DNA of 61,718 bases, taken from a virus (taxonomy: Duplodnaviria; Caudoviricetes). A program made the translations under genes and the position numbers. Where the stretch lies: IMG/VR virus record IMGVR_UViG_3300025324_000012, positions 1 to 61,718 of that record; one strand, given 5' to 3'. The stretch's first letter is position 1; each line of letters starts with the position of its first letter. This document shows positions 1 to 61,718 of this stretch, piece after piece. Under the pieces are notes generated by a model. It ran no database searches. It had not been told where the DNA came from and was given only the letters and a program-made list of their open reading frames with translations.

Positions 1-99
1 AGGCAGGGAATAAACTCTTTGATGATTCGCTCAGATTCCAGTGGGCCAGCATTCATAAACAACTCCTCGCAGACGTTATGCTGTCCCTCCACCCTCCCC
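1..99. repeat. Terminal 99-bp direct repeat, copy 1 (circular assembly overlap)
   Basis: Identical to 61620-61718; an ORF reads through the junction. Confidence 0.95.
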
Positions 100-329
100 T
101 TGGCGACTAGCGCTTTGCAGTCTTCGCACAACTTGGGATCGTGGCACTTGGTTTCTTTCTGACCAGCCGCAAAGCCATCCCAATAACCTTGCTCGCGCCC
201 CTCAGCCTTGGCTGCGAGCAGGGCGTTGGTTAGCTGGCCTTTGAGGATGGGCCACTCTTGTGGGTCTGTAGGTTTAAGAGCCAACCATTCGATCAATCCC
301 TCCAGCAACTTCTGCGCTTCAGCTTCCAT
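1..329 (-). CDS. N-terminal part of a 253-aa hypothetical protein spanning the circular junction (continues in 61187..61711)
   Basis: ATG at 329 with GGAGG RBS; MEAEAQKLL...KGRVEGQHNV is in frame with the 61187..61711 ORF. Confidence 0.8.
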   Translation of the reverse strand, partial: MEAEAQKLLEGLIEWLALKPTDPQEWPILKGQLTNALLAAKAEGREQGYWDGFAAGQKETKCHDPKLCEDCKALVAKGRVEGQHNVCEELFMNAGPLESERIIKEFIPC

Positions 330-384
330 GGGAAGCCTCCTACAATGGCCTTCTTGGCGATCAGTCTTCGCTTTGTTAGTCATA

Positions 385-621
385 TTAAGCAAATGCCCTT
401 CTAGCAACAGTTTTGTCAATACAAGATTGACATTTTGGCTTAAGCCTTGTTGCTGATATTTCTGTCATTACGAACTGACCTTCACACATCCAACATAGAC
501 TGAATCTGCCAACCGCTAATTCAGATCGGACATAGTGTGTACATCCTGGTAGGACACACTTGTACACTACGAAGTTCTTGCCCATTGTTACTTTCTTATA
601 TTTATGTACGTGTTCGCTCAT
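385..621 (-). CDS. Small Cys-rich (putative Zn-binding) protein
   Basis: CxxxxC, CxxC and CxxC motifs; coupled to the upstream ORF. Confidence 0.65.
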   Translation of the reverse strand: MSEHVHKYKKVTMGKNFVVYKCVLPGCTHYVRSELAVGRFSLCWMCEGQFVMTEISATRLKPKCQSCIDKTVARRAFA

Positions 622-812
622 TATCTCTCCTTGCCAATCGAGGACCTATCATCTTCAGCACGTCGGATTATTAGTTGACATTCTTCTCTTAATCTAGATT
701 CCAGCCAATCTTGTTCTTCTAACCAGCGCACGTAAGATATTGGCACGTCCTCAATATCTTCACCCTTGTACTTGCCAAATGTAAGTTTCATAGACGTCTC
801 CCAACATCCCAC
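621..812 (-). CDS. DUF3820-like small protein (probable start MKLTFG at 791)
   Basis: LTFGKYKGEDIEDVPISYVRWL signature. Confidence 0.75.
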   Translation of the reverse strand: MGCWETSMKLTFGKYKGEDIEDVPISYVRWLEEQDWLESRLREECQLIIRRAEDDRSSIGKER

Positions 813-1627
813 GGTTCTCTTACTTTATAATCCCTTTCAATTTTATACTCCCTAAAGTCTGGTGTAGAAGTGCATATTGGTAAAAACGCACACCCACCAA
901 ATTTAGAGCATGATGATAAATTCATTGGCCAATCTTCTGCTTCAAGATGATATATAAGCCATTTTATCCAGTAAATACTATTATTAACCCATTCATCGAT
1001 ACGCGACTGCTCATAGGTCAATAAATGTCGAATGAACCTTTCATGTGGCTTCATTGACTTCTGAAAGCCAACTTCATTCTTGATTAGTCTTTGGCATCCT
1101 GTCATCCAGCAATAACCTAAGAATTGGTTGGATAAGTCAATCAGCATTCCCTTACGTTTAGCTGATTTGTGATCTACTATGCACAATCCTTCTGGCAAGG
1201 TCATGCCAGAAATGCAGATACCTAGGTCGATTACTCCCTGATAGATGAAAATGAATTGCTCATTTTCAAATAATACTTTCGTGGCAACACGTTCTATCAT
1301 TGGTTGGCCATTGACTTCTATGGCCTCCCATCTATCAGAAGCATAATGTTCTGCGTAGTCTCGGAGATTATTGTGTACAATCTCGACGTCTTCACCACTT
1401 AAATTCAGCGTGGCTGATTCCTCCCACGTTGATTTGATTGCGGCTTCAATGTCTTTGTCGTTTTGGTAGTATTTCGCCAGGATTGAATGGACTAAAGTGC
1501 CGCGCTCCAGATCATCTTTAGTCTGCTGTGTGGTAATATGCTGAACAAACGCGTAGTTGTACATGCGAGGGCATAGTTGGATGCCTTCAAGCATCTGACT
1601 GTCTACGGTAATTACCCTTTTTTCCAT
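788..1627 (-). CDS. PD-(D/E)XK Cas4/RecB-like exonuclease
   Basis: CPR...GTLVH, GVIDL, IVDHKS, Q..GY and C-terminal CxxxxxCxxxxxC motifs. Confidence 0.85.
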   Translation of the reverse strand: MEKRVITVDSQMLEGIQLCPRMYNYAFVQHITTQQTKDDLERGTLVHSILAKYYQNDKDIEAAIKSTWEESATLNLSGEDVEIVHNNLRDYAEHYASDRWEAIEVNGQPMIERVATKVLFENEQFIFIYQGVIDLGICISGMTLPEGLCIVDHKSAKRKGMLIDLSNQFLGYCWMTGCQRLIKNEVGFQKSMKPHERFIRHLLTYEQSRIDEWVNNSIYWIKWLIYHLEAEDWPMNLSSCSKFGGCAFLPICTSTPDFREYKIERDYKVREPWDVGRRL

Positions 1628-1631
1628 TATT

Positions 1632-2309
1632 CTACTTGCTACCCAAAAAATCTTTTGTCTTTAATTTCACGATTAGCCTATGACCCTTCTTGTCGAATAG
1701 TGCTTCGACGGGGCGACCAACCATTCCTTCCATTTGGCATCGGCCTTCGGCCAGAACAGAAGGAATTCCGTGGCGGACCTTTTCAGTTGCGTCTTCAAGG
1801 GTCATTTCCCCTAAGAATGGGACGACCGGAATCCCCAACTTGGAAGCCACATCATTGACTGAATCTTGATTCAACCACCACTTACCTACCAGTATGTCAA
1901 ACAGGATGAAGCGCTTCTCTTGGGAGTAGTTTCCGCCTTTCTGAATACCTGCGCCGTACCCTTCCCCGTAGAGAACTACGAATCCATCAATGGGTTCAAA
2001 ACACGCCGCTAGTTTCTCGGGTGTGAACGTGTCGGTGAGGTAGCGGAAAAGATCGGCATGCAACTGGGCATTGTCAGTCTTTCCACCGAACGTCACCTTT
2101 GAGCCATCCCAGATGACGCGGACATTGGTTCCGTCAACCTTCTCCGTCCAGTGCCACGTCTTGATGCAACCGTAGACGCGGTTCTTCAGGATCAACTCGG
2201 GCTTAATCCGATGCGTCTTGTCGTCGCGCTCATAAAGTGTTTCGATCTTGTGATACTCAGAAGTCGTTTGTAGAGCAGTTTGGACTAAACTCATTTTTAA
2301 CTCTCCCAA
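1632..2309 (-). CDS. ATP-dependent RNA ligase (Rnl2-like nucleotidyltransferase)
   Basis: Motif I EKVDGTN, YGE, FDI, EGMV and KLK motif V. Confidence 0.88.
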   Translation of the reverse strand: MGELKMSLVQTALQTTSEYHKIETLYERDDKTHRIKPELILKNRVYGCIKTWHWTEKVDGTNVRVIWDGSKVTFGGKTDNAQLHADLFRYLTDTFTPEKLAACFEPIDGFVVLYGEGYGAGIQKGGNYSQEKRFILFDILVGKWWLNQDSVNDVASKLGIPVVPFLGEMTLEDATEKVRHGIPSVLAEGRCQMEGMVGRPVEALFDKKGHRLIVKLKTKDFLGSK

Positions 2310-2457
2310 CCAACTTGCAATTTAGATATCTGCTTTTCGCTTTTCAAAAGCAGCCAACCACTAAATTTGTTCGTGGCAAGAACAATTATTAGGCTCAAAC
2401 AGAATAGCCATGTGAATGCCCCTCTCCACGCTTGATTCCATAACCCTGAAATTGTCA

Positions 2458-2670
2458 TTAAATCTGCCTCAAAGAGAAGTTGCCGCCGTGTTTCTTCACG
2501 TAGTCCTCACCTTCACACTTGGCTGAGTCTGCCAAGAAATGCTCTTTGCTTAATAAGACTTTACGTGAAATGGGAGTGGCTTGCCAGTATACCTGCCAGA
2601 TGTTAGAAGTCAATTCTCTTCCAACTTTTCTAGTTAAGTAATGTCTGCGCCCGTATACTATAGGTTCCAT
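2458..2670 (-). CDS. Hypothetical protein
   Basis: ORF coupled within the minus-strand operon, with RBS. Confidence 0.6.
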   Translation of the reverse strand: MEPIVYGRRHYLTRKVGRELTSNIWQVYWQATPISRKVLLSKEHFLADSAKCEGEDYVKKHGGNFSLRQI

Positions 2671-2957
2671 TATTGTTCTCCCAGAACTTCTTTCAGAAAT
2701 GGGACGACTGGAAGCAATTTTTCAATTTCTACTATCAAAAGTAATTTCAGACGTCTGTCGTCAGGCCGACGAAATTTTTCTAATTCTCGTGGGGAGTAAC
2801 AAACTCCAGCCGCAGAGAACATTCCATTTGATATTAACATTACTGGCAGGTACCCTTTTGGAATATCTTCCCATTTTGTGTTTATTGGGGCTGTTATGCC
2901 TTCTCTGTGTAGAAAGACTTCTTTTTCTTCATTTGGTGGGTTTATGTAGTATCCCAT
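2670..2957 (-). CDS. Hypothetical protein
   Basis: Stop/start overlaps on both sides. Confidence 0.7.
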   Translation of the reverse strand: MGYYINPPNEEKEVFLHREGITAPINTKWEDIPKGYLPVMLISNGMFSAAGVCYSPRELEKFRRPDDRRLKLLLIVEIEKLLPVVPFLKEVLGEQ

Positions 2958-3082
2958 TATTTCTCCCTCTCAATACGTTTAGGAGTAACAGGCACGCGGA
3001 CGGGGTTCCGCGTGGGAAATGGAATTGATACCGGTTGAGGCTTCGGTACCTCTATGATTCGTAGTGGTTTGCCTACTTCCAT
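2957..3082 (-). CDS. 41-aa Pro-rich peptide MEVGKPLRIIEVPKPQP...
   Basis: Own translation; GGAG RBS and TAATG coupling at both ends. Confidence 0.6.
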   Translation of the reverse strand: MEVGKPLRIIEVPKPQPVSIPFPTRNPVRVPVTPKRIEREK

Positions 3083-3534
3083 TATTTGACTCCTTGTTGT
3101 TGATAATGCTTAACCCAATCAGAAGCAGACATTGCTTTTAGTTTCTTTTTGGGTGGGGCTTCTAGCACTACATAAGGATACTTGCTGGGCGAAATCATCC
3201 CAGCTAACATCTTTTCTGTAAGAAATACCCTAAGAACCTTGAAGTATTGGGCACGCCCACCATATTCACACTCTATAATCTTACCGTATAGAGCTAACTC
3301 AAATGCTGCCTTATCTCTGAAGTTCCCTGACCAATACTCAATCAGTTTGTCTTGGGAGGATGTGTAGTAATATCCACAACTGCATTTTAGTTCTGGTGGT
3401 TCGTGTTCTTCTGGGAGTTTATAATAGCAAGAAGCAGGCTCATCTTCTCTAACCCCACCCGTACAAGAATAGATATTCCAATCCTCGTCCAATTCCCAAA
3501 TCTTATAGCCTATTACCTGTGGTGTCTCTATCAT
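3082..3534 (-). CDS. Phage hypothetical protein with C...H...CxCG metal-binding motif
   Basis: GYKIW...C...HEPP...CSCGYY...GKIIE...RA pattern. Confidence 0.7.
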   Translation of the reverse strand: MIETPQVIGYKIWELDEDWNIYSCTGGVREDEPASCYYKLPEEHEPPELKCSCGYYYTSSQDKLIEYWSGNFRDKAAFELALYGKIIECEYGGRAQYFKVLRVFLTEKMLAGMISPSKYPYVVLEAPPKKKLKAMSASDWVKHYQQQGVK

Positions 3535-3679
3535 TTGGTTTCAAGGTTTGGCTGCGCGGCTAAGTTTAGTTGTGCGGCTAACTGTTTAGCCTGAAGCTCT
3601 GTGAATGGAACTTGAATATAGTCATAACCATCTGCCACTAGCCAGTATGATTGACCAATGAATTTAACTGCTTGATATC

Positions 3680-5251
3680 TTAAAGATGCCACTTAGCACC
3701 ACCCTTCGCTAGTAGTATTTGAGCTAGTTCTTTTATCACACTACTTTCTTCCCAATCACTCGCTACACCATCGAGTGCCGTACCAGTAATAGATCGTTTC
3801 TTCTCGACTAATTCTGCAAAAAACTCATCAATGGTCCCTACTGCGATAAAGTATGTGGCTACAGTCTTGGCCACTTTTTGGCCTAAGCGAGCCAAACGTG
3901 CCTCTGCATTTTCTTCTTTCTTAGGATTCCATTGACGTTCTAGGATTATCGACTCAGAACATACTTCCTGTAAGCCGTCTAATCCCTCACCTCCAGCAAG
4001 CGTCGAAGCGATCATGAATCGTGATCGTTCGTTCTTAATGAAGTCTTGGACTACACCATCCCTCTCGCTCATGCTTAACTGTGCTGAGAGTTCAGTACAC
4101 TTGTCGTAGCCTAGCTTAACCAGCATTTCATTAAGTCTAGCTACTAGAAGTTTGGCTACGTCAAGATGATGCAGGAAAATTACTAGCTTCCTGCTGCCAT
4201 TTGAGGAAAGAAACTCTTCACAAAATTCCACACAAGGATCAATCTTTGCCAAACCAGTGATATGACGTAGTTTGGTCATCTTTACTAAGATGGTATTATA
4301 ACGCTCAAATGATGAACCTTCATTTGAGTTCATAGCTTCAGCAAATGCCTGGAACTCCTTCACGTAAGCTGCTTCTACCTGACCACCCAAATCACAGTAT
4401 TGGTAGTTCCTACTGACTGTTGGGAAATCGTCCATTACGTCTTCAGGACTGCGCCGTATGATGAACGACGCTGTTTTTTTCTTGAATCCCTCAGGATCTC
4501 TTAACCCACCAGATTTGTAGGAATATCCATTCCAATAGTAGTCAACGTCGCGCTGAATGTATCCTGCTTCAGTTGGGAACATATCAGGGCGTATCATATT
4601 CAATATTGGAAAGTATTCGATAGTATTGTTCTCAATTGGCGCGCCACTTAGTCCCAATAAATGAGGAGCCTTGCTAACTAGTTTCCTTACGCGGCCTGTA
4701 CGTTGGGACGCGGTGTTCTTAATCTGCTGGCATTCGTCTAGAATGATCGTCTTGATTCCTAGACGTTCCACCAGATCAAAATCAAATCTTCTTAATCTGT
4801 CGTAGGACACTACGTAGGCCTCGAATCCTTCTAGGACGTCTTTACTGTCGGTAATTACGATAGGAGTTAGACCTGTCCAACGCCAAATCTGGCGCGCCCA
4901 TTGTGTCAAGATCATTGACTTAGCCACGACGATAAACGGCCTAGCTTCTGCGTGAATTTTCATTACTGCCAGGGCTTCTATCGTCTTACCAAGGCCAAAT
5001 CTGTCGGCACAGATTACACGAATGTTACCTGTCTCCGCAAACAAGGCAAAATCCACTTGGTAAGGATATAAACTTTTATTATCGGTGGACCTAATATCTT
5101 CGTATGCTTTACGCGGAGACTCTTCCACGTACTCTGTGACCATTATATGCCCACAGGTTAAGACTAACGCACGCTTACGTCCCAAACGAGACTCTGCTTG
5201 GACGTCTGCGTGTTTCTTGCAGGCTGGGCAGGTTAGTTTAATTGCTGGCAT
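3680..5251 (-). CDS. SNF2-family helicase with N-terminal Zn ribbon
   Basis: DRFGLGKT, ILDECQ, SGAP, GEGL and WNP...ARLARLGQ motifs. Confidence 0.92.
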   Translation of the reverse strand: MPAIKLTCPACKKHADVQAESRLGRKRALVLTCGHIMVTEYVEESPRKAYEDIRSTDNKSLYPYQVDFALFAETGNIRVICADRFGLGKTIEALAVMKIHAEARPFIVVAKSMILTQWARQIWRWTGLTPIVITDSKDVLEGFEAYVVSYDRLRRFDFDLVERLGIKTIILDECQQIKNTASQRTGRVRKLVSKAPHLLGLSGAPIENNTIEYFPILNMIRPDMFPTEAGYIQRDVDYYWNGYSYKSGGLRDPEGFKKKTASFIIRRSPEDVMDDFPTVSRNYQYCDLGGQVEAAYVKEFQAFAEAMNSNEGSSFERYNTILVKMTKLRHITGLAKIDPCVEFCEEFLSSNGSRKLVIFLHHLDVAKLLVARLNEMLVKLGYDKCTELSAQLSMSERDGVVQDFIKNERSRFMIASTLAGGEGLDGLQEVCSESIILERQWNPKKEENAEARLARLGQKVAKTVATYFIAVGTIDEFFAELVEKKRSITGTALDGVASDWEESSVIKELAQILLAKGGAKWHL

Positions 5252-5432
5252 TTTACTTAATTAACTCCCGAAATGGGAAGACCACGTTCTATTCTTCCTT
5301 GCTTTATCAGTTCAAAGGCTTCCTCGTGGGTAAGACATAATGCAAGCTGCAAGGCGTCAGCAGCTATGTCCATTTGATTCTTGATCTCTTTTGGGTTTGT
5401 TAGAACAAGTTCGTTCTTTGTAAGTTCTTTAA

Positions 5433-7094
5433 TCATTTTTTCTTCCTGTCTTCAAGTAACTTCTGCCAGGCAACTTCTGCTCTAGCTCTATCATAATCGT
5501 GAGCGAGCATCATGGCCTGAATACCTTTTTCATTCTTATCGGCAGCAGTAATTTCTTTCTTCTCTCTTGCTTTCTTGATCTTTTCACTACTGATAAGAGA
5601 CCCAACCTCTTTCCACTCCTGCCGCATACGTTGTTTCTCATCGTCGTCTAATGCGTCAAACCGCGCCGCACGTGCTTTCCTAGTACCTTTACTGCGCCCA
5701 ATGTATTCTGTGGCTAATGCATCCATTTCTTTGATGCGAGCCTCAATTTCTTCATCACTGAGGTTCTTACAGTAATTTTCTTCCTCAACAATGAAAAATA
5801 ATTGATTCTTGTCTAGGATGGGAGCGTTCATCATTTTCTGCTCAGAACGATGAGTCTCTAATCTCATAAACTCGTCCCTTACTTCTTGTCTAATTCGTTC
5901 GCAGGACGAACAAATGGCCTCTTCGGTTGTGAAAATCGCACAACCATGTAAAACATCTACATCCTTTGGAACGAGATTATGCGTCCAAGTCTTGTAGCAT
6001 TTAGGACATTTATGATAGCACTTTGGAGATTTTCTCAAATCCCCAACTACTGTCATAACACGTCCTATGCCACAAAATTCGCATCGGGGAACAGGACCAG
6101 CACCGTCTTCGTCTACGTAGGCGGACCATGGAATTTCTCCTATGAACTCATGGGAGCAGTGGTTACAGATTCTCTTGGCATTGCTTGCTATTGAGCTTTT
6201 TTCACTAGGTGAGCTTTCACCCACTTCCGAGCCTGTTTGTCTGTCATGTCGAATGCATTCTTTGTTGCTTCCACTACTTTCTGGTGTTTCGTCTTCTTTT
6301 TCTTGGCTTTCATTTGATTCTCCTTTGGGAGTAGAGGCATCAACTAAACCCTTAATATGGCCAAACATTCTTGGGTGTTTTTCAGACAACTCTAGTTGAG
6401 CATCGTCAAACGCAGCAATCCGCGCTGTTGAATCTAAACCTAACTCCTCATTAGACTGGGGACAGTCTGGCCCTGTGTTGGCAATAAGAGGAGTTAGGAT
6501 AGATTCTTCTGTTGGATTAACAGAACTTAAAATTGACGGTGACTCAACCTCAACTACCCTGGAGGGTATAGGGAGGGAGTCACCGTCAGTCTCCTGAGGT
6601 TGGACAGGAGACTCCTTTGCTGCTAGTGCAGCAGCAATTTCATCAAATGATTCATGGTGGAATGTTTTGCTTAATTCAGAAGTAAGGGATTCTGCTCCTT
6701 CTGGGTTGACGCCTTGGGCGCTTACGCTAGCACTATCACACAAGCGTGAATCATCTAATCCAGAAGTGGAAGATTCACTTTCTTTTTGTTCTCCTTGTGG
6801 GAGATTAACAGAATCCCTTGATTCCCCCTCTTTATGAACTTCCATATTATCTATAATAAGTGAGGAGGAATCAAGCGATTCTGATTCTACTTCAGGCGAC
6901 AAAGAATTGGGCATATTGGCGTCTATCGGCCCTACTTCAGTTTCTGACGGAATAGGGTGATAATCTGAGGTTGGTTCTTGAAGCCTGACTTCTGATTCAA
7001 GCAGAGCAATCTCATATTTGAGACGCTGATATGTAGCAGTATCACGTCTTAAGGCTGCCCTGCTCATTTCTCGTCTTTTTTCGTCGATTGTCAT
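5433..7094 (-). CDS. Hypothetical protein: acidic Ser-rich N-half, four CxxC motifs, charged helical C-terminus
   Basis: 553-aa ORF; CNHC, CEFC, CPKC, CSSC. Confidence 0.75.
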   Translation of the reverse strand: MTIDEKRREMSRAALRRDTATYQRLKYEIALLESEVRLQEPTSDYHPIPSETEVGPIDANMPNSLSPEVESESLDSSSLIIDNMEVHKEGESRDSVNLPQGEQKESESSTSGLDDSRLCDSASVSAQGVNPEGAESLTSELSKTFHHESFDEIAAALAAKESPVQPQETDGDSLPIPSRVVEVESPSILSSVNPTEESILTPLIANTGPDCPQSNEELGLDSTARIAAFDDAQLELSEKHPRMFGHIKGLVDASTPKGESNESQEKEDETPESSGSNKECIRHDRQTGSEVGESSPSEKSSIASNAKRICNHCSHEFIGEIPWSAYVDEDGAGPVPRCEFCGIGRVMTVVGDLRKSPKCYHKCPKCYKTWTHNLVPKDVDVLHGCAIFTTEEAICSSCERIRQEVRDEFMRLETHRSEQKMMNAPILDKNQLFFIVEEENYCKNLSDEEIEARIKEMDALATEYIGRSKGTRKARAARFDALDDDEKQRMRQEWKEVGSLISSEKIKKAREKKEITAADKNEKGIQAMMLAHDYDRARAEVAWQKLLEDRKKK

Positions 7095-7121
7095 TTTCCA
7101 ACCTTTCCAACCTTTCCAACC
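7095..7121. repeat. 3 x 9-bp tandem repeat (tttccaacc)
   Basis: Read directly; abuts the ATG of 5433..7094. Confidence 0.85.
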
Positions 7122-7203
7122 AGAATTCTTCTTTGTTACTATCTAGAACAAAGAGTTTACTTCTGAGCTTTCCTTACCTTCTAGGGTTGCCCGCAGGAAA
7201 CCA

Positions 7204-7953
7204 CTAAGAGATAGTGGTAAGTTGTAAGATTTTTTTCGCTGTATAGACAAACATTCTTTTATTATATGGGTCTCTTTTAATTGAGCTATCCTCATAATCT
7301 ATTCTTAATTCTACTTCTCTAAATTCAAACAAACTCTCTTGTCCTTCACCACAAAGAGTAAACACTTTTATTTTTGATTTGAGGGGTTCCTGGATCATTT
7401 GGTGGGAGAGAATCCCATTCCCATAAGCCCTAAAAAGACCTAGAACATCTTCTCCATTCTTGTCTTTCAAGAGCTTAACTAGGCAACGAGACATCATTTG
7501 TCCCCCTCTATCAGGAACAAAAATGATGGCTAGATTTGGGTCGGCACAGTGTTGTGGTATATCATCCTTAAAACAACCAGCACTAAGATTCTTACAGGTT
7601 GTAAAATGTTTACTCATACTCATTCTAGCTATGTCACTTGCTTTACAGCTAAAAATGAGTCTTCTCTCACCAAGATTCTCCAAGAATTTCGCTATTCGAT
7701 CTAAAGAGAATCTTAGGTTTTGGAGAGATTTACTCAACTTAGATCCTGAGGGGATGTACTTTGTATATCTTGTCTTGTCATCCCAGAGGGTTTGAGCAGA
7801 GTTGAGTAGTTCTTCATCATCTCCCCAATAACTAGAGATGGAGTAAGATCCTTCAAGAGAACGGAGAATTGGATTGCGATGATTAAACTGAATTCTTTTG
7901 TAAAGGCCGTGTTTGCTTAGAAGTTTCTTCACTCTAGCAAAATTGCTTCGCAA
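7204..7953 (-). CDS. Hypothetical phage protein
   Basis: 249-aa ORF with AAAGGAG RBS before TTG. Confidence 0.7.
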   Translation of the reverse strand: MRSNFARVKKLLSKHGLYKRIQFNHRNPILRSLEGSYSISSYWGDDEELLNSAQTLWDDKTRYTKYIPSGSKLSKSLQNLRFSLDRIAKFLENLGERRLIFSCKASDIARMSMSKHFTTCKNLSAGCFKDDIPQHCADPNLAIIFVPDRGGQMMSRCLVKLLKDKNGEDVLGLFRAYGNGILSHQMIQEPLKSKIKVFTLCGEGQESLFEFREVELRIDYEDSSIKRDPYNKRMFVYTAKKILQLTTIS

Positions 7954-7996
7954 TTTCTTTCTCCTTTCTTGCCAATGATTCTCTCAACGTCTGTTT

Positions 7997-8287
7997 TCAC
8001 AGGCTCTCCCTTATAAGCAGAGCGAGTTCTTTAGCTAGCGCTTCCGTGCTAAAGGTGGTTGTGCTCTGAAAAGTGATTTTAGCTCCATCAGGGAGTCTTA
8101 CGTCCATTTCAATCACGTAAATGTTGTCACCTTTGCGGTAGTAAGATGCCACCGCAGAAATGATCGTTTTCGGTTTAGTCATTTTGCCTTCTTTTGTTTG
8201 ATAACTCAATGCGCCCACTACTTTCACAGTTTCACTACTTTCTAAGGTAGTCATACTTGTGTGGTTTTCGTATGTGGGCGGATTCAA
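7997..8287 (-). CDS. Hypothetical protein (true start uncertain, possibly 8182)
   Basis: ORF track; on the coding strand of this arm. Confidence 0.5.
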   Translation of the reverse strand: MNPPTYENHTSMTTLESSETVKVVGALSYQTKEGKMTKPKTIISAVASYYRKGDNIYVIEMDVRLPDGAKITFQSTTTFSTEALAKELALLIRESL

Positions 8288-8312
8288 TTATCAAATTAGT
8301 CAGTATAAATCA

Positions 8313-8445
8313 AACCTGCAACCACTTGGAGACCTGACTCTTTTCGATGGGCAAGCTGGTGAGTCCAGTTGCAACTGGCTTCCGAGGCCTCTACCATCAT
8401 AAAGAACTACAATCCAAGAGTCAGATCTCCAAGTCGTTCCAGGTT
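8313..8445 (-). ncRNA. Candidate structured RNA A: 30-bp closing stem with branched interior
   Basis: Arms 8313-8342 and 8416-8445 with 3 non-Watson-Crick positions (one G-U, two G.G on the minus strand); intergenic. Confidence 0.55.
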
Positions 8446-8580
8446 ATCCCCCTTGTCTCAGGAGAATTTCATTCGGGGCAATTCCATCCGAAATCTGGCT
8501 TCATTCCATCCCATAGCTTGCCTGATTCCGGCCAAAGAATTGTTCTAAACTGTTCATTTTCTTCAACTAAGCGCGAACCT

Positions 8581-8634
8581 ATCCTAACATGGGGATAGGG
8601 ACCTTGTCAATATGTAAGATTTACATAGTGACAA
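8581..8634 (-). promoter_or_regulatory. Sigma70-like promoter with overlapping operator-like inverted repeat
   Basis: TTGACA-N18-TAGGAT with extended -10 TG; 14-bp inverted repeat 8604-8617/8621-8634 (1 mismatch). Confidence 0.6.
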
Positions 8635-8699
8635 TTTGTGTCAATATATGATAAATGGTAGTTTCCCATAAATCATAGGCTGACATAAAGTGTCAATTG

Positions 8700-8940
8700 T
8701 TTTTCATATAGAGATAGCTGTAAGTTATTGATAATAATATACATATAATATATATATATAATAATATATATATAAATATATATATATAAAACACTTAACT
8801 CATCCGAACATTAAGGGTTAGTACTACTAACTCGGTACTAGAGGGTAAACAGGGAAAAGTTACCATGTACATTTTACCATTTCCTAGCCTGCCCATACCC
8901 TTACTCCCCTACCTTTCCCCTAACCTATTGATTCTGTTAT
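8700..8940. other. AT-dinucleotide tract flanked by IHF-consensus sites; candidate replication origin
   Basis: 8731-8790 is almost pure A/T; TAAnnnnTTGATW at 8721-8733 and 8921-8933. Confidence 0.5.
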
Positions 8941-9024
8941 ACTTAAGCATCATAAGTACGTAGGAAACAAGCCAGAACAGTATCAGAATAGGGTCAGATT
9001 CAAGTAGGAAACGGAACGAATTAA

Positions 9025-9186
9025 TTAACCCTGGGGAAATATCTTGACCGTCAAAATAGGATTCTGGAAAGTGTCTAGTTCAGCGACAATGACGATTCGT
9101 CTTCCCTCAATTTCCAGGACAAGACAAGTGTCGTCTTGACTCACTACCTCAACGTCATTGTCCAGGAAAATGGATTCGAGTGTCAT
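9025..9186 (-). CDS. 53-aa hypothetical protein MTLESIFLDND...
   Basis: Own translation; weak RBS. Confidence 0.45.
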   Translation of the reverse strand: MTLESIFLDNDVEVVSQDDTCLVLEIEGRRIVIVAELDTFQNPILTVKIFPQG

Positions 9187-9198
9187 TTTAATTCACAG

Positions 9199-9226
9199 AA
9201 AAGAGGGTTTAACCTAATCCACCCTC
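9199..9226 (-). terminator. Intrinsic terminator after 9244..9663
   Basis: GAGGGT...ACCCTC hairpin followed by TTTT on the minus strand. Confidence 0.5.
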
Positions 9227-9243
9227 AAAGGTGCTTTCCGTCG

Positions 9244-9663
9244 TTAGACGGCCAGTCCGCGATCAGTACGACCCTTGACAACGATCTCCCGTGCTTCGGA
9301 CTCGGAGATTCCTAAAGCCACAGCAAGTGCTCGCGAGGCTTTGTCAATCTGCTTGCCAGGACCCTCTACTTGTGCCTCAAGTGTGCCGGCAAGTGCTGAC
9401 CGTATCCCCAGGTCGTGGGAAGAATTGACATGCTGACAGAGAACCTCCTCTGTTTCATACTTCTTTGCTTCCGTTGACCAGTTTGCTGCTACTGCCGTGA
9501 AAATGGCAATAGCGTGGTCGAGGGTTTCGGCGTTATTCCGCTTGAAAGGCATAATGTAATCTACGCCTCCGACGGTACGCTTGAGTTCCTTCTCAACCAC
9601 TGGTGCGTCAGTTGTAACAGTCTTGTCTACCGTAGGTAGACGAGTTGCTTGTGTTTCAGCCAT
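9244..9663 (-). CDS. Hypothetical early protein
   Basis: Strong AAAGGAGG RBS. Confidence 0.8.
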   Translation of the reverse strand: MAETQATRLPTVDKTVTTDAPVVEKELKRTVGGVDYIMPFKRNNAETLDHAIAIFTAVAANWSTEAKKYETEEVLCQHVNSSHDLGIRSALAGTLEAQVEGPGKQIDKASRALAVALGISESEAREIVVKGRTDRGLAV

Positions 9664-9722
9664 TTATTCCTCCTTTCATCTCATATAAGTAAATTGACGT
9701 TTTGAGATACGTCAAAGTGTTC

Positions 9723-9841
9723 AAAAAGCGAACGATTCTGATCTTTGTTAGGGTGTAAGATCTATTTTACCAATTTACACCATAACCACAGTTTGGTATA
9801 TTCTGTGCTAACAAAGATCAGAATCCTTCGCTTGCTTCCAT
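9723..9841 (-). ncRNA. Candidate structured RNA B: three-way junction with complementary loops
   Basis: 26-bp stem 9726-9751/9808-9833; two inner hairpins; UACCAA and UUGGUA loops; promoter just upstream and U-tract downstream. Confidence 0.7.
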
Positions 9842-9847
9842 TCCTTA

Positions 9848-9876
9848 AGCATACCTTAAGGCTAAGCAAAAGTCAA
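9848..9876 (-). promoter_or_regulatory. Sigma70-like promoter
   Basis: TTGACT-N17-TATGCT. Confidence 0.7.
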
Positions 9877-9893
9877 GGTATTTCTTTGGGAAA

Positions 9894-9936
9894 GGGGATG
9901 GCATAAAATGGTATCATGCCACTTTTTGTCATCCCC
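9894..9936 (-). terminator. Hairpin or terminator after 9942..10160
   Basis: GGGGATGGCA...TGTCATCCCC stem with TTT downstream on the minus strand. Confidence 0.6.
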
Positions 9937-9941
9937 GCGCC

Positions 9942-10160
9942 TTAAAGATTCCGCCATTGAATGCCCGAAATTGTCTTTCTTGCCTCTTTTGGGTTCGACG
10001 GCGCAAGGTTAATCGACGCCGCTATCATTTGTGCACCGTAGTGAAGCTCTAACTTTTGAGCTTCCCTTGCAATTAGTGCAGCAATCTGGGCCATTTCGCC
10101 TATTGGTGACTTGAAGTCGGCGTCGTGAACTGCCCAGTAGCAGTCTCTCATTCGTGGCAT
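9942..10160 (-). CDS. Hypothetical early protein
   Basis: GAGG RBS; TGATG coupling. Confidence 0.7.
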   Translation of the reverse strand: MPRMRDCYWAVHDADFKSPIGEMAQIAALIAREAQKLELHYGAQMIAASINLAPSNPKEARKTISGIQWRNL

Positions 10161-10336
10161 CAGATTTTCCTCGTCGGTTTTAGGATCAGCTTGTGGCTGT
10201 CCATGGTGGGTTTAGATACAGAGCACAAGTCAATGAAATGCCCTTGCTCGTTGATTGTGATTTGTGTCCACGTATACTTGTCATAAGTCGGCAAGTAAAT
10301 GCGAGTCCAGCCCCTGTTGTCTCGGTCGTATCTCAT
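10160..10336 (-). CDS. 58-aa hypothetical protein MRYDRDNRGW...
   Basis: Own translation; AGGAGGTGAGG RBS; coupled to the next ORF. Confidence 0.65.
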   Translation of the reverse strand: MRYDRDNRGWTRIYLPTYDKYTWTQITINEQGHFIDLCSVSKPTMDSHKLILKPTRKI

Positions 10337-10460
10337 GTGATTTTCCTCACCTCCTTTCCTGACGTTAGAAACATCATTCCACGCTCAACTACGATTTTGT
10401 ATGGTTACCCTTTCTTGAAGTGTAGCATGTTGAGCGTGGGATGATATTCCCACGAAAGTA

Positions 10461-10558
10461 TGCTCAAAACTAGACTCAAGGTTCTTCTCTCATTCTGCGC
10501 CTACGTGGGTAGGCGACTTACAATATGAGCCAGTTTCGCTTGAGTCTAGTTTTCAGCA
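10461..10558 (-). ncRNA. Candidate structured RNA C: 20-bp closing stem with nested rod
   Basis: Arms 10461-10480 and 10539-10558 (one G.G mismatch); inner CTCAT/ATGAG and CGCCTAC/GTAGGCG stems. Confidence 0.5.
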
Positions 10559-10559
10559 A

Positions 10560-10739
10560 CTAGCGGATTATCAAATTCCCGATGAACAAGCCAACGTCTT
10601 TCACGTCGTTGACATACGCTGCGCGCACAATAACGCCGCGCTTATCCTCAGTAACACGCCGACCAACCATTGCGTCTTTGTCAGGCTTTGGTTTGGGTGT
10701 GTAGAGTGAGTTGATGATTCTCTCAACGTCTGTTTTCAT
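10560..10739 (-). CDS. 59-aa hypothetical protein MKTDVERIIN...
   Basis: Own translation; AAGGAGG RBS. Confidence 0.7.
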   Translation of the reverse strand: MKTDVERIINSLYTPKPKPDKDAMVGRRVTEDKRGVIVRAAYVNDVKDVGLFIGNLIIR

Positions 10740-10786
10740 TTAGATTATCCCTCCTTCGCGCATCCCATTTGAATGCGCGATATTGC

Positions 10787-11146
10787 TTACTGCTTCGCCT
10801 GAGCCTTTGTTGGCTCAGCGGTTAGACCAGTGTAGTCAAACGCTGATTCCGTTTGGGAACCGATGCCCAGGGCGAAACGTACTTTCGCCTGTGTAGCTTC
10901 CGACAGTCCCTCCTTCGCCATGCGCAGGAGTACAATGCCCTCCAAGCGCGCGGTTTCGGATTTGACCTTGCTCTCGATGGCTGCCTGCACTAGGCCGGCG
11001 ACATCATTTCTGGACCGTGCCGCTTGCAGCAGCTTGCCTAAACGATTCACCGTGGACATGCCGAAGATCACTTCGATTGCTTTGAGCAGAATCTGGTCAC
11101 GTTCGTTACGTTCGTTCATGGTAATCCTCCAGGTTTGATAGTACAT
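10787..11146 (-). CDS. Hypothetical early protein (probable start MNERNE at 11119)
   Basis: GGAGG RBS before the internal ATG. Confidence 0.75.
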   Translation of the reverse strand: MYYQTWRITMNERNERDQILLKAIEVIFGMSTVNRLGKLLQAARSRNDVAGLVQAAIESKVKSETARLEGIVLLRMAKEGLSEATQAKVRFALGIGSQTESAFDYTGLTAEPTKAQAKQ

Positions 11147-11219
11147 CCGTTTAATGGGATGCCCGAAGGAAAGATAATCCGTTAGTATGCCCTTTGCGCA
11201 GGGTATACCTGCGCTAATT

Positions 11220-11597
11220 TTACTTCACCGTCCAGGCTCCGCAACCGCTGATCTTGGCAACGCGACGTTTCTGTACCTGTGCGGGAATGACCTGTTCCGT
11301 TTCTTCCCATTCGATCTTACACGTTTCAGTCGGGGCGTTCTGTGTTCTGAATTGCAGTTTAACGCCGTCGACCTCGCAATGCATTGAGAATGTACCTTGG
11401 TCCTCGTCGAAGTGTTTCTCGTACTCCCCCACTTTAGGGAGATTTGTGAAGTCCTCGACGTAGACGACAGCCTCGCAAGCGTACTCGTTAGTGTATCCTC
11501 TTGCGTCGGTTAGATTGAGCTTTTCGAGAACAGCCTCAATCCGGTTAAGGTTGCCAATGCACTTGGCAAAATACTTGATATTGTTGCTTATGTTCAT
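11220..11597 (-). CDS. Hypothetical early protein (start revised to MNISNN)
   Basis: GGAGGG RBS before ATG 11597; the longer track ORF extends into regulatory DNA. Confidence 0.7.
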   Translation of the reverse strand: MNISNNIKYFAKCIGNLNRIEAVLEKLNLTDARGYTNEYACEAVVYVEDFTNLPKVGEYEKHFDEDQGTFSMHCEVDGVKLQFRTQNAPTETCKIEWEETEQVIPAQVQKRRVAKISGCGAWTVK

Positions 11598-11899
11598 ATA
11601 CCCTCCGTAAAGGGCATACTTTGATCGCCCGCTCGTCGCGACGGCGATATGCTTTCTGCGTAGGATTTTAACCTGTGTGTTCGTCGGCATTGCGCCGCTC
11701 GGTTCGGGTTGTACCATTACAGTAGCAAGCCAATGGCCATGTTTTCGACTACCATTAGTTGTAGTACTAACTGTTCTATTACCGAACAGATTGTGTCTAC
11801 TAAGTAGTAACAGCGCCATATAACCCACATTGTCCGGCCCATGTTTGTATCTTATTGATTCTGTTAGAGCTAGAGTGGGTCAAATTACACAGTACCATG

Positions 11900-12070
11900 C
11901 GCCATTCCACGCACATACCATTACTAGTGGTACTAGTACTGGTAGTACCACTAGTGGTTGTAGTTATCGTGGAGTAATAGTACTAGTACATTGTCTGAGG
12001 GGTACTAGTACCCCCCTGGGGTAGGGCGCGGGTTCCACGCAATTCTATAAAAAATTTTACTTTTCTAGTT
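11900..12070. repeat. Palindrome cluster (TACTAGTA/ACTAGT) plus GC block and A/T run at the strand switch; candidate packaging or terminus region
   Basis: 13-bp perfect inverted repeat 11923-11935/11943-11955; 16-bp palindrome 11999-12014; lies upstream of the packaging operon. Confidence 0.55.
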
Positions 12071-12210
12071 TGGGTAGTGGAAAAAATAATCCACCGCCAG
12101 TAACATAGTTACCCCTTTAATTGTTCGGTTTTCTTGTTCGGGGTGACAAATAAGGGCCAAACTATTGAAAACAACTGACTTATATTGTCATTGACTTTGA
12201 ATGTAACTCT

Positions 12211-12564
12211 ATGATACTCTTTAAGGCAATGGGAGCATTCCCTCTAGGCAATCCACAGAACCTTGAGCTATTGAAGCGTGCAGCAGGGCTGTTGATTCTG
12301 CGTGGCAAGCCTTTTACCACGGTTGGTGATTTTGAAGGTTTGGCAGTTTTAGCTCCTGCTGTTCCCGTCGTATCATCAAACGTAAAGGTGGTTGGACCTT
12401 ACTACGTTGGGAATAAAATGGATATCACGTTTAGGGGTGGGAGACTCTATCGTTACTCTGATATTAGTATGGCTGAGTATGAAGCATTGTTAGTATCGCC
12501 TTCTAAGGGACAATTTGTCAACGGTAGAATCGCTTACTCTTATGCTTATGAGAGGCTGAGTTAA
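12211..12564 (+). CDS. KTSC-domain protein (probable start 12229)
   Basis: VSSNV...F.GG..YRY.....Y..L...SKG.F.N signature. Confidence 0.85.
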   Translation: MILFKAMGAFPLGNPQNLELLKRAAGLLILRGKPFTTVGDFEGLAVLAPAVPVVSSNVKVVGPYYVGNKMDITFRGGRLYRYSDISMAEYEALLVSPSKGQFVNGRIAYSYAYERLS

Positions 12565-12770
12565 TGTGGCTAACCTTGGAAGAGGCAATCCGTCGCTTGA
12601 ACAGTCCCAAAAACGTGGCTTCTATTTCGCCTGTATCAAATGTTCCGCCATACACTTTTATGCCCCTGGGGAGTTCTGGGAAGAGCTCGAATTCAAGTGC
12701 CCGTGTGGAGTTAGAGTCAAAACAGGAGTCAACGTTAAAAGATACGACGGCAGCATTCGCCGGGGAGTAA
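12564..12770 (+). CDS. Hypothetical protein
   Basis: TAATG coupling with GAGG RBS. Confidence 0.5.
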   Translation: MWLTLEEAIRRLNSPKNVASISPVSNVPPYTFMPLGSSGKSSNSSARVELESKQESTLKDTTAAFAGE

Positions 12771-12779
12771 GGTGGGCTA

Positions 12780-13217
12780 ATGTCGGCAAATAACATGGAA
12801 ATTGGTAATGTGCCTTTGGGACTGAATAAAAGTTACTACCATTGCTGGGATTATGATGAAAAAGAAAAACTTATAATTCCTTATACGGAAGATACCCCTC
12901 TTATTTATAGGGGTTGGAATGTTTTTTGGACTGGTTGGAAGTCTACTCATTTAAGCACGCGTCAAGCTGGTCAATGGTTAGCTTGGCCACCGGTGGAATT
13001 ATATAAGAGTGGATTTAGGAAGCAGTATGTTTCCTGTGTTCCTGGAGAATGCAGAGAATATAGTAAAGGGGAAGAATTTGATATTATCCCCGAAGGGGAG
13101 CAAATTCCCATTGCTGGAGAAACTTCCCAAAAGGACGCAGGGGTAATGGTGGAAAAGGGTTTAGAACGGCTTAAGAAATTGCTTGATACTGTTCCTGTTT
13201 GTGGGGAAATAAAATGA
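12780..13217 (+). CDS. Hypothetical protein, paralog of 15249..15656
   Basis: Shared Y[RK]G....W[ST]G.........G.WLA block. Confidence 0.75.
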   Translation: MSANNMEIGNVPLGLNKSYYHCWDYDEKEKLIIPYTEDTPLIYRGWNVFWTGWKSTHLSTRQAGQWLAWPPVELYKSGFRKQYVSCVPGECREYSKGEEFDIIPEGEQIPIAGETSQKDAGVMVEKGLERLKKLLDTVPVCGEIK

Positions 13218-13780
13218 GCACAGCAATTCAAGAATATGACTTCATGGAGAAGATACGCCGAGAAGGTTTTGGCGACAGATTTTTCGATTTTATTTCCAAC
13301 AGGTCGGAAAAGCGCTTTAAGCTTCTTCTAACTGCGCTGAAGGATAAGCAGTATAAGTCAGTTCCTCTTCCTAGTTTATGTAAAGCAAGTGGTATTGACA
13401 TGACCGAGTTAGAGCGGTCATGGATTGACTTTAATAGGCAGCGTGGACTAGTCCGTATGGCCTCTCAATTACCTGACGTAATGGACGACGTTGCCGTCGA
13501 CGCAAGATCCGTCGTCGTTAAATGCAGAAATTGTGACGGTTTGGGACGGCTAGAGAATCAGCCTGAATTTCCTGAATGCCCAATTTGTGACGGAAGTGGA
13601 AAAGTACGTCGAATTGGCGATAAACATTCGAGGGAATTGCTGTTTGATACTATGAAATTGACCAGCAAGGAACCGCTGGTAAATATTAATAACAATTTCT
13701 CGTTAGAGTCAATCGTTGGTGATGCAAGTAAAATCCTTCGCAGCAATAGCGAAGTGATTGACATACAACCTGAGCCCTAA
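13214..13780 (+). CDS. terS: Putative terminase small subunit with DnaJ-type Zn finger
   Basis: Upstream of terL; CRNCDGLG and CPICDGSG; VNINNNF...VIDIQ tail. Confidence 0.5.
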   Translation: MSTAIQEYDFMEKIRREGFGDRFFDFISNRSEKRFKLLLTALKDKQYKSVPLPSLCKASGIDMTELERSWIDFNRQRGLVRMASQLPDVMDDVAVDARSVVVKCRNCDGLGRLENQPEFPECPICDGSGKVRRIGDKHSRELLFDTMKLTSKEPLVNINNNFSLESIVGDASKILRSNSEVIDIQPEP

Positions 13781-13814
13781 CGACGCATTTTTGTGCTGGT
13801 TTTGGTAGGAAAAA

Positions 13815-14042
13815 ATGACCTTCAAGTTCTTTCGTCTAAGAGGAATTGAACGTGAACTCGCTAAATTGAATGCTAATTTAGAGCTAATTATGATTCACTC
13901 TCTAGGTATAACACCACACTCGACGAAGAAGGTCACTTCGTTGGACGTTGAGGAAACGACAGTAGAATACTTAGACGAAGGTGACGATTTCGAGCGAGAA
14001 ATTAAAGAAAAGTTAGGTCGGGTCAAAGAAACGGTCGAATAA
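13815..14042 (+). CDS. Hypothetical protein
   Basis: AGGA RBS; operonic. Confidence 0.65.
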   Translation: MTFKFFRLRGIERELAKLNANLELIMIHSLGITPHSTKKVTSLDVEETTVEYLDEGDDFEREIKEKLGRVKETVE

Positions 14043-14043
14043 G

Positions 14044-15249
14044 ATGTATTCTGATCTTGTTTCATACAAACAAATTGAGAAGTTAGAGGCAGCCTCGGGC
14101 ATAAAGCTTGCCCGAACTGACTTTAAGCAAGTAGCTGAGTGGAAATCTCGTCTTGGTGAAGTTAAGCGTGACCTCACGACCGAAGAACAGTTCTTCGTTC
14201 GCAACGAGACCTTAGTTTCGATGCTCGATTTTAACTATTGGGCACCTCGTTATTGCTACATTGACTATGATGGCTCTGAGGGTGGTGGAATTGGACCCTT
14301 GAAGCTATGGGATAGTCAAATAGTAATGATGAATATTGTTGCCCGCGCCGAGGAGCGAGCTTTTGAGGCATTTAATCGTCAGGAACCAACCGATGGAGTG
14401 CGAGTAATAGACCATAAAGCGCGGCAATTGGGTGGGACTGCCATAGCCCGCGCAATGACGACTCATCGTCTTACCCTCCACAAAGACATACGTGCTATGT
14501 CAGCATCCGTTGATGAAGATAAGATCAAAGAACTTTACGATCGTGATAAGATCATCTACGACAACCTCCCTTGGTGGCTAAAGCCTTCCCTCGATAAGAA
14601 AGAGGGTGGATATGATGTTAAAGCACAGCATATTCACTTTGAGGGGCTTCATTCCCGAATCCTTTACCAGCACTCGCAACAGAAAACAGGAATGGGTGTA
14701 GGTCGTCATTGGGACATTGCCCACCTCACCGAATGCAGCGCCTGGAAAGCTCCTGAAATGGATATTGAGTTAAATTTCTTTCCAGGACTTTCTCAATACT
14801 GGATGACGTTGTGTATCCTAGAATCCACTGCGCTGGGCAGGGGAAATTGGTGGCATGACTTCACTGAACGCGTCCGTAGGGGTAAGATTCCTGGTTGGTC
14901 TTACTGTTTTGTCCCTTGGTATGCAGAGGGGAAGAAGTATCGCAGACAGCCTCCTAAAGATTGGGTTCCAGATCCTCTATCTCTAGAACATGCTAAGCGT
15001 GTTTATGCCACGTCAATGGAGTTCGTTGGCAAGCAGGTTAGTCTCCCCTGGGAGCAACTTTATTGGTATGAGACTACTCGTAGGCAGTATCTTGAAGGAA
15101 ATAAGCTAAACCATTTCCTTACTTCTTATGCGTCAACTCCTGAGGAATCATTCCAGCATACTACTCAAAGTGGATTCAGTACTCAAATACTTGAATGGGC
15201 TGATCTTCATACTAAGATGGGGCAGCCTTTTGAATTGGAGGTTGCTTAA
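14044..15249 (+). CDS. terL: Terminase large subunit, ATPase part
   Basis: KARQLGGT Walker A, HLTE Walker B, ESTA coupling motif, F.PWY and YASTPEESF. Confidence 0.9.
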   Translation: MYSDLVSYKQIEKLEAASGIKLARTDFKQVAEWKSRLGEVKRDLTTEEQFFVRNETLVSMLDFNYWAPRYCYIDYDGSEGGGIGPLKLWDSQIVMMNIVARAEERAFEAFNRQEPTDGVRVIDHKARQLGGTAIARAMTTHRLTLHKDIRAMSASVDEDKIKELYDRDKIIYDNLPWWLKPSLDKKEGGYDVKAQHIHFEGLHSRILYQHSQQKTGMGVGRHWDIAHLTECSAWKAPEMDIELNFFPGLSQYWMTLCILESTALGRGNWWHDFTERVRRGKIPGWSYCFVPWYAEGKKYRRQPPKDWVPDPLSLEHAKRVYATSMEFVGKQVSLPWEQLYWYETTRRQYLEGNKLNHFLTSYASTPEESFQHTTQSGFSTQILEWADLHTKMGQPFELEVA

Positions 15250-15656
15250 TGTTACGACGTGGATTTTTGTCAGCTTTGGTTGCACCTGCTGTTTTGGCAG
15301 CAAAATCAATACCAGGTAAAGAAGATTCCGACGAATTTTTGTATAAAGGCCTCAAGATCACCTGGTCCGGCTTTTTACCTTCACAGTATAGCGTAGAATT
15401 GGTTGGTTATTGGTTAGCGCTGCGTCCTGATGGATATGGTCTGTATGCTACTACAGGTGGTTTTGGTCAGTTTTATACTCCTTACATGACTATGGATTTA
15501 CGTGTAAGCCATAATTTTCCTAGAGTGACAGCGCAGTCAAGCAATTTAGATAAGCAACAATGTAAAATGCGAGCACGTAATAATATTATTAAAATGTGCA
15601 ATAACCCAGAGGATTTTGAAGGCTCAGACAAGTGGTCTGCTGAGGAAATTGAGTAG
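15249..15656 (+). CDS. Twin-arginine-signal protein inserted between the terL halves
   Basis: MLRRGFLSALVAPAVLA N-terminus; GGAGG RBS; coupled at both ends. Confidence 0.8.
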   Translation: MLRRGFLSALVAPAVLAAKSIPGKEDSDEFLYKGLKITWSGFLPSQYSVELVGYWLALRPDGYGLYATTGGFGQFYTPYMTMDLRVSHNFPRVTAQSSNLDKQQCKMRARNNIIKMCNNPEDFEGSDKWSAEEIE

Positions 15657-16480
15657 TGAGCAACGTCCAACCATACACGATTGGTTCTCAAGTTTTAGTA
15701 CCTAATTTGAGCCCACAGAATTACGACCAAGATCCGAGAGGATATATCTGGTTGTGGGAGAAACCAATCCATACAGCAACATACGTGATGGCCATTGACC
15801 CGTCAGTTGGACGTACAGGTTGGTGCCGTGCTACACGAACAGAAGACGATTATCGTACAGATAATGGTGCTATTTTCATCATGCGCTGTGGTGTAAATGG
15901 GTTACCTGACACACAAGTAGCTGAATATGCTGGTCCTGTTGATGCAGAAGAAATTGGCACTATTGCCAACGCATTAGGGCGTCTATACGCGGGCAAAGAG
16001 GAAATGGCAATCTGCATCATTGAAATGTATCCCGGTCCTGGCCTTTTAACATATAGGCGAATGATGGATCTAGGATATACCAACCACTTTGTATGGAAAT
16101 ACCTCGACAACGCAGGTGGAGCATTAAAATTCGGTTTCTGGCCAGGGAGGGAATCTAATAAGTACCTCTGGATTAGAGCCTCTCGTCACTTTCATAATAA
16201 GGGACTTGTAGTTAAATCCCCCTGGCTTGTTGAGGAAATGCGTAATTGTGAAGTAGATCCAGTTAAGATGTGGGGCCGCGCCGTATATGGCACGCATGAT
16301 GACCGGGTGCGTGCCATGATGATGGCGTTGTGGGCAGCACATGACTGGTCAATGCAGGTAGATACAGCTACGCCCGTAGTTACAGAGGGTAAAGTAGTAG
16401 ATTGGCAACGCTCAGACATTACTGCTGAACAACTAGCAGATGCCTGGGAGGAAAGATTCTTAGAACTTCAAGAGGCTTAA
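15656..16480 (+). CDS. terL: Terminase large subunit, nuclease part
   Basis: YVMAIDPSVG, D.GA, IE..PG.G and HDDRVRA RNase H-like acidic motifs. Confidence 0.88.
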   Translation: MSNVQPYTIGSQVLVPNLSPQNYDQDPRGYIWLWEKPIHTATYVMAIDPSVGRTGWCRATRTEDDYRTDNGAIFIMRCGVNGLPDTQVAEYAGPVDAEEIGTIANALGRLYAGKEEMAICIIEMYPGPGLLTYRRMMDLGYTNHFVWKYLDNAGGALKFGFWPGRESNKYLWIRASRHFHNKGLVVKSPWLVEEMRNCEVDPVKMWGRAVYGTHDDRVRAMMMALWAAHDWSMQVDTATPVVTEGKVVDWQRSDITAEQLADAWEERFLELQEA

Positions 16481-16917
16481 TGACTTCACCAATTTCAGTC
16501 CCTAACAGTACTAGTGCAAGCCCAATTACACCAAGTTTAACAAGGGTAATAGTTCTCCTCCCGAACGATTTGATTGAGGCTTATGTCAAACAGTCTGTCA
16601 AGCAAGGATCTTCACTGGAGGAAGTCCTAACTGATCGTTTGCGATCATGTGTAACACATGAACCTGGGCGGAATTTGTTCTTCAATCCAAAACAAAGAGA
16701 AGCGGTAGAGATTATCCTCAATTCAGGCCCACTTACCGCAGAAAGAGCCATTTCTGCACTACGTCGTGCCCTATCTGTAGTAGTTGCTGGTGAGATTGTG
16801 GAATTATCTCCTGGCCTGATAGATAGACTGAGAAGTAGACATTTTGATGGTAAGTTCTCTGATTTTGTTAAAGCTCAGGTAATTAAGGGCTTGGAAGAAT
16901 TTACAGGATTAAGCTAA
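16480..16917 (+). CDS. Hypothetical protein
   Basis: Coupled ORF with GAGG RBS. Confidence 0.7.
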   Translation: MTSPISVPNSTSASPITPSLTRVIVLLPNDLIEAYVKQSVKQGSSLEEVLTDRLRSCVTHEPGRNLFFNPKQREAVEIILNSGPLTAERAISALRRALSVVVAGEIVELSPGLIDRLRSRHFDGKFSDFVKAQVIKGLEEFTGLS

Positions 16918-17294
16918 TGCCAGTGCATAATGTTGTATGCGTGGAGTGTGGTGAGGTAGTAGAAGATCTCGCTTGTAAAGAGTGGCCAGATGAGATTTTG
17001 CACCTAGATCACAATCATGTTGGGAAATTTGAGATCCTTTGGAGCACCGGAAGCAAGCAGTTAGCTTCCGTTCATGCAAGTGAACGAGCAGTAGTGTGGT
17101 ATCATCCCAAGCACGGGTATAGATACCCAGGGCGCAACGACGTCCCTATGCCAGAAGGTTATAAGCGGGACGGCTTTGTGAGGCAAGAGCTGCCTCACCT
17201 CTCGGACTTAAAGCAATTAGAAAAGGAAGCTGGAGTCTTATCTGAAACAGTCCACTTTGATAAGGGGACAGGTCGGGACTTCATGGGGAATTAA
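16917..17294 (+). CDS. FmdB-like Zn-ribbon protein
   Basis: MPVHNVVCVECGEVVE N-terminus. Confidence 0.55.
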   Translation: MPVHNVVCVECGEVVEDLACKEWPDEILHLDHNHVGKFEILWSTGSKQLASVHASERAVVWYHPKHGYRYPGRNDVPMPEGYKRDGFVRQELPHLSDLKQLEKEAGVLSETVHFDKGTGRDFMGN

Positions 17295-17299
17295 GGTTA

Positions 17300-18613
17300 A
17301 TGTCAACTTTAGCCGACATTCTTGCTCAGATCAAGTGGTATGGGAAAAGGGGTATCCCTGATCCTGGGCAGGGCTTTGATGATTCACACCCTGTAATTAC
17401 GAACATCCTTGATAAACTTGTGCCGATAACAAAACCAATGGTTGATGCTGGTTCATTGGCGCGAGAAATAGCTCCTAGAATGGTGAGCTCCGGCCCTATT
17501 CAGAGCTTGCCTCCACAAATGCAGGACACTGCTAAGAAAGTAGCAACTGCCACAATTGAGGGGTTTGGGGATTTTGTAGGAGAAAGTTCTTCCCCATTAA
17601 ATATAGCTTCTTTATTGGCTGGAGGTGCTGGTGGATTTGCCAAAGGTGGTTTTGGTAAAGCCTTTACAGCAGCATTAAATGCTGGTTTCATTCCCCCAGC
17701 AGTAACAATGATGGAGTCTGGTGATCCCTCTGGGACGGCTTTTGCGGTTTTGCCCCTTGCAGTATTACTAAAGAATCCTGGGCTTGCCCAAAAATACCCC
17801 GAGCAGGCATATAAATCTATAGCTCAAACCATGAATGAATTACCACCCTTCATAACAAGGGAGACTTTAAGGGATTCCTTGAATTTTCCAGGGGGGTATG
17901 GTTTAAAGTATGAAGGTCTTGCTAATGATTTTTCCTCTGCTCTAAATCAAGGTCTTGAAACCCCAATAGGTCGTGCTTTGTGGGGACTAAGATTGTATAT
18001 TCATGGTGGTCCAGGCTTAAATGCGATTAAAATAGAATCCAAAAATTATATAGCTGGGGGAGTTATTAGCCCTTCAAATAATTATGCATCCTGGCAAGCT
18101 TTATATGGAATTTCAGAAAATCAAATACTTTCTATCCCAGGTAATAGAACTTCTGAATTAGCTGCGGCGGTAGTAGATTCTATAAGGGCCGCAAAACCCG
18201 AAAAAATTAAGTTGTATCGGGGTTTATCAGAACCATTTAGTTATCGCCCACATATGGAATATGAAAAACTTAAAGATGCTAAAATTGGAGATATTATAAG
18301 TATTGGGGATGTAAGTTCATTTAGCACTAGTCAATCAGTGTCTAGAGATTTTCAATACGTAGGTGGGGTTTTGTTAGAAACTAGAGGACCTATAAAGAGG
18401 TTAAATGTGTCTCCTTTAAGTCATTATAGAGAAGGAGAATCTTTGAGTTTTGGTAATTTCAGGATTGTTAAGGTGGCAGATGAAATAATTTCAGGTTTGG
18501 AATCCCAGAAAAAAAGTCAAAGTCTTTTACTACAAACGCTGGGATACAAACGCTATTCTTCTGGCAAATCTGAAAAAGGCACAAGGATTATAATTGAGGC
18601 AATTCAGCAATGA
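17300..18613 (+). CDS. Putative virion-associated ADP-ribosyltransferase (R-S-E clade C-terminal domain)
   Basis: LYRG...SSFSTS...EGE motifs; Gly/Ala-rich N-terminus. Confidence 0.65.
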   Translation: MSTLADILAQIKWYGKRGIPDPGQGFDDSHPVITNILDKLVPITKPMVDAGSLAREIAPRMVSSGPIQSLPPQMQDTAKKVATATIEGFGDFVGESSSPLNIASLLAGGAGGFAKGGFGKAFTAALNAGFIPPAVTMMESGDPSGTAFAVLPLAVLLKNPGLAQKYPEQAYKSIAQTMNELPPFITRETLRDSLNFPGGYGLKYEGLANDFSSALNQGLETPIGRALWGLRLYIHGGPGLNAIKIESKNYIAGGVISPSNNYASWQALYGISENQILSIPGNRTSELAAAVVDSIRAAKPEKIKLYRGLSEPFSYRPHMEYEKLKDAKIGDIISIGDVSSFSTSQSVSRDFQYVGGVLLETRGPIKRLNVSPLSHYREGESLSFGNFRIVKVADEIISGLESQKKSQSLLLQTLGYKRYSSGKSEKGTRIIIEAIQQ

Positions 18614-18711
18614 AAAATTTGGTAGATATTGCTAAGATCAAAATCATAAACATAACAGGACTAAAATCTGTTAAAGAAATAGAATTGCTTCAGAAAACTA
18701 AGAAGAAATGA
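18610..18711 (+). CDS. 33-aa basic peptide MKNLVDIAKI...
   Basis: ATGA overlaps at both ends; GAGG RBS. Confidence 0.45.
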   Translation: MKNLVDIAKIKIINITGLKSVKEIELLQKTKKK

Positions 18712-20657
18712 CAATCCCAGATCAAGCAGCCCCAGGTAGCGTCTTAGGATGGTGTAAGGAAGCCGTCCAGGAGGGGCAGTCCTTTAATAAGTCTCAAAGA
18801 GGCTATTCTAAAGGTGCGGATTGTATTGACGCCATAATGGGGGATAAGTCAGACTTCCGGTCAACTACCCTTTCAAGTACCACTGCAAATCATTTAGCCA
18901 AGACCGCCGAGGATCTTACGGCGTATTTAACAGACATTAGGCCATTCTGGGAATATACTACCCGAAACAAGCGTTACGCGCAGAATGCCGATAATTATGG
19001 TAAGCTCTCCCTCCACTGGTGGTTGTGTGGGGGATCAGCCCATAAGGGCGCGGATATTGCTTTCACTGACGTAATTAAGTACGCTTTAGCCTGTGGAACT
19101 GGTTGGGCACATCAAACGTACTCTGATCGTTGGGGAGATATCATCCTTGAATCCGAAGACCCGCGCGACGTTTTACCCGTGCGGCCCTCCTCATATGATA
19201 CGATTCAGGATGCCCTTGGCGTTGCGGTGCGAAGGGAAAGAACAGTAAATTACGTTCGTGGGTTAAAGATGTTTGAGGGGCGGGAAAACCTAATCCAAGC
19301 CACACGGGATGGGGCTGTGCGGGATTCAATGGAGAATACTCGCGCAGGTAAGCTGATGGAGTGGTTGGGTTCTCCCTTTAGGGATAGACTATTCTCTAAT
19401 CGTGCTGCACGTGAGATTCATCGTATTCCAACACTTGACCTTACAACGCTTTACGTAGATGATCGAACGCGCTGGGAAGGTAGTACGCCACGCTATATGG
19501 GTGAGTGGCACGTCAGTCCTAAACCAGACTGCAAGGAGTGCGAAGTTAAAGGACCACACCCTTTAACGAACTGGTCTTATAAAGTAGAGAAAGGCGAGTT
19601 ACTATATCCTAATAAGAGGATGATTGTCTTCACCGACCAGTTGGTTGGTTATGATGGCCCTTCTCCATACTGGCATGGGCTATTTCCACTCTCTAAACTG
19701 ACGCTTATTCCTTATCCCTGGTCTTGGTTGGGCAAGGGCGCTCTCTGGGATCTTCTACCCTTACAAAGAGCACTGGATAAACTTTTAAGGGTGTGCGACG
19801 ATCACTTTGAGAAAATAGCTAGACCTGACGTAGTTGCTGATAAGAATAGCATTAGCGAAGCATTCCTTAAGAAGATTGATACCCGTAAAGCGGGAGGGAA
19901 GTTCAGGATTAATGCACTGGCAGGTAAGGGTTTCGACATTAAATATCCTAATCCTTTGCCGGCAGAAGTTACGCAAGCTATCCAGTTCTACATTCAAGAA
20001 ATGTCTACCCTATCTGGGGTTCAAGACATGTCCAGCTTGATGAAGTTAAAACAACTTCCTGAGGCTGATACTGTAGAAGCAATTATGAACTCTATGACGG
20101 GAGCGACGCGTTTAAGATCACGCGTTATAGAATCATTCATGCGTGAATTCGCTCAGATGTTAGCATTTAACTTCACGCAATTCTATACCTTACCTATGCG
20201 TTTAGCTATGCTAGGTGAGGCTGGAATGACTTTTGAAGATTTCGACTTCGATCCTGGTTCTATCCTACCTGATTTCGTTCATGCTTCTGATATAGACCCA
20301 ATTACTGGCGCGCCGACTACTGAAGCCGCACAACGTGGCCCGCGCCCAAGGGCTGATCGGGCTAAAGAATTTCTTCAGAATTTCAGCTACAATATCACTT
20401 CTTCGTCCCTTCTGGCTAGCAGTGAAGTAACACGCCAAATGAAGTATTTACAATTGGCACGCGCTGGATGGATGGATATTTGGACGTTATTTGAAGTACT
20501 GGACATTCCTAACGGTGGAGAACCTCCTGTTGGAGCCAAGACCATTCCAGAGAGACTTGCTGCACAGAACGAAATGGGTCTTGGAATGAATGTTAATCCT
20601 GCTGGACGTAAAGCCTCTGGGCAAAGTCCGCCCCGTGCAGTAGTAAAGGAGAGCTAA
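18708..20657 (+). CDS. Portal protein
   Basis: 649 aa after terL; A..CGTGW, DP..V and G.G....L..LQ..LDK pattern of podoviral portals. Confidence 0.85.
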   Translation: MTIPDQAAPGSVLGWCKEAVQEGQSFNKSQRGYSKGADCIDAIMGDKSDFRSTTLSSTTANHLAKTAEDLTAYLTDIRPFWEYTTRNKRYAQNADNYGKLSLHWWLCGGSAHKGADIAFTDVIKYALACGTGWAHQTYSDRWGDIILESEDPRDVLPVRPSSYDTIQDALGVAVRRERTVNYVRGLKMFEGRENLIQATRDGAVRDSMENTRAGKLMEWLGSPFRDRLFSNRAAREIHRIPTLDLTTLYVDDRTRWEGSTPRYMGEWHVSPKPDCKECEVKGPHPLTNWSYKVEKGELLYPNKRMIVFTDQLVGYDGPSPYWHGLFPLSKLTLIPYPWSWLGKGALWDLLPLQRALDKLLRVCDDHFEKIARPDVVADKNSISEAFLKKIDTRKAGGKFRINALAGKGFDIKYPNPLPAEVTQAIQFYIQEMSTLSGVQDMSSLMKLKQLPEADTVEAIMNSMTGATRLRSRVIESFMREFAQMLAFNFTQFYTLPMRLAMLGEAGMTFEDFDFDPGSILPDFVHASDIDPITGAPTTEAAQRGPRPRADRAKEFLQNFSYNITSSSLLASSEVTRQMKYLQLARAGWMDIWTLFEVLDIPNGGEPPVGAKTIPERLAAQNEMGLGMNVNPAGRKASGQSPPRAVVKES

Positions 20658-20929
20658 TGCCATTCTTACAAGTAACATTAGGCGCTGCAGCTACTAGAGT
20701 TATTACAACGCGAACACCTTGTAAGCAGATTATTTTCCAGAATACTGCATCTAACGTCTGCCGTGTTGGAGATTCAACTGTTACGGCTAGTAAAGGAATT
20801 AAACTTGCTGGTTCGGCAGCAGATAATTCCATTCTAGTTCTAGGACCATTTGATACACACCCATTAGAACTAGAAGACTATTATATCTTCGGGACAGCTA
20901 ATGATCTAATCGACGTTTGGTACACATAA
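20657..20929 (+). CDS. Small beta-rich putative structural protein
   Basis: Coupled to the portal; resembles 21376..21735. Confidence 0.65.
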   Translation: MPFLQVTLGAAATRVITTRTPCKQIIFQNTASNVCRVGDSTVTASKGIKLAGSAADNSILVLGPFDTHPLELEDYYIFGTANDLIDVWYT

Positions 20930-21379
20930 ATGGGACATTGGGGAGTAGCTTCACCTCAACTTGGAAGAATTGAAGGCCAGCCTATCATTGATATGCGGTT
21001 GGAGGATATCATTGCGCGTTTAATTGCTTCTGAAGCGCATGATTCTGCACAGGTGGAGTCTGATAGAGAATATGTTTCAGAAATCCTTAGGTCTGTGCAG
21101 GATAAGCATGAGGAAGCAATTGAATTAGCTCAGGAATCTCAAACGATCATAACAGATTGGTGTGAATTAATTGTAGCAAACCAGAAAGACCGAGCCCAAA
21201 CTGCATTAACTATGCACCTAGAAGCTATGAATCGTCTAAAGGTTGTTGAAGAATTGTTCATCGCACGAACAAATAACATTGAGAATCATCTATTTGAGCA
21301 TCTTATTGCTTCCATCCGGTGGTGGCTGGTCAATATAGTCTGGCCATACATGAAGAAGCCGTTGTGGAGTAAAAAGTGA
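20930..21379 (+). CDS. Hypothetical helical protein with hydrophobic C-terminus
   Basis: ORF track; operonic. Confidence 0.65.
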   Translation: MGHWGVASPQLGRIEGQPIIDMRLEDIIARLIASEAHDSAQVESDREYVSEILRSVQDKHEEAIELAQESQTIITDWCELIVANQKDRAQTALTMHLEAMNRLKVVEELFIARTNNIENHLFEHLIASIRWWLVNIVWPYMKKPLWSKK

Positions 21380-21735
21380 GCATAGCTAGGACTCCTTGGT
21401 TAGGGAATTTTACACTAAATGACACCGACGTCCATAGACTATCGGACATATTGGCTGATCCAACATACGTGGCAGCAGCATACAGGCCATTTTTTGGTGG
21501 TGGGAATGTTTCAAAGGCTCAGTTTCTGGTAATAAAGAATGATATTAATAATGGTGGAAAGAGGTTAAATCTTGGTAATGAAGGGTTATCGACGACCTTC
21601 TACGGAGATCAGTTAGTGGCGGGGCAGGAATTGCCAATTTATTCTATGGAATCTAATTTGATTGTCCTTGATGACATCTATTTGATGGCAGTGACTTCAG
21701 GTCTTGTCGTATGCGTAAAATTACTTACACGTTAG
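21376..21735 (+). CDS. Small beta-rich putative structural protein
   Basis: I.N......G......G..L........L.D.Y pattern shared with 20657..20929. Confidence 0.65.
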   Translation: MSIARTPWLGNFTLNDTDVHRLSDILADPTYVAAAYRPFFGGGNVSKAQFLVIKNDINNGGKRLNLGNEGLSTTFYGDQLVAGQELPIYSMESNLIVLDDIYLMAVTSGLVVCVKLLTR

Positions 21736-23750
21736 TCCTTATAGTCTCAGCCTGCCTCTGGCTGAAGGGACAGGGGAATACTATTACTATTCCTTTCAAT
21801 GGTGCTCCTCCGGCAGGTCCTAATCAATGTTCCTTTCTTATGCTTGCTAATGACATTCAAACTAACCCAGGTGCGTTTTATTTCTGTGATGGTTCTACAG
21901 GAACCTGGACTGCGTTAGGAGCTGGTGGGGGTTCTCCAGGCGGTTCAAATAATGCAGTTCAATATAGAATTAATGCTACCACTTTTGGTGGGGTAACACT
22001 AAACGCTACAGCGACAAATAAATTCCTTCGTCAGGTATCAAGCGGCGTGCCGACATTCGAGCAGCCTGCTTGCGCTGACCTGAGCGATTCCGGCACGGGA
22101 TGCTCGGGCGCGGCGGGCGGAGTAACCAGCGTCTTTGGGCGTACTGGCGCTGTCGTGGCTCAAGCCGCCGATTATGGTTTAGGATTGATCGGAAACCCCG
22201 CAGCGGGAACCACGTTCTCTTATGCGCTGAATCAGTCTTCCACCTGGGTGATGCAAGGGTCTGGGCGCTTTACGGTTCGTGGAACTCCATTGCAACTTGG
22301 GGACGTTGGCGGCGTAAGCGGCATATTAGACTTCTTTGGCACCACTAGTGGAAACGCTCAGATTGGTGTAGCAGATGTTGCAGGAACGCCGAACAGGATT
22401 AACCTGCCAACGCTCACAGCGGGCGCTGGAGAGTGCCTGAAAAGCGATGGTGGGAGTCCGCAAGCCCTGTCGTGGGGGGCTTGCGGCGCTGGTGGTGGTA
22501 CGACGGTCACTGTAGGTGGAGCAGGACGCAGTTCTACTATCAACCTAAGCGACTCAACTCCAGCCGCTGCCGGAGGCGGGATCAACGTCAAGTGGCAAGC
22601 GGACAGCGCCAACCCAGATCAGGTGTCGGCCTACTTGCCCGTGAGTAGCTACGCAGCGGCAAAAACATCGGCTACTTCATGGACAATCACGGGCGCGACT
22701 CATGGTTTGGCGACCTGCGACCTGATCGTCTACTTGACCAAGGATAACGGGACCCTACGGGAGCAGATCTTCCCCGACAAAATCAGTTGCGAGACGGCGG
22801 CGGGCGGAACTCAGTATGACGTAGTGGTGACCTGGACCAGCGCCCAGGCAGGAAACATCGTGCTGGTCAAGAACGGCGGCGCGGGAGCGAACGTCGGCAC
22901 AGTGACCAGCATCGCCACAACTTCCCCAATTACCGGAGGGACAATCACCAGCACTGGAACGATTGCCTGTGCTACTTGCGTCACTTCAGCAGCTTCTTTG
23001 ACTAGTGGTCAGCTTGTGGCCGGAGCCGGAGGCCAAGCGGCGGCGGTGACCAATCTGACTGGAGATGTGACTACTTCTGGAGGGGTAGCCACGGCGGTGG
23101 TCAATTTGCCGGATGGAGTCACTCAAGCCGGGCACCTTTTGGTAACGAACATGGCTGCTCCTACTTCCCCAGCAGCCGGAAAGATCAAGGTCTTCAGCGA
23201 TTCTACCAACCTGATCCTCTCCAGCAAGAATCCTTCGGGGGTTGTGAGCAACACTGTGGTGCCGGATGCTGGGGCTGCCAATAACTTTCTGACAGCGATC
23301 TCTGCGAGCGGCGTGATCAGTAAAGCGCAACCAGCGTTCAGTAATTTAAGTGGGTCAGCGACCACGGCGCAACTTCCAGCGAACTCGCTGGTAAGCGCGT
23401 TTGGATGCTCCTTCGATGGGGCTGGAAGCACGCTGACTGTGGGCAGTAAGTGCTACCTGACGATGCCTCCAGCCTGCACCATCGTGGCCTGGGACATTCA
23501 GGCAACTGGATCTTCACCTACGATCACGTTCGACATTTGGAAGCTGGCAACGGGCGGAACCGCTCTCCCGACAGTGGCGAATACGATCATGGGCACCAAG
23601 CCCGCACTGGCAAGCGGAAACGCGGTGCACTCAACGACTCTGACTGGGTGGACTACATCCGTGGCGGCGCACGACCGGATTGCCATCAACATTGATGCTG
23701 TGACGGTTGCGACGTGGGCCGAAATCACGGTGACTTGCAACAAGACATGA
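21711..23750 (+). CDS. Fibre-like protein with N-terminal signal peptide
   Basis: MRKITYTLVLIVSACLWLKG; G/T/A/S-rich; VTSVFGRTGAV and GTVTSI fibre motifs. Confidence 0.75.
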   Translation: MRKITYTLVLIVSACLWLKGQGNTITIPFNGAPPAGPNQCSFLMLANDIQTNPGAFYFCDGSTGTWTALGAGGGSPGGSNNAVQYRINATTFGGVTLNATATNKFLRQVSSGVPTFEQPACADLSDSGTGCSGAAGGVTSVFGRTGAVVAQAADYGLGLIGNPAAGTTFSYALNQSSTWVMQGSGRFTVRGTPLQLGDVGGVSGILDFFGTTSGNAQIGVADVAGTPNRINLPTLTAGAGECLKSDGGSPQALSWGACGAGGGTTVTVGGAGRSSTINLSDSTPAAAGGGINVKWQADSANPDQVSAYLPVSSYAAAKTSATSWTITGATHGLATCDLIVYLTKDNGTLREQIFPDKISCETAAGGTQYDVVVTWTSAQAGNIVLVKNGGAGANVGTVTSIATTSPITGGTITSTGTIACATCVTSAASLTSGQLVAGAGGQAAAVTNLTGDVTTSGGVATAVVNLPDGVTQAGHLLVTNMAAPTSPAAGKIKVFSDSTNLILSSKNPSGVVSNTVVPDAGAANNFLTAISASGVISKAQPAFSNLSGSATTAQLPANSLVSAFGCSFDGAGSTLTVGSKCYLTMPPACTIVAWDIQATGSSPTITFDIWKLATGGTALPTVANTIMGTKPALASGNAVHSTTLTGWTTSVAAHDRIAINIDAVTVATWAEITVTCNKT

Positions 23751-24493
23751 CGCCTGCGACCATGCCGAAGCGTCCGTGGAATGATCACCAGATCTACGCT
23801 CTATTGGCGGGCGCGTTGCTGTTCTGGGCGGCGTTGCTGTGGGCCACTTCCACGATCTATACCCAGCCGTTTTCCGCTGGTCATGGCTGGACCTACACGC
23901 AGGTATCCTGCGGCGGCACATGCAGCCAGGACATGGCTCATGCGGCTGACGGGAATCCCGCGCCGTCCATCTTGGCTAAGCTGGTCGGCAAGAACAAAAC
24001 CAGCGTAGGATACGCTAGCAAAAGTTACGCCTGGACAGCCCTCGGAGTTCCAGCAGGCGAGAATGTTTCGACGGTGGACGGGGCCTGGGACGCCAAGCAG
24101 ACTCACACCACCGGGAATTGCAGCACCAGCGCCACGATGGGGATGCAGTTATATGACAGCGGCAACACGGTCCAAATTACTACTTCCGCCGTCGAGCCAA
24201 ACCTGGACGTGAGCGGCAACACTTCGTGGACAACTAGGGATGGGGCAGGGGCCATCGCTGTAACGGGAACCTACGCGCCTGCGGCTACGACGATTACTTT
24301 GCGGCTGAACATGAATCCGGCGACTACCAACGTCACCAACGCCGATTGCGAGACCCTGGGCGACAACTACAAGCTCACCATCGTGTCAGCGGCGGGCAGC
24401 GTGATCCGCAAAAAACTCATTCTCGTCTGGGTTCCCGTCCAAGATAGGCCGCAACCCCTCGGTGCAAGCGCGGTTAAGGTGATTATTCAATGA
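23747..24493 (+). CDS. Signal-peptide-bearing beta-sandwich (possibly lectin-like) protein
   Basis: ATG 23747 overlaps the previous stop; IYALLAGALLFWAALLWA hydrophobic segment; 4 Cys. Confidence 0.7.
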   Translation: MTPATMPKRPWNDHQIYALLAGALLFWAALLWATSTIYTQPFSAGHGWTYTQVSCGGTCSQDMAHAADGNPAPSILAKLVGKNKTSVGYASKSYAWTALGVPAGENVSTVDGAWDAKQTHTTGNCSTSATMGMQLYDSGNTVQITTSAVEPNLDVSGNTSWTTRDGAGAIAVTGTYAPAATTITLRLNMNPATTNVTNADCETLGDNYKLTIVSAAGSVIRKKLILVWVPVQDRPQPLGASAVKVIIQ

Positions 24494-25251
24494 AAAACAA
24501 ATTGGTCTTTTTTGGGTTCCTGATGCTCGCACTTGCGGGAATTTTGATGACTCAGACTACACGTAACGGCGTAGCCTACTGGACGACATACACCGACATC
24601 TTAAAAATCGCCGCACCAAGCAATCCTGCCAGCGGAGATATCCGCCTCTATGCCAACTCGACCAGTGGCAATCTGGCTTGTCTAACCAGTTCAGGAGCCA
24701 GCTGTCTGCCTGCTGCGGGGACAATTACAGACAACGTCTGGATTCCAATGGCCTTTTCCCTAGACGGGAACGGTGGGCGAATTTCCTCTGGGGCATTCGG
24801 AAGTTCTGGCGCTCCAAGCTCCATCAGCGCAACCTCAGTAGCTTCCATTGGTTACACCGAGCAGTTCTTCGTGGATGCAGCCGATACCTATGCCTATTTT
24901 ATGTACCGGACGCACGACACCTGGACTGCAACACTGACTGTGGAAATTGAAGGTCGTTCAGGAAGCGCCGCCGCCAACAATGCAACCCTATCAGTTTCAA
25001 CATGGTGCCCTGCTATTGGAGTGGAGTTAAACCCGTCAAGTTTTAATACTGCAACCACGGGGGAGATGGCCCTTTCTGGAACTTCCCCTCAGAGGGCCAC
25101 TCCACTGGTTCTTAGTTCTATTGATGTGACTGGATGCGTTGGAGGCGAACTCATGTTCTTGAAAGTTGGTCGCGTTGGTACCGGAGGTAGCGACAATTAT
25201 GCAGGGACAATGGCCTTGCTGGGCTTTACTTTGAAGGTGACTCACAATTAG
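24490..25251 (+). CDS. Signal-peptide-bearing fibre-related protein
   Basis: MKNKLVFFGFLMLALAGILMT; AAPSNPASG.I.LY module shared with 21711..23750. Confidence 0.75.
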   Translation: MKNKLVFFGFLMLALAGILMTQTTRNGVAYWTTYTDILKIAAPSNPASGDIRLYANSTSGNLACLTSSGASCLPAAGTITDNVWIPMAFSLDGNGGRISSGAFGSSGAPSSISATSVASIGYTEQFFVDAADTYAYFMYRTHDTWTATLTVEIEGRSGSAAANNATLSVSTWCPAIGVELNPSSFNTATTGEMALSGTSPQRATPLVLSSIDVTGCVGGELMFLKVGRVGTGGSDNYAGTMALLGFTLKVTHN

Positions 25252-25264
25252 TGACGGTGATCCA

Positions 25265-25429
25265 ATGAGACGAAACGAACAAACCTCGGAACGCATGGGA
25301 CGGCTGGCGGCGAAGATTCTCCGTGACCACAAGCGTAGTAAGGATGAGCGCAGGCTGGCCGCATCAGTCCTGACACAACGTCCCAATAAAAAGAAAAAAG
25401 ATCGGAAGAAAAGAATTAAATCTTCCTGA
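25265..25429 (+). CDS. 54-aa basic small protein
   Basis: Own translation MRRNEQTSERMGRLAAKILRD...AASVLTQ; Lys/Arg-rich. Confidence 0.6.
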   Translation: MRRNEQTSERMGRLAAKILRDHKRSKDERRLAASVLTQRPNKKKKDRKKRIKSS

Positions 25430-25457
25430 TGAGTAAACAAATAAGAGAGGAGGAAAA

Positions 25458-25571
25458 ATGAAATACGGTTCTAAGTCAGGTGTAAAGCCTGGATATGGAT
25501 CTAAAGCAAAACCTGCTAAGAGCAAGGGCATGGTCGCTACTCCTGCTGTAGCAGTAAAGAAGGGTAAATGA
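25458..25571 (+). CDS. 37-aa Lys/Gly-rich peptide
   Basis: Strong GAGGAGG RBS; ATGA overlap with the next gene. Confidence 0.6.
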   Translation: MKYGSKSGVKPGYGSKAKPAKSKGMVATPAVAVKKGK

Positions 25572-25930
25572 CTTCATCAACTCCAACACGGTCTGGAGCT
25601 ATTCTTGATTCTCCGCCTCCTGCGGCTGGTAGGAAGTCAACCAGCCTAATGGAGATGGAGAGCGAGAGGGATACACCTCCATCCCCGCAGGCAGCAGTAA
25701 TGCTTGGAATGAATATGGTGGAGCAAGGTTCCAGACTAATTTCTATGTCATTGCCACAGATTGCGCCTGCAATGCAGCAGCTAATTACGCAATTGAGGGA
25801 CGTACTTCCAAGGGCAATGGCTGAATCACCAACTGGTGCTCCTATAGGAGGACAAGTTGGGGGGCCTGCTGCTGTAATACCACCACCAGGTGGAGGAATG
25901 CCTTCTGGTGGAGGAATGCCAGCAGCATAA
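25568..25930 (+). CDS. Hypothetical Pro/Gly-rich head-module protein
   Basis: Immediately before the scaffold. Confidence 0.7.
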   Translation: MTSSTPTRSGAILDSPPPAAGRKSTSLMEMESERDTPPSPQAAVMLGMNMVEQGSRLISMSLPQIAPAMQQLITQLRDVLPRAMAESPTGAPIGGQVGGPAAVIPPPGGGMPSGGGMPAA

Positions 25931-25979
25931 CAATCCTTCGACCAGGAAGTAAATACTTCTGGCGGACGAAAGGGAAATA

Positions 25980-26783
25980 ATGACACGCGAACAAGCAAGG
26001 ACGTACTTTAAGGAACTGGCGCAGAGGGGTGGAGTGGAAGAGAAAGAAATATCATCCATTCTGCAGGTTCTTGACGACGATAAAATGGGCAAACTATTCC
26101 TGGACGGTTTTGTTCCAAGACCTGAATATTCAAGTGCTTTGGATGCTAAGGTTAAGGAAGCAGAAGCCGCACGTGCAGAAGAAAAACGCATTAGGGATTG
26201 GCATGAGAAGGAAGGGAAACCTGCCTATGAAGCTAATCTCAAAGGTGTTGAGCGTCTTCGCAAGTATGAGGCACGCTTTGGCGATCTTGACGAGGAATCC
26301 ACTACCGAAGAAAAACGACGGGCCGCTGAGGGTAGTGGTCTGTCGATGAAACAAGTAGAGGAATACTTCGACAAGAAGATGCGTGAGCAGGGTCAGGCTT
26401 ATGTTAACTTGACCAAAACTGCCGTGAAAATCTCCCAGGATTACGGCCGGCGTTTCAACAAGAACCTTGATGTTGATGCGCTGGAGAAGTTTGCCATTGA
26501 TAAAGGACTGCCGCTGGATATGGCTTACCAGGAATTCATTAGACCTGAGGCTGAGGCTCAGACGACTGAACAATGGGAAGCTAAAATTAAGGCGGCCAGG
26601 GAAGAAGGTGCTAAAGACTATGCGTCCAAGCACAAACTCCCTGCAACATCAGGCCCAAGGGAACCGCATCCTATCTTCGATCATACTGAGCCAAAAGAAG
26701 GCGCAAATGATGGTGCAGGACGAGATGCATTCCTAGAAGGCTGGAATGAAGTGGCTGATGGTATTGTAGCACAAAACAAGTAG
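25980..26783 (+). CDS. Capsid scaffolding protein
   Basis: Charged coiled-coil directly upstream of the major capsid gene. Confidence 0.75.
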   Translation: MTREQARTYFKELAQRGGVEEKEISSILQVLDDDKMGKLFLDGFVPRPEYSSALDAKVKEAEAARAEEKRIRDWHEKEGKPAYEANLKGVERLRKYEARFGDLDEESTTEEKRRAAEGSGLSMKQVEEYFDKKMREQGQAYVNLTKTAVKISQDYGRRFNKNLDVDALEKFAIDKGLPLDMAYQEFIRPEAEAQTTEQWEAKIKAAREEGAKDYASKHKLPATSGPREPHPIFDHTEPKEGANDGAGRDAFLEGWNEVADGIVAQNK

Positions 26784-26839
26784 GCTGGCGGATTTTGATT
26801 AGTCAAGAGACGTCAGTCTAAATCTAACGAAAGGACAAC

Positions 26840-27958
26840 ATGGCAGAACTCAATCAGATTGACGTTTCTACAAAACGTTATATTCGCAATACGCCAAAAC
26901 TGGTGGATATGATTTTCCAGCAGGGCGTACTTGCGTCTTACGCTAAGCAAAATGTTCGTGAAGACTACGATGGTGGGCGATTTATCCAGGAGAACTTCTG
27001 GTACGGTGCATCCGTTGGGGGCTTCTACAACAAGGGGAAGGAATTCAACATCACTGAAAAGCAGCTGGAACAAGGCTGTCAATTCTTGCCCAAATTCCTT
27101 GAAGTGAATATCACGCTTGCCAAAGAAGATATTCAAGTAATCAACAAGGGACCGAATGCTGCTTTTAAGCTCATTGAGAGCCGCACGCAGAATGCTTACA
27201 TCACAGCAGGTGCGTTTCTCGAACTTGCTATGTATCTCAATGGCCAACGTGCTGGATTTACTCCAATGTTCAATGGTCTTGCGGAAGCCCTGAATGACAA
27301 TACGACCGTATCATGGGATAACAATCTTTATGCCACCTATGGTACTATCACTCGCGGTGGTACTACAGGAACAGCACTGAATAGTGTTCCTACTAACGTT
27401 GGTGGAACACTTCTCTATCCGACGTTGGAAGAAACCTATGGTCGGGCGTATTTTGGGCCTGACCCGTTTGAACCTAATCTTGGTGTGACGACTGTAATTG
27501 GCGCGTCTATCATCAAGAATAAGTTCCAAACCCAACAGCGTTTTAATGATACGCAAGTAATGGTTGCTGGCTTCAACTTCCGTGGTATGAAGTTCAACGG
27601 AGCCACTATTGTTGCTTCTCGTTACTGCCCTGGCTCTTACCTGTTCGGTTCTAGTGGTACTGCAGATCCTACGGCAGTATCATTTATGACTGAAGTTTCA
27701 GATGGAGCGCTAGTGGCATATCCTGCCCCTGTTGGTGGTTATCCAGCTGCTGGAACCAATTGGGAGACGCTGTTCTGGATCAATGCTCGCAAACCGTTTA
27801 TGAACTTCTACGTGTCCGACGACCCAGAATATGGTTTTGGGTTCACCGGATTTAAGCCCGCTCAGGGCAATACCAAGGTTGCTGGTCAGGTATTGTATTC
27901 TGGTGCAACAACTTTTGCACCTCGCTACCACCAACAGCTGTACAACATTACTGGTTAA
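26840..27958 (+). CDS. Major capsid protein
   Basis: 372 aa after the scaffold; GG..I, Y.NG...FNGL and G..F.G..FNGA.I patterns typical of HK97-fold capsids. Confidence 0.85.
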   Translation: MAELNQIDVSTKRYIRNTPKLVDMIFQQGVLASYAKQNVREDYDGGRFIQENFWYGASVGGFYNKGKEFNITEKQLEQGCQFLPKFLEVNITLAKEDIQVINKGPNAAFKLIESRTQNAYITAGAFLELAMYLNGQRAGFTPMFNGLAEALNDNTTVSWDNNLYATYGTITRGGTTGTALNSVPTNVGGTLLYPTLEETYGRAYFGPDPFEPNLGVTTVIGASIIKNKFQTQQRFNDTQVMVAGFNFRGMKFNGATIVASRYCPGSYLFGSSGTADPTAVSFMTEVSDGALVAYPAPVGGYPAAGTNWETLFWINARKPFMNFYVSDDPEYGFGFTGFKPAQGNTKVAGQVLYSGATTFAPRYHQQLYNITG

Positions 27959-27969
27959 GGGGGAAAACT

Positions 27970-28551
27970 ATGGGACAAAATAGACGACCCGCAAATACCA
28001 TCTACGTTGTATCGGGTAATCCTGATACAGTTAACGTTTCCCCCACAGACTGGACCAGCCTTGGTTATCGTCAGGGGGAATTAGGTCAAATCTTTGAGGA
28101 TCGGGGAAGGCAATACCAAGTCGTACAACTCGACTCTGGTGTTACGTCTGCCACCACAGGTGGAGTCGTAGCCGCAAATGATTTGGCTTTCTGGAAAGAT
28201 CGTGCCACCTACAGAGTAACCAAAGATCCTAACCAAGCCATTGGTGGACTAACTGGTTTCTACAATGAAGTCGCTGGGGTCTTTCGGACAGCAGTAACAC
28301 CTAACCTGACCGATGTTCTTGGTATTGGTCAAGTATGCTGCATTCTCCAGTCTGGTAGGAATATCCCTGTTAAGACCACAGGTACTCCTGCTATTGGTGA
28401 TCATGCCAGGGCCAACCAATCTACTCCTGTTGCAGACGTTGATAATACTCTTGGAACGACTGCCTGCCCTACTCAAAGGCTTGGTACATTTACAAGCACT
28501 ATCGTGGGCGGATTCTGCAACGTCGACCTGGACATTCCAGGCATCACGTAA
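27970..28551 (+). CDS. Capsid decoration (cement) protein
   Basis: Directly after the major capsid gene; LG......R.Y..V motif. Confidence 0.6.
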   Translation: MGQNRRPANTIYVVSGNPDTVNVSPTDWTSLGYRQGELGQIFEDRGRQYQVVQLDSGVTSATTGGVVAANDLAFWKDRATYRVTKDPNQAIGGLTGFYNEVAGVFRTAVTPNLTDVLGIGQVCCILQSGRNIPVKTTGTPAIGDHARANQSTPVADVDNTLGTTACPTQRLGTFTSTIVGGFCNVDLDIPGIT

Positions 28552-28561
28552 GGAGGCATAG

Positions 28562-28810
28562 ATGGCAGCAGCTACTGTTACTGGTTCTCAGCAGGTGTCG
28601 GTTCAGGGTGATGTCGAGTATATTGGAGCCAATTCCATTGCTTTCGCTGCAAACGGCGATACATGGGATACAGGTCTTGCAGTTATATTCGAGATCGGTC
28701 TAACACCAACAGTCAATACCGCTTTTGGATTTACGGTCTCTGGCGGAGTCATTACTCTTGTCTCTGGTGGAGCACTAACATTCAGGGGTGGTGTAAGAGG
28801 TAAATTCTAA
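28562..28810 (+). CDS. Small structural protein
   Basis: AGGAGG RBS; beta-rich. Confidence 0.65.
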   Translation: MAAATVTGSQQVSVQGDVEYIGANSIAFAANGDTWDTGLAVIFEIGLTPTVNTAFGFTVSGGVITLVSGGALTFRGGVRGKF

Positions 28811-28812
28811 CA

Positions 28813-30039
28813 ATGCTCGATACCTACACATCAATTTACAATAAGCTGAACCTTCGTTGCCCAGCTGCAAGCTCATTGCTGTGTAGGGATTGGGTATCAA
28901 ACGCATTTCGTCAAATTGCAGAGCGCAGGCGGTGGAGTTGGAAAATCAAATTCGGCCAGTTCATACTGCCTGCGCTTTACAATACGGGCACTGTCACTGT
29001 TACTAGAAATTCCACCACGGTGACAGGGGTTAGCACCGTGTGGGACAATACGATGGTTGGCAGGCAATTTAGATTGGGCACCTCGCCAATCTATACCATT
29101 GCACAAGTTAATTCTGCTACGTCGTTAGATTTAGACCTGGTATGGGGGCCGGCTACACAGAGTGGAGTAGGTTATTCGATCTATCAGGCTTATGTTACTC
29201 CACCAACTGACTTTCATTCGTTGATTTGTGTGTGGGATCCAAATTATAATTGGCAACTATGGTTGAATGTTACTCAGGATGAGATTAATGCCTGGGACGC
29301 ACAAAGGTCGAACGTAGGAACTCCTTATTTAGTAGCTTCTCGTGATTATAGTACCACGTATGCGGGGACAGTTAAATCCGCGCTGCAAGTAGTAGGTACT
29401 GGTCCTAATCCTGTTGCTACTAGTCAAGGAAATGGATATACCGGAGCGGTAAGTGGCGTGTTTACGGTAGAAGTTACTCTTGGAGGAATTTCTGGAACAG
29501 CTGAATTTAAGTGGAAGAAAGATTCTGGCTCATACCTGACTGGAATAGTAACTGATACAGCCGCTCAAGACCTACAAGACGGCGTGGCTGTTTACTGGCC
29601 TGATACTGTTACATATGTGGCTGGAGACGTATTTATCGTTCAGGCTGAGGCTATTATGCAGGGTGGATTGCCAAGATTTGAATTGTGGCCACACCAGCAG
29701 AGTGCTTATGTTTATCCATTTTTGTATGAAGCGCGTCCATCTGATCTAGAAGATACTGGGGCAAATCTTCCGCGTTATATTCGAGGTGACGTATTACTGG
29801 AAATGGCATTGGCTAATGCTGCACGGTGGCCAGGACCCTCGCAAGATAAACCGAATCCGTATTTCAATTCAAGTTTGGCCCTACAGCATGATAAAAGATC
29901 AGAATTTATGATTGCAGAATTGGAAAGGCAAGACGACGAGACTTATGAGAGGGACGCAAAATATCAAATAGTTTCTGCTTTACCTTTTGCTCCTTTTCCA
30001 TTCGGAGACAGCAATTGGATGCAAAGACATGATTTTTAG
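28813..30039 (+). CDS. Head-tail adaptor-like protein with inserted beta domains
   Basis: W.W after an N-terminal helix; LWP...Y...Y C-terminal adaptor pattern; YNTGTVTVT insert. Confidence 0.65.
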   Translation: MLDTYTSIYNKLNLRCPAASSLLCRDWVSNAFRQIAERRRWSWKIKFGQFILPALYNTGTVTVTRNSTTVTGVSTVWDNTMVGRQFRLGTSPIYTIAQVNSATSLDLDLVWGPATQSGVGYSIYQAYVTPPTDFHSLICVWDPNYNWQLWLNVTQDEINAWDAQRSNVGTPYLVASRDYSTTYAGTVKSALQVVGTGPNPVATSQGNGYTGAVSGVFTVEVTLGGISGTAEFKWKKDSGSYLTGIVTDTAAQDLQDGVAVYWPDTVTYVAGDVFIVQAEAIMQGGLPRFELWPHQQSAYVYPFLYEARPSDLEDTGANLPRYIRGDVLLEMALANAARWPGPSQDKPNPYFNSSLALQHDKRSEFMIAELERQDDETYERDAKYQIVSALPFAPFPFGDSNWMQRHDF

Positions 30040-30068
30040 CAGTTAAATCGTTCGACAGGAGAACAAAT

Positions 30069-30293
30069 ATGGCCGATAAGAATTTTGTAAGCACACCAGC
30101 AGATTGCATGGCAGAACCAAAGACTAAGGGTGGTCCTGGCGATTACAATGGTGAACCTGGACCTCAATACCAAAAGCGTACGATGGGACCTAACAGTGTT
30201 CCTGAGAAAACTTATGAGTCTTGGGACCTAAAGGCAGATAGTTCTACGGGAACTTTCGTGAGTACACCATCTAAACCTCCATTTGGTAAATAG
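30069..30293 (+). CDS. Hypothetical protein with repeated FVSTP motif
   Basis: AGGAG RBS. Confidence 0.65.
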   Translation: MADKNFVSTPADCMAEPKTKGGPGDYNGEPGPQYQKRTMGPNSVPEKTYESWDLKADSSTGTFVSTPSKPPFGK

Positions 30294-30302
30294 GAGAAGC
30301 CT

Positions 30303-32060
30303 ATGAGGAAAGTCCTATTTGTATTGTTCCTAAGTGTGTGTCTGCCTGTTTGGGGGCGAGGAAAACTTCAAGGATGGTGCGAGAATGGAGGAGTCACTGT
30401 CAGCATACCAGGAACGCAAGGTTCAGGTACGCAGAAGTTCCAACGCTCCTACGCATCCTGTACTGTGACTGTGTATCTGGCAGGAACAACGACAATAGCT
30501 ACGATCTATTCTGACGATTCTGGAACAGCCAAAGCAAATCCATTCACGGCAGCCAATTCTGGCCAATGGTTCTTCTATGCCGACAACGGAGTCTACGATA
30601 TAAAGTTTAGCGGCGGAGGAATTGCTTCTCCTTTTACTATTGGGGGGCGGTCTCTATGGAATCCAGCATCGGCTGGAGTAATTGTCGTAGACGGTATTCA
30701 GTATAAATCAATCGCTGCCGCTTACGCGGCTGGACCGTCTACGGGAGTAACGATCTATGTTCCAAAGACCTATACGACGTTATTCCCAACAGAGTCAGCG
30801 CAGGTATCTCTTGTGGCTGGTAAGCCATTCAATCTAAGCTGTGAAGCTGGAGTTATAATTGGGTGGAACATTGCAGGTTATCTGTTTGACTTGGGGGCAA
30901 CGACAGTAACTGAATTTGTCAATATTAGTAATTGTACCTTTTCTATTGGCTCTACAGCTACAGGTTGGTTACAAGGGGGACGGACAAGCCAGAACTCAGA
31001 TCCTACAAAATTGATCTACGGATGGTCTATCACTAACGTCCAGGTGATTGGACCCGGAGAGACAGTGGTTGGGAAGATTGGCATGGTCGTCACTGGATTC
31101 GTTGGGTTAACGATGACCAACTTTACCCTCCAGTTCTTTGAGCAAACAGCGATTTTTGATCGTTGCGCCATCATAACCGGGAATCACGTTCGATTCCAAG
31201 GATACAAGTTTGGTCCTCTGATTACGAGACAGGCTGGCACTGGAACAGCAGCTACATACACTTGCTCGCAGTGCGTATTTACGACCCCAGAGTTTCTTGG
31301 ACCTACCACGGGAACGCTGAACTATGGGGTGACGGTTGACCATGGTGGAGTTACGTTCATTGGAGCAATCTATGAGTCTAGTCAAGCAGGTAATCAGGCG
31401 TTTCTACACCAAACACTTTACGCTCGTGGATTTCGAGAATTTAGCGGGTTCATTTCTTCCGATGGGACTAATGTCGCCTACGTGATGGTATGGGACACTG
31501 CCATAACAGATTTAGCTTTTTTTGGAACGCAGGGTCCCAATAGCCCAATCTGCATAGGCGTTCCTGGTGCGTGTGCCGGCAATGCAGATACGGTCAACGG
31601 CAATCCAGTCGTTTGTCAGGGCTGCTCGGCTACTTTGGCGGCATCCTTCTTCGCACTCGGTGATGGCAATGCCGTTGTCTTTGGCGCATCGGTGGCAGAT
31701 GGAAGTTTGACAAGTGGGCATACATCTATCGGGCCAGTCAAGTTCAAGTTCAGCAGCACATCGGTCAACACAGCAACTTGGCCGGATGCTAGTGGAACCA
31801 TCGCCTATGTGATTACGGCAACCTCCAGTGCCTATGGAGGGGCACCATTGACCGCAGGCACATGTACAGGAGGATCAACTTCAACACCGGGGGCGACTAC
31901 TGCGATGGTCGCTACAGCATCTCCTGTGACTTATCCAGGGGATGGGATTTACTGGGTAGCTTATGTTGGCAGCGCGGATAATACTACCGTGAAGGTTTGC
32001 TCTACTTTCACTTCTCTCACCCCAACATCGAGCACTTATAATATCCGGATAGTAAAATAA
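30303..32060 (+). CDS. Tailspike-like protein (virion-attachment domain plus probable beta-helix) with signal peptide
   Basis: MRKVLFVLFLSVCLPVWG; VYLAGTTT.ATIYSD.....NPF.....G...FY...G.YDI domain. Confidence 0.75.
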   Translation: MRKVLFVLFLSVCLPVWGRGKLQGWCENGGVTVSIPGTQGSGTQKFQRSYASCTVTVYLAGTTTIATIYSDDSGTAKANPFTAANSGQWFFYADNGVYDIKFSGGGIASPFTIGGRSLWNPASAGVIVVDGIQYKSIAAAYAAGPSTGVTIYVPKTYTTLFPTESAQVSLVAGKPFNLSCEAGVIIGWNIAGYLFDLGATTVTEFVNISNCTFSIGSTATGWLQGGRTSQNSDPTKLIYGWSITNVQVIGPGETVVGKIGMVVTGFVGLTMTNFTLQFFEQTAIFDRCAIITGNHVRFQGYKFGPLITRQAGTGTAATYTCSQCVFTTPEFLGPTTGTLNYGVTVDHGGVTFIGAIYESSQAGNQAFLHQTLYARGFREFSGFISSDGTNVAYVMVWDTAITDLAFFGTQGPNSPICIGVPGACAGNADTVNGNPVVCQGCSATLAASFFALGDGNAVVFGASVADGSLTSGHTSIGPVKFKFSSTSVNTATWPDASGTIAYVITATSSAYGGAPLTAGTCTGGSTSTPGATTAMVATASPVTYPGDGIYWVAYVGSADNTTVKVCSTFTSLTPTSSTYNIRIVK

Positions 32061-32065
32061 GTGTT

Positions 32066-33412
32066 ATGTCTTATACGCACACCACATGGGTTCAGCTTCG
32101 TCAGCAACTCGCCGCAAGGTTGGCGGATATCAATAATGTTTTCTGGCTAGATGACGAACTTAAGGGATTGATTATAGAAGCCGTGAGGACTTTTGGTATT
32201 TTGTCGGGTTTTTGGCGTGAACGAGGTACCTTCAACACTGTTTCAGGAACAGTATTTTATGATTTGCCAACTAATTTGACGTCAGGATTACTAAATTATA
32301 CTGTAACAGATAGAGATGTAATTAAATCTCTACAATATAATCTACTGGAGTCCGTGTCAAGCCAGTCGTCATGGTCGGGGACGGAGATGTTTACTTTTGA
32401 TGATTTGGTTAGGGCTGTTGAGAGAAGAACTAACCAATTCCTGCAAGATACTGGAATCATCGTGACTCGCACAACTCCTGCCGTTGCACCACCTCCGATT
32501 GGACGAGTTAACTTGTCAGATGACATCATTGACGTTCGTCGAGTAGTTTGGGTTGACTCCTATGGACGCTATTATCCATTATGGAGAGAAGACGAATTTG
32601 CAATGACGGCCTATGATCTTAATTGGGCTATTAATCCTGGCACTCCATTATGCTACTCAATAATGGCTACGCAGCCCGTTCAAATTCAGTTAGGACCAGT
32701 TCCTATTGTTTCAGCTTCTTTGGAATTGCTTAGCGTAAATACTCAACCTTCATTAGATCCGAGTAGTGCTGCTACTATATTGAATTTATTTGACGACCTT
32801 ACCTGGATTATAAAATGGGGCGCATTAGCGGACTTATTGGGAATTGATGGGGCCGCAAGAGATATGAGTAGAGCTAAGTTCTGTGAGCAACGTTATCAGC
32901 AAGGTGTTCAACTTACTAGAATGCTAAGCTGTGTGATTCAAATTCAGATTAATGGAGTTCCTGTTCAGCCTAATACAGTATTTGATTTAGATGCAGCTGA
33001 TCCTAATTGGCAGAATAAGAGTGGTACGCCAAGGGACATTGGGATTGCTGGTTGGAATCAAATTTGTGTTAGTCCCATTCCTGATGGAGTATACTCTCTT
33101 ACTTTTGACGTAGCTAGGAAAGCGCCTATTCCTGTTAATGACAGTGCGTTTGTGCAGTTAGGACGAGAACAGATAGATATGATTCTAGATTATGCAGAAC
33201 ATCTTGCATTATTCAAAGTTGGTGGGGCAGAGTTTGCTGCTACTGCAAGACAGGCAGAGAATTTTCTATTGCAATCAATTAGCTACAATCAGAGACTAAG
33301 TGCATCAGCACGTTATATCATCACGCCAAAAGAATATAGTACACGTGAGGAACAATTTAGGCCACGTCGTATGAATGCAAACGCATTTGGTCCTGGAGTA
33401 GTGAATGCCTGA
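32066..33412 (+). CDS. Second adaptor-like tail protein (internally duplicated)
   Basis: LR.....RL.D.....W.DDEL...I N-terminus; two GP.P/SP.P...Y segments. Confidence 0.6.
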   Translation: MSYTHTTWVQLRQQLAARLADINNVFWLDDELKGLIIEAVRTFGILSGFWRERGTFNTVSGTVFYDLPTNLTSGLLNYTVTDRDVIKSLQYNLLESVSSQSSWSGTEMFTFDDLVRAVERRTNQFLQDTGIIVTRTTPAVAPPPIGRVNLSDDIIDVRRVVWVDSYGRYYPLWREDEFAMTAYDLNWAINPGTPLCYSIMATQPVQIQLGPVPIVSASLELLSVNTQPSLDPSSAATILNLFDDLTWIIKWGALADLLGIDGAARDMSRAKFCEQRYQQGVQLTRMLSCVIQIQINGVPVQPNTVFDLDAADPNWQNKSGTPRDIGIAGWNQICVSPIPDGVYSLTFDVARKAPIPVNDSAFVQLGREQIDMILDYAEHLALFKVGGAEFAATARQAENFLLQSISYNQRLSASARYIITPKEYSTREEQFRPRRMNANAFGPGVVNA

Positions 33413-36400
33413 AGCAGAAAAATACGATCGGGATCTTCAGCGTTTCTTGTGTCTTGGCCTTGACCTTAATAGGCCTGTAGACGCAGTACGTCCAGGTAGA
33501 TTTCCATTCCTGAAGAATCTGCGCTCTTATCAGGGCGAGCGCATTGATCCTCGCCCTGGACTTACCAAACTTGGAACTAATGGAATAGTAATTTCTGGTG
33601 CTACCCCAGTCCATTCAATGCGTCGGTTAAATGATCCACTCGCGGCAGACCATACACGTATTATTGGAACTGGGCAAGCGCTAGCTTATGGTAAAGTAGA
33701 TCCATTTACGCAAGTAACATATGCAGGTGGGAATGCTGGATTCTCTGGTAATCCCCTTGCGCTAGTTCAGTACCGCCCAGAAGCATCTCCAAGATCGTGG
33801 ATGTACATTGGAGATTCCGCGCCGACTGTTGGGGCGGGGGTAGCTGCTGGTACTTTAGCTACTACGTTGAAGAAGATTCGTATTAGCGGAGAGATGCATC
33901 AGTTTGGTTTGCCTACTCCAGTTTTGCCCACTCCGAACTTGTGGGAGACTGCGGTAGTATTAAGTGTTCCCTCGTATAAGTACACTGACCCTGACCTAGA
34001 TTTTGAGTATGCTAATAATGCGGCACTGCAGGCTGATTGGATTGGTGTTTATGTTCCAACTGGTGCTTCTGTACTTCCTATTTTAGTAGCTCCAGCAAGA
34101 GTTGCTACAACTATCCAAGCGGCTGCGGGTACTCCTGATGGTATTCTATTTGATGTTGGTACTACTGGATGGGCATGTGTTAGACCTGCATCAACTGCAC
34201 AAATGGGACGGGGTGTAATTCTTCGTATTAATTCGGGCGGTGGGACTGATGAACGGACTATAATTCAAGAGATACACCCAGTTTCTACAGCTACTACAAT
34301 AGGTTCCATTATTTATGATACTGGAACAACTGGTTTATGCTCAATTGTTTTGACTACTCCAGTTGAACAAGTTGATGTAAATGCAATGCTGTTGAACTCT
34401 ACCTTAGTAACAGGACCAACAACAGGTCAATATTCTAGGATATTATCAGTTAATCGGGGCTCGGACGGAACTGTATCTCTTAGATGTTCAACAGTTGGGA
34501 CTTGGGTAGCAGGGCATTCTGTTCAGCTTGTTGCTTCCTTTCGTGCATATTTTGCCAATAATCATGTTGGTGGGGAAGCAATTGGAGCCAATGCCGCTAC
34601 ATTCTCCTGCGCTGTAGGAACAACCACCTTAACAAGAACAGCAGCATTTGACTTCTCAATTATAGAAACTGGAGTTCCAGTAGGACCTGATGATTACATA
34701 CACATCTCACTTCGCGCTGATGTTCCATCTAGCATTTCTGAGGGTAAGATATTATTCGACGTGGATCTTACGACTAATGACTTCACGCGTAATTTTTACT
34801 ATAAGGCGTTTAGGTCTAACGATCTCACGCCGTCTGCGCGAAACTTGCAGACATTGGTGACTACCGGCCCTACCGTTGTAGCAAGAGAGATTATTGATAC
34901 GTCATTAACTCAGGATGAATTTGCTCCTATAACTCTCTCACCTTATCAGGATATAGTAGAGACTCCTGTTGATACTACAGATTCTACCAGCCAGCAATTA
35001 GATTTGGGTGACGTGCAGTGGACGGAATTGGTATTCAAAGTTTCTGATTTGATTAGGGTTGGAACTGACTTTACACGTACACTAGCTAACATCGCGTCAA
35101 TACGACTTCTATTGACGACGACTGCAACAGTAAACTTAGCAATTGATGACATTTGGATTGGTGGAGGTTATGGTCCTGATGTGGTCGAGCCTACCGGGTC
35201 ACCATACATATATCGCTATCGGGCGCGTTCTAGCCAATCAGGCGCTAGAAGTAATGCATCGCCTCCATTTCGCGGCGGCGTATCGCCACGTCGCCAACGT
35301 GTAAGCATTACGCCCCCCGCATACGCATTAGCCCCAGCATCGGAAGCGGACGTGTTAGATATTGAACGTTTGGGCGGGGAAATCCCAACGTGGCATTATA
35401 TTGGTACAGTGCCTAATGATGGTACAACGGCATGGATAGATAAAATGTCAGATGATATTGTTGCAGGATTGCCGAATCTCGGAGATGCATCATTTCAACC
35501 CTGGCTAACCATTGGGCTACCTGCTACGGGTAACACAACAGCAGTATCTGGAACTACTGTTAATGGAACTGGATTCAATACTGCTTGGGCACAAGGGACT
35601 GTATTACAAGTTAATGGAATTGCCTGCAACCTTTACCGGGTCATTTCTACTACGCGCTTGGAGGTTTATCAAAATCTAGGCACTATGACTGTGGTGCCGT
35701 GGGTGGTAGCTGAACCACAATTAGTAAGTCAACCACTTCCGTGCTTATGGATGTCGGAGGAGGATAATGTCTGGATGGGGTGTGGTGATCTTACTAATCC
35801 TGGTAGATTATACTGGTGTCAGCCAGGAACAGAGGGCATGAAAGAGAGAAATTGGAAGGATATTACTTCCCCTTCTGAACCACTGATGAATGGTGTCCAT
35901 TATAATGGTAGGGATTATGTATGGTCAACCGAGAGAATGTTTCAATTACTCTCACGTCGTCTATCAGATGGGTCATTCACTTATGAAGCTCAGGAAATTC
36001 CTAATGGTAAAGGATTGTTTGCACGGTGGGCAATTACTTTAATTCCAGGCTCCGAGATTCAGTATTTAGCCAAAGATGGAATCTACACTACTGGAGGTGG
36101 AAGTCCTCGTTCACTAACGGATGAGTGGTTATACCCACTATTTCCTAAGGAGACACAAGCGGGAACTGCGACTAATGGTGTTCGTGCCCCGAACATTTCG
36201 GCAACTAACCAAGAGAGATTGAGATTAAATTTCTGCGCTGGATTTCTTTATTTTGACTATCTTGACGCCTCTAACAACCCTGGAACTTTATTATATGTAC
36301 CAGAATCTGATGGTTGGTTCTACGACGTGTTTAGTACAGCAGCCGTATTCCATTATGGGGACGAAGGTCAGAATGTAAGAGCCATCTTCGTTGGGGATGC

Positions 36401-37130
36401 TTCTGGCGGGACTGGCAAAGTATACCAACTTACCGGAAATAGTGACGATGGAACTGCTATTGCTTGTGAAGGTTTAACTCCAAGTAGAGATCAAGGTGAT
36501 GCGCGACTAAACAAGTATTATGGCGACATAATGATTGATTCTGATTGCAATGGAGTTTCTGTTACTTGGACTCCAGGAATCAACAATAATTCTAGCACTT
36601 TCACCCCTAAAGTGCTAAGTCATACGGGACGAGATCAAATTGCAGTTCCCCTTGGAACAACTTGGAAGACAGGTAGGAATATCTCTGCACGTTTCTCATT
36701 TAGTATAAGTACAGCAAATAAGCCATTACTTTACATCTGGGAACCACGATGGACATTTGAAAGTGCTCCCATTAAGGCTATTGCTTGGGAGATTTCTCCT
36801 TCAACGTTGGGAATGGAGAACTTCAAACACTTTGGTATGGTTCGTATTACACGTATATCCTCAGTGGCTACTCCGCTGGTGGTAACGGTTGATGGGGTAG
36901 TCCAAGCTGCAGTGAATATCCCATCTAGTGGTGGAATATATGCTACTTACGTATTCAGACTTCCCGTCTATAAAGGTAAACTATTTCAATTACGTATAGC
37001 TCCCACAGATAATCTAACTGAGTGGAGACTAGATGGTAGAGATAGTTACCTTGAGGTTAAGCAGTGGGGAAGTGATGGACCCTATCATAAGATGCGTATG
37101 TTTAGTGACTTCAGTATGATTGAGGGCTAA
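33405..37130 (+). CDS. Tail nozzle (stabilisation protein) with large insertions
   Basis: GL.L N-terminus; RLYWC, G.....W and YLAKDGIY propeller-type motifs; position before the ejection genes. Confidence 0.7.
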   Translation: MPEAEKYDRDLQRFLCLGLDLNRPVDAVRPGRFPFLKNLRSYQGERIDPRPGLTKLGTNGIVISGATPVHSMRRLNDPLAADHTRIIGTGQALAYGKVDPFTQVTYAGGNAGFSGNPLALVQYRPEASPRSWMYIGDSAPTVGAGVAAGTLATTLKKIRISGEMHQFGLPTPVLPTPNLWETAVVLSVPSYKYTDPDLDFEYANNAALQADWIGVYVPTGASVLPILVAPARVATTIQAAAGTPDGILFDVGTTGWACVRPASTAQMGRGVILRINSGGGTDERTIIQEIHPVSTATTIGSIIYDTGTTGLCSIVLTTPVEQVDVNAMLLNSTLVTGPTTGQYSRILSVNRGSDGTVSLRCSTVGTWVAGHSVQLVASFRAYFANNHVGGEAIGANAATFSCAVGTTTLTRTAAFDFSIIETGVPVGPDDYIHISLRADVPSSISEGKILFDVDLTTNDFTRNFYYKAFRSNDLTPSARNLQTLVTTGPTVVAREIIDTSLTQDEFAPITLSPYQDIVETPVDTTDSTSQQLDLGDVQWTELVFKVSDLIRVGTDFTRTLANIASIRLLLTTTATVNLAIDDIWIGGGYGPDVVEPTGSPYIYRYRARSSQSGARSNASPPFRGGVSPRRQRVSITPPAYALAPASEADVLDIERLGGEIPTWHYIGTVPNDGTTAWIDKMSDDIVAGLPNLGDASFQPWLTIGLPATGNTTAVSGTTVNGTGFNTAWAQGTVLQVNGIACNLYRVISTTRLEVYQNLGTMTVVPWVVAEPQLVSQPLPCLWMSEEDNVWMGCGDLTNPGRLYWCQPGTEGMKERNWKDITSPSEPLMNGVHYNGRDYVWSTERMFQLLSRRLSDGSFTYEAQEIPNGKGLFARWAITLIPGSEIQYLAKDGIYTTGGGSPRSLTDEWLYPLFPKETQAGTATNGVRAPNISATNQERLRLNFCAGFLYFDYLDASNNPGTLLYVPESDGWFYDVFSTAAVFHYGDEGQNVRAIFVGDASGGTGKVYQLTGNSDDGTAIACEGLTPSRDQGDARLNKYYGDIMIDSDCNGVSVTWTPGINNNSSTFTPKVLSHTGRDQIAVPLGTTWKTGRNISARFSFSISTANKPLLYIWEPRWTFESAPIKAIAWEISPSTLGMENFKHFGMVRITRISSVATPLVVTVDGVVQAAVNIPSSGGIYATYVFRLPVYKGKLFQLRIAPTDNLTEWRLDGRDSYLEVKQWGSDGPYHKMRMFSDFSMIEG

Positions 37131-38263
37131 TGGGACAATATAGACCATCCTTCAATGATCTAACTAGCCTCGACAAGAAAAAAGTAGACGTCGAGCAGCT
37201 AGAGCGCGTCTTTAGAATAGTATTCGACCGTCTATATGAAACTCCCACAAGCATTGAGCAGGCAATCTTAGAAGCTGAGAAGAAACTTCCTTCTCTAATT
37301 AGAGAAAATGCTGAAGTTATCCAACGAAGTCTTCAGGCTGATGGTAATGCGCCACTTAATCTAACTTCGCTTCCAGGTATTCCTGCGCAGGTAAGTCAGA
37401 TTATACAGGATACTCATGCTAATCGAATAGCTCTTTACCCAGCAGCTAACTACCCCAATACAGTTTTCTGGGAAACTGATAGATTAGTTCTGTATGTATC
37501 TGAAGCTGGAACGTGGAAGTACGTTTCTGGAGTTAACGTTAATACTTTTTCTAATCGTCCAGCTGATCTAGGGACAGGTGATGTAGGATTTCAGTTCTAT
37601 GCATCAGATTTTACTGTTGGTTGGAGATGGAGTGGCACCGCATTTGAGTATAGATATGGAATTTATGAAAGAACTCAAGCTCAACTAGCTGCGTTGGCTG
37701 CGTTGCTGGCCGCAAGTGATGTTGGATTTCTCGTGGATGTTACAGATTATGAGCACATACTAAAGTGGACTGGTACAGCTTGGAGTTTTCAGGCTGGTGA
37801 TGGTTCTGGTCATGTCGTGATGGGTAAGCCAGATGGTTCTGCACCTAATGGTGGTGTGTGGGGATTATGTGATGGGACGGCTTATACTGTACTTAATGGT
37901 GTTGGAACTACTAGTAACTTAACTACACAGAATCTAACCGGTGAGGTGTTCCTAAAGGGTGCAACTGCTGTTGCTGGACAGCAGGCAGCAGTACGAGCAA
38001 CTTGGGAAGTAGCTGCAATTACAGACAACGCCAGTGCAGGTACTCCAGCAGGATCTATTGGAAACAACGATTCAAGCGTGGCAGTGCAATCTGGAGCGGG
38101 CACAACAGTAGCGGCTGACCCACACTCCCACTCATTCACAGGTAGTGCAATGGGAAATCATCAGCATGCATTAAGTGATGCCAATGCACAACTAAAGGTT
38201 CCAAGTGAAGCAAATGGTGGTTTACCGCTACGGATAAGTACAGTTTGGTATATAAGGAGATAG
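37130..38263 (+). CDS. Tail fibre/collar-like protein
   Basis: W.LCDG collar motif; HSHS and HQHA metal-binding repeats. Confidence 0.7.
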   Translation: MGQYRPSFNDLTSLDKKKVDVEQLERVFRIVFDRLYETPTSIEQAILEAEKKLPSLIRENAEVIQRSLQADGNAPLNLTSLPGIPAQVSQIIQDTHANRIALYPAANYPNTVFWETDRLVLYVSEAGTWKYVSGVNVNTFSNRPADLGTGDVGFQFYASDFTVGWRWSGTAFEYRYGIYERTQAQLAALAALLAASDVGFLVDVTDYEHILKWTGTAWSFQAGDGSGHVVMGKPDGSAPNGGVWGLCDGTAYTVLNGVGTTSNLTTQNLTGEVFLKGATAVAGQQAAVRATWEVAAITDNASAGTPAGSIGNNDSSVAVQSGAGTTVAADPHSHSFTGSAMGNHQHALSDANAQLKVPSEANGGLPLRISTVWYIRR

Positions 38264-38267
38264 TTTA

Positions 38268-38624
38268 ATGGAAGTTAAGGTTCTTGGTCCTAACGAATAT
38301 GATGCTCTCAAAGAAACTCCTTCTGGGGAGGTTTTTACTCCAGATAATTGCATTGCTCTTGTAGCAATTGAGGGTGAAGAAGTAGTAGGCCGAATGACTT
38401 TAATGAACCTCATACATCTTGAGGGTTCGTGGATTAAGGACGGCCATAGGAATAGCCAGACATTACGCGCCCTTGAGCAAGCAATCTATGCTGAGGCTAA
38501 GCGTTTAGGGCTAACTTATATTCACTCATATGCTCCTACACCTGCGCACGAAACAATGCTGCAGCGTTCTGGTTGGAGTCGTATGCCATTAAGTGTTTGG
38601 GTTAAGGATCTACAGGAGGTCTAA
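38268..38624 (+). CDS. GNAT-fold protein of the podoviral tail/ejection module
   Basis: Acetyltransferase-like pattern; position before the ejection genes. Confidence 0.6.
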   Translation: MEVKVLGPNEYDALKETPSGEVFTPDNCIALVAIEGEEVVGRMTLMNLIHLEGSWIKDGHRNSQTLRALEQAIYAEAKRLGLTYIHSYAPTPAHETMLQRSGWSRMPLSVWVKDLQEV

Positions 38625-39301
38625 TGCCAGCTTTACCTGCAATAATCGGAGCCGCTGGTAGTATCTTTGGTGGTTTAGCTGCTAAAAAAGGTGGTCTTGG
38701 TGGACCTTCTCCTGAGACTAGTGCCTTAAATGAGCAGCAACTTGCCAATCTCAAATTAAGCAAGGATTGGGCAACTGATCTTTTCCCCCAGGGAAAATCT
38801 CTACTTGACCTCTCTAGATCAACGTATCAAGTCCCATTGAACTACTGGACAGGTCTTGCAGGAGGTAGCCGACAAGGCGCCACGTCAATATTAGCTCCTG
38901 AGATTCAACGTATTCAAGAGGGTGAACAAGCCTCCAATCAAGCGGCATCGAATATGTTTTCCCGCAGTGGTGGTTCGTCCACTTATATGCTTGATTCAAT
39001 GTTTGCTCCACAAAGAGCTATTACAAGTATGCTGCAAACTGTAAGACCCCAAGCTATGAAGAGTTTGGCTGATCTGGCAGGGCAGTTTGCTAATACTGGT
39101 GAAGGACTTACACGTGATGCTTCTAGTCTATTGAGTAGCACTACTGCTGGCACGTCGTCAATGTCACGCACTTTAATGGAACAGGAAGAAATGAGACGGA
39201 AGGCTCAAACGGATATGGGTAAGTCTATTGGCGGCATCCTAGCAGATATTGTTAGGGGAATTACTACTGGTAAAGATAAGAATAAAGGCGTGTGGGTGTA
39301 G
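38624..39301 (+). CDS. Ejection (pilot) protein
   Basis: Gly/Ala-rich hydrophobic N-terminus; helical. Confidence 0.65.
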   Translation: MPALPAIIGAAGSIFGGLAAKKGGLGGPSPETSALNEQQLANLKLSKDWATDLFPQGKSLLDLSRSTYQVPLNYWTGLAGGSRQGATSILAPEIQRIQEGEQASNQAASNMFSRSGGSSTYMLDSMFAPQRAITSMLQTVRPQAMKSLADLAGQFANTGEGLTRDASSLLSSTTAGTSSMSRTLMEQEEMRRKAQTDMGKSIGGILADIVRGITTGKDKNKGVWV

Positions 39302-39309
39302 GAGGATAA

Positions 39310-40929
39310 ATGGGCGCATTTGCTAGTGGATTGCTCGGGTCATATTCCGAAAGACTGCATGAGCATAATCTCCTTGATTTAGAGGACGAGATGAAGCGTC
39401 GTAAGATGCTTGCTGATACCCTTATTCGAAGAATTTCTGACCCTGAAGAACGCCCTGAAGCAAAAGAAGAATATGAGCAAAAACTACAAATCCTTCTAAG
39501 CACTCCTGGATCTAAATCACTGCCAAAGGGGCTAGACCAATTTTCTATTAATATAAAACCACAGGAAGGTAAGAGTCTGGCGAAAGCACCAGCCCAACCT
39601 GGAACTACACCAACTTTACCTAATATTCCTGGGGAAGCCCAAGGGTCAGCGGGAGCAGTATCTTCTTCTGCGCCGTCTCCAGGTGCAGGGTTAGGGATGC
39701 CGAGACTTCCAGAACCACCTTCTGAAGTCCCACGTAAATTTAGTCCAGCTGAAATGGGTCAAATGGCAGCAGCAGAAGCCTTGCCTAGATTGGAGCAAGC
39801 AAATAGACTTAAACTAGAGCAATCTGAAAATCAAGCTGAAGTACCAATAAATCTGGCACGTGACCTGTCAAAAGAAACGGGCATGTCTATCATGCAGGCC
39901 TATTTATTTTTGAAAGGCAAAACTGGTGCAGTCGCTGCGCCTAATGTTTTACTTAAGGATGGTACTATTAGTGGTTCCACTAGGGTAATTAATCCTGGGG
40001 ATACTGCTAGATATTTCAAAGATGGCAAAGAAATTACTAATCTAGTAGTGAAAGAAGCTGGGTTGTCGAGTCCTCCAGGTGATAAGCCTGTAGTTGTTGG
40101 GGGAGAAGCTAGAGGAGTTGTAATTAATGGTAAGACTTGGTATGGCAGTGAAGAGAATATCCCTGAAGAAGTTAAACGTGCATTAGAAGCATTAAAGGCG
40201 CCTCCAGCTGATAAAGTAACTACTCGTACACAATATTTAGATACAGGAACTGAAAAAAGAAAAGTTACTACTAGTTCACGTACTTCAACTGTTGGTAGTA
40301 AGAAGGGACCTGTTAAAACTGAACCACCTCCTGGGATTACCAGTGGTCCTACTTCTTTGAGATCACCCGACGTGATTAAGAAGACTTATCCACTAACTTC
40401 ATCCACAAGAACTAGAATGGAGACTGCTCCTAAAGTTATTTTTCTTGTTAATGAAGCTGACGAGATGGTTGATAAAATTGCATCAGATTTGGGTCCGGGT
40501 GAAGGTCGTTGGAGTAAATTCTGGGCTGGTGATGTTGGTGCAGAAAAGCCAGAATGGACCCGTTTCAAAACAAACACCAAATTTCTTTCAACGCTGCTTA
40601 TGAATATGCACGTTGGTGCTCGCGGCTCTCAGAAATTGATGGAGCATTTCCAAGAACTTTATGATGCCGGCAAACAATCACCAGCAAATTTGAAAGCCGC
40701 ATTTGCTGCAACTAGGCGCTATGCTGAATTTGTTGCAAAAAATCCTGATGCTGACCCGACTGATTTCTTAGATAAGGAGAAGTCACAAGCTAAAACTTTA
40801 CTTACCCCAGAAAAACTTGAACGTGCTTTGCAAGCATTTAATGAAAGCCTTCCTAAAGGGGAACCTCGGTGGACCCTTACAAGGTTTAAGAATGATGCTA
40901 TAGCTAAAGGGTATTACAAGGAAAAATAA
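39310..40929 (+). CDS. Ejection (internal virion) protein
   Basis: MGAFASGLLG start; synteny. Confidence 0.6.
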   Translation: MGAFASGLLGSYSERLHEHNLLDLEDEMKRRKMLADTLIRRISDPEERPEAKEEYEQKLQILLSTPGSKSLPKGLDQFSINIKPQEGKSLAKAPAQPGTTPTLPNIPGEAQGSAGAVSSSAPSPGAGLGMPRLPEPPSEVPRKFSPAEMGQMAAAEALPRLEQANRLKLEQSENQAEVPINLARDLSKETGMSIMQAYLFLKGKTGAVAAPNVLLKDGTISGSTRVINPGDTARYFKDGKEITNLVVKEAGLSSPPGDKPVVVGGEARGVVINGKTWYGSEENIPEEVKRALEALKAPPADKVTTRTQYLDTGTEKRKVTTSSRTSTVGSKKGPVKTEPPPGITSGPTSLRSPDVIKKTYPLTSSTRTRMETAPKVIFLVNEADEMVDKIASDLGPGEGRWSKFWAGDVGAEKPEWTRFKTNTKFLSTLLMNMHVGARGSQKLMEHFQELYDAGKQSPANLKAAFAATRRYAEFVAKNPDADPTDFLDKEKSQAKTLLTPEKLERALQAFNESLPKGEPRWTLTRFKNDAIAKGYYKEK

Positions 40930-42605
40930 TGTCGTCCCCTAATTTTGCACTGCTTAGTAAACAGATAGAATCCGCACCCACTAAGACCAGACCTCCTGGT
41001 AGTGGACCTGATTTTGAGGAGCTTATTAAAGAAATTGAAAAGGAGCCAAGATCAGTAGGCGGATTTATCTCCAACGTAGGAACAAGTGGTATTAATTTTG
41101 CAGATAGTATTTATCAGTTGCTTAGGCATCCAATTGATACTGCTAAGGGAGTGGGCAAATTAGCTGTTGGCTTGGGGGAGAAAGCAATCTCACCTATTCT
41201 AACTGATCCTGATAATCCGACAGAAACTGAAGGTACTCAAATGGTGGATGCTTTGTTCAAGCACATGAGTGATAGATTTGGGGGAATTGAAAACCTCAAG
41301 AAAACTGCTTATGAAGATCCTATTGGTTTAGCAGCAGACTTTTCAGGTTTAATTAGTGGTGGGGGATCTCTAATTTCAAGGTCGGCTAGTCTTAGCAAGG
41401 TTGGTTCAGTAGTGTCTAAGGTAGGTACGTATAGTGATCCTATCCAGTTAGCAGTTCGAGGCACGGGTCAGGTTTTACGAGGCGCTGGTAGGGTTACTGG
41501 TGAAACAGTGGGTTTGGGTACTGCCGCACGTCAAGCATTTGCTAAGCATAGTGCTGACTTTACTAACGCGCTGAGAGGTAAAACTAAAGAGAAAGATATT
41601 CTTGAAACTGCTAAGAATGCATATTCTGCGGTTGCTAAGCAACGAAAAATTGATTATGAGTCTGGTTTAGGTACACTAGCTGGAGAAGTAGATAAGGTTC
41701 CTTCTCAGCGTGCGTTGGCTGATTCTTTTGGGAAGCATAAGATTAGTATTAGGGTATCTATGCCAGCTACAGATGAGGCTTCTATAGTAGGCGGTATTAA
41801 AATTAAGACAGTTAAACTCACTGACCCCGAAGATATATTTAACTTTATTGTTGAAAAGAAATTACCGGGGGGTATGGAATTACCTGCAAAGGCAAGCATT
41901 CGACCTTACTTCAAAGATTCCTCAATTCGCCACAGTGGATCAGATATGAGCCGAGTTAATGACGTGTTTAATGATATGCTCGATTGGAAATCTATGGACG
42001 CTAAGGATGCTGATAGGCTACGTCAAGGAATCCATGATCGTATTCCTCGACGTGAAGTCGAAGGAGCAGTACCTGTAGAAAATGCCGCTGCGGACATCAC
42101 CAAAACCGTTCATAATGTATTAGAAGATTCTATAATGTCGGATGTTCCAGGATATTCTGATTTGGTACGGAGGTATAGGGAGTCTACTAAATTTCTTAGT
42201 GAGGTTAAGGATGATCTTTTAGGTCGATCAGATGGTGTAACATTTAAGAGATTACAGAATGCTGCTAAAGAGGATTCTGCTTATCAACAAATGTTAGAAG
42301 AGGCATTTACTACTAGGGCAGGCTCCAAATTAAGGGATCAGCTTGGTGGGTATGCTATGAAACAAATCAAACCTAAGTTTGCACATTTTGGATATGCTAG
42401 TATGCCTATTATGTATGCTATTATTCATGGTATTAACCCTGTTGTGTTAGCTTCCCTTGCCTTAACCTCACCTCGTATTTTAGGGGAAGTGGGTAGTCTG
42501 GTTGGTAAGACTTCCCGCGCAGTAAAGCCAGTAGTAAGTAAAGTAACAGCAGGAAAATACAGACCCCTAACTTATGTACCACCACCTCCTGAGGAACCAA
42601 AGTAA
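40929..42605 (+). CDS. Ejection (internal virion) protein
   Basis: HPIDTAKG, DP.G...D and SPR..GE motifs; synteny. Confidence 0.6.
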   Translation: MSSPNFALLSKQIESAPTKTRPPGSGPDFEELIKEIEKEPRSVGGFISNVGTSGINFADSIYQLLRHPIDTAKGVGKLAVGLGEKAISPILTDPDNPTETEGTQMVDALFKHMSDRFGGIENLKKTAYEDPIGLAADFSGLISGGGSLISRSASLSKVGSVVSKVGTYSDPIQLAVRGTGQVLRGAGRVTGETVGLGTAARQAFAKHSADFTNALRGKTKEKDILETAKNAYSAVAKQRKIDYESGLGTLAGEVDKVPSQRALADSFGKHKISIRVSMPATDEASIVGGIKIKTVKLTDPEDIFNFIVEKKLPGGMELPAKASIRPYFKDSSIRHSGSDMSRVNDVFNDMLDWKSMDAKDADRLRQGIHDRIPRREVEGAVPVENAAADITKTVHNVLEDSIMSDVPGYSDLVRRYRESTKFLSEVKDDLLGRSDGVTFKRLQNAAKEDSAYQQMLEEAFTTRAGSKLRDQLGGYAMKQIKPKFAHFGYASMPIMYAIIHGINPVVLASLALTSPRILGEVGSLVGKTSRAVKPVVSKVTAGKYRPLTYVPPPPEEPK

Positions 42606-43012
42606 TGGACATATACGAGCAATTGCGTCGTGATGAAGGCTTAAGGTTGAAACCATACCTTGACAGTGTGGGGAAAATGACTATCGGAGTGGGTAGAAAT
42701 CTAACAGATAAAGGTATAACACAAGCTGAAGCTGATAGATTTTTATTTAACGACGTTGATGAAGTTTATGCAGGCCTTGAAGACGCGGGCTACGTTGGTG
42801 GGGTAAATGATGCACGTTATTATGTTCTTGTAAATATGGCCTTTAATATGGGTATTAATGGACTATTAGCATTTAAGAGAATGCTAGCAGCGTACAGGAT
42901 AAGAGATTGGGAGACTGCTGCTACTGAAATGCTTGATAGTAAGTGGGCTACTCAAGTAGGCGCACGATCTGAGCGCCTGGCCCTGCAAATGAGGATGGGA
43001 GAATGGGTTTAA
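42605..43012 (+). CDS. Endolysin, GH24 (T4-like) lysozyme
   Basis: E-x8-D-x5-T triad (DEGLRLKPYLDSVGKMTIG); NMAFNMG; SKWATQ. Confidence 0.95.
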   Translation: MDIYEQLRRDEGLRLKPYLDSVGKMTIGVGRNLTDKGITQAEADRFLFNDVDEVYAGLEDAGYVGGVNDARYYVLVNMAFNMGINGLLAFKRMLAAYRIRDWETAATEMLDSKWATQVGARSERLALQMRMGEWV

Positions 43013-43200
43013 TAAATCTTGACGCTATCGAAAAAGCTGGTAAAATGCTGCAGGAAAGAATTGATGTAGTTCCAGCTGCACAGGTAGCTAGAATTGCATC
43101 TAATTTAGAATTGATACTCTCAAACTTAGCTTCAATCACTTATGGATTACGATTGCTAGTAGATAAAGCTGTAAAGTTCTTTGATAAGGAGAATCAATAA
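43003..43200 (+). CDS. Hypothetical lysis-region protein
   Basis: Operonic ORF. Confidence 0.55.
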   Translation: MGLINLDAIEKAGKMLQERIDVVPAAQVARIASNLELILSNLASITYGLRLLVDKAVKFFDKENQ

Positions 43201-43466
43201 TGGGAAAATTTCTAGCATTGTTTCAGCTAATCCCAGTAATAATTAAAGCTGTCATTCAAATAGAGGAGTCTATTCCGTTATCCGGTGTCGGAGTGACTAA
43301 GATAGATTTGTTGGTAAATATCCTTAAGGCATTCTATGATGCCGAGGAGAGTATTCGTAAGGAATTTCCCTGGGATAAACTAAAATCCATAATTATGTCA
43401 GCTGTGAGTATAATTGTAACAGCTTTCAAATCCCTTGGAATTTTTAAGGGTAAGGAAACCGAATGA
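43200..43466 (+). CDS. Amphipathic lysis-region protein
   Basis: GGAG RBS; hydrophobic ends. Confidence 0.6.
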   Translation: MGKFLALFQLIPVIIKAVIQIEESIPLSGVGVTKIDLLVNILKAFYDAEESIRKEFPWDKLKSIIMSAVSIIVTAFKSLGIFKGKETE

Positions 43467-43897
43467 TAGCCATGCTAATGTTTCTTTCCGATGCAGTTCC
43501 AGTAGCTGCGCCTCCTGAAGTAGCTAATCAGCTATCATTTGGTGTGATTGCTGTATGGCTATTGCAAGAGATGAAGAAGTCTAATCTTCCTATGTTTGCT
43601 TGGGTGAAATCTTCTAGTGATAGGATTAACCAATTTCTTAGTGCATTAAGCGCTATATTGGTTACAGGTGGTGTCCATTTCACTTACCACCAAGACGGTG
43701 ACCAATTAATTATAACAGGCCTGATGGCATCATTTATGCATTATACTGCTGCTTTCATTCAGCAAGGTGCGTGGCAGGAAATGGTATATCGTCTAGCATT
43801 CAAATTGCCTGCTGACTTAATGACTACTCGTGTCACGCCCTCAACAACCATTACTATTCCTGTTGTTAAGGCTGAGGAAACAAAGGTCAATCCATGA
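43463..43897 (+). CDS. Putative holin
   Basis: Several hydrophobic segments; near the endolysin. Confidence 0.55.
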   Translation: MIAMLMFLSDAVPVAAPPEVANQLSFGVIAVWLLQEMKKSNLPMFAWVKSSSDRINQFLSALSAILVTGGVHFTYHQDGDQLIITGLMASFMHYTAAFIQQGAWQEMVYRLAFKLPADLMTTRVTPSTTITIPVVKAEETKVNP

Positions 43898-44205
43898 ACG
43901 AACAAGATGCAATTAGTCTACGTCACTATCTTGAAGACAAACTCAAGGTCTACATCAATCATCACGCGGAGGTCCATAAGTTAATTGATAAGGCTCTTGG
44001 AGAAGACAAGCAAACTATGAACCAACGTCTTGAAGGAATGAATGAATTTAGGGCGCAATTGAATGGTCAAGCGGCCACGTTTGTAACCAAAGATGAGGTT
44101 CGCCCACTTCAGCAGTTTGTAGATCGTTTCATTGGTATTGTTATAGGGGTTACTGTGCTAAATACCCTTATAACATATTTAATTGTAAAAGTTCTAACAA
44201 AATGA
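43894..44205 (+). CDS. Coiled-coil protein with C-terminal transmembrane helix
   Basis: FIGIVIGVTVLNTLITYLIV. Confidence 0.65.
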   Translation: MNEQDAISLRHYLEDKLKVYINHHAEVHKLIDKALGEDKQTMNQRLEGMNEFRAQLNGQAATFVTKDEVRPLQQFVDRFIGIVIGVTVLNTLITYLIVKVLTK

Positions 44206-44895
44206 GGCATTAAAGTAAGCCTCATATTCAGGACTACCAACCTCAAAGCCGTATTTATTCTTAAAATAAGTTCTATTTTTGTCTGCCTGTTGTTGTATTC
44301 TCTTTACTTCTTCCACGCTAGCGTTCTTTAGCGTGCCTGACGCATAATGATAGAAGGGCAAATTGATACACTTTGCCACTATACCGAGCTTATGCATCCT
44401 ACAGTGGTAGTCTGAGTCCTCACAGTATGCGCCCCTGAATTTCTCGTCGAATGGGCCTACCTTGTGGTAAACTTCACGCCTAATTAAGAAACAGCTGAAG
44501 TCAGGATGGGGGCGCGACTTAAATACATCCTTAGTCCAATTGAAATCTTCAATTGGCTCGTTCTGACCAACAGCAGTAACGAATCCTCCTCCATCTTGTA
44601 AGAGCGTGGAGTACGTTGAGGGTAGTAATTCTACGTCATTATTAACTACCAAACAGTACGAGTTACGTAGGAATACGTGCTGAAGTCCGTGATTCCAAGA
44701 CTCTGCTACTGATAAGGGTGGACGCTGGAAACTTATTTGTAAATCATTCTGTGTCTGCAACCATTGTCCTGTTCCATCATTTGAATCATTATCTATAACT
44801 AAGATGGACGTAGCAATATCCTGCGCCCTGAAGGAAGTTATTGCCTTACGTGTTAGGTGTAGACCATTACGTAATGGGCAAAGTATGTAATTCAT
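44194..44895 (-). CDS. Glycosyltransferase family 2
   Basis: IDNDS.DGT, NND, FDE.F..AY.ED.DY. Confidence 0.92.
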   Translation of the reverse strand: MNYILCPLRNGLHLTRKAITSFRAQDIATSILVIDNDSNDGTGQWLQTQNDLQISFQRPPLSVAESWNHGLQHVFLRNSYCLVVNNDVELLPSTYSTLLQDGGGFVTAVGQNEPIEDFNWTKDVFKSRPHPDFSCFLIRREVYHKVGPFDEKFRGAYCEDSDYHCRMHKLGIVAKCINLPFYHYASGTLKNASVEEVKRIQQQADKNRTYFKNKYGFEVGSPEYEAYFNASFC

Positions 44896-45119
44896 ACTTC
44901 CTTCTTTCCATTAACTATAAAATAATTCTTATGGCACTTCCAGGCCTGAGTTTTTGTTTTTACAAAATGATCTATAGTTAGGACATTATCCACAAGTTTC
45001 CATTCAGCTCCGCAAGAGCATGGTGTAACCAAAGCAGTTCTTACTAATACTTTTAAGTGCCTGTTTTTTCCTGTCGGGTAATGTATATAGGCTTTTTTAC
45101 TTAATTTCTTTAAGGTCAT
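44892..45119 (-). CDS. Hypothetical protein
   Basis: Coupled ORF. Confidence 0.55.
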   Translation of the reverse strand: MTLKKLSKKAYIHYPTGKNRHLKVLVRTALVTPCSCGAEWKLVDNVLTIDHFVKTKTQAWKCHKNYFIVNGKKEV

Positions 45120-45120
45120 T

Positions 45121-45624
45121 TCATTCCTCTTTAATCATTTCAATTCCACAAATCCACCAATCCTGTGCAATATCAGCACCTTCTATTGTTCGTCCGCTGA
45201 ACAGTTTTGGCTTTGCATTTAATACCTTCCCAACATAAGCCTTCAATGACGTCGTATCATACCCCCACTTATGCCTATCTGCTTCATCTCCCTGATAAGC
45301 GCCATAAACGTTAACCATAAACGTAAAGTCGTCTATCTCATGTACTAACCAGCGCTGAGCTATACGACGTAATTCAGGTACAAATATTAGCAAAGAACCT
45401 CCCTTTGCTAAAATGCGCCACGCTTCTTTTAGAACTCCATCAGCCTCACCGCAACCGAAATGCTCTAAGACATGGTGTAGCACAATAATTTCGGCAGCTC
45501 CATCGCCGAACATTGGCATTGAACTTATATCACATACAACGTCTGGGTCATGCGTATTCTGCACGTCTACGTTTATCCAGCCTTCTCCGAATTTTCGTTG
45601 TCCGCTTCCTAGATTTAACCTCAT
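45121..45624 (-). CDS. Class I SAM methyltransferase (type 11-like)
   Basis: LNLGSG, INVD, HVLEH, RIL..GG. Confidence 0.88.
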   Translation of the reverse strand: MRLNLGSGQRKFGEGWINVDVQNTHDPDVVCDISSMPMFGDGAAEIIVLHHVLEHFGCGEADGVLKEAWRILAKGGSLLIFVPELRRIAQRWLVHEIDDFTFMVNVYGAYQGDEADRHKWGYDTTSLKAYVGKVLNAKPKLFSGRTIEGADIAQDWWICGIEMIKEE

Positions 45625-45785
45625 GGTTTTTCTCCAATGCATTTATGTCCTGGAAGTTGATGACAATCGCACATATCGCAGTAAGGTACCTCAATCCCTT
45701 CAGCGGCAGCTTCTAGGGCTTCAGCCCTATCTTTACCTACCAACTTTATAAGTTCTTCTGCAGTTAATTGTTTTATAAGTCTCAT
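45621..45785 (-). CDS. 54-aa Cys-containing protein
   Basis: Own translation; fills the gap with ATGA overlaps. Confidence 0.5.
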   Translation of the reverse strand: MRLIKQLTAEELIKLVGKDRAEALEAAAEGIEVPYCDMCDCHQLPGHKCIGEKP

Positions 45786-46330
45786 AATTTAGCCGCCTTA
45801 ACTAACTTTACTAAAACTCCGCTCCCTTCAAATGGAGCCTCTGATTTGAAAAATGCCATACTTTTTATGTTCCACCCTTTCAAAAGTAAATTAACTTCCT
45901 CCCCTGACTTCAAGCGTAACCCGTTGTCAATTGGGTCGTGGTGAATTGGGTATACACTTGGAGCTTCTAGCCACATTATCCCCCCCTCTCTAAGTACACC
46001 ATGACAATTATCCATTACTAACTTTGGATTCTCCACATGCTCAATCATGGACGTGCAAAAGATTATATCCCAGGCGTGGGTATAGGGCAATCCAACCTCG
46101 GCATTCCATTCTTCATGTGTTAAACCTTTAGGGAGATTATGAGTTTCTTTCTTCAAATCTACGTTAAGGATAGTACAACCTCTTTCTAGTAGAGGCTTAA
46201 GAATATTATTCCAAATCCAATGCTGATCGTCGTGGTAGTGTTCCCACGTGTTTGACCCAACGTTCAAAACAAACTTACCCTGAACGTTGGAAAGTAAACT
46301 GCCTAATAGAATAGAAGTTTCAGGAAACAC
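45782..46330 (-). CDS. Class I SAM methyltransferase
   Basis: VLNVGS, NVD, IEHV..P, L..GG. Confidence 0.85.
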   Translation of the reverse strand: MFPETSILLGSLLSNVQGKFVLNVGSNTWEHYHDDQHWIWNNILKPLLERGCTILNVDLKKETHNLPKGLTHEEWNAEVGLPYTHAWDIIFCTSMIEHVENPKLVMDNCHGVLREGGIMWLEAPSVYPIHHDPIDNGLRLKSGEEVNLLLKGWNIKSMAFFKSEAPFEGSGVLVKLVKAAKL

Positions 46331-47069
46331 GAATAGCCTCCCATAAAGGAATTAAAACCGATTCCTTTCCGGTTTCAGGATCGCTGAATCCTCCTGGTAG
46401 GTGAAGGGCGCATGGCCATGATTCCGTATGTGGATTGTATACTCTCCCCTGTTTAATTTCTAATTGTTTCAGTTCAAAGTAATTTGGTTCATTCACTCCG
46501 TGCCTTGATACCGAAGCCGTTTGGAATATATTACAGTTTACGTCCAAAAGAAATTCACTTTTGTTTAGCACGTTGTCTGCCCAGGCACGTTGAAGCCATC
46601 CCTGATCGTGATTTTCTTCTGGAAGATTCTCATAAATAGGACGAAGTTTGTCCCAGAGGTCTATCATGTAGGCTATTTCCCCCATAAATTGGCCCGCGCC
46701 AAGGTAACGCCAGGGATGGCCGGGGTCAGGGAATGTAATACCTAGTTCTCTGAAAGGGTAAGGTTGGTCCTCGCACGAAATCAAATATGGTGGGCGTCCT
46801 AAATTATCATATTTATCCTCTATTTCTATAGTATTTGCTAAGAAAAAACTATCTCGGCCGTCAGTATAAAAGCAGTAAATATAACCATCCTTTAACCACT
46901 GTTTAGCAGCTTTGCAGAATTCAGTTATTTTAATTTGCATCCAATCTATATAACTCCCACCTATTCCATAAGGCTGAAGGTTAATCCCATGAACTTTTGC
47001 TGATGCGTCTAATAATTTTAACATGCGTCGATTAGGAGCAACACAGGCTGTAGTATAGATAATCTTCAT
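46320..47069 (-). CDS. PLOD/LH3-like GT-A glycosyltransferase
   Basis: YTDGRD, SCE...YP, YLGAG.FMG, DQ and LD....IFQ motifs. Confidence 0.75.
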   Translation of the reverse strand: MKIIYTTACVAPNRRMLKLLDASAKVHGINLQPYGIGGSYIDWMQIKITEFCKAAKQWLKDGYIYCFYTDGRDSFFLANTIEIEDKYDNLGRPPYLISCEDQPYPFRELGITFPDPGHPWRYLGAGQFMGEIAYMIDLWDKLRPIYENLPEENHDQGWLQRAWADNVLNKSEFLLDVNCNIFQTASVSRHGVNEPNYFELKQLEIKQGRVYNPHTESWPCALHLPGGFSDPETGKESVLIPLWEAIRVS

Positions 47070-47647
47070 GGTTTAACCTTTACTAACAAAGAACCGCTCT
47101 TTGCTAACGTGTACCAGTTAGGAGTAAATACATTCACGCTTTGCACTACTACTGGATATTCTGGTAATGTATAATCATGGAAGCAAGCTAGCCCACCCTT
47201 AACTAAAAGAGGAAGGAACTTAGCACAATCAACGTCTACACCCCCTTCAGTGTGGTCGCCGTCTATGAATATTAGTGAGAATTTCATGTGTTCTATAAGA
47301 GCATCACATGAAGGTATCGGCAGCAAGTTACATTTATGGGGAAGATTAATTGTGTTTTTAATGAGCTCAGCCCTGCTAATAACATCCACCTTTCGCTCGG
47401 TATATCTATAATGATTCTGTACTAATCCATCAACAGAGCCACCATTGTGTAACCAAGAAGGTTCAATCATCACAACTGGCGCGTGTTGAGCTAGAAGGAT
47501 AGTAGACTTCCCTTGAAAGGAACCAATCTCAAGGAATGACAAGTTTATGGGCGCAGCGAGGGCAGCACAATCCCATAGAAGCCTCCCATCCTCAATTGGT
47601 AAGTGTCCAGGAACTTGAGCCTTAGCCCAAACTTCATCGAAGGTCAT
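47066..47647 (-). CDS. Methyltransf_24-like O-methyltransferase
   Basis: LEIGS.QG.ST, IFIDGDH, GG...HDY. Confidence 0.88.
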   Translation of the reverse strand: MTFDEVWAKAQVPGHLPIEDGRLLWDCAALAAPINLSFLEIGSFQGKSTILLAQHAPVVMIEPSWLHNGGSVDGLVQNHYRYTERKVDVISRAELIKNTINLPHKCNLLPIPSCDALIEHMKFSLIFIDGDHTEGGVDVDCAKFLPLLVKGGLACFHDYTLPEYPVVVQSVNVFTPNWYTLAKSGSLLVKVKP

Positions 47648-49116
47648 TTGTTGCTCCTTTGTCCCATACTTGACTCGTACTGTTTGGCTATTGCTGAAGT
47701 GGGGTAAGCTATTCCTAACTTCAACCTAACTTCGTGTTCAATTTCGTCTCTTAACCTACATAACTTCTCTGCAGACAGGTAGTCAGTCCAAACAAAAGAC
47801 TTATAGTCTCCTGGTTTGCCTTTGTAGTAAGCTGCATCCTGGAGGAAGTCTACGTCCTCACTGTACAGTCTGTCTTCATTAAACGTGTAGCAGTATGTAT
47901 TTCCACCAATAGGTAGAGCATGGTCCCAATATGGCGTACCTGGATACTTGGTGATTACTGTAAGATCGAAATCGTCTGGGCGTTGTTCCAGAAGCCAATC
48001 TCTAGTATCTAGTATTGTATCTTCACTTTCCCCTGGATGGCCTGCACTCATTAGTGCCTTAACCTTCAGGCCGTGCTTGCGTGCGATATGTAACATCTTC
48101 GCGTTGTCTTCTCGTGTTGCTTTCTTATTTATATTATGGAGGATGCGTGGATTAGCCGACTCAAAACCACATAGTAACCACTCGAAGCCGGCTAGTTTAA
48201 GCGCAGCCGCCTGATCGTCATTAAATAGTTCGGCTTTGACAAAACCTCTCAGTTTCCAGGTAAATCTATACTTATCCCCTAACGCTTTAATGGCTTGCAT
48301 TAGAGGAATCATTTGAGGATTGACGTTTAACTCGTCGTCGTTTAGCATCATGGCCTTTACCCCATACGTCTGGTGTAAATGCTCCATTTCAGCAATGACG
48401 TTCTCTGTTGTCCTTAACCTAATACGCCGTAGCATATATGATTCTCGTCCACCACAAAAACCACAAGCGAATGGGCAACCTAGTTGAGCTACTACGTGCA
48501 TTGCCCGTTCACCTTCAATCTCGTAGTGGTAGCTATTAGGGTCTATTAGTGTGCGATCTGGCCAAGGCGAGTCAGTGAAGCCCTGCGACGTTAGCCAGTG
48601 TTCTGATTTAGGATCGTCTGCGTCTATCAAATTATCTTTGCGAGAAAACCATCCTGTGGGGCCACTTATAGCTTGATGGATAGCATTCTCTCCGTCGCCT
48701 GTGACGACTACATTATAATGTCCTAGTAATCTTGTCAAGGAGGAGCATCCTCTACCTAGCTTAGCCCTTAGACGCTCACCCTTTGTCGCAGCATTAACTA
48801 GTGTCGCGTGGGGACCACCTAAAATTACTTTTGCTTCAGGTAATACCTCCCTAATGACCTTAGTAATCTTAATAGCTGCTGGCATTTGAGGAGTTGTTGC
48901 TGTCATGGCAAAGGTGGGAAGCTCACCTTTGTTCTTAAGGATGTTACAAATTACAGGTACCTCCTGTTCATAAGTGGATACCCCAGAGAAATCCCAATGA
49001 TCTACATTATGACCTGCGTTTAACAATGATGCTCCAACTTTTAATATTCCAAGAGATGGGAATACCCTCTCATCCAATAGAAATCCACTTGGAGGTGTGA
49101 TTAGTATTATGTTCAT
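47644..49116 (-). CDS. Cobalamin-binding radical SAM enzyme (class B-like)
   Basis: PSLG, GGPHAT, GDGE, CPFACGFC, GFES, YPGT. Confidence 0.92.
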   Translation of the reverse strand: MNIILITPPSGFLLDERVFPSLGILKVGASLLNAGHNVDHWDFSGVSTYEQEVPVICNILKNKGELPTFAMTATTPQMPAAIKITKVIREVLPEAKVILGGPHATLVNAATKGERLRAKLGRGCSSLTRLLGHYNVVVTGDGENAIHQAISGPTGWFSRKDNLIDADDPKSEHWLTSQGFTDSPWPDRTLIDPNSYHYEIEGERAMHVVAQLGCPFACGFCGGRESYMLRRIRLRTTENVIAEMEHLHQTYGVKAMMLNDDELNVNPQMIPLMQAIKALGDKYRFTWKLRGFVKAELFNDDQAAALKLAGFEWLLCGFESANPRILHNINKKATREDNAKMLHIARKHGLKVKALMSAGHPGESEDTILDTRDWLLEQRPDDFDLTVITKYPGTPYWDHALPIGGNTYCYTFNEDRLYSEDVDFLQDAAYYKGKPGDYKSFVWTDYLSAEKLCRLRDEIEHEVRLKLGIAYPTSAIAKQYESSMGQRSNK

Positions 49117-49334
49117 TTTCTCTCAATCAGAGTATCTTTTTCCCCAAAGTAACCAAATTCAGACATTACAATAAATTTACGTTTATCCAGTGGGGTCTGC
49201 TTATCCATCTTGAGAAAGTTTAGAATAAACGATTCACTTATTCTGGGGTTAATTTCCATTAGTGTTGCTCTTGGTTGTTTCACTTCAGGTGTCAGCAGTT
49301 TTTCGATGGACCTCAACCTCACAAACACCTCCAT
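49113..49334 (-). CDS. Hypothetical protein
   Basis: Operonic ORF. Confidence 0.55.
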   Translation of the reverse strand: MEVFVRLRSIEKLLTPEVKQPRATLMEINPRISESFILNFLKMDKQTPLDKRKFIVMSEFGYFGEKDTLIERK

Positions 49335-50026
49335 GGTAAAACGTCACGAAAATCATCATAAATTAACCTATGTCCTTGCTTATGCATTTCCTCATCGCTG
49401 CCCCATTTTGTACTTCGACACCACTTCAAATACTCCCCAGTAGTAGCAGTGAGTCCCCCATGGTGCATACATCGCACGCCGACTAGTCTTACTTTATATC
49501 CTAGTTGATGAGCCTTGCAGCATATCCAGTAGTCATAATTGTGGTGTGGTGGGTATCTGTCGACTGGCCATCCTCCTGCGCTGTCAAGCAACTCCCGGCG
49601 TACTATTAAGCAGAACCCGTCTAACACGGCTACTTCGCATGAACCTGCGAAGCGTGTACCATGATTCTCAGCATCATCAGTATTAGACATATAATCGGCG
49701 CGGGCTAATTGCTTATAGTCATAGGGGATTTTGTAGATGTTGTCTACTCCATGATTCTTTGCGCCCCCAAACCCGACGACGCCCACGCTTTCATCTTCAA
49801 ACTCCTTTACTACACGTTCCTGCCAATCACTCTCATCAATAGTCACGTCATCGTGGATAAATGCTAGTATGTCTGCGCTGCTTTTCTCGTATCCTAATTG
49901 ATAGCTTTGGATTACTCCCTTGTTATGTTGTTTATTATTAATAATAGTTACTGGGTAGTTAATTCTTATTTCCACACCAATTAAGTCGGTGTCACGCATC
50001 ACCGGAACTATCACTTCTAGCTTCAT
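49319..50026 (-). CDS. Glycosyltransferase family 2-like
   Basis: FIHDD, VAVLDG, H.YD..IC; GGAGG RBS before ATG 50026. Confidence 0.85.
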   Translation of the reverse strand: MKLEVIVPVMRDTDLIGVEIRINYPVTIINNKQHNKGVIQSYQLGYEKSSADILAFIHDDVTIDESDWQERVVKEFEDESVGVVGFGGAKNHGVDNIYKIPYDYKQLARADYMSNTDDAENHGTRFAGSCEVAVLDGFCLIVRRELLDSAGGWPVDRYPPHHNYDYWICCKAHQLGYKVRLVGVRCMHHGGLTATTGEYLKWCRSTKWGSDEEMHKQGHRLIYDDFRDVLPWRCL

Positions 50027-50216
50027 CAATCCTCCCTGTTCGCATATATAAGGCTTGACCATCATCATAGTTAAATATAATGTCTATAGTATCGACAGTA
50101 GCTGGTATGCCTAGTTTCTCTACCAATTCAGCTATATAGGCCAGACCAGCAACTTCCCTTTCACGTTGGATTTTATCAGCGTGAAGTTTCTGTCTAAACT
50201 TGTCTAAGAAACTCAT
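49992..50216 (-). CDS. Hypothetical protein
   Basis: Start revised to MSFLDK; ATGA overlap. Confidence 0.55.
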   Translation of the reverse strand: MSFLDKFRQKLHADKIQREREVAGLAYIAELVEKLGIPATVDTIDIIFNYDDGQALYMRTGRIDEARSDSSGDA

Positions 50217-51361
50217 TTTAGTCCTTCTAGTATCCAGCGTTTCCAAGGAAACCAAAGATTCTTCCAGTCAAGATGTTCTACTGAGGCTCTACAATACTCA
50301 GGTTCTGGTTTTTCTTCTAATGTCTCCAGAATAACCTCAACAAAATCCTCAGGATTATAAATAGGGCGCAGACTATTGCCTAAACCCTCCACCCTCCAAT
50401 TGCTAACGCCTACTAACCAATCTTTGTTGGGAATCAATTCTGCCTGCCCACCAAATTCCCCTGTAACTACTGGCACACCACACGATAGAGATTCAACCAC
50501 GGGATAGCCAAATCCCTCTCCTAATGTTGGGAGTATTGTTAGATCACACGCGCTGTAGAGATATGACATTTCAGTATCCGAATATGGCGTGTCATATGTG
50601 ACTTTAATCCAGTCATAAGCGTTATAATCTGCAATTAATGCCTGAATATTCCATGCATGAGAGCGTTGTAAAACATCAACATGACACCAGAATCGTACTG
50701 CTTGATTTTGACGGTGAAGCTCTGACATCGTCGCGAATGCCAATCCCCAATCCTTCCTAACTTGATTAGTCATGCAACAGCCCACCACTACGTCGTTTTC
50801 CCCAAAACCTAATGTCATTCTTCCAGCGGTACGCCCACGTGGCTGAAAGGTACTAGTATTTATTCCATGCGGAATATAATCACTTTCAAGTATTTTTGCA
50901 CCGAAATGAGTATAGGCTAATTTCCTATCGTAGCCCTTCAGTGCCGCGCTGCTTAGCACCGATAATTTCCCATTAGGTCCGTGTGAATCAATTGGGAAAT
51001 ATCCCCAACGGCTAAATCTGCCACTTGTTAAAAATCTATATAGGTTGACAGGCAACGCTTCCTGTCGGGGACTGCCGAACCAATGGAGTCTAGACGCATC
51101 CCAGATGCTGAAGATGATACCTTTTTCAGTGCCTGCAAAGTCTTGCCAGACGCGCTCAATTAGAGCTTCTCCCCATTGGTAGGTTTCATCGAAATTGTAT
51201 TGGACGAAAGGTAATTGTCTGCTGCCATGTCCTCCCCTACCTGAAAACCCAACACGAAACTCTGGTAGAGAAGATGTTAAGCAAGATAAATCTCTACCTA
51301 TCCTAGCTAAACCTGTACGTAGGTCTGGACTGTCTCCGAGGAAAAGGATTGGAGTAATCAT
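50213..51361 (-). CDS. Glycosyltransferase family 4 (GT-B)
   Basis: DSP...TG, IPHG, N..RK, EGFG.P.VE...CG.P. Confidence 0.92.
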   Translation of the reverse strand: MITPILFLGDSPDLRTGLARIGRDLSCLTSSLPEFRVGFSGRGGHGSRQLPFVQYNFDETYQWGEALIERVWQDFAGTEKGIIFSIWDASRLHWFGSPRQEALPVNLYRFLTSGRFSRWGYFPIDSHGPNGKLSVLSSAALKGYDRKLAYTHFGAKILESDYIPHGINTSTFQPRGRTAGRMTLGFGENDVVVGCCMTNQVRKDWGLAFATMSELHRQNQAVRFWCHVDVLQRSHAWNIQALIADYNAYDWIKVTYDTPYSDTEMSYLYSACDLTILPTLGEGFGYPVVESLSCGVPVVTGEFGGQAELIPNKDWLVGVSNWRVEGLGNSLRPIYNPEDFVEVILETLEEKPEPEYCRASVEHLDWKNLWFPWKRWILEGLK

Positions 51362-51512
51362 TTTGTTTTCCTAACATATCTCGAATCAAGACATTCTTGA
51401 CAACATCGTTGAGGTTTAGGAGGTCTGACAGGACGTTTCAAACAGACAATACATATTCCCTCTTTACGTGCTGCCTCACGCTCTTTAGCCATCCACTTTG
51501 CTGAGGCTTGGC

Positions 51513-51821
51513 TCATACTTTTCCTCTTGTAGTTGATTTGACATGCGCGTCGTAGTGAGACCTTGGATTTTCCGGGTAAAAACTTTCTAAAAATGCGTAA
51601 TTACATACATTATAAAGGTGCTCAATATTTCCGTTTTTGTGGTAGGCTCTAACTTCTAGTTCCATGCGACGCATATATCGTCGTTTAGGATTCATTCTTC
51701 CGTAACGCGCTGCGCCCACAGCCAACCGATTCGCAGCCTTTTGTATGAACTCAAGAAACTTTTTCCCTTTCCCAGGATCAAGTTTCTCGGTTATTTCAGC
51801 CCATTCAAACTTCAATGTCAT
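51513..51821 (-). CDS. Small all-alpha protein, possibly related to nucleotide diphosphohydrolases
   Basis: L..GA.RYG...HL....NY..L pattern. Confidence 0.45.
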   Translation of the reverse strand: MTLKFEWAEITEKLDPGKGKKFLEFIQKAANRLAVGAARYGRMNPKRRYMRRMELEVRAYHKNGNIEHLYNVCNYAFLESFYPENPRSHYDAHVKSTTRGKV

Positions 51822-51981
51822 TTCCCCTCCAATCTCGCTTCAAGCTCCATTAAATCTTCCCCAAAGTTTGGTTCTCCTTGGTAGACAGCTAATTTCAATT
51901 GCTTTCTAATGAACTCGACTATAGCCTCAGTCTTTCGATGTGTTTCTTCATCGAATTTCATCTCTACGTAGAATGGGACTA

Positions 51982-52197
51982 TCATACTTTTATCTCTTTC
52001 CAGTTTTTAGGGACTGTACCCCTAATAATATTAGTGCACTTTTCTGAGCAGTGCTGGAAGTCATATAACTTTTGCTCCGGGAGAAGAAATGTAATATGGA
52101 GTCCCATCGCTTCTTCTGTTTTTGATTTCAAACATCCCGGGCACATAAATAATCCCTTTCCAAGTGATACGTAGCTTCTATGAACTTCAGTTATCAT
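51982..52197 (-). CDS. Small Zn-finger protein
   Basis: CPGC...CSEKC. Confidence 0.6.
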   Translation of the reverse strand: MITEVHRSYVSLGKGLFMCPGCLKSKTEEAMGLHITFLLPEQKLYDFQHCSEKCTNIIRGTVPKNWKEIKV

Positions 52198-52379
52198 TTG
52201 ACTCCTTTTCGAGTAACGTATGCCTCAAGCACGTGCAACTGAACTAATCTAGTTCCAGCTTCCATGCGCTTGACTGCTACATCATATTCGTCAGGGTTTA
52301 TACTCCCATTAATAAAGCGTTCAGCTGCCACAATATACTTGGCATAAACTTCTCTTAAGTCTCTCCTCAAGTCTTCCAC
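52194..52379 (-). CDS. Hypothetical protein
   Basis: Operonic ORF. Confidence 0.55.
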   Translation of the reverse strand: MEDLRRDLREVYAKYIVAAERFINGSINPDEYDVAVKRMEAGTRLVQLHVLEAYVTRKGVK

Positions 52380-53551
52380 TTCTCACCCCCAAGAAATTCA
52401 GCAGCAGCTTCTTTCTCCAGCTTATACATTAACCCCTCTTTAGACTTGTGTACTTTAACTATGCCAGCTTGAGTTAGAGTCTCTGTTATTCTATCAAGGT
52501 CAAATGCATCAAAATGAGGCCAGCCTTTTCGCAGGAGAAGCTTCCTGCTGATTTCTTCATGCTTTAGCAGTAACCTAATTACGTCACTAATCTGCTGCGA
52601 TAGGGCATTAGTCCCACCCTTCAACATTACCTTTCGCATTCCAGGCACGCATTCTTGACATACCTCCATTGATTCCTCCATATGTTTTTCCTCAACTATC
52701 AGATTAGTGCTTTCTGCGAGAGATATTAACATTGCAACTTTAAGCACTTGATCGTGTATGCGTTGAAGCGTTCCAGTTGGATCTTCTTTAGACCTAAGCT
52801 CGTCTTGTAGGGCTAGATACCAAGGGGAGTATAGCTTCTTAGCTTTCTCTGTAATTAAAATCTCACCAGCTAATTTAGATATCTCAACAAGGTATTTAGA
52901 GAATGGAGACAAGTCCAGCATCTCTGCCGGTTCCATTAAGTCATTAACTTTGGAAAGGGAATCTGCTTGAACAAAAAATGTTCGGGCAACGAACCCTCCC
53001 CCGTTTGCTGACTTCGGCAATGTCTCACTTAAATTTGTCTCATTAGACGCACCTAAGACTACAAGATATGGATTAATTAAGCGCCGCTGTTCCATTGCTA
53101 GAGTATTAACCCAACCATTTTCGTGAGCATTAGTATCATACAGGTCAGTAAGACAATAGACAGCAGCAGGGTCGTCGATGATGAAAGATGCATATTCCCC
53201 TGACGCAAGAAACGCCTGTGCATAGGTGTGTATCTTACCTGTTTCACTAGTCTTAGCGACGCTTAGCTCTTTTATGACTCCTTGTATCGAGACGCGTCCG
53301 CTTATGACGCGTATTACGTCGGCTTGCTCTACTAGATTCTTAGCAATTGATACAGGGAAGCCCTTCCGTAAACCGCTGCGCCCAATTAGAAATACGTAGA
53401 TATTTGGATATAGCTTGTATAGTCCGCCTTTGTTTATCCAAACATTCTTCCTCATCACGGCAGATATCGCCGTGAGGGCAGACCAGTAGATATACTGTTT
53501 AGGACTCTCAGCCTTATCTGTTGCGTCTAGGAGGTCTTGAACCCAACTCAA
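52367..53551 (-). CDS. DUF3987/YfjI-like AAA+ ATPase (probable replicative helicase)
   Basis: ESP..Y..W, YPN.Y..L.G.SG.RKG, GF.AR, KVAM. Confidence 0.8.
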   Translation of the reverse strand: MSWVQDLLDATDKAESPKQYIYWSALTAISAVMRKNVWINKGGLYKLYPNIYVFLIGRSGLRKGFPVSIAKNLVEQADVIRVISGRVSIQGVIKELSVAKTSETGKIHTYAQAFLASGEYASFIIDDPAAVYCLTDLYDTNAHENGWVNTLAMEQRRLINPYLVVLGASNETNLSETLPKSANGGGFVARTFFVQADSLSKVNDLMEPAEMLDLSPFSKYLVEISKLAGEILITEKAKKLYSPWYLALQDELRSKEDPTGTLQRIHDQVLKVAMLISLAESTNLIVEEKHMEESMEVCQECVPGMRKVMLKGGTNALSQQISDVIRLLLKHEEISRKLLLRKGWPHFDAFDLDRITETLTQAGIVKVHKSKEGLMYKLEKEAAAEFLGGEKWKT

Positions 53552-54480
53552 TTTGCTACCTCACTGAATTTGTAATCCTCTAAATCTTTCAAGTTAGTCC
53601 TCCCAATTTTGAAATCTGAAGGAATGATTATACTTCCTCTCGATAATGTACATCGCGCAAAGTCAATTGGCTCTTCCATGATAGTCTTAGCACATGGACA
53701 GAATAGGTCAACTATTTCTTCTCTAACCAGCGCAGTAAATGAGTCGTGGGATTCCATACAGAAAAACCAATGTTTGCCGTAGTAGGGAATCTCTGCCCGC
53801 ATACGTAACATTGCACGTTTCAGCGCGTCGGGAATAGTAGATTGTGGTATCTGCGCGTAAGCCTCCTTGAAGATATCGTCGCCCCACTTGCCTAAGAATT
53901 GCCTTGGCCGACCAAACGGATTAATAATTACCCGGTTGTTATGGCCTAGTGCGTCTTGAATCTCTTTGTAGAACACGCCGCGTATATTAGGTGAGTTCTT
54001 ATGGAATAGCTCTAATGCCTTACCTGCTTTCCATTCACTTACCTGCGCAGTTATTGCTAACCTATGTTTACCCCCATCATAATTTCCCATGTGACGTGTT
54101 ATTTTACCCAACTGTCTCTGCGCGGTGGTCATCTTTGTTGGTGTTAAACCTGATTCTAACCAACTACCTGTTACTCTATGAATGTCATATTCTGGTAATT
54201 TGGTCTTGTCGAACATATCGAATAGGTGCAGAGCGTATTCATCACGTGCTAGAAGAGCCACTAACCTAGCTTCTGCCTGGGATTTATCAGCTTCGATGAA
54301 TACATATCCAGGATCAGGTATTAGCATGGAGCGTAGATCAGCTCCAACATCGCTGAACTTTGTGAGGGTTTGAAATGCAATTCCTTCAGCCTCTGGAGTC
54401 AGAGGTGGCTTCAGCTTGGACGTAGTGGTACGACCAGTCTCTGTTCCACAGAAGTTAAATGAAGTGAAGAGACGTTTCAC
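53548..54480 (-). CDS. polA: Family A DNA polymerase, palm/fingers part
   Basis: TETGR, motif A DKSQAEAR, motif B RQLGKITRHMGNY, motif C HDS. Confidence 0.92.
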   Translation of the reverse strand: MKRLFTSFNFCGTETGRTTTSKLKPPLTPEAEGIAFQTLTKFSDVGADLRSMLIPDPGYVFIEADKSQAEARLVALLARDEYALHLFDMFDKTKLPEYDIHRVTGSWLESGLTPTKMTTAQRQLGKITRHMGNYDGGKHRLAITAQVSEWKAGKALELFHKNSPNIRGVFYKEIQDALGHNNRVIINPFGRPRQFLGKWGDDIFKEAYAQIPQSTIPDALKRAMLRMRAEIPYYGKHWFFCMESHDSFTALVREEIVDLFCPCAKTIMEEPIDFARCTLSRGSIIIPSDFKIGRTNLKDLEDYKFSEVAN

Positions 54481-55963
54481 ATTCCCTCGGTTTAGCCTTA
54501 ATATAGGTTGAAATTGTTTTCTTTATTTTTCTCAGACTTAGTACCAATTCTATAATTCTACGTTTGCGACCATCCTTGACGACGTTATTGAGTAAGCTTT
54601 GTAGGGTATCTTCTCCAACATCTTTACGTAATGGTATTTTCAGATCGTGGAATAATAGAAGTGGAACTTGCTTCGTGTTAGAGTTTACGTTTATTTCATA
54701 GCCCACAAGCTGATCCAACTCAGCCTGCTGCTCGACGTCTTTTCCTTCATACTTCTTTAGAAGATCTTTTTGCCTTGCGTCGTCCCGTAACAAACCTATT
54801 TGATCCATCTCATAGTATAGCCTGTGCATAGGCATTATGTGACTGAAGAAAAAATCCAAATATCCAAGTTCCTCCATATCCTTATAAAGCACTTCATAGG
54901 CCTCATAAGTAGTGCAGGCATCTTTGTCACAGTATGTGAACACCCGTTCAATCTTATGCTTGTGCGGGTTAAAATCTTGATACTCATCTTTGTAATATGG
55001 TTCTCTTGTCAGGATTGACGTAATGAATTGCAGCTTCTTTGGTAATTCGGGGTAAACCACACTCATTGCCGCCATCGTATCGAACCAAGGGTCTGGGCAT
55101 GGTAGGTGGCATATCTTACGTAATTTCCACTGGTCAAACTTGAAATTTTGTCCTATGATTTTAGGCTTCTTGTCACCCAGGAATTCTCGAAGAAGTTTCC
55201 ACATACCAACAAGATCGTGCATAGCGACGCCCAATTCATTAGTAGCCGACATCGCGTTACGTAATGGTACGCATAATGCTTCATAGGAGTTAAATGCCAA
55301 CGAAATACATAGTGGGATAGTGGAAGGTGATTCAATATCTGCTGATATCTTATCTAGGTGTTGGTGGCGGTTAAGAAATCTCCAAAGGTCTAGCTCTGAC
55401 CGTGCAATCCCTAATAGTCTATCGGGCAAAAGCAGTTCTTTTGTCCGTGATTCTTCAACTGCCCGTTTGAAGTCAAGACCAATGTAGGTCAAATCTTTCC
55501 AGGACATCATAGCTCCACTATCACCTTCTTCTCCATGAAGGATTGATGCTGGATGAATTGTTGGAACTACTTTTGGCAAACCGTCTAGGCTATTTAATAT
55601 ACTACCTCGCCACTTCTTAATCCCTGTTTGCCCCGTAAGGGTCTTTAACGCAAGATTTCCTATTGCAAGTATGCAATTGGGGTTGATCGTATGTACTTCT
55701 TCCCATAGTTGTGGGGTAAAATCTGAAATCGATTTTCCCAATTCCCCAAGACGATGAAGTTTATTTCCCGGCGGACGAATCTTTACAACGTTGGTGAGAT
55801 ATAATTCGTCCCTTCGCGCCCCCGCTTTATGTATTAAATCGTCAACCATACGCCCTGTTGGGCCGGCAAATGGATAACCTTTTTCCTCCTCGTGTTTACC
55901 AGGAGCTTCCCCTACAAGCATCAGTTTTGCTTGTGGATTTCCTCGACCTGCTACGTAGATCAT
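54455..55963 (-). CDS. polA: Family-4 UDG-like domain, 3'-5' exonuclease and thumb part of the family A polymerase
   Basis: GEAPG..E...PF.G, HPA, DIES, QN..FD, Y...D, NVNS..QV; start revised to MIYVAG. Confidence 0.9.
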   Translation of the reverse strand: MIYVAGRGNPQAKLMLVGEAPGKHEEEKGYPFAGPTGRMVDDLIHKAGARRDELYLTNVVKIRPPGNKLHRLGELGKSISDFTPQLWEEVHTINPNCILAIGNLALKTLTGQTGIKKWRGSILNSLDGLPKVVPTIHPASILHGEEGDSGAMMSWKDLTYIGLDFKRAVEESRTKELLLPDRLLGIARSELDLWRFLNRHQHLDKISADIESPSTIPLCISLAFNSYEALCVPLRNAMSATNELGVAMHDLVGMWKLLREFLGDKKPKIIGQNFKFDQWKLRKICHLPCPDPWFDTMAAMSVVYPELPKKLQFITSILTREPYYKDEYQDFNPHKHKIERVFTYCDKDACTTYEAYEVLYKDMEELGYLDFFFSHIMPMHRLYYEMDQIGLLRDDARQKDLLKKYEGKDVEQQAELDQLVGYEINVNSNTKQVPLLLFHDLKIPLRKDVGEDTLQSLLNNVVKDGRKRRIIELVLSLRKIKKTISTYIKAKPRECETSLHFI

Positions 55964-56115
55964 AGTGGCCTGTAGCGCTTGAAGAACATCCAACTACTCA
56001 CCACCGCGACTAATTCCCAACCATCTTTTCCCTTCTCGTTGAGCGTGTCTTCGACATCTTTTAGGTGTGGACTAACAAAACCTGCAATTTTATATTCCCA
56101 CATTGGCATTTTCAT
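55960..56115 (-). CDS. DUF4177-like small protein
   Basis: Own translation: WEYK...LNEKGKDGWELV...FKR. Confidence 0.75.
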   Translation of the reverse strand: MKMPMWEYKIAGFVSPHLKDVEDTLNEKGKDGWELVAVVSSWMFFKRYRPL

Positions 56116-56392
56116 AAGTCTTCTTTCTCCTTAGTCTATCTTCAATTAAATGACAATCCACGCACAAAAGAAGAACATCTTTTGTACGCTCATGACCAAA
56201 CGTATTATAGTGCTTATGATGTAATTGTAAAGGACGAGTGGTACTTTTACAACGTTGACATTTTCTACCACGCTTAGCTATAACCCTTTCACGTAACCTT
56301 TTCCACTTTTTTGATGCTATATACTTACGATATTCTGGTGTTAAATCTTTATTGTCTTCCCTTAGGTCAGCTTCTTTGAAGGTGAATTTCAT
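56090..56392 (-). CDS. HNH endonuclease
   Basis: W..LR......CQRC.....LHH...LC..CH. Confidence 0.85.
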   Translation of the reverse strand: MKFTFKEADLREDNKDLTPEYRKYIASKKWKRLRERVIAKRGRKCQRCKSTTRPLQLHHKHYNTFGHERTKDVLLLCVDCHLIEDRLRRKKTYENANVGI

Positions 56393-56569
56393 CTAATTAT
56401 TTGGGAATAACTTCTTAAAACAATAATCACAAATTATTACATTTTCCTCTGGGTTCTTAGAAGCATTTACAGTCCCAAACATTTGCTGTGCTTCCTTGTC
56501 TGCTTCCTCATCATCCCAGCCTTTCTCGTAAGTATTTCCACAAGCCTTGCAGGTATAAGTATTACTCAA
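56393..56569 (-). CDS. 58-aa Zn-finger protein
   Basis: Own translation; TTG start with AAGGAG RBS; CKAC...CDYC. Confidence 0.6.
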   Translation of the reverse strand: MSNTYTCKACGNTYEKGWDDEEADKEAQQMFGTVNASKNPEENVIICDYCFKKLFPNN

Positions 56570-57266
56570 AGTAAACTCCTTGAGGAATTTCTTTCCTAAT
56601 ATATTCGGCGCCTGGTACTAATTCACCAGTGGAATTAGTCAAACCAGTATTTACCACCACGGCGGGACGAATCTTCCCAACGCGAAAGCCTGCTGCGTCT
56701 ATTTTATTACAAAATGCTTGATCGTGCTCTTTCTCCTCAACTAAAGGACCAAATCTATCCCAGGTGCGCCATTCCATGAACCATGATTGGCTGCTTAGTG
56801 CTGAATTTGTTATCATTTTTCCACTACACTCTTGACCATCACCAAAAGCTATTTCTTTAACTTGTAATGGCTGATGGAATGGATGATTGTACCCACCAAT
56901 TACTGCGAATCCTGCACGTTTAGCTTCGGGCCAAATATCAAGCAGAGCCTCTAACCAACCTGGATGGAAGTAGCAGTCGTTGTCTGTACAGTAGAGGAAA
57001 TTACCTCTGTCCTTAACAGCATTAATTGCTTGGTTTCGAGTTACTCCTGCGTTCTTGGAAGGGGTGTCATTATGAATAAGATTTACTTCCCAACCCCTAC
57101 TAATCATTAAATTACAGCAGGTTTCTAACAAACCAACAACCTCAAATGAACTACCATCATCAACTATCGTTAAGTCTGCCTTGACGTTAGTAGACAACAT
57201 ACTCATTAGAGTCTGTGTCACTAATAGTGGTCTATCACGTGTGATTAATGTTATGTTTACTTTCAT
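56562..57266 (-). CDS. Glycosyltransferase family 2
   Basis: IVDDGS, RN, DND...PGWL. Confidence 0.88.
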   Translation of the reverse strand: MKVNITLITRDRPLLVTQTLMSMLSTNVKADLTIVDDGSSFEVVGLLETCCNLMISRGWEVNLIHNDTPSKNAGVTRNQAINAVKDRGNFLYCTDNDCYFHPGWLEALLDIWPEAKRAGFAVIGGYNHPFHQPLQVKEIAFGDGQECSGKMITNSALSSQSWFMEWRTWDRFGPLVEEKEHDQAFCNKIDAAGFRVGKIRPAVVVNTGLTNSTGELVPGAEYIRKEIPQGVYFE

Positions 57267-57460
57267 TGTTTACCTTCGCAGGCTTTGGGTATACCTAAAA
57301 TTGTAAGTAAATCGTCAACAAATAAATCCAATTGAGGTCCCATAACTGGACCTTTAGGAACATTTAATTGTGTTGTTTCTGGATTATTAGATGCAAATGC
57401 TCTCACGCGCATTAGAGCTTTACGCAGCTCAAATTGTTGACTAGTAGACAAGTGAATCAT
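57263..57460 (-). CDS. Hypothetical protein
   Basis: Coupled ORF. Confidence 0.6.
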   Translation of the reverse strand: MIHLSTSQQFELRKALMRVRAFASNNPETTQLNVPKGPVMGPQLDLFVDDLLTILGIPKACEGKQ

Positions 57461-57663
57461 TTGTTTAGCCCTCTTATAGCCTCCACTGCGGCTGCGATGG
57501 CTTGGGTTTTCCTACTACCTGTAGGCCCTGTGACTGAAATTTCTATTTTCAGTGGACCATCCTTACCACGCCATATCTGGACAGCTGGTATTTTTATTTC
57601 ACTTTGTGGATAATCATAAAAACAACCACCAAACTTTTTAACAGCTTTTAATCTTTTAGACAT
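57457..57663 (-). CDS. Hypothetical protein
   Basis: Coupled ORF. Confidence 0.6.
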   Translation of the reverse strand: MSKRLKAVKKFGGCFYDYPQSEIKIPAVQIWRGKDGPLKIEISVTGPTGSRKTQAIAAAVEAIRGLNK

Positions 57664-58877
57664 TATTTGTTCAGCCTCCGAACGATTCCATCATGGAATT
57701 TGTAGTCTCTCTCAACCCCCACGTATGAACGGCCTAAATTCTTGGCCGCCTCAAGGGTTACACCACTCCCCGCGAAAGGATCAAGGACTGTTGAATTGTC
57801 AAACGTGCATTGTTTTAGGATCTTCTCTAGTAGTCCAGTAGGTTTCTCATTAGGGTGTATTAACTTAACAGGTGGAACCACTGGATAAGTGAAGATTGAC
57901 GACATCTGACGATGCTCAGACAGCGCGGGGGAACCTTTAACTGCTAATAGGATAGGCTCATAATCACGTCCATACTCCCACGAACGTAAGCCGTGACTAA
58001 ACATATTAGTCTTAACCCAAATGAGGGGAAATCCTTGTACGATGAACCCAAAACGGGGTAGTTCGTTCTGGTAAATAAAGAAATCAGGTGTACTAACGAA
58101 CATATATAAGAATGCATTTGGTCTTAGCAACCTATACACTTCTTTGAATACTGCAAGGGTAAGATCGTCTTTGCGAAGTTTGTCATCCTTGTAATCCATC
58201 CAAGGCGGATCAGTAATACAGGCATCGAACCTGGCACTTTCTAGGTGGGAAAGCACTTCTCCCGACTCACCCAAATAGATTTGATTCTCTGCCTTCGGCG
58301 CAATATCAGCAACCATGCGTTGCTCGATACGCTTTGCTTCTTCCTTGACTAATTTCATTGCTGTGGTTTTATCTTGGACATTGCGTAAAGAGGGGTCCTT
58401 TACGATTGCCTCTGCTAAGCGAAGGTCCTCACTTATAACACCAAGAGCCGTATTTAGTTCTTTGGCTGTGTCACGCAATGACCAGCCTTCCTTACCGCGC
58501 CCGACTGTAGCCTTACCAAATTGCCTCTGTCTTAGATCATGCAGGGCTTTCTCCATTTCCACTTCTTCATACCAGGGCATGTTGTGTCGACGTATGTTCT
58601 CATGGATATGTAACTCCAGACTTTCGTCTGCGGTTAAGTTTTTGGGAACTACTAACGCGTCAATATGTTCCCACTTTGATATCCTGTGAGCTTCGAGTCT
58701 GTGCCGACCTGCAATAAGTTTGAATCGACCACCTTCAACAGATTCGACGGTGATACGATGGAGCATCCCGTTGTCATTTATCGACGAGATTAGACCCTGA
58801 ACTACGTCCTCTAACACGGGTTTAGCTGGATCAAAGTCTATTTTAGCCACTAGAATTTTTTGCTCTGTTCCTATCAT
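57663..58877 (-). CDS. ParB/Srx-like domain fused to an N4-C/N6-A DNA methyltransferase (beta class)
   Basis: IAGRHRL and ENI.R; TDPPW, HPNEKP, LDPFAGSG; AAGGAG RBS before 58877. Confidence 0.9.
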   Translation of the reverse strand: MIGTEQKILVAKIDFDPAKPVLEDVVQGLISSINDNGMLHRITVESVEGGRFKLIAGRHRLEAHRISKWEHIDALVVPKNLTADESLELHIHENIRRHNMPWYEEVEMEKALHDLRQRQFGKATVGRGKEGWSLRDTAKELNTALGVISEDLRLAEAIVKDPSLRNVQDKTTAMKLVKEEAKRIEQRMVADIAPKAENQIYLGESGEVLSHLESARFDACITDPPWMDYKDDKLRKDDLTLAVFKEVYRLLRPNAFLYMFVSTPDFFIYQNELPRFGFIVQGFPLIWVKTNMFSHGLRSWEYGRDYEPILLAVKGSPALSEHRQMSSIFTYPVVPPVKLIHPNEKPTGLLEKILKQCTFDNSTVLDPFAGSGVTLEAAKNLGRSYVGVERDYKFHDGIVRRLNK

Positions 58878-58947
58878 TTTACTCCTTGGAATTGAGCAGG
58901 CTTCGCACCTGCTTGGCCGCAATTAGGCATCGGCTTATGCCTTACTT

Positions 58948-59103
58948 CTACTCCTCCTCAGAAGGAATATCTACTTCTTCTAGAAGAGTCCCGTCAATTG
59001 GAGAATACTTCATTTGGTCGTAGGTGACCGTTCCAAATTCAAGGTCGATGTCTTCATCTTCCCTGACCTCAAAGTCACCATTTGCACTGACTTTCTTTTT
59101 CAT
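58948..59103 (-). CDS. Small acidic protein
   Basis: AGGAG RBS before MKKKVS. Confidence 0.55.
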   Translation of the reverse strand: MKKKVSANGDFEVREDEDIDLEFGTVTYDQMKYSPIDGTLLEEVDIPSEEE

Positions 59104-59114
59104 AGGTTTTCTCC

Positions 59115-59489
59115 TTAAGCAGCTTTGAGTGGCCTCCAATCAGCAATCTCATTGAAGTCATTGCCTTTGTTTGACTTGCTGTTCTTGATATAGGCTTCAA
59201 GTTTTTTACCGACCAACTTCTGGTCGAAATTGACTTCGAGGCCTGCCTTCACCGTTGCCCCCAAAGCAGAAACGAAGTTCTTAGCGAATCCAGGCGCATT
59301 CTCGTAATACCGAATGTTTACTGGAATTCCCTTGTAAGGGCCGTCGTTAAGAATTTTAACGGTGATTTCTGTTCCTGACACACCAGTAGAAGCAGTGATA
59401 TCTTCTACTGAGCTAATTTCAACTGCATACCAGTAAGGCTTAACCAGCGTTCCTCTGAGGATGTCCTCTTCTGAAAATGTAAATCTCAT
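59115..59489 (-). CDS. Phage single-stranded DNA-binding protein (DUF669-like OB fold)
   Basis: Follows the Sak4-like gene; N.I near the C-terminus. Confidence 0.65.
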   Translation of the reverse strand: MRFTFSEEDILRGTLVKPYWYAVEISSVEDITASTGVSGTEITVKILNDGPYKGIPVNIRYYENAPGFAKNFVSALGATVKAGLEVNFDQKLVGKKLEAYIKNSKSNKGNDFNEIADWRPLKAA

Positions 59490-59561
59490 TGTTTGTTTTG
59501 TCCTTTTTTGGTTTTTGGTTTGTGGTTTGTTTTCTTTCGTTACACAGTGTAACGCAGAACT

Positions 59562-60344
59562 TTACGCGAAAGGTTCGTTCGCGGCATAGGGAGTCTTAAT
59601 GTACTTCTGGAGAATTTCATAAAAATTCTTGTTTGTCCATTCAATTACTGGTGGAAGACCCAATACAGTGCCTGCCCAATCGTCTGCACTATAGGAGGTT
59701 CTGGCTAGGAACTTAGGCGCGACATTGCTGAATGCCTCAGACTCCACGTGGAAATGATAAGCCTCATCAAACATTGTTGGTAAATATGCAGCAATTCCCT
59801 TTGCGCCTGTCATTAGTCTCCGACTAACCGTTGTAGTTCCTGCTATAATATTGTTTCTTTCAACAGAAATGACGTGAGCTTCGAGAATGACGTGGCATGG
59901 GAGTGCTTTTAGGCCTTCAACTATACGTGACAGTCCCCTAAATTCAACTCCCCAATCAGAGACGTCTGTTAGTGGAATGTTACCACGTGTTAGTCCGCCC
60001 TTATCCTTTTTCTTTGAATCTTCACCTGTTGTTGCGCCCCTAAACTTCAAACTATATTCAATACACAAATTTGCTAGTGAAGTCAGGGAGGATACAACGA
60101 CAGTTCCATAGTCACATCTTTTATTAAGGTCTTCAATCTTCTTACACACCTCCCAAAAATCTGTGAATGTATCATATTCAATAGACTTGCCTGGGAAGGC
60201 TCTTACAAGGGATCTTATGCGTCCGTCACAGTCTATGAAGTAAGGTTCGGGGAAACTACCAGACGCTACAGTTTTGCCTGTCTTTGGCTCTCCCTTGAAT
60301 ATGCAGAACAGTCTATCACCTAATACTATATCTTTAGTGTTCAT
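59562..60344 (-). CDS. AAA_24/Sak4-like recombinase ATPase
   Basis: GEPKTGKT, ID.DG, V.SSLT, DWG, EAH, FDE. Confidence 0.85.
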   Translation of the reverse strand: MNTKDIVLGDRLFCIFKGEPKTGKTVASGSFPEPYFIDCDGRIRSLVRAFPGKSIEYDTFTDFWEVCKKIEDLNKRCDYGTVVVSSLTSLANLCIEYSLKFRGATTGEDSKKKDKGGLTRGNIPLTDVSDWGVEFRGLSRIVEGLKALPCHVILEAHVISVERNNIIAGTTTVSRRLMTGAKGIAAYLPTMFDEAYHFHVESEAFSNVAPKFLARTSYSADDWAGTVLGLPPVIEWTNKNFYEILQKYIKTPYAANEPFA

Positions 60345-60392
60345 TTTGACCTTTGTTTTTCATTGCGCCGTTGGGTCATTGCTTCGATTCCT

Positions 60393-60632
60393 CTATGCAT
60401 GCTTAAAATTGCACAGGAAAAGAAGAAAAAGGAAGAGGATAGCTGCTTCCACGAGTGAGCGTACTTCAGATCCGTGCAAGATGGGCCTACCCCATCCATC
60501 GTAGGTTCCGTCCTCAAGGAAAAAGTGCTCGGTCCCGTCCGCTGAAACAATCATCTTGGACTTTCCCGACAGTGGGAATGTCAAGGATAGTGTTTCTACT
60601 GAGCCATCATTGCGAACAACTTTTATTTTCAC
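60393..60632 (-). CDS. Hypothetical protein (frame at the 3' end uncertain; overlaps 60341..60550)
   Basis: AAAGGAG RBS before GTG. Confidence 0.5.
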   Translation of the reverse strand: MKIKVVRNDGSVETLSLTFPLSGKSKMIVSADGTEHFFLEDGTYDGWGRPILHGSEVRSLVEAAILFLFLLFLCNFKHA

Positions 60633-60783
60633 TTACGCTTCTCCTTTATCTTCGTACCTGACGTGGGTTTTGGTTTTGCACATAACCACAATGCATTCTC
60701 CAGATTCGGATTCGGTACAGATGTGCGGCTTCCCATCACTGAACCCCATCCAGAACAGCCTTGTAAACACCTTGCGCTTTTTT

Positions 60784-61200
60784 TCATGGCTCCAACTTTC
60801 CCCCGGTCGCTAGGAACGCGGCCACGGATGAGGCTTCAAATTCGGTGGGGGCTTCGGCCATAAGCGACTTCAGGGCGTGCAGTTGGTCTTCTGGGGTTCC
60901 CTTGTTGATAGGCTTCCAAAATGAAGCAGTGTACCTGCCTACGCCCCAACCCAAGCCCCAATACCACCCCATATCCTGCATCTTCTCCCTGACCATCGCG
61001 GCCTGGGCGGGGTCGGAGCAGGGGTGCCATGACTTCGCTGAAGACACCCACGTTAGCTTTTGAGCATGCTGGCGCTCCGTAACGAGCGCATTCAGCCGCT
61101 CCGTATAATTTCCTGTGTCATAGAGCTTAAGAGATTGCCATCCCATCACCACTTCCACAAGGTGCCGCTCGATCTTGGCGATTTGCTCAGGATTTAACAT
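60784..61200 (-). CDS. Phage ABA-sandwich-like protein
   Basis: V..VMGW...P.SD...A..V.EK...AA..A pattern. Confidence 0.6.
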   Translation of the reverse strand: MLNPEQIAKIERHLVEVVMGWQSLKLYDTGNYTERLNALVTERQHAQKLTWVSSAKSWHPCSDPAQAAMVREKMQDMGWYWGLGWGVGRYTASFWKPINKGTPEDQLHALKSLMAEAPTEFEASSVAAFLATGGKLEP

Positions 61201-61718
61201 TGTTTTTCTCCCACTCATTTAGGGCTGTGCTTAGGGCCAATAACTCTGACGTGGGAGGACTTTTCCTATTTCCCGCCAAATACAGCCCTAGTTCGTCTTT
61301 CAAATCCGTCGCCGCAAGGAAAAGTCTTCCCATCCGTCGCCGCAAGTTAGCGTAATACTGGTCGATAATCGGCTTGGTCCCGTCGTATAGTGGAACTTTG
61401 CCGGATGACTTCTGTTCGTTACTAATTGCACCTTCCACAGCCTTCGGGGCGTGCTTGGCTGCGTCAATCGCTTTTTGAAGATCAGACTGAAGCATGGCCA
61501 CAGCGGTTTCCAGAACCATTTCCGGCGCACCGAGCAGACATTCGGACCACTCGTCAGGGTGTTTCAAGTGTCTCTCCGCAGCCTCAATCCACTCTGGCAC
61601 CGCAGGCGGGGGAGGTTGGAGGCAGGGAATAAACTCTTTGATGATTCGCTCAGATTCCAGTGGGCCAGCATTCATAAACAACTCCTCGCAGACGTTATGC
61701 TGTCCCTCCACCCTCCCC
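61187..61718 (-). CDS. C-terminal part of the junction-spanning hypothetical protein
   Basis: In frame with 1..329 after circularisation. Confidence 0.8.
   Translation of the reverse strand, partial: GRVEGQHNVCEELFMNAGPLESERIIKEFIPCLQPPPPAVPEWIEAAERHLKHPDEWSECLLGAPEMVLETAVAMLQSDLQKAIDAAKHAPKAVEGAISNEQKSSGKVPLYDGTKPIIDQYYANLRRRMGRLFLAATDLKDELGLYLAGNRKSPPTSELLALSTALNEWEKNNVKS
61620..61718. repeat. Terminal 99-bp direct repeat, copy 2
   Basis: Identical to 1-99. Confidence 0.95.

Follow-up and report, generated by a model that had tools for sequence, protein, structure and literature searches.

The RNase III sites of phages T7, T3 and lambda carry the names R0.3, R0.5, R1, R1.1 and R1.3, and in T7 each is a simple hairpin whose terminal loop is small and whose internal loop is asymmetric. 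Among RNAs built on a three-way junction, phi29 pRNA is a small phage RNA with complementary loops, and the purine riboswitch has two hairpin loops that pair with each other and a ligand pocket formed by junction strands of several nucleotides. In the RNA of lambda, T7 and T3, several sites are RNase III targets (PMC5371410). A second source gives about two helical turns of double-stranded RNA as the criterion for an RNase III site, allows coaxially stacked helices to count toward that length, and notes that cleavage is limited by bulges or internal loops, which leave 3' hairpins with a protective effect (PMC1540722).

The locus surveyed here lies in a 61,718-bp record, the whole stretch of DNA that was analysed (hereafter the window), which represents a complete virus with a direct terminal repeat (1-99 identical to 61620-61718). 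A leftward gene block runs from around 12,200 down to 1, and element B is located inside it (Table 1). None of the neighbouring small proteins around B has a family in PHROGs or Pfam. Five homologues of the 139-aa protein downstream of B (P0002-P0006, 63-76% identity) were found in other metagenomes; no relative of its gene was found in IMG/VR, JGI metagenomes or GTDB genomes with either the single protein or the alignment as query, and INPHARED (GenBank phages) gave no match by DNA and no relative of the 139-aa gene by protein. An exact 18-mer of the B arm had no match in IMG/VR, and the short ORFs overlapping B were absent from the protein collection. No RNase III gene was found in the phage genome and no match to the T7-type RNA polymerase family, the latter a weak negative given that the control genomes were equally silent; host enzymes are therefore the candidates for any role of this kind. 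Six sequencing runs were listed, none of RNA. Three of them (X3, X5 and X6), two from groundwater (one study) and one further run from soil, each contained two short contigs within window positions 7900-11200 with zero differences from the window, and a fourth (X4) gave no contig; the same phage therefore occurs at low depth outside its likely source samples.

Table 1. Positions in the window of element B and its parts, of flanking and sister features, and of the candidate target
Feature	Position	Strand	Description
Element B		minus	gap between co-oriented genes 9942..10160 and 9244..9663
B, 5' arm of 26-bp stem	9808..9833	minus	mismatch G at 9826
B, 3' arm of 26-bp stem	9726..9751	minus	mismatch G at 9733
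B, hairpin 1	9787..9807	minus	5-bp stem 9807-9803/9791-9787, 11-nt loop
B, linker between hairpins	9786-9782	minus	5 nt
B, hairpin 2	9752..9781	minus	7-bp stem 9781-9775/9758-9752, 16-nt loop
B, run of five T	9725..9729	minus	first two pair with AA at stem base
Promoter-like TTGACT-N17-TATGCT	9848..9876	minus	9/12; ends 14 nt before stem
G+C-rich hairpin	9894..9936	minus	just past stop of gene 9942..10160; three U after
Small hairpin, 7 bp	9694..9715	minus	between B and ribosome site of 9244..9663; flagged terminator-like
Gene 9244..9663	9244..9663	minus	139 aa, without family; AAGGAGG at 9675-9669
Element A	8313..8445	minus	30-bp stem, two G.G and one U.G, 73-nt interior
Element C	10461..10558	minus	20-bp stem, one G.G, 58-nt interior
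Element D	10370..10448	minus	20-bp stem, one U.G and one C.A, 39-nt interior
Candidate target	38239..38259	plus	38240-38253 complement and G.U at 38239, then AAGGAG 38254-38259
Gene 38268..38624	38268..38624	plus	late block, 118 aa, orphan, good ribosome site

The initial annotation had described B as a 26-bp stem with one G.G that encloses two hairpins, joined by 0/5/0-nt linkers, and ends in a run of five T, and every one of these parts was recovered at the positions in Table 1. The single G.G is at pair 8 of the 26 counted from the base, and the two junction strands of 0 nt are both those adjacent to the stem. Folding of the whole element reproduced this architecture with a minimum free energy (MFE) of -48.3 kcal/mol. 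The exact structure drawn in the annotation came to -47.3 kcal/mol against an MFE of -47.8 kcal/mol, a cost of 0.5 kcal/mol; in the MFE fold hairpin 2 gains three extra pairs, drawing on part of its loop.

The whole element folds far better than chance (z -7.8, with 0 of 200 shuffles folding as well), and inverted repeats with at least 18 matched pairs around a 20-200-nt interior numbered four in the window and zero in each of 30 shuffles. The 56-nt interior alone reached -10.3 kcal/mol (z -0.99), a value equalled or bettered by 36 of 200 shuffles. Since the interior is no better than shuffled sequence, the three-way junction that had been proposed is a plausible drawing but is unsupported as a structure. 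The stem accounts for all of the significance of B and the interior for none. B folds to nearly the same degree on the plus strand (-46.9 kcal/mol, z -9.7), so that folding energy alone cannot name the strand on which the element acts.

The perfect complementarity claimed between the two hairpin loops is also present, UACCAA (9798-9793) in loop 1 facing UUGGUA (9773-9768) in loop 2. Six Watson-Crick loop-loop pairs were reached by 569 of 20000 pairs of shuffled loops and by 281 of 20000 pairs of random ones, giving the match a nominal probability of 1.4-2.8% in what was a post hoc test. Forcing these loops to pair gave -41.5 against -47.8 kcal/mol, and at a cost of 6.3 kcal/mol there is no sign of a switch between near-isoenergetic folds.

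Four long-stem elements, A to D, B among them, occupy gaps between co-oriented minus-strand early genes at 8313-10558. Folding gave z values from -5.8 to -7.2 for A, C and D. All four sequences are unrelated, arms included, and a comparison of B with its own genome found nothing beyond B and its arms. For A and D the interior shows no structure above that of shuffles; for C it shows mildly more. Four true mismatches occur in the stems of A, B and C; all four are G.G on the sense strand, and they are placed 5-11 pairs above the base of the repeat. Element D ends 34 nt ahead of the start codon of gene 10160..10336. The sole other long repeat in the window lies in a coding region.

Several repeats besides these four elements were noted in this part of the genome. 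A 22-bp inverted repeat at 6809-6883 (minus strand), inside ORF 5433..7094, carries a G.G and a G.U when read on the sense strand and shares with B the 8-mers GGATTCTG and CAGAATCG, each containing the mismatched G; it may derive from the ES/DS codon repeats of the acidic protein encoded by this ORF. In a 430-nt gap, at about 8580-8800 (minus strand), there are two TGACA-N5-TGTCA palindromes, three copies of TTGACA and a long block of (TA)n type, which could be an origin or operator region. A 25-nt direct repeat (7975-7999 and 10714-10738) covers the starts of two small frames with the N-terminus MKTDVERII; the 249-aa ORF 7204..7953 may start further upstream, or a short paralogue may be present.

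Elements of the same kind recur in distant relatives, which were anchored on the SNF2 helicase encoded 4.5 kb downstream of B (33-47% identity). Closer homologues of the helicase are the proteins P0008 and P0009, at 87% and 77% identity. Eighty IMG/VR loci, taken with 7 kb on each side of the helicase, left 78 after de-duplication (926 kb), and these contained 14 long repeats of the B type compared with 0, 0 and 0 in three shuffles. Twelve of the 14 are upstream of the helicase. Each has a long stem with one or two mismatches and an interior of 40-190 nt that is often branched, and in six of 13 (judged by eye, with L039 left out) a Shine-Dalgarno sequence and a start codon follow within 60 nt. 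Element B has all the features by which the class is defined: a near-perfect stem, 20 bp or longer and carrying G.G or U.U as a mismatch, an interior that varies, and placement on the sense strand within a gap of the early region. It differs from most of its class in having a promoter-like site 14 nt upstream and a T5 run at its 3' base, the latter in B only, and in being separated by 62 nt from the next start codon, where others directly adjoin the ribosome site. It is likewise the only one of 18 elements with loop-loop complementarity of more than 3 nt, the 17 others lacking it.

Comparison of related pairs of loci shows how the stems change. Between L054 and L050 the lower arms are identical, as are 24 arm bases, and the interior has been replaced; one pair change is compensatory and two are one-sided changes to U.G. 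Between L063 and L060, 12 of 46 predicted pairs have changed on both sides with pairing kept, although these double changes stem partly from a matched one-pair deletion, and an A.C mismatch is retained at the same stem position in both. The upper stem is conserved between L070 and L075. Tandem long-stem elements with similar arm motifs were seen in L063 (3301-3460 and 3467-3624), with an L060 counterpart at 1507-1664. A stretch of about 60 nt, 84% identical and containing a small hairpin, is shared by three phages that are otherwise distant (L004 8198-8259, L050 4446-4506 and L054 4483-4539), falling inside the long stem of L004 but immediately downstream of that of L050 and of L054; the window lacks it.

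The mismatches tolerated in these stems bear on the question of strand. Of the single mismatches in RNA, G.G and U.U destabilise a helix least. When the sense-strand mismatches of window elements A, B and C were pooled with those of the relatives (duplicates L006 and L017 dropped), there were 10 G.G, no C.C, four U.U and no A.A. The total of 14 G.G and U.U against 0 C.C and A.A points to selection on the sense-strand RNA. The pooled sense-strand counts of G.U (10) and A.C (7) are uninformative on strand. We read the stem as the selected part of the cassette, and it most likely acts at the RNA level on the gene-sense strand.

We favour reading B as a stem in the early mRNA that serves RNase III-type processing or stabilises the message, and we would give this reading about an even chance of being correct; cleavage, the enzyme and co-transcription are what we infer. 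The fact that B is one of several unrelated long stems between early genes makes a processing or stability signal likelier than a stand-alone RNA gene. Its 26-bp stem amounts to around two helical turns, with five further pairs coaxially stacked without a linker, and this reading is drawn from the RNase III properties given in the two sources cited above (PMC1540722; PMC5371410). A cassette would consist of a near-perfect stem of 20-30 bp, with one or two purine-purine or U.U mismatches, around a variable interior. The early message would be cut between genes 9942..10160 and 9244..9663 by a nuclease specific for double strands, namely RNase III of the host or an equivalent, whose presence there is assumed. 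Instead or as well, protective hairpin ends may be left on the pieces of mRNA. Cutting of both strands of the stem would free the interior, of about 60-100 nt, as a small RNA.

The initial annotation had instead treated B as a lone RNA gene, a view that the three sister elements and the recurrence of the kind in distant relatives speak against. In its developed form, B would be a stand-alone small RNA gene of about 115 nt, transcribed from the promoter-like site at 9876-9848, ending in the stem and U run, and acting in trans on gene 38268..38624; hairpin 1 would pair upstream of the ribosome site of that gene and repress or otherwise modulate its translation, with loop 2 masking the seed. We consider this unlikely, although it is the strongest of the alternatives. 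The promoter sequence is present as had been described, and both its location 14 nt before the stem and the T5 run at the 3' base would suit such a gene; its strength as a promoter did not hold up, however. Sites scoring 9 of 12 numbered 41 in window positions 1-20000 against 33.9 +/- 6.0 in shuffles, so the site is at noise level, and a promoter-like site within 80 nt upstream was found for only three of 16 class elements, compared with 6.5% of random windows.

What does lend the stand-alone gene some weight is a match to the late block. Hairpin 1, through its loop and 3' strand (9801-9788), can form 14 contiguous Watson-Crick pairs with plus-strand 38240-38253, which, extended by the G.U at 38239, abut AAGGAG ahead of the ATG of gene 38268..38624. 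The target gene has no homologue but itself in a word-indexed search of 5.8 billion proteins, and no family in PHROGs or Pfam. Of 61663 56-nt windows, 218 (0.35%) are complementary in the RNA sense, over 14 nt or more, to a start region (-35 to +15 of 91 crude gene calls), and the 14-mer of hairpin 1 has exactly two copies and none with 1-2 mismatches. Loop 2 of B has 6 nt complementary to 38221-38226. The loop-loop match, nominally at 1.4-2.8%, is a further point for the stand-alone gene. Against this, a repeated 14-mer is common when its location is ignored (4.3% of 56-nt windows and 18 of 300 random 70-nt windows). The duplex energy of the B interior with the 38268 region ranks second of 1747 windows, and another window scores equally. 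Some ten tests were made post hoc, and the 0.35% is therefore not decisive. No stretch of 11 nt or more in the interiors of A, C and D is complementary to any sense RNA, and the interiors of cassettes from five relatives, identified in a looser screen (at least 17 pairs), showed only background repeats of 10-13 nt across the whole genomes; complementarity of cargo to target was consequently rejected as a feature of the class. The 14-mer was also considered as a multi-copy promoter motif and rejected, there being two exact copies and 10 sites with up to three mismatches against 6.8 expected.

The same complementarity enters a broader proposal, in which the long stems would be a general phage device for producing small RNAs: a purine-purine mismatch in the clamp would mark a cassette, a double-strand nuclease would excise it from the early message and the cargo would act in trans. 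The two-hairpin RNA excised from B would have a seed of 14-15 nt against the start region of 38268..38624, and the complementary loop 2 would mask this seed until a target or partner opened it. A pure processing signal leaves the 14-nt late-gene complementarity of the B interior, alone among those of the window, unexplained. We regard the broader proposal as doubtful, less probable than the stand-alone gene.

Equally doubtful is a role in cis, in which B would be the leader of gene 9244..9663, either an attenuator formed by the stem and U run or a 5' structure affecting stability or translation. The element is 62 nt upstream of the start codon, and its stem base GCGAA/UUCGC is followed by U5, two of which are able to pair with AA; the T5 run is a possible weak terminator tail. 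Downstream, the small hairpin at 9694-9715 precedes the ribosome site and has a loop, AUCUCA, complementary to UGAGAU at 9683-9678 just before that site. The terminator scanner accepts loops of 3-8 nt only, which places B beyond its listing; it did not flag the hairpin at 9894..9936, and no flagged terminator is located upstream of B. On the other side, the rest of the class is without a U run, the 0/5/0-nt junction has no obvious ligand pocket, the interior is not structured above chance, and Rfam gave no riboswitch or leader match at E up to 10.

Within the 3-kb region, the promoter-like site that scores best is inside B on the plus strand (9774-9802; TTTACA-N17-TATATT with an upstream TG, 10/12), and transcription begun there would produce RNA that is antisense to both gene 9942..10160 and the 5' arm. 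Such a site, the foldable plus strand, the AT-repeat block and palindromes nearby (about 8600-8800) and the identical arms around a replaced interior in L054/L050, as expected of recombination boundaries, would all fit a DNA-level, cruciform-capable inverted repeat serving as an antisense promoter, a recombination boundary or in replication; this is the least probable of the readings, since the 14-to-0 mismatch asymmetry and the one-sided changes to sense-strand U.G are not predicted by it, promoter-like sites inside class elements are not enriched (7 against 5.6 expected), B is single-copy in its own genome, and the unrelated arms of A, B, C and D leave no common protein site visible.

A number of described elements were also considered for B and set aside. 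They comprise a hammerhead (unmatched in Rfam, and its catalytic core would find no room in a 0/5/0 junction), a Y RNA-like molecule (no Rfam match), a tRNA or tmRNA (none found), a retron (no reverse transcriptase in the phage genome), an integron attC site (its boundary motifs were not seen on reading) and a miniature transposable element (B being single-copy, its arm 18-mer absent from IMG/VR and the arms of A-D unrelated).

If B is indeed a processing or stabilising stem, the early operon in an uncultured group of soil phages would be punctuated by clamp stems of a common plan, the theme of T7-type RNase III processing would be extended to a new architecture, and a simple sequence signature would become available for such sites in metagenomic phages. 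The strand-asymmetric rule of 14 to 0 in mismatches is a concrete and testable feature. Pairing of the B interior with the start of a late gene is in addition a cheap and specific hypothesis of early-to-late control.

With regard to known families, Rfam gave no match at gathering scores for the whole window and none at E up to 10 for 8200-10700, which indicates that B is undescribed at the Rfam level, as the initial annotation had supposed of its proposed RNA. No report of long-stem cassettes in phage early regions was among the literature matches listed. The annotation had also drawn attention to features recalling phi29 pRNA and purine riboswitches, and this likeness was not borne out, the junction being at chance, the loop pairing absent from the 17 other elements and the promoter noise. 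Unlike phi29 pRNA, B has no Rfam match and a chance-level junction, and it sits among early rather than packaging genes. Unlike the purine riboswitch, it has a junction of only 0/5/0 nt, no Rfam match and no alternative fold close in energy.

The closer parallels are with substrates of RNase III. Like the RNase III signals of T7, T3 and lambda, the elements are found in gaps or leaders of co-oriented early genes, span around two helix turns and contain a non-Watson-Crick spot, and the expected outcome there is separate, stabilised messages (PMC5371410; PMC1540722). They are unlike the T7 sites in their near-perfect stems of 20-30 bp with a single G.G and in their interiors of 39-73 nt, reaching about 190 nt in relatives, and cleavage is in their case predicted. 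The stems from which 16S and 23S rRNA are processed offer a second likeness, as they too bring distant flanks together in a long stem and are cut by RNase III to release the structured RNA that they enclose (PMC6582327). Unlike those stems, B encloses a non-ribosomal cargo of 56 nt inside a phage protein-coding operon. Overall, B is a solid structure with a fairly conventional putative function: a long, near-perfect clamp around a variable interior, which would probably act in the manner of T7-type RNase III sites and rRNA stems.

Follow-up and report, generated by a model that had tools for sequence, protein, structure and literature searches.

Four genes of a podophage-like genome, which we name after their start positions 21711, 23747, 24490 and 30303, encode a tailspike precursor and fibre-like proteins that carry leader peptides and paired cysteines. 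This combination suggests that the periplasm is the probable folding site of the host-recognition parts, while the rest of the particle is built in the cytoplasm. Judged from comparison of sequences, export and oxidative folding of the four proteins are highly probable, while the chances that the whole chain holds, i.e., export, oxidative folding and attachment to the virion, are about even. A literature search retrieved no paper describing such a route for phage spikes.

The window, i.e., the whole stretch of DNA analysed here (61.7 kb), represents a whole podophage-like contig with portal and adaptor of the SU10 type. The features relevant to this study are the following:

18708..20657, + strand: portal protein (PF23899 SU10_portal, E 2.5e-5, under the curated cut-off; phrog_156, E 5e-8)
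21711..23750, + strand: fibre-like protein precursor, 679 aa, C-terminal residues 524-679 matching phrog_35197 (E 1.6e-14); leader at 21711-21770 (about residues 1-20)
23747..24493, + strand: 248-aa protein with N-terminal signal or signal-anchor (hydrophobic residues 16-33, ending LLWA/TST) and 4 Cys
24490..25251, + strand: 253-aa short fibre or tip protein with leader or anchor at residues 1-21 and 4 Cys
26840..27958, + strand: major capsid protein (28% identity to the Tunturi_1 'major head protein', E 2e-20)
28813..30039, + strand: leaderless tail-fibre-like or tail protein, directly upstream of spike gene 30303
30303..32060, + strand: tailspike precursor, 585 aa (N-domain homology, AF2 model, beta-helix fold matches); leader at 30303-30356 (residues 1-18), N-terminal anchor-type domain at 30357-30668 (residues 19-122), right-handed beta-helix at about residues 125-490
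32066..33412, + strand: head-to-tail adaptor, leaderless (PF24175 SU10_adaptor, E 2e-16)
33405..37130, + strand: large nozzle-like tail protein, 1,241 aa, leaderless, named by position and size
42605..43012, + strand: endolysin, lysozyme-type, leaderless (phrog_7 endolysin, E 9.7e-23)
43200..43897, + strand: two small membrane-protein ORFs (43200-43466 and 43463-43897) with predicted hydrophobic segments

Capsid, adaptor, tail protein and portal are homologous to those of Tunturi_1 (PP887698.1), a cultured podovirus of Acidobacteriota. The portal is 20.6% identical over 97% of its length to the portals of Tunturi_1 and Tunturi_2, and the adaptor shows 31% identity to Tunturi_1 gp30. The protein encoded at 28813..30039 shares 25% identity with gp11 ('tail protein') and matches 'tail fiber protein' PHROGs with its N-terminus (E 1.5e-9); its synteny with the spike gene is kept in related contigs, and we infer that it is a candidate docking partner of spike 30303. 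Neither the major capsid protein nor the nozzle-like protein matched a family in Pfam or PHROG; the latter adjoins the adaptor in related contigs too, with a full-length identity of up to 44%. The two small membrane-protein ORFs, which gave no match in the family search, are holin-like by position and hydrophobicity.

Leader peptides and start sites

The four ORFs and their basic-hydrophobic leaders exist as claimed in the preliminary description, and its counts of 14, 4, 4 and 13 Cys after the leaders of 21711, 23747, 24490 and 30303 were borne out; the 'local pairs' are read from Cys spacing alone. The leaders of 21711 (MRKITYTLVLIVSACLWLKG) and 30303 (MRKVLFVLFLSVCLPVWG) each contain one additional Cys, giving totals of 15 and 14. 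Hydrophobic stretches comprise residues 16-33 in the 23747 protein, whose 248 aa are counted from ATG (the longest ORF begins at GTG 23714), and residues 5-21 in 24490. Among 93 ORFs called greedily in the window, the N-terminal hydrophobicity of the four is equalled only by the small ORF 2297-2458 and by the ORFs 43200 and 43463 of the lysis region. Leaders were scored by our own n-h-c heuristic rather than by SignalP. It flagged all four proteins. From 24 related viral contigs, 95 homologs of proteins such as portal, capsid, adaptor, nozzle and terminase were scored as well, and none was flagged. The heuristic is permissive, since about five of the 11 ORFs flagged among the 93 of the window have long acidic N-regions and appear to be false positives.

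True starts downstream of the leaders, a possibility raised in the preliminary description, were found neither in 21711, which has no in-frame ATG, GTG or TTG from its ATG to the predicted mature end, nor outside the hydrophobic core in 30303. In the latter, AGGAG lies 6 nt 5' of the ATG, and the only in-frame alternatives are TTG at codon 8 and GTG at codon 12, both within the core and the GTG without a Shine-Dalgarno motif upstream. Both 23747 and 24490 start within an ATGA, in which the ATG overlaps the stop of the gene before.

According to the heuristic, 30303 and 21711 show the architecture of substrates of Sec and signal peptidase I, consisting of a basic n-region, a core of 7-15 residues and small residues at -1 and -3. 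Cleavage is predicted at PVWG/RGK in 30303 and at LKG/QGN or VSA/C in 21711, whereas the hydrophobic stretches of 23747 and 24490 (17-19 residues) may be uncleaved anchors. RR, as expected of a Tat signal, occurs in none of the four leaders; the twin-arginine motif RRGFLS was seen only in the unrelated ORF 15249-15656. A lipobox, the signal for signal peptidase II, reads [LVI][ASTVI][GAS]C and ends the hydrophobic core. Residues 12-15 of 21711 (V-S-A-C) resemble it, while the closest relative (P0062) has no Cys in its leader, and L-S-V-C in the 30303 leader fits poorly. In all four families the leader is retained in most relatives, as a feature rather than as a sequence.

The tailspike precursor and its family

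The preliminary description had placed the leader of 30303 directly before a tailspike-type attachment domain, which is supported by homology: residues 24-107 or so resemble the N-terminal ends of proteins annotated as tailspikes in cultured phages of Serratia, Erwinia and E. coli (E 2e-5 to 2e-4). In the leaderless tailspike of Serratia phage MTx, the homologous domain begins at about residue 10. The AF2 model comprises a leader helix at residues 2-17, an N-domain with pLDDT > 90 (88.7 when modelled alone) and a beta-helix region with a pLDDT of just 50-79, which resembles the phage tailspikes and depolymerases 7chu, 7vz3, 4oj5, 6w4q and 6c72 (Z 13-16.4). The Foldseek search with the N-domain yielded no match under E 0.001; its best rows (7eeq_A, 9vyg_o/m, 2vky and 7sg7_C; E 0.015-0.65, TM about 0.5) are weak matches to tail-complex entries of Pam1 and Pan3 and to the head-binding domains of P22 and Sf6. 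Thus, 30303 models as a beta-helix tailspike with an N-terminal domain like the particle-binding domains of podoviruses, the fold matches of the latter being weak.

The family comprises 58 proteins, which have only the N-terminal 100 residues or so in common and continue with variable pectate-lyase-like, beta-helix or SGNH domains. A leader was assigned to 41 of the 58 by a simple cut on hydrophobicity; leaderless relatives start with M-Q/E-K/R-V/L-Q-G-W, i.e., at the predicted mature end. Directly before the conserved domain, 52 of 58 rows have A, G, S, T or C at position -1, and 53 have an allowed residue at -3. R occupies +1 of the predicted cleavage site in 28 of 58 rows, R or K being common after the site; in E. 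coli, such residues slow Sec export.

Among 81 distinct N-domains (four rows corrected by eye for over-extended or truncated ORFs), the Cys pair C26 and C53 is found in 42 of 56 leader-bearing and in 0 of 25 leaderless forms, an association that is not phylogenetically independent, with just one independent pair on supported branches of the N-domain tree. The best tree requires nine leader changes, and 14 of the 56 leader-bearing forms are devoid of the pair. One contig (L019) encodes both spike forms side by side, of which only the leader-bearing one has the pair. Even Cys numbers are not enriched in the 30303 family (28/44, p 0.10), and the mature part of 30303 itself has an odd number (13).

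Wherever core virion homologs flank the spike gene in related contigs, the order is tail protein, spike, adaptor and nozzle, with or without a leader; in two contigs (L026 and L027), no core homologs were seen. Given this synteny with adaptor and nozzle genes, 30303 may dock there as a virion component. A leader-bearing N-domain protein was also observed in a 5-Mb Acidobacteriota MAG contig, where no core-gene homologs of the window phage were detected nearby.

The 21711-25251 cassette and alternative readings

The remaining three genes lie between portal and scaffold genes and form a compositional island with GC3 values of 0.56 (21711), 0.71 (23747) and 0.51 (24490) over a background of 0.25-0.44. 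The 21711 protein, whose mature part is rich in G, A, T and S, has 172 mosaic relatives, some with Peptidase_S74, PTR or DUF5907 fibre modules. Of 120 relatives listed among these, 98 are leader-like, and 86 of the 98 have an even Cys number in the mature part (p 6e-15); Cys content is the same with (1.68%) and without a leader (1.72%). Correspondingly, 115 of the best 150 representatives of the 24490 family are leader-like, 96 of them with even Cys numbers (p 1e-13). Many longer proteins, with lengths of up to 1,135-1,984 aa, end in a counterpart of residues from about 75 to 253 of 24490; the Atlas neighbours of 24490 are for the most part viral. In 14 of 16 relatives of 23747, a hydrophobic stretch directly precedes a conserved A-T-S/T-T junction, the other two being fragments that start downstream of it. 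Structural neighbours in the Atlas are CBM-like (TM about 0.5), so that 23747 is possibly a carbohydrate-binding beta-sandwich, which we treat as a lead.

Taken together, leaders, junction, Cys pair and even Cys numbers strongly support that part of the preliminary interpretation which proposed export and disulfide folding in the periplasm; its further step, a putative addition to particles at lysis, is suggested by synteny and by the precedent of P22, whose tailspike can be added in vitro.

We consider it unlikely, but well worth weighing, that the proteins are exported and never bind a particle, serving instead as free enzymes or lectins, either within the envelope or outside of the infected cell. 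Possible roles include trimming of exopolysaccharide for escape of progeny, polymer degradation by auxiliary metabolic genes, and destruction or masking of receptors, either for superinfection exclusion or to keep progeny from sticking to debris. Export signals and Cys signatures are equally compatible with such functions, and bacterial tailspike-like enzymes such as WceF of Pantoea are exported, in this case by a Tat signal (PMC7949094). A zinc-ribbon and a membrane anchor in two members of the 21711 family (P0082 and P0088) suit an envelope-resident protein, and the MAG contig mentioned above offers a leader-bearing N-domain apart from detected core homologs. The GC3 island between portal and scaffold is an odd site for tail parts, and the phage may have acquired it as a cassette of non-virion genes; it is these three genes that best fit a display or secretion of proteins that do not attach to virions. 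In contrast, the N-terminal domain seen in annotated tailspikes of cultured phages is preserved in 30303, whose gene, like those of its leaderless orthologs, has also kept its place next to adaptor and nozzle. Furthermore, 28813 is the only leaderless receptor-binding candidate with a recognisable enzymatic or tip domain in the window (Pfam, PHROG), and in Tunturi_1 gp12-gp17 take up about 12.7 kb of 63 kb, which is much for accessory functions.

That the leaders do not serve export at all, the proteins joining particles in the usual way from the cytoplasm or the cytoplasmic membrane face with a hydrophobic N-terminus that acts as tether or assembly aid or is otherwise removed, or that a leaderless virion form, translated from an internal start, exists besides an exported free form, agrees with the established picture of tailed-phage assembly, with the basic residues after the predicted cleavage sites and with the in-frame GTG in the 30303 leader, but is improbable given the -3/-1 pattern at a fixed distance from the domain, a Cys pair confined to leader-bearing forms and even Cys numbers, both unexpected for cytoplasmic proteins, the missing Shine-Dalgarno motif at the GTG and the lack of any internal start in 21711.

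A putative two-compartment route and known systems

According to the route that we favour, the four genes would encode the peripheral host-recognition proteins of a short-tailed phage, with 30303 as tailspike and 21711, 23747 and 24490 as fibre-, tip- or lectin-like proteins. They would be synthesised as preproteins of the Sec type and pass in unfolded form into the periplasm, where signal peptidase I most likely cuts off the leaders of 30303 and 21711, while 23747 and 24490 may remain membrane-anchored. All four would fold and presumably oligomerise there, the Dsb system of the host introducing their disulfides. The cytoplasm would be the site of assembly of the DNA-filled particle, including portal, adaptor and nozzle; this particle would meet the exported proteins only when the inner membrane is breached by the holin lesion, or afterwards in the lysate, whereupon spike 30303 could dock via its N-terminal domain. 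The endolysin has no N-terminal hydrophobic stretch and thus would need a holin lesion to reach the wall; the same lesion should let proteins pass.

More tentatively, and with slightly less than even confidence, we suggest that a large and mostly uncultured podophage lineage, to which the cultured Acidobacteriota phages Tunturi 1 and 2 belong, builds its virions in two compartments and that these become infectious only after the holin lesion. If so, head, adaptor and nozzle would be products of the cytoplasm, and the whole host-recognition apparatus, with its disulfides, one of the periplasm; the host's competence for secretion and its Dsb activity would in that case act as hidden determinants of the host range of such phages.

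Superinfection-exclusion lipoproteins such as Llp of T5 are phage-encoded and exported, small, and act on the receptor, whereas the window proteins comprise 248-679 aa with fibre or spike architecture, and the VSAC of 21711, which its closest relative does not share, is their only lipobox-like motif. WceF of Pantoea stewartii, a trimeric beta-helix of tailspike fold made with a Tat export signal (PMC7949094) and hence exported folded, is among the fold matches of the 30303 model (6tgf). It belongs to a bacterial exopolysaccharide locus, however, and 30303 to a phage tail module, and the leaders in the window are short, very hydrophobic and free of a twin-arginine motif. Lys44 of fOg44, a signal-peptide endolysin, and SAR endolysins such as P1 Lyz, whose leader Cys takes part in disulfide isomerisation, are phage late proteins that travel via Sec (PMC6116005). 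P1 Lyz shares a Cys within the leader with 21711 and 30303; these endolysins are lysis enzymes and not virion appendages, unlike the role proposed for the four proteins, in none of which Pfam and PHROG revealed a muralytic domain.

The closest architectural counterparts of 30303 are P22 gp9, Sf6 gp14, the CBA120 TSPs and Klebsiella and Acinetobacter depolymerases, in which a small N-terminal beta-domain likewise precedes a right-handed beta-helix. As in the 30303 family, the genes of podovirus tailspikes lie beside adaptor and nozzle genes, and relatives keep the N-domain while swapping C-terminal enzymatic parts. P22-type podovirus tailspikes fold in the cytoplasm and are leaderless; in contrast, 30303 begins with a Sec-type leader of 18 residues, which is followed by 13 Cys, among them the pair of the anchor domain.

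Tunturi_1, with podovirus morphology demonstrated by EM, is described in a paper whose main text reports no proteomics and makes no mention of signal peptides (PMC11924767). It is distant from the window phage, as seen from the portals, and its spikes are much longer (675-1,190 aa). Nevertheless, it resembles the window in that all its large spike- or fibre-like proteins carry leaders: textbook examples precede gp12, gp13, gp14 ('tail spike protein'), gp16 and gp17 ('virion structural protein'), with 20, 10, 21, 2 and 32 Cys, respectively, and in gp12 the leader is directly followed by the same N-domain, 40.7% identical to residues 24-107 of 30303.

Leader-bearing proteins of the late operon

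As judged from their sequences, the leader-bearing proteins of this phage are likely to be exported and to undergo oxidative folding. They are encoded on a one-contig assembly (61,718 bp), all of which forms the window, with three strand blocks and without tRNA genes over its whole length, whose region from 12 to 44 kb is a plus-strand late operon of podophage type. The leader-bearing genes and proteins are named after their start positions in the window.

Features of the late operon
14044-15249, plus strand, terminase-like half
18708-20657, plus strand, portal (SU10_portal, phrog_156)
25980-26783, plus strand, scaffold-like acidic protein
26840-27958, plus strand, capsid protein (28% identity to the Tunturi_1 major head protein, E 2e-20)
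28813-30039, plus strand, tail-fibre-like protein
32066-33412, plus strand, adaptor (SU10_adaptor, E 2e-16)
33405-37130, plus strand, nozzle-like protein of 1,241 aa
42605-43012, plus strand, lysozyme-type endolysin, leaderless
43200-43897, plus strand, small membrane proteins

The preliminary description reported basic-hydrophobic leaders on four ORFs, 21711, 23747, 24490, and 30303, followed by 14, 4, 4, and 13 cysteines, respectively, and our analysis recovered the ORFs, the leaders and these numbers. The starts are in agreement with this: no start codon yields a leaderless 30303 or a leaderless 21711, and for 30303 an AGGAG 6 nt upstream lends the start good support. Among the 93 ORFs of the window, comparable N-terminal hydrophobicity is limited to the small ORF 2297-2458 and to 43200 and 43463 of the lysis region. 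Leaders were detected by a custom n-h-c heuristic, not by SignalP. The heuristic flagged all four genes (4/4); of 95 core virion or packaging homologs from related contigs it flagged none. It is permissive: 11 of the window's 93 ORFs were flagged, around five doubtfully. Interpretation of 21711 as a lipoprotein was rejected as the main reading because the leader cysteine is missing in its closest relative.

Pfam provides no family for the four proteins, the sole row being a sub-threshold one for 23714 (the GTG start of the longest ORF at 23747), and the only PHROG match among them is that of 21711 to phrog_35197, which carries no assigned function in PHROG. Searches of 21711, 23747, and 24490 by tblastn against 50,697 cultured phage records gave no match. 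Since the small neighbouring ORFs and 15249 are without Pfam or PHROG matches, no Dsb-like or chaperone-like phage helper was recognised among them.

The terminase large subunit seems to be split in the window. Single 700-727-aa ORFs in the related contigs L009 and L020 cover both parts, 14044-15249 matching the N-terminal half and 15656-16480 the C-terminal half, and in L010 the two halves are adjacent genes. Here they are separated by a 135-aa ORF (15249-15656) with two cysteines, whose N-terminus MLRRGFLSALVAPAVLA is a twin-arginine-like (Tat-type) leader; searched against Pfam and PHROG, it gave no match. Export of this protein too is possible, which would make it the fifth such product of the late operon. 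The minus-strand interval 44194-51361 harbours a cluster encoding five glycosyltransferase-like proteins (GT2, GT4, and PLOD-GT types), three methyltransferase-like proteins, and a radical SAM enzyme of the B12-binding type, and an additional GT2 gene is located at 56562-57266 (minus strand). The substrate modified by the cluster could be a glycan, virion protein, or DNA.

The genes 21711, 23747, and 24490 constitute a cassette (21711-25251) between the portal-proximal genes and the scaffold. Their GC3 values of 0.56, 0.71, and 0.51, respectively, versus 0.25-0.44 in other late genes, suggest recent acquisition from a GC-richer source; GC of the related contigs is 55-66%. The fibre-, tip-, or lectin-like nature predicted for the three proteins fits receptor-binding appendages. 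For 21711, 172 mosaic relatives were found, some with fibre modules (Peptidase_S74 chaperone, PTR repeat, or DUF5907). Among the 120 of these that were listed, 98 are leader-like by the heuristic, and 86 of the 98 carry an even number of cysteines past the leader (p 6e-15); presence or absence of a leader makes no difference to cysteine content in this family. In 14 of 16 members of the 23747 family a hydrophobic stretch immediately precedes a conserved A-T-S/T-T junction, the remaining two being fragments. The C-terminal 180 residues of 24490 also form the C-terminus of many far longer proteins, and among its best 150 representatives 115 are leader-like, 96 of them with even cysteine numbers (p 1e-13). 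Two fibre-like relatives of 21711, P0082 and P0088, one of them named as an Acidobacteriota MAG protein, have an N-terminal four-cysteine zinc-ribbon-like motif followed by a membrane-spanning stretch, a predicted topology that is anchored and not cleaved.

Leaders and cysteines in the 30303 family

The best evidence that the leaders may act as real export signals is comparative. A search of 5.8 billion proteins identified 58 relatives of 30303, a putative tailspike precursor. 56 of them match it only in the first 100-130 residues (the exceptions are P0003 and P0010), and the C-terminal parts vary between pectate-lyase-like, beta-helix, and SGNH hydrolase. A hydrophobic leader is present in 41 of the 58, while the leaderless relatives start with M-Q/E-K/R-V/L-Q-G-W, exactly at the predicted mature start of 30303 (...VWG before and RGKLQGW after the junction). 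Just ahead of the conserved domain, position -1 is occupied by A, G, S, T, or C in 52 of the 58 rows and position -3 by a permitted residue in 53; three rows of this tally are leaderless proteins whose ORFs were over-extended. The leaders show no sequence conservation across the family.

The N-domains were aligned as 81 distinct sequences, including spike ORFs from 24 IMG/VR contigs. These contigs were gathered by a pattern scan with a narrower alignment; a single-protein scan gave one locus only. Four rows with over-extended or truncated ORFs were reassigned as leader-bearing after inspection. In the corrected table, the cysteines C26 and C53 are both present in 42 of 56 leader-bearing N-domains (the pair is missing in 14) and in none of the 25 leaderless ones. 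A natural contrast inside one genome is given by L019 (10004-14293), where two adjacent spikes share the same anchor domain, one with leader and cysteine pair, the other leaderless and lacking both cysteines. On supported branches, the tree of this short domain contains one independent contrast of leader and cysteine pair, which leaves a phylogenetically independent test underpowered. Due to common descent and this single contrast, repeated origin of the association is not demonstrated. Even cysteine numbers are not enriched in the 30303 family (28/44), and 30303 itself has 13.

At the 24 loci, 12 spikes have a leader, 11 have none and one is cut by the contig end. Other large non-core proteins bear leaders in 14 of 29 cases in phages with a leader-bearing spike versus 5 of 21 in the others, a difference that is not significant (p 0.14); this comparison excludes the near-copies of L014 (L015 and L016) and the contigs of undetermined or mixed status (L007 and L019).

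The putative tailspike, its cultured relative and the host

The leader of 30303 had been described as preceding a tailspike-type domain, and this holds at the sequence level, with weak fold matches. Residues ~24-107 have sequence matches at the N-terminal ends of proteins annotated as tailspikes or tail proteins in phages of Serratia, Erwinia, Escherichia, and Oceanospirillum, and in Tunturi_1 gp12. The Serratia phage MTx tailspike has no leader, unlike 30303, and its copy of the domain begins near residue 10; in gp12 the domain follows a textbook leader. The AlphaFold2 model (51 sequences) shows a leader helix, an N-domain with pLDDT >90, a beta-helix of moderate confidence, and a poorly modelled C-terminus. 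In a Foldseek search with the whole model, the top ranks go to the tailspikes of Sf6 and P22 (E 1.3e-4 and 2e-3), and VIA-align of residues ~125-490 gives Z 13-16.4 against phage tailspikes, depolymerases, and pectate-lyase-fold enzymes. Modelled alone (pLDDT 88.7), the N-domain best matches tail-complex chains of cyanophages Pam1 and Pan3 and the head-binding domains of P22 and Sf6; with E values of only 0.015-0.65, these matches to podovirus particle-binding parts are suggestive, not proof. Among PDB chains, no sequence match to the N-domain was found below E 0.6.

The closest cultured relatives of the phage are the Tunturiibacter phages Tunturi_1 and Tunturi_2, whose portals share 20.6% identity with its portal across 97% of the length; identity to Tunturi_1 is 31% for the adaptor and 25% for the tail protein. 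At 10371-23028 of Tunturi_1 (L001), gp12, gp13, gp14, gp16, and gp17 start with classic leaders ending A-x-A and contain 20, 10, 21, 2, and 32 cysteines, respectively. gp14 is annotated as 'tail spike protein' and gp17 as 'virion structural protein'. Both phages are described as podoviruses of an Acidobacteriota host (PMC11924767), in a paper whose main text is silent on signal peptides and on virion proteomics. Matches in species-representative genomes fall in Acidobacteriota MAGs in four of five cases; the fifth lies in a short phage-like contig from the bin of a Gemmatimonadota MAG. These matches and the relationship to the Tunturi phages suggest Acidobacteriota as the host of the lineage, not specifically of the window's phage, which has a GC of 43-45%. 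A leader-bearing protein with the spike N-domain is also encoded at L032:5992-7692, on an Acidobacteriota MAG contig of 5.03 Mb, and no homologs of the window phage's core genes were found within 6 kb; it may be a prophage gene of another type or a bacterial gene.

Proposed assembly model and known systems

In the proposed mechanism, the appendages would fold in the periplasm, the particles would be built in the cytoplasm, and docking would take place after the holin lesion. Because the endolysin lacks a leader, this lesion should be one through which proteins can pass. P22 tailspikes can join spike-less particles in vitro, which makes late docking feasible. We regard this full model as evenly balanced.

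The main alternative, that the proteins are exported yet act freely, in the envelope or outside the cell, appears rather unlikely. By position and composition, such a non-virion role is more plausible for the cassette 21711-25251 than for 30303; in related contigs where core virion homologs flank it, the spike gene lies among the genes for tail protein, adaptor, and nozzle (core homologs are absent from L026 and L027). A docking run of the adaptor, the 28813 protein, and the mature 30303 N-domain, with alignments, scored 0.00 without controls and weighs neither way. That the leaders are not used, a minor alternative, is improbable.

In the textbook view, tailed-phage assembly is entirely cytoplasmic. 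If the periplasmic model is true, a Sec-routed receptor-binding apparatus would be a new assembly step in tailed phages, host physiology (Sec, signal peptidase, Dsb) would become a new control point over phage yield, and phage spikes with many disulfides, which may give stability outside the cell, would be accounted for. The interpretation of soil viromes would change as well: enzymes with leaders that are classed there as 'auxiliary' (pectate-lyase-like or SGNH types) might be tailspikes, or the other way round. A cultured system with the trait, Tunturi_1 and its host Tunturiibacter psychrotolerans X5P2, makes the question open to direct testing. Searches of the full-text literature outside subscription journals and supplements found no description of tailed-phage fibres or spikes with signal peptides. 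Known cases on the phage side are exported and SAR endolysins, as described in PMC6116005, and on the bacterial side a tailspike-like enzyme is described as exported by Tat (PMC7949094).
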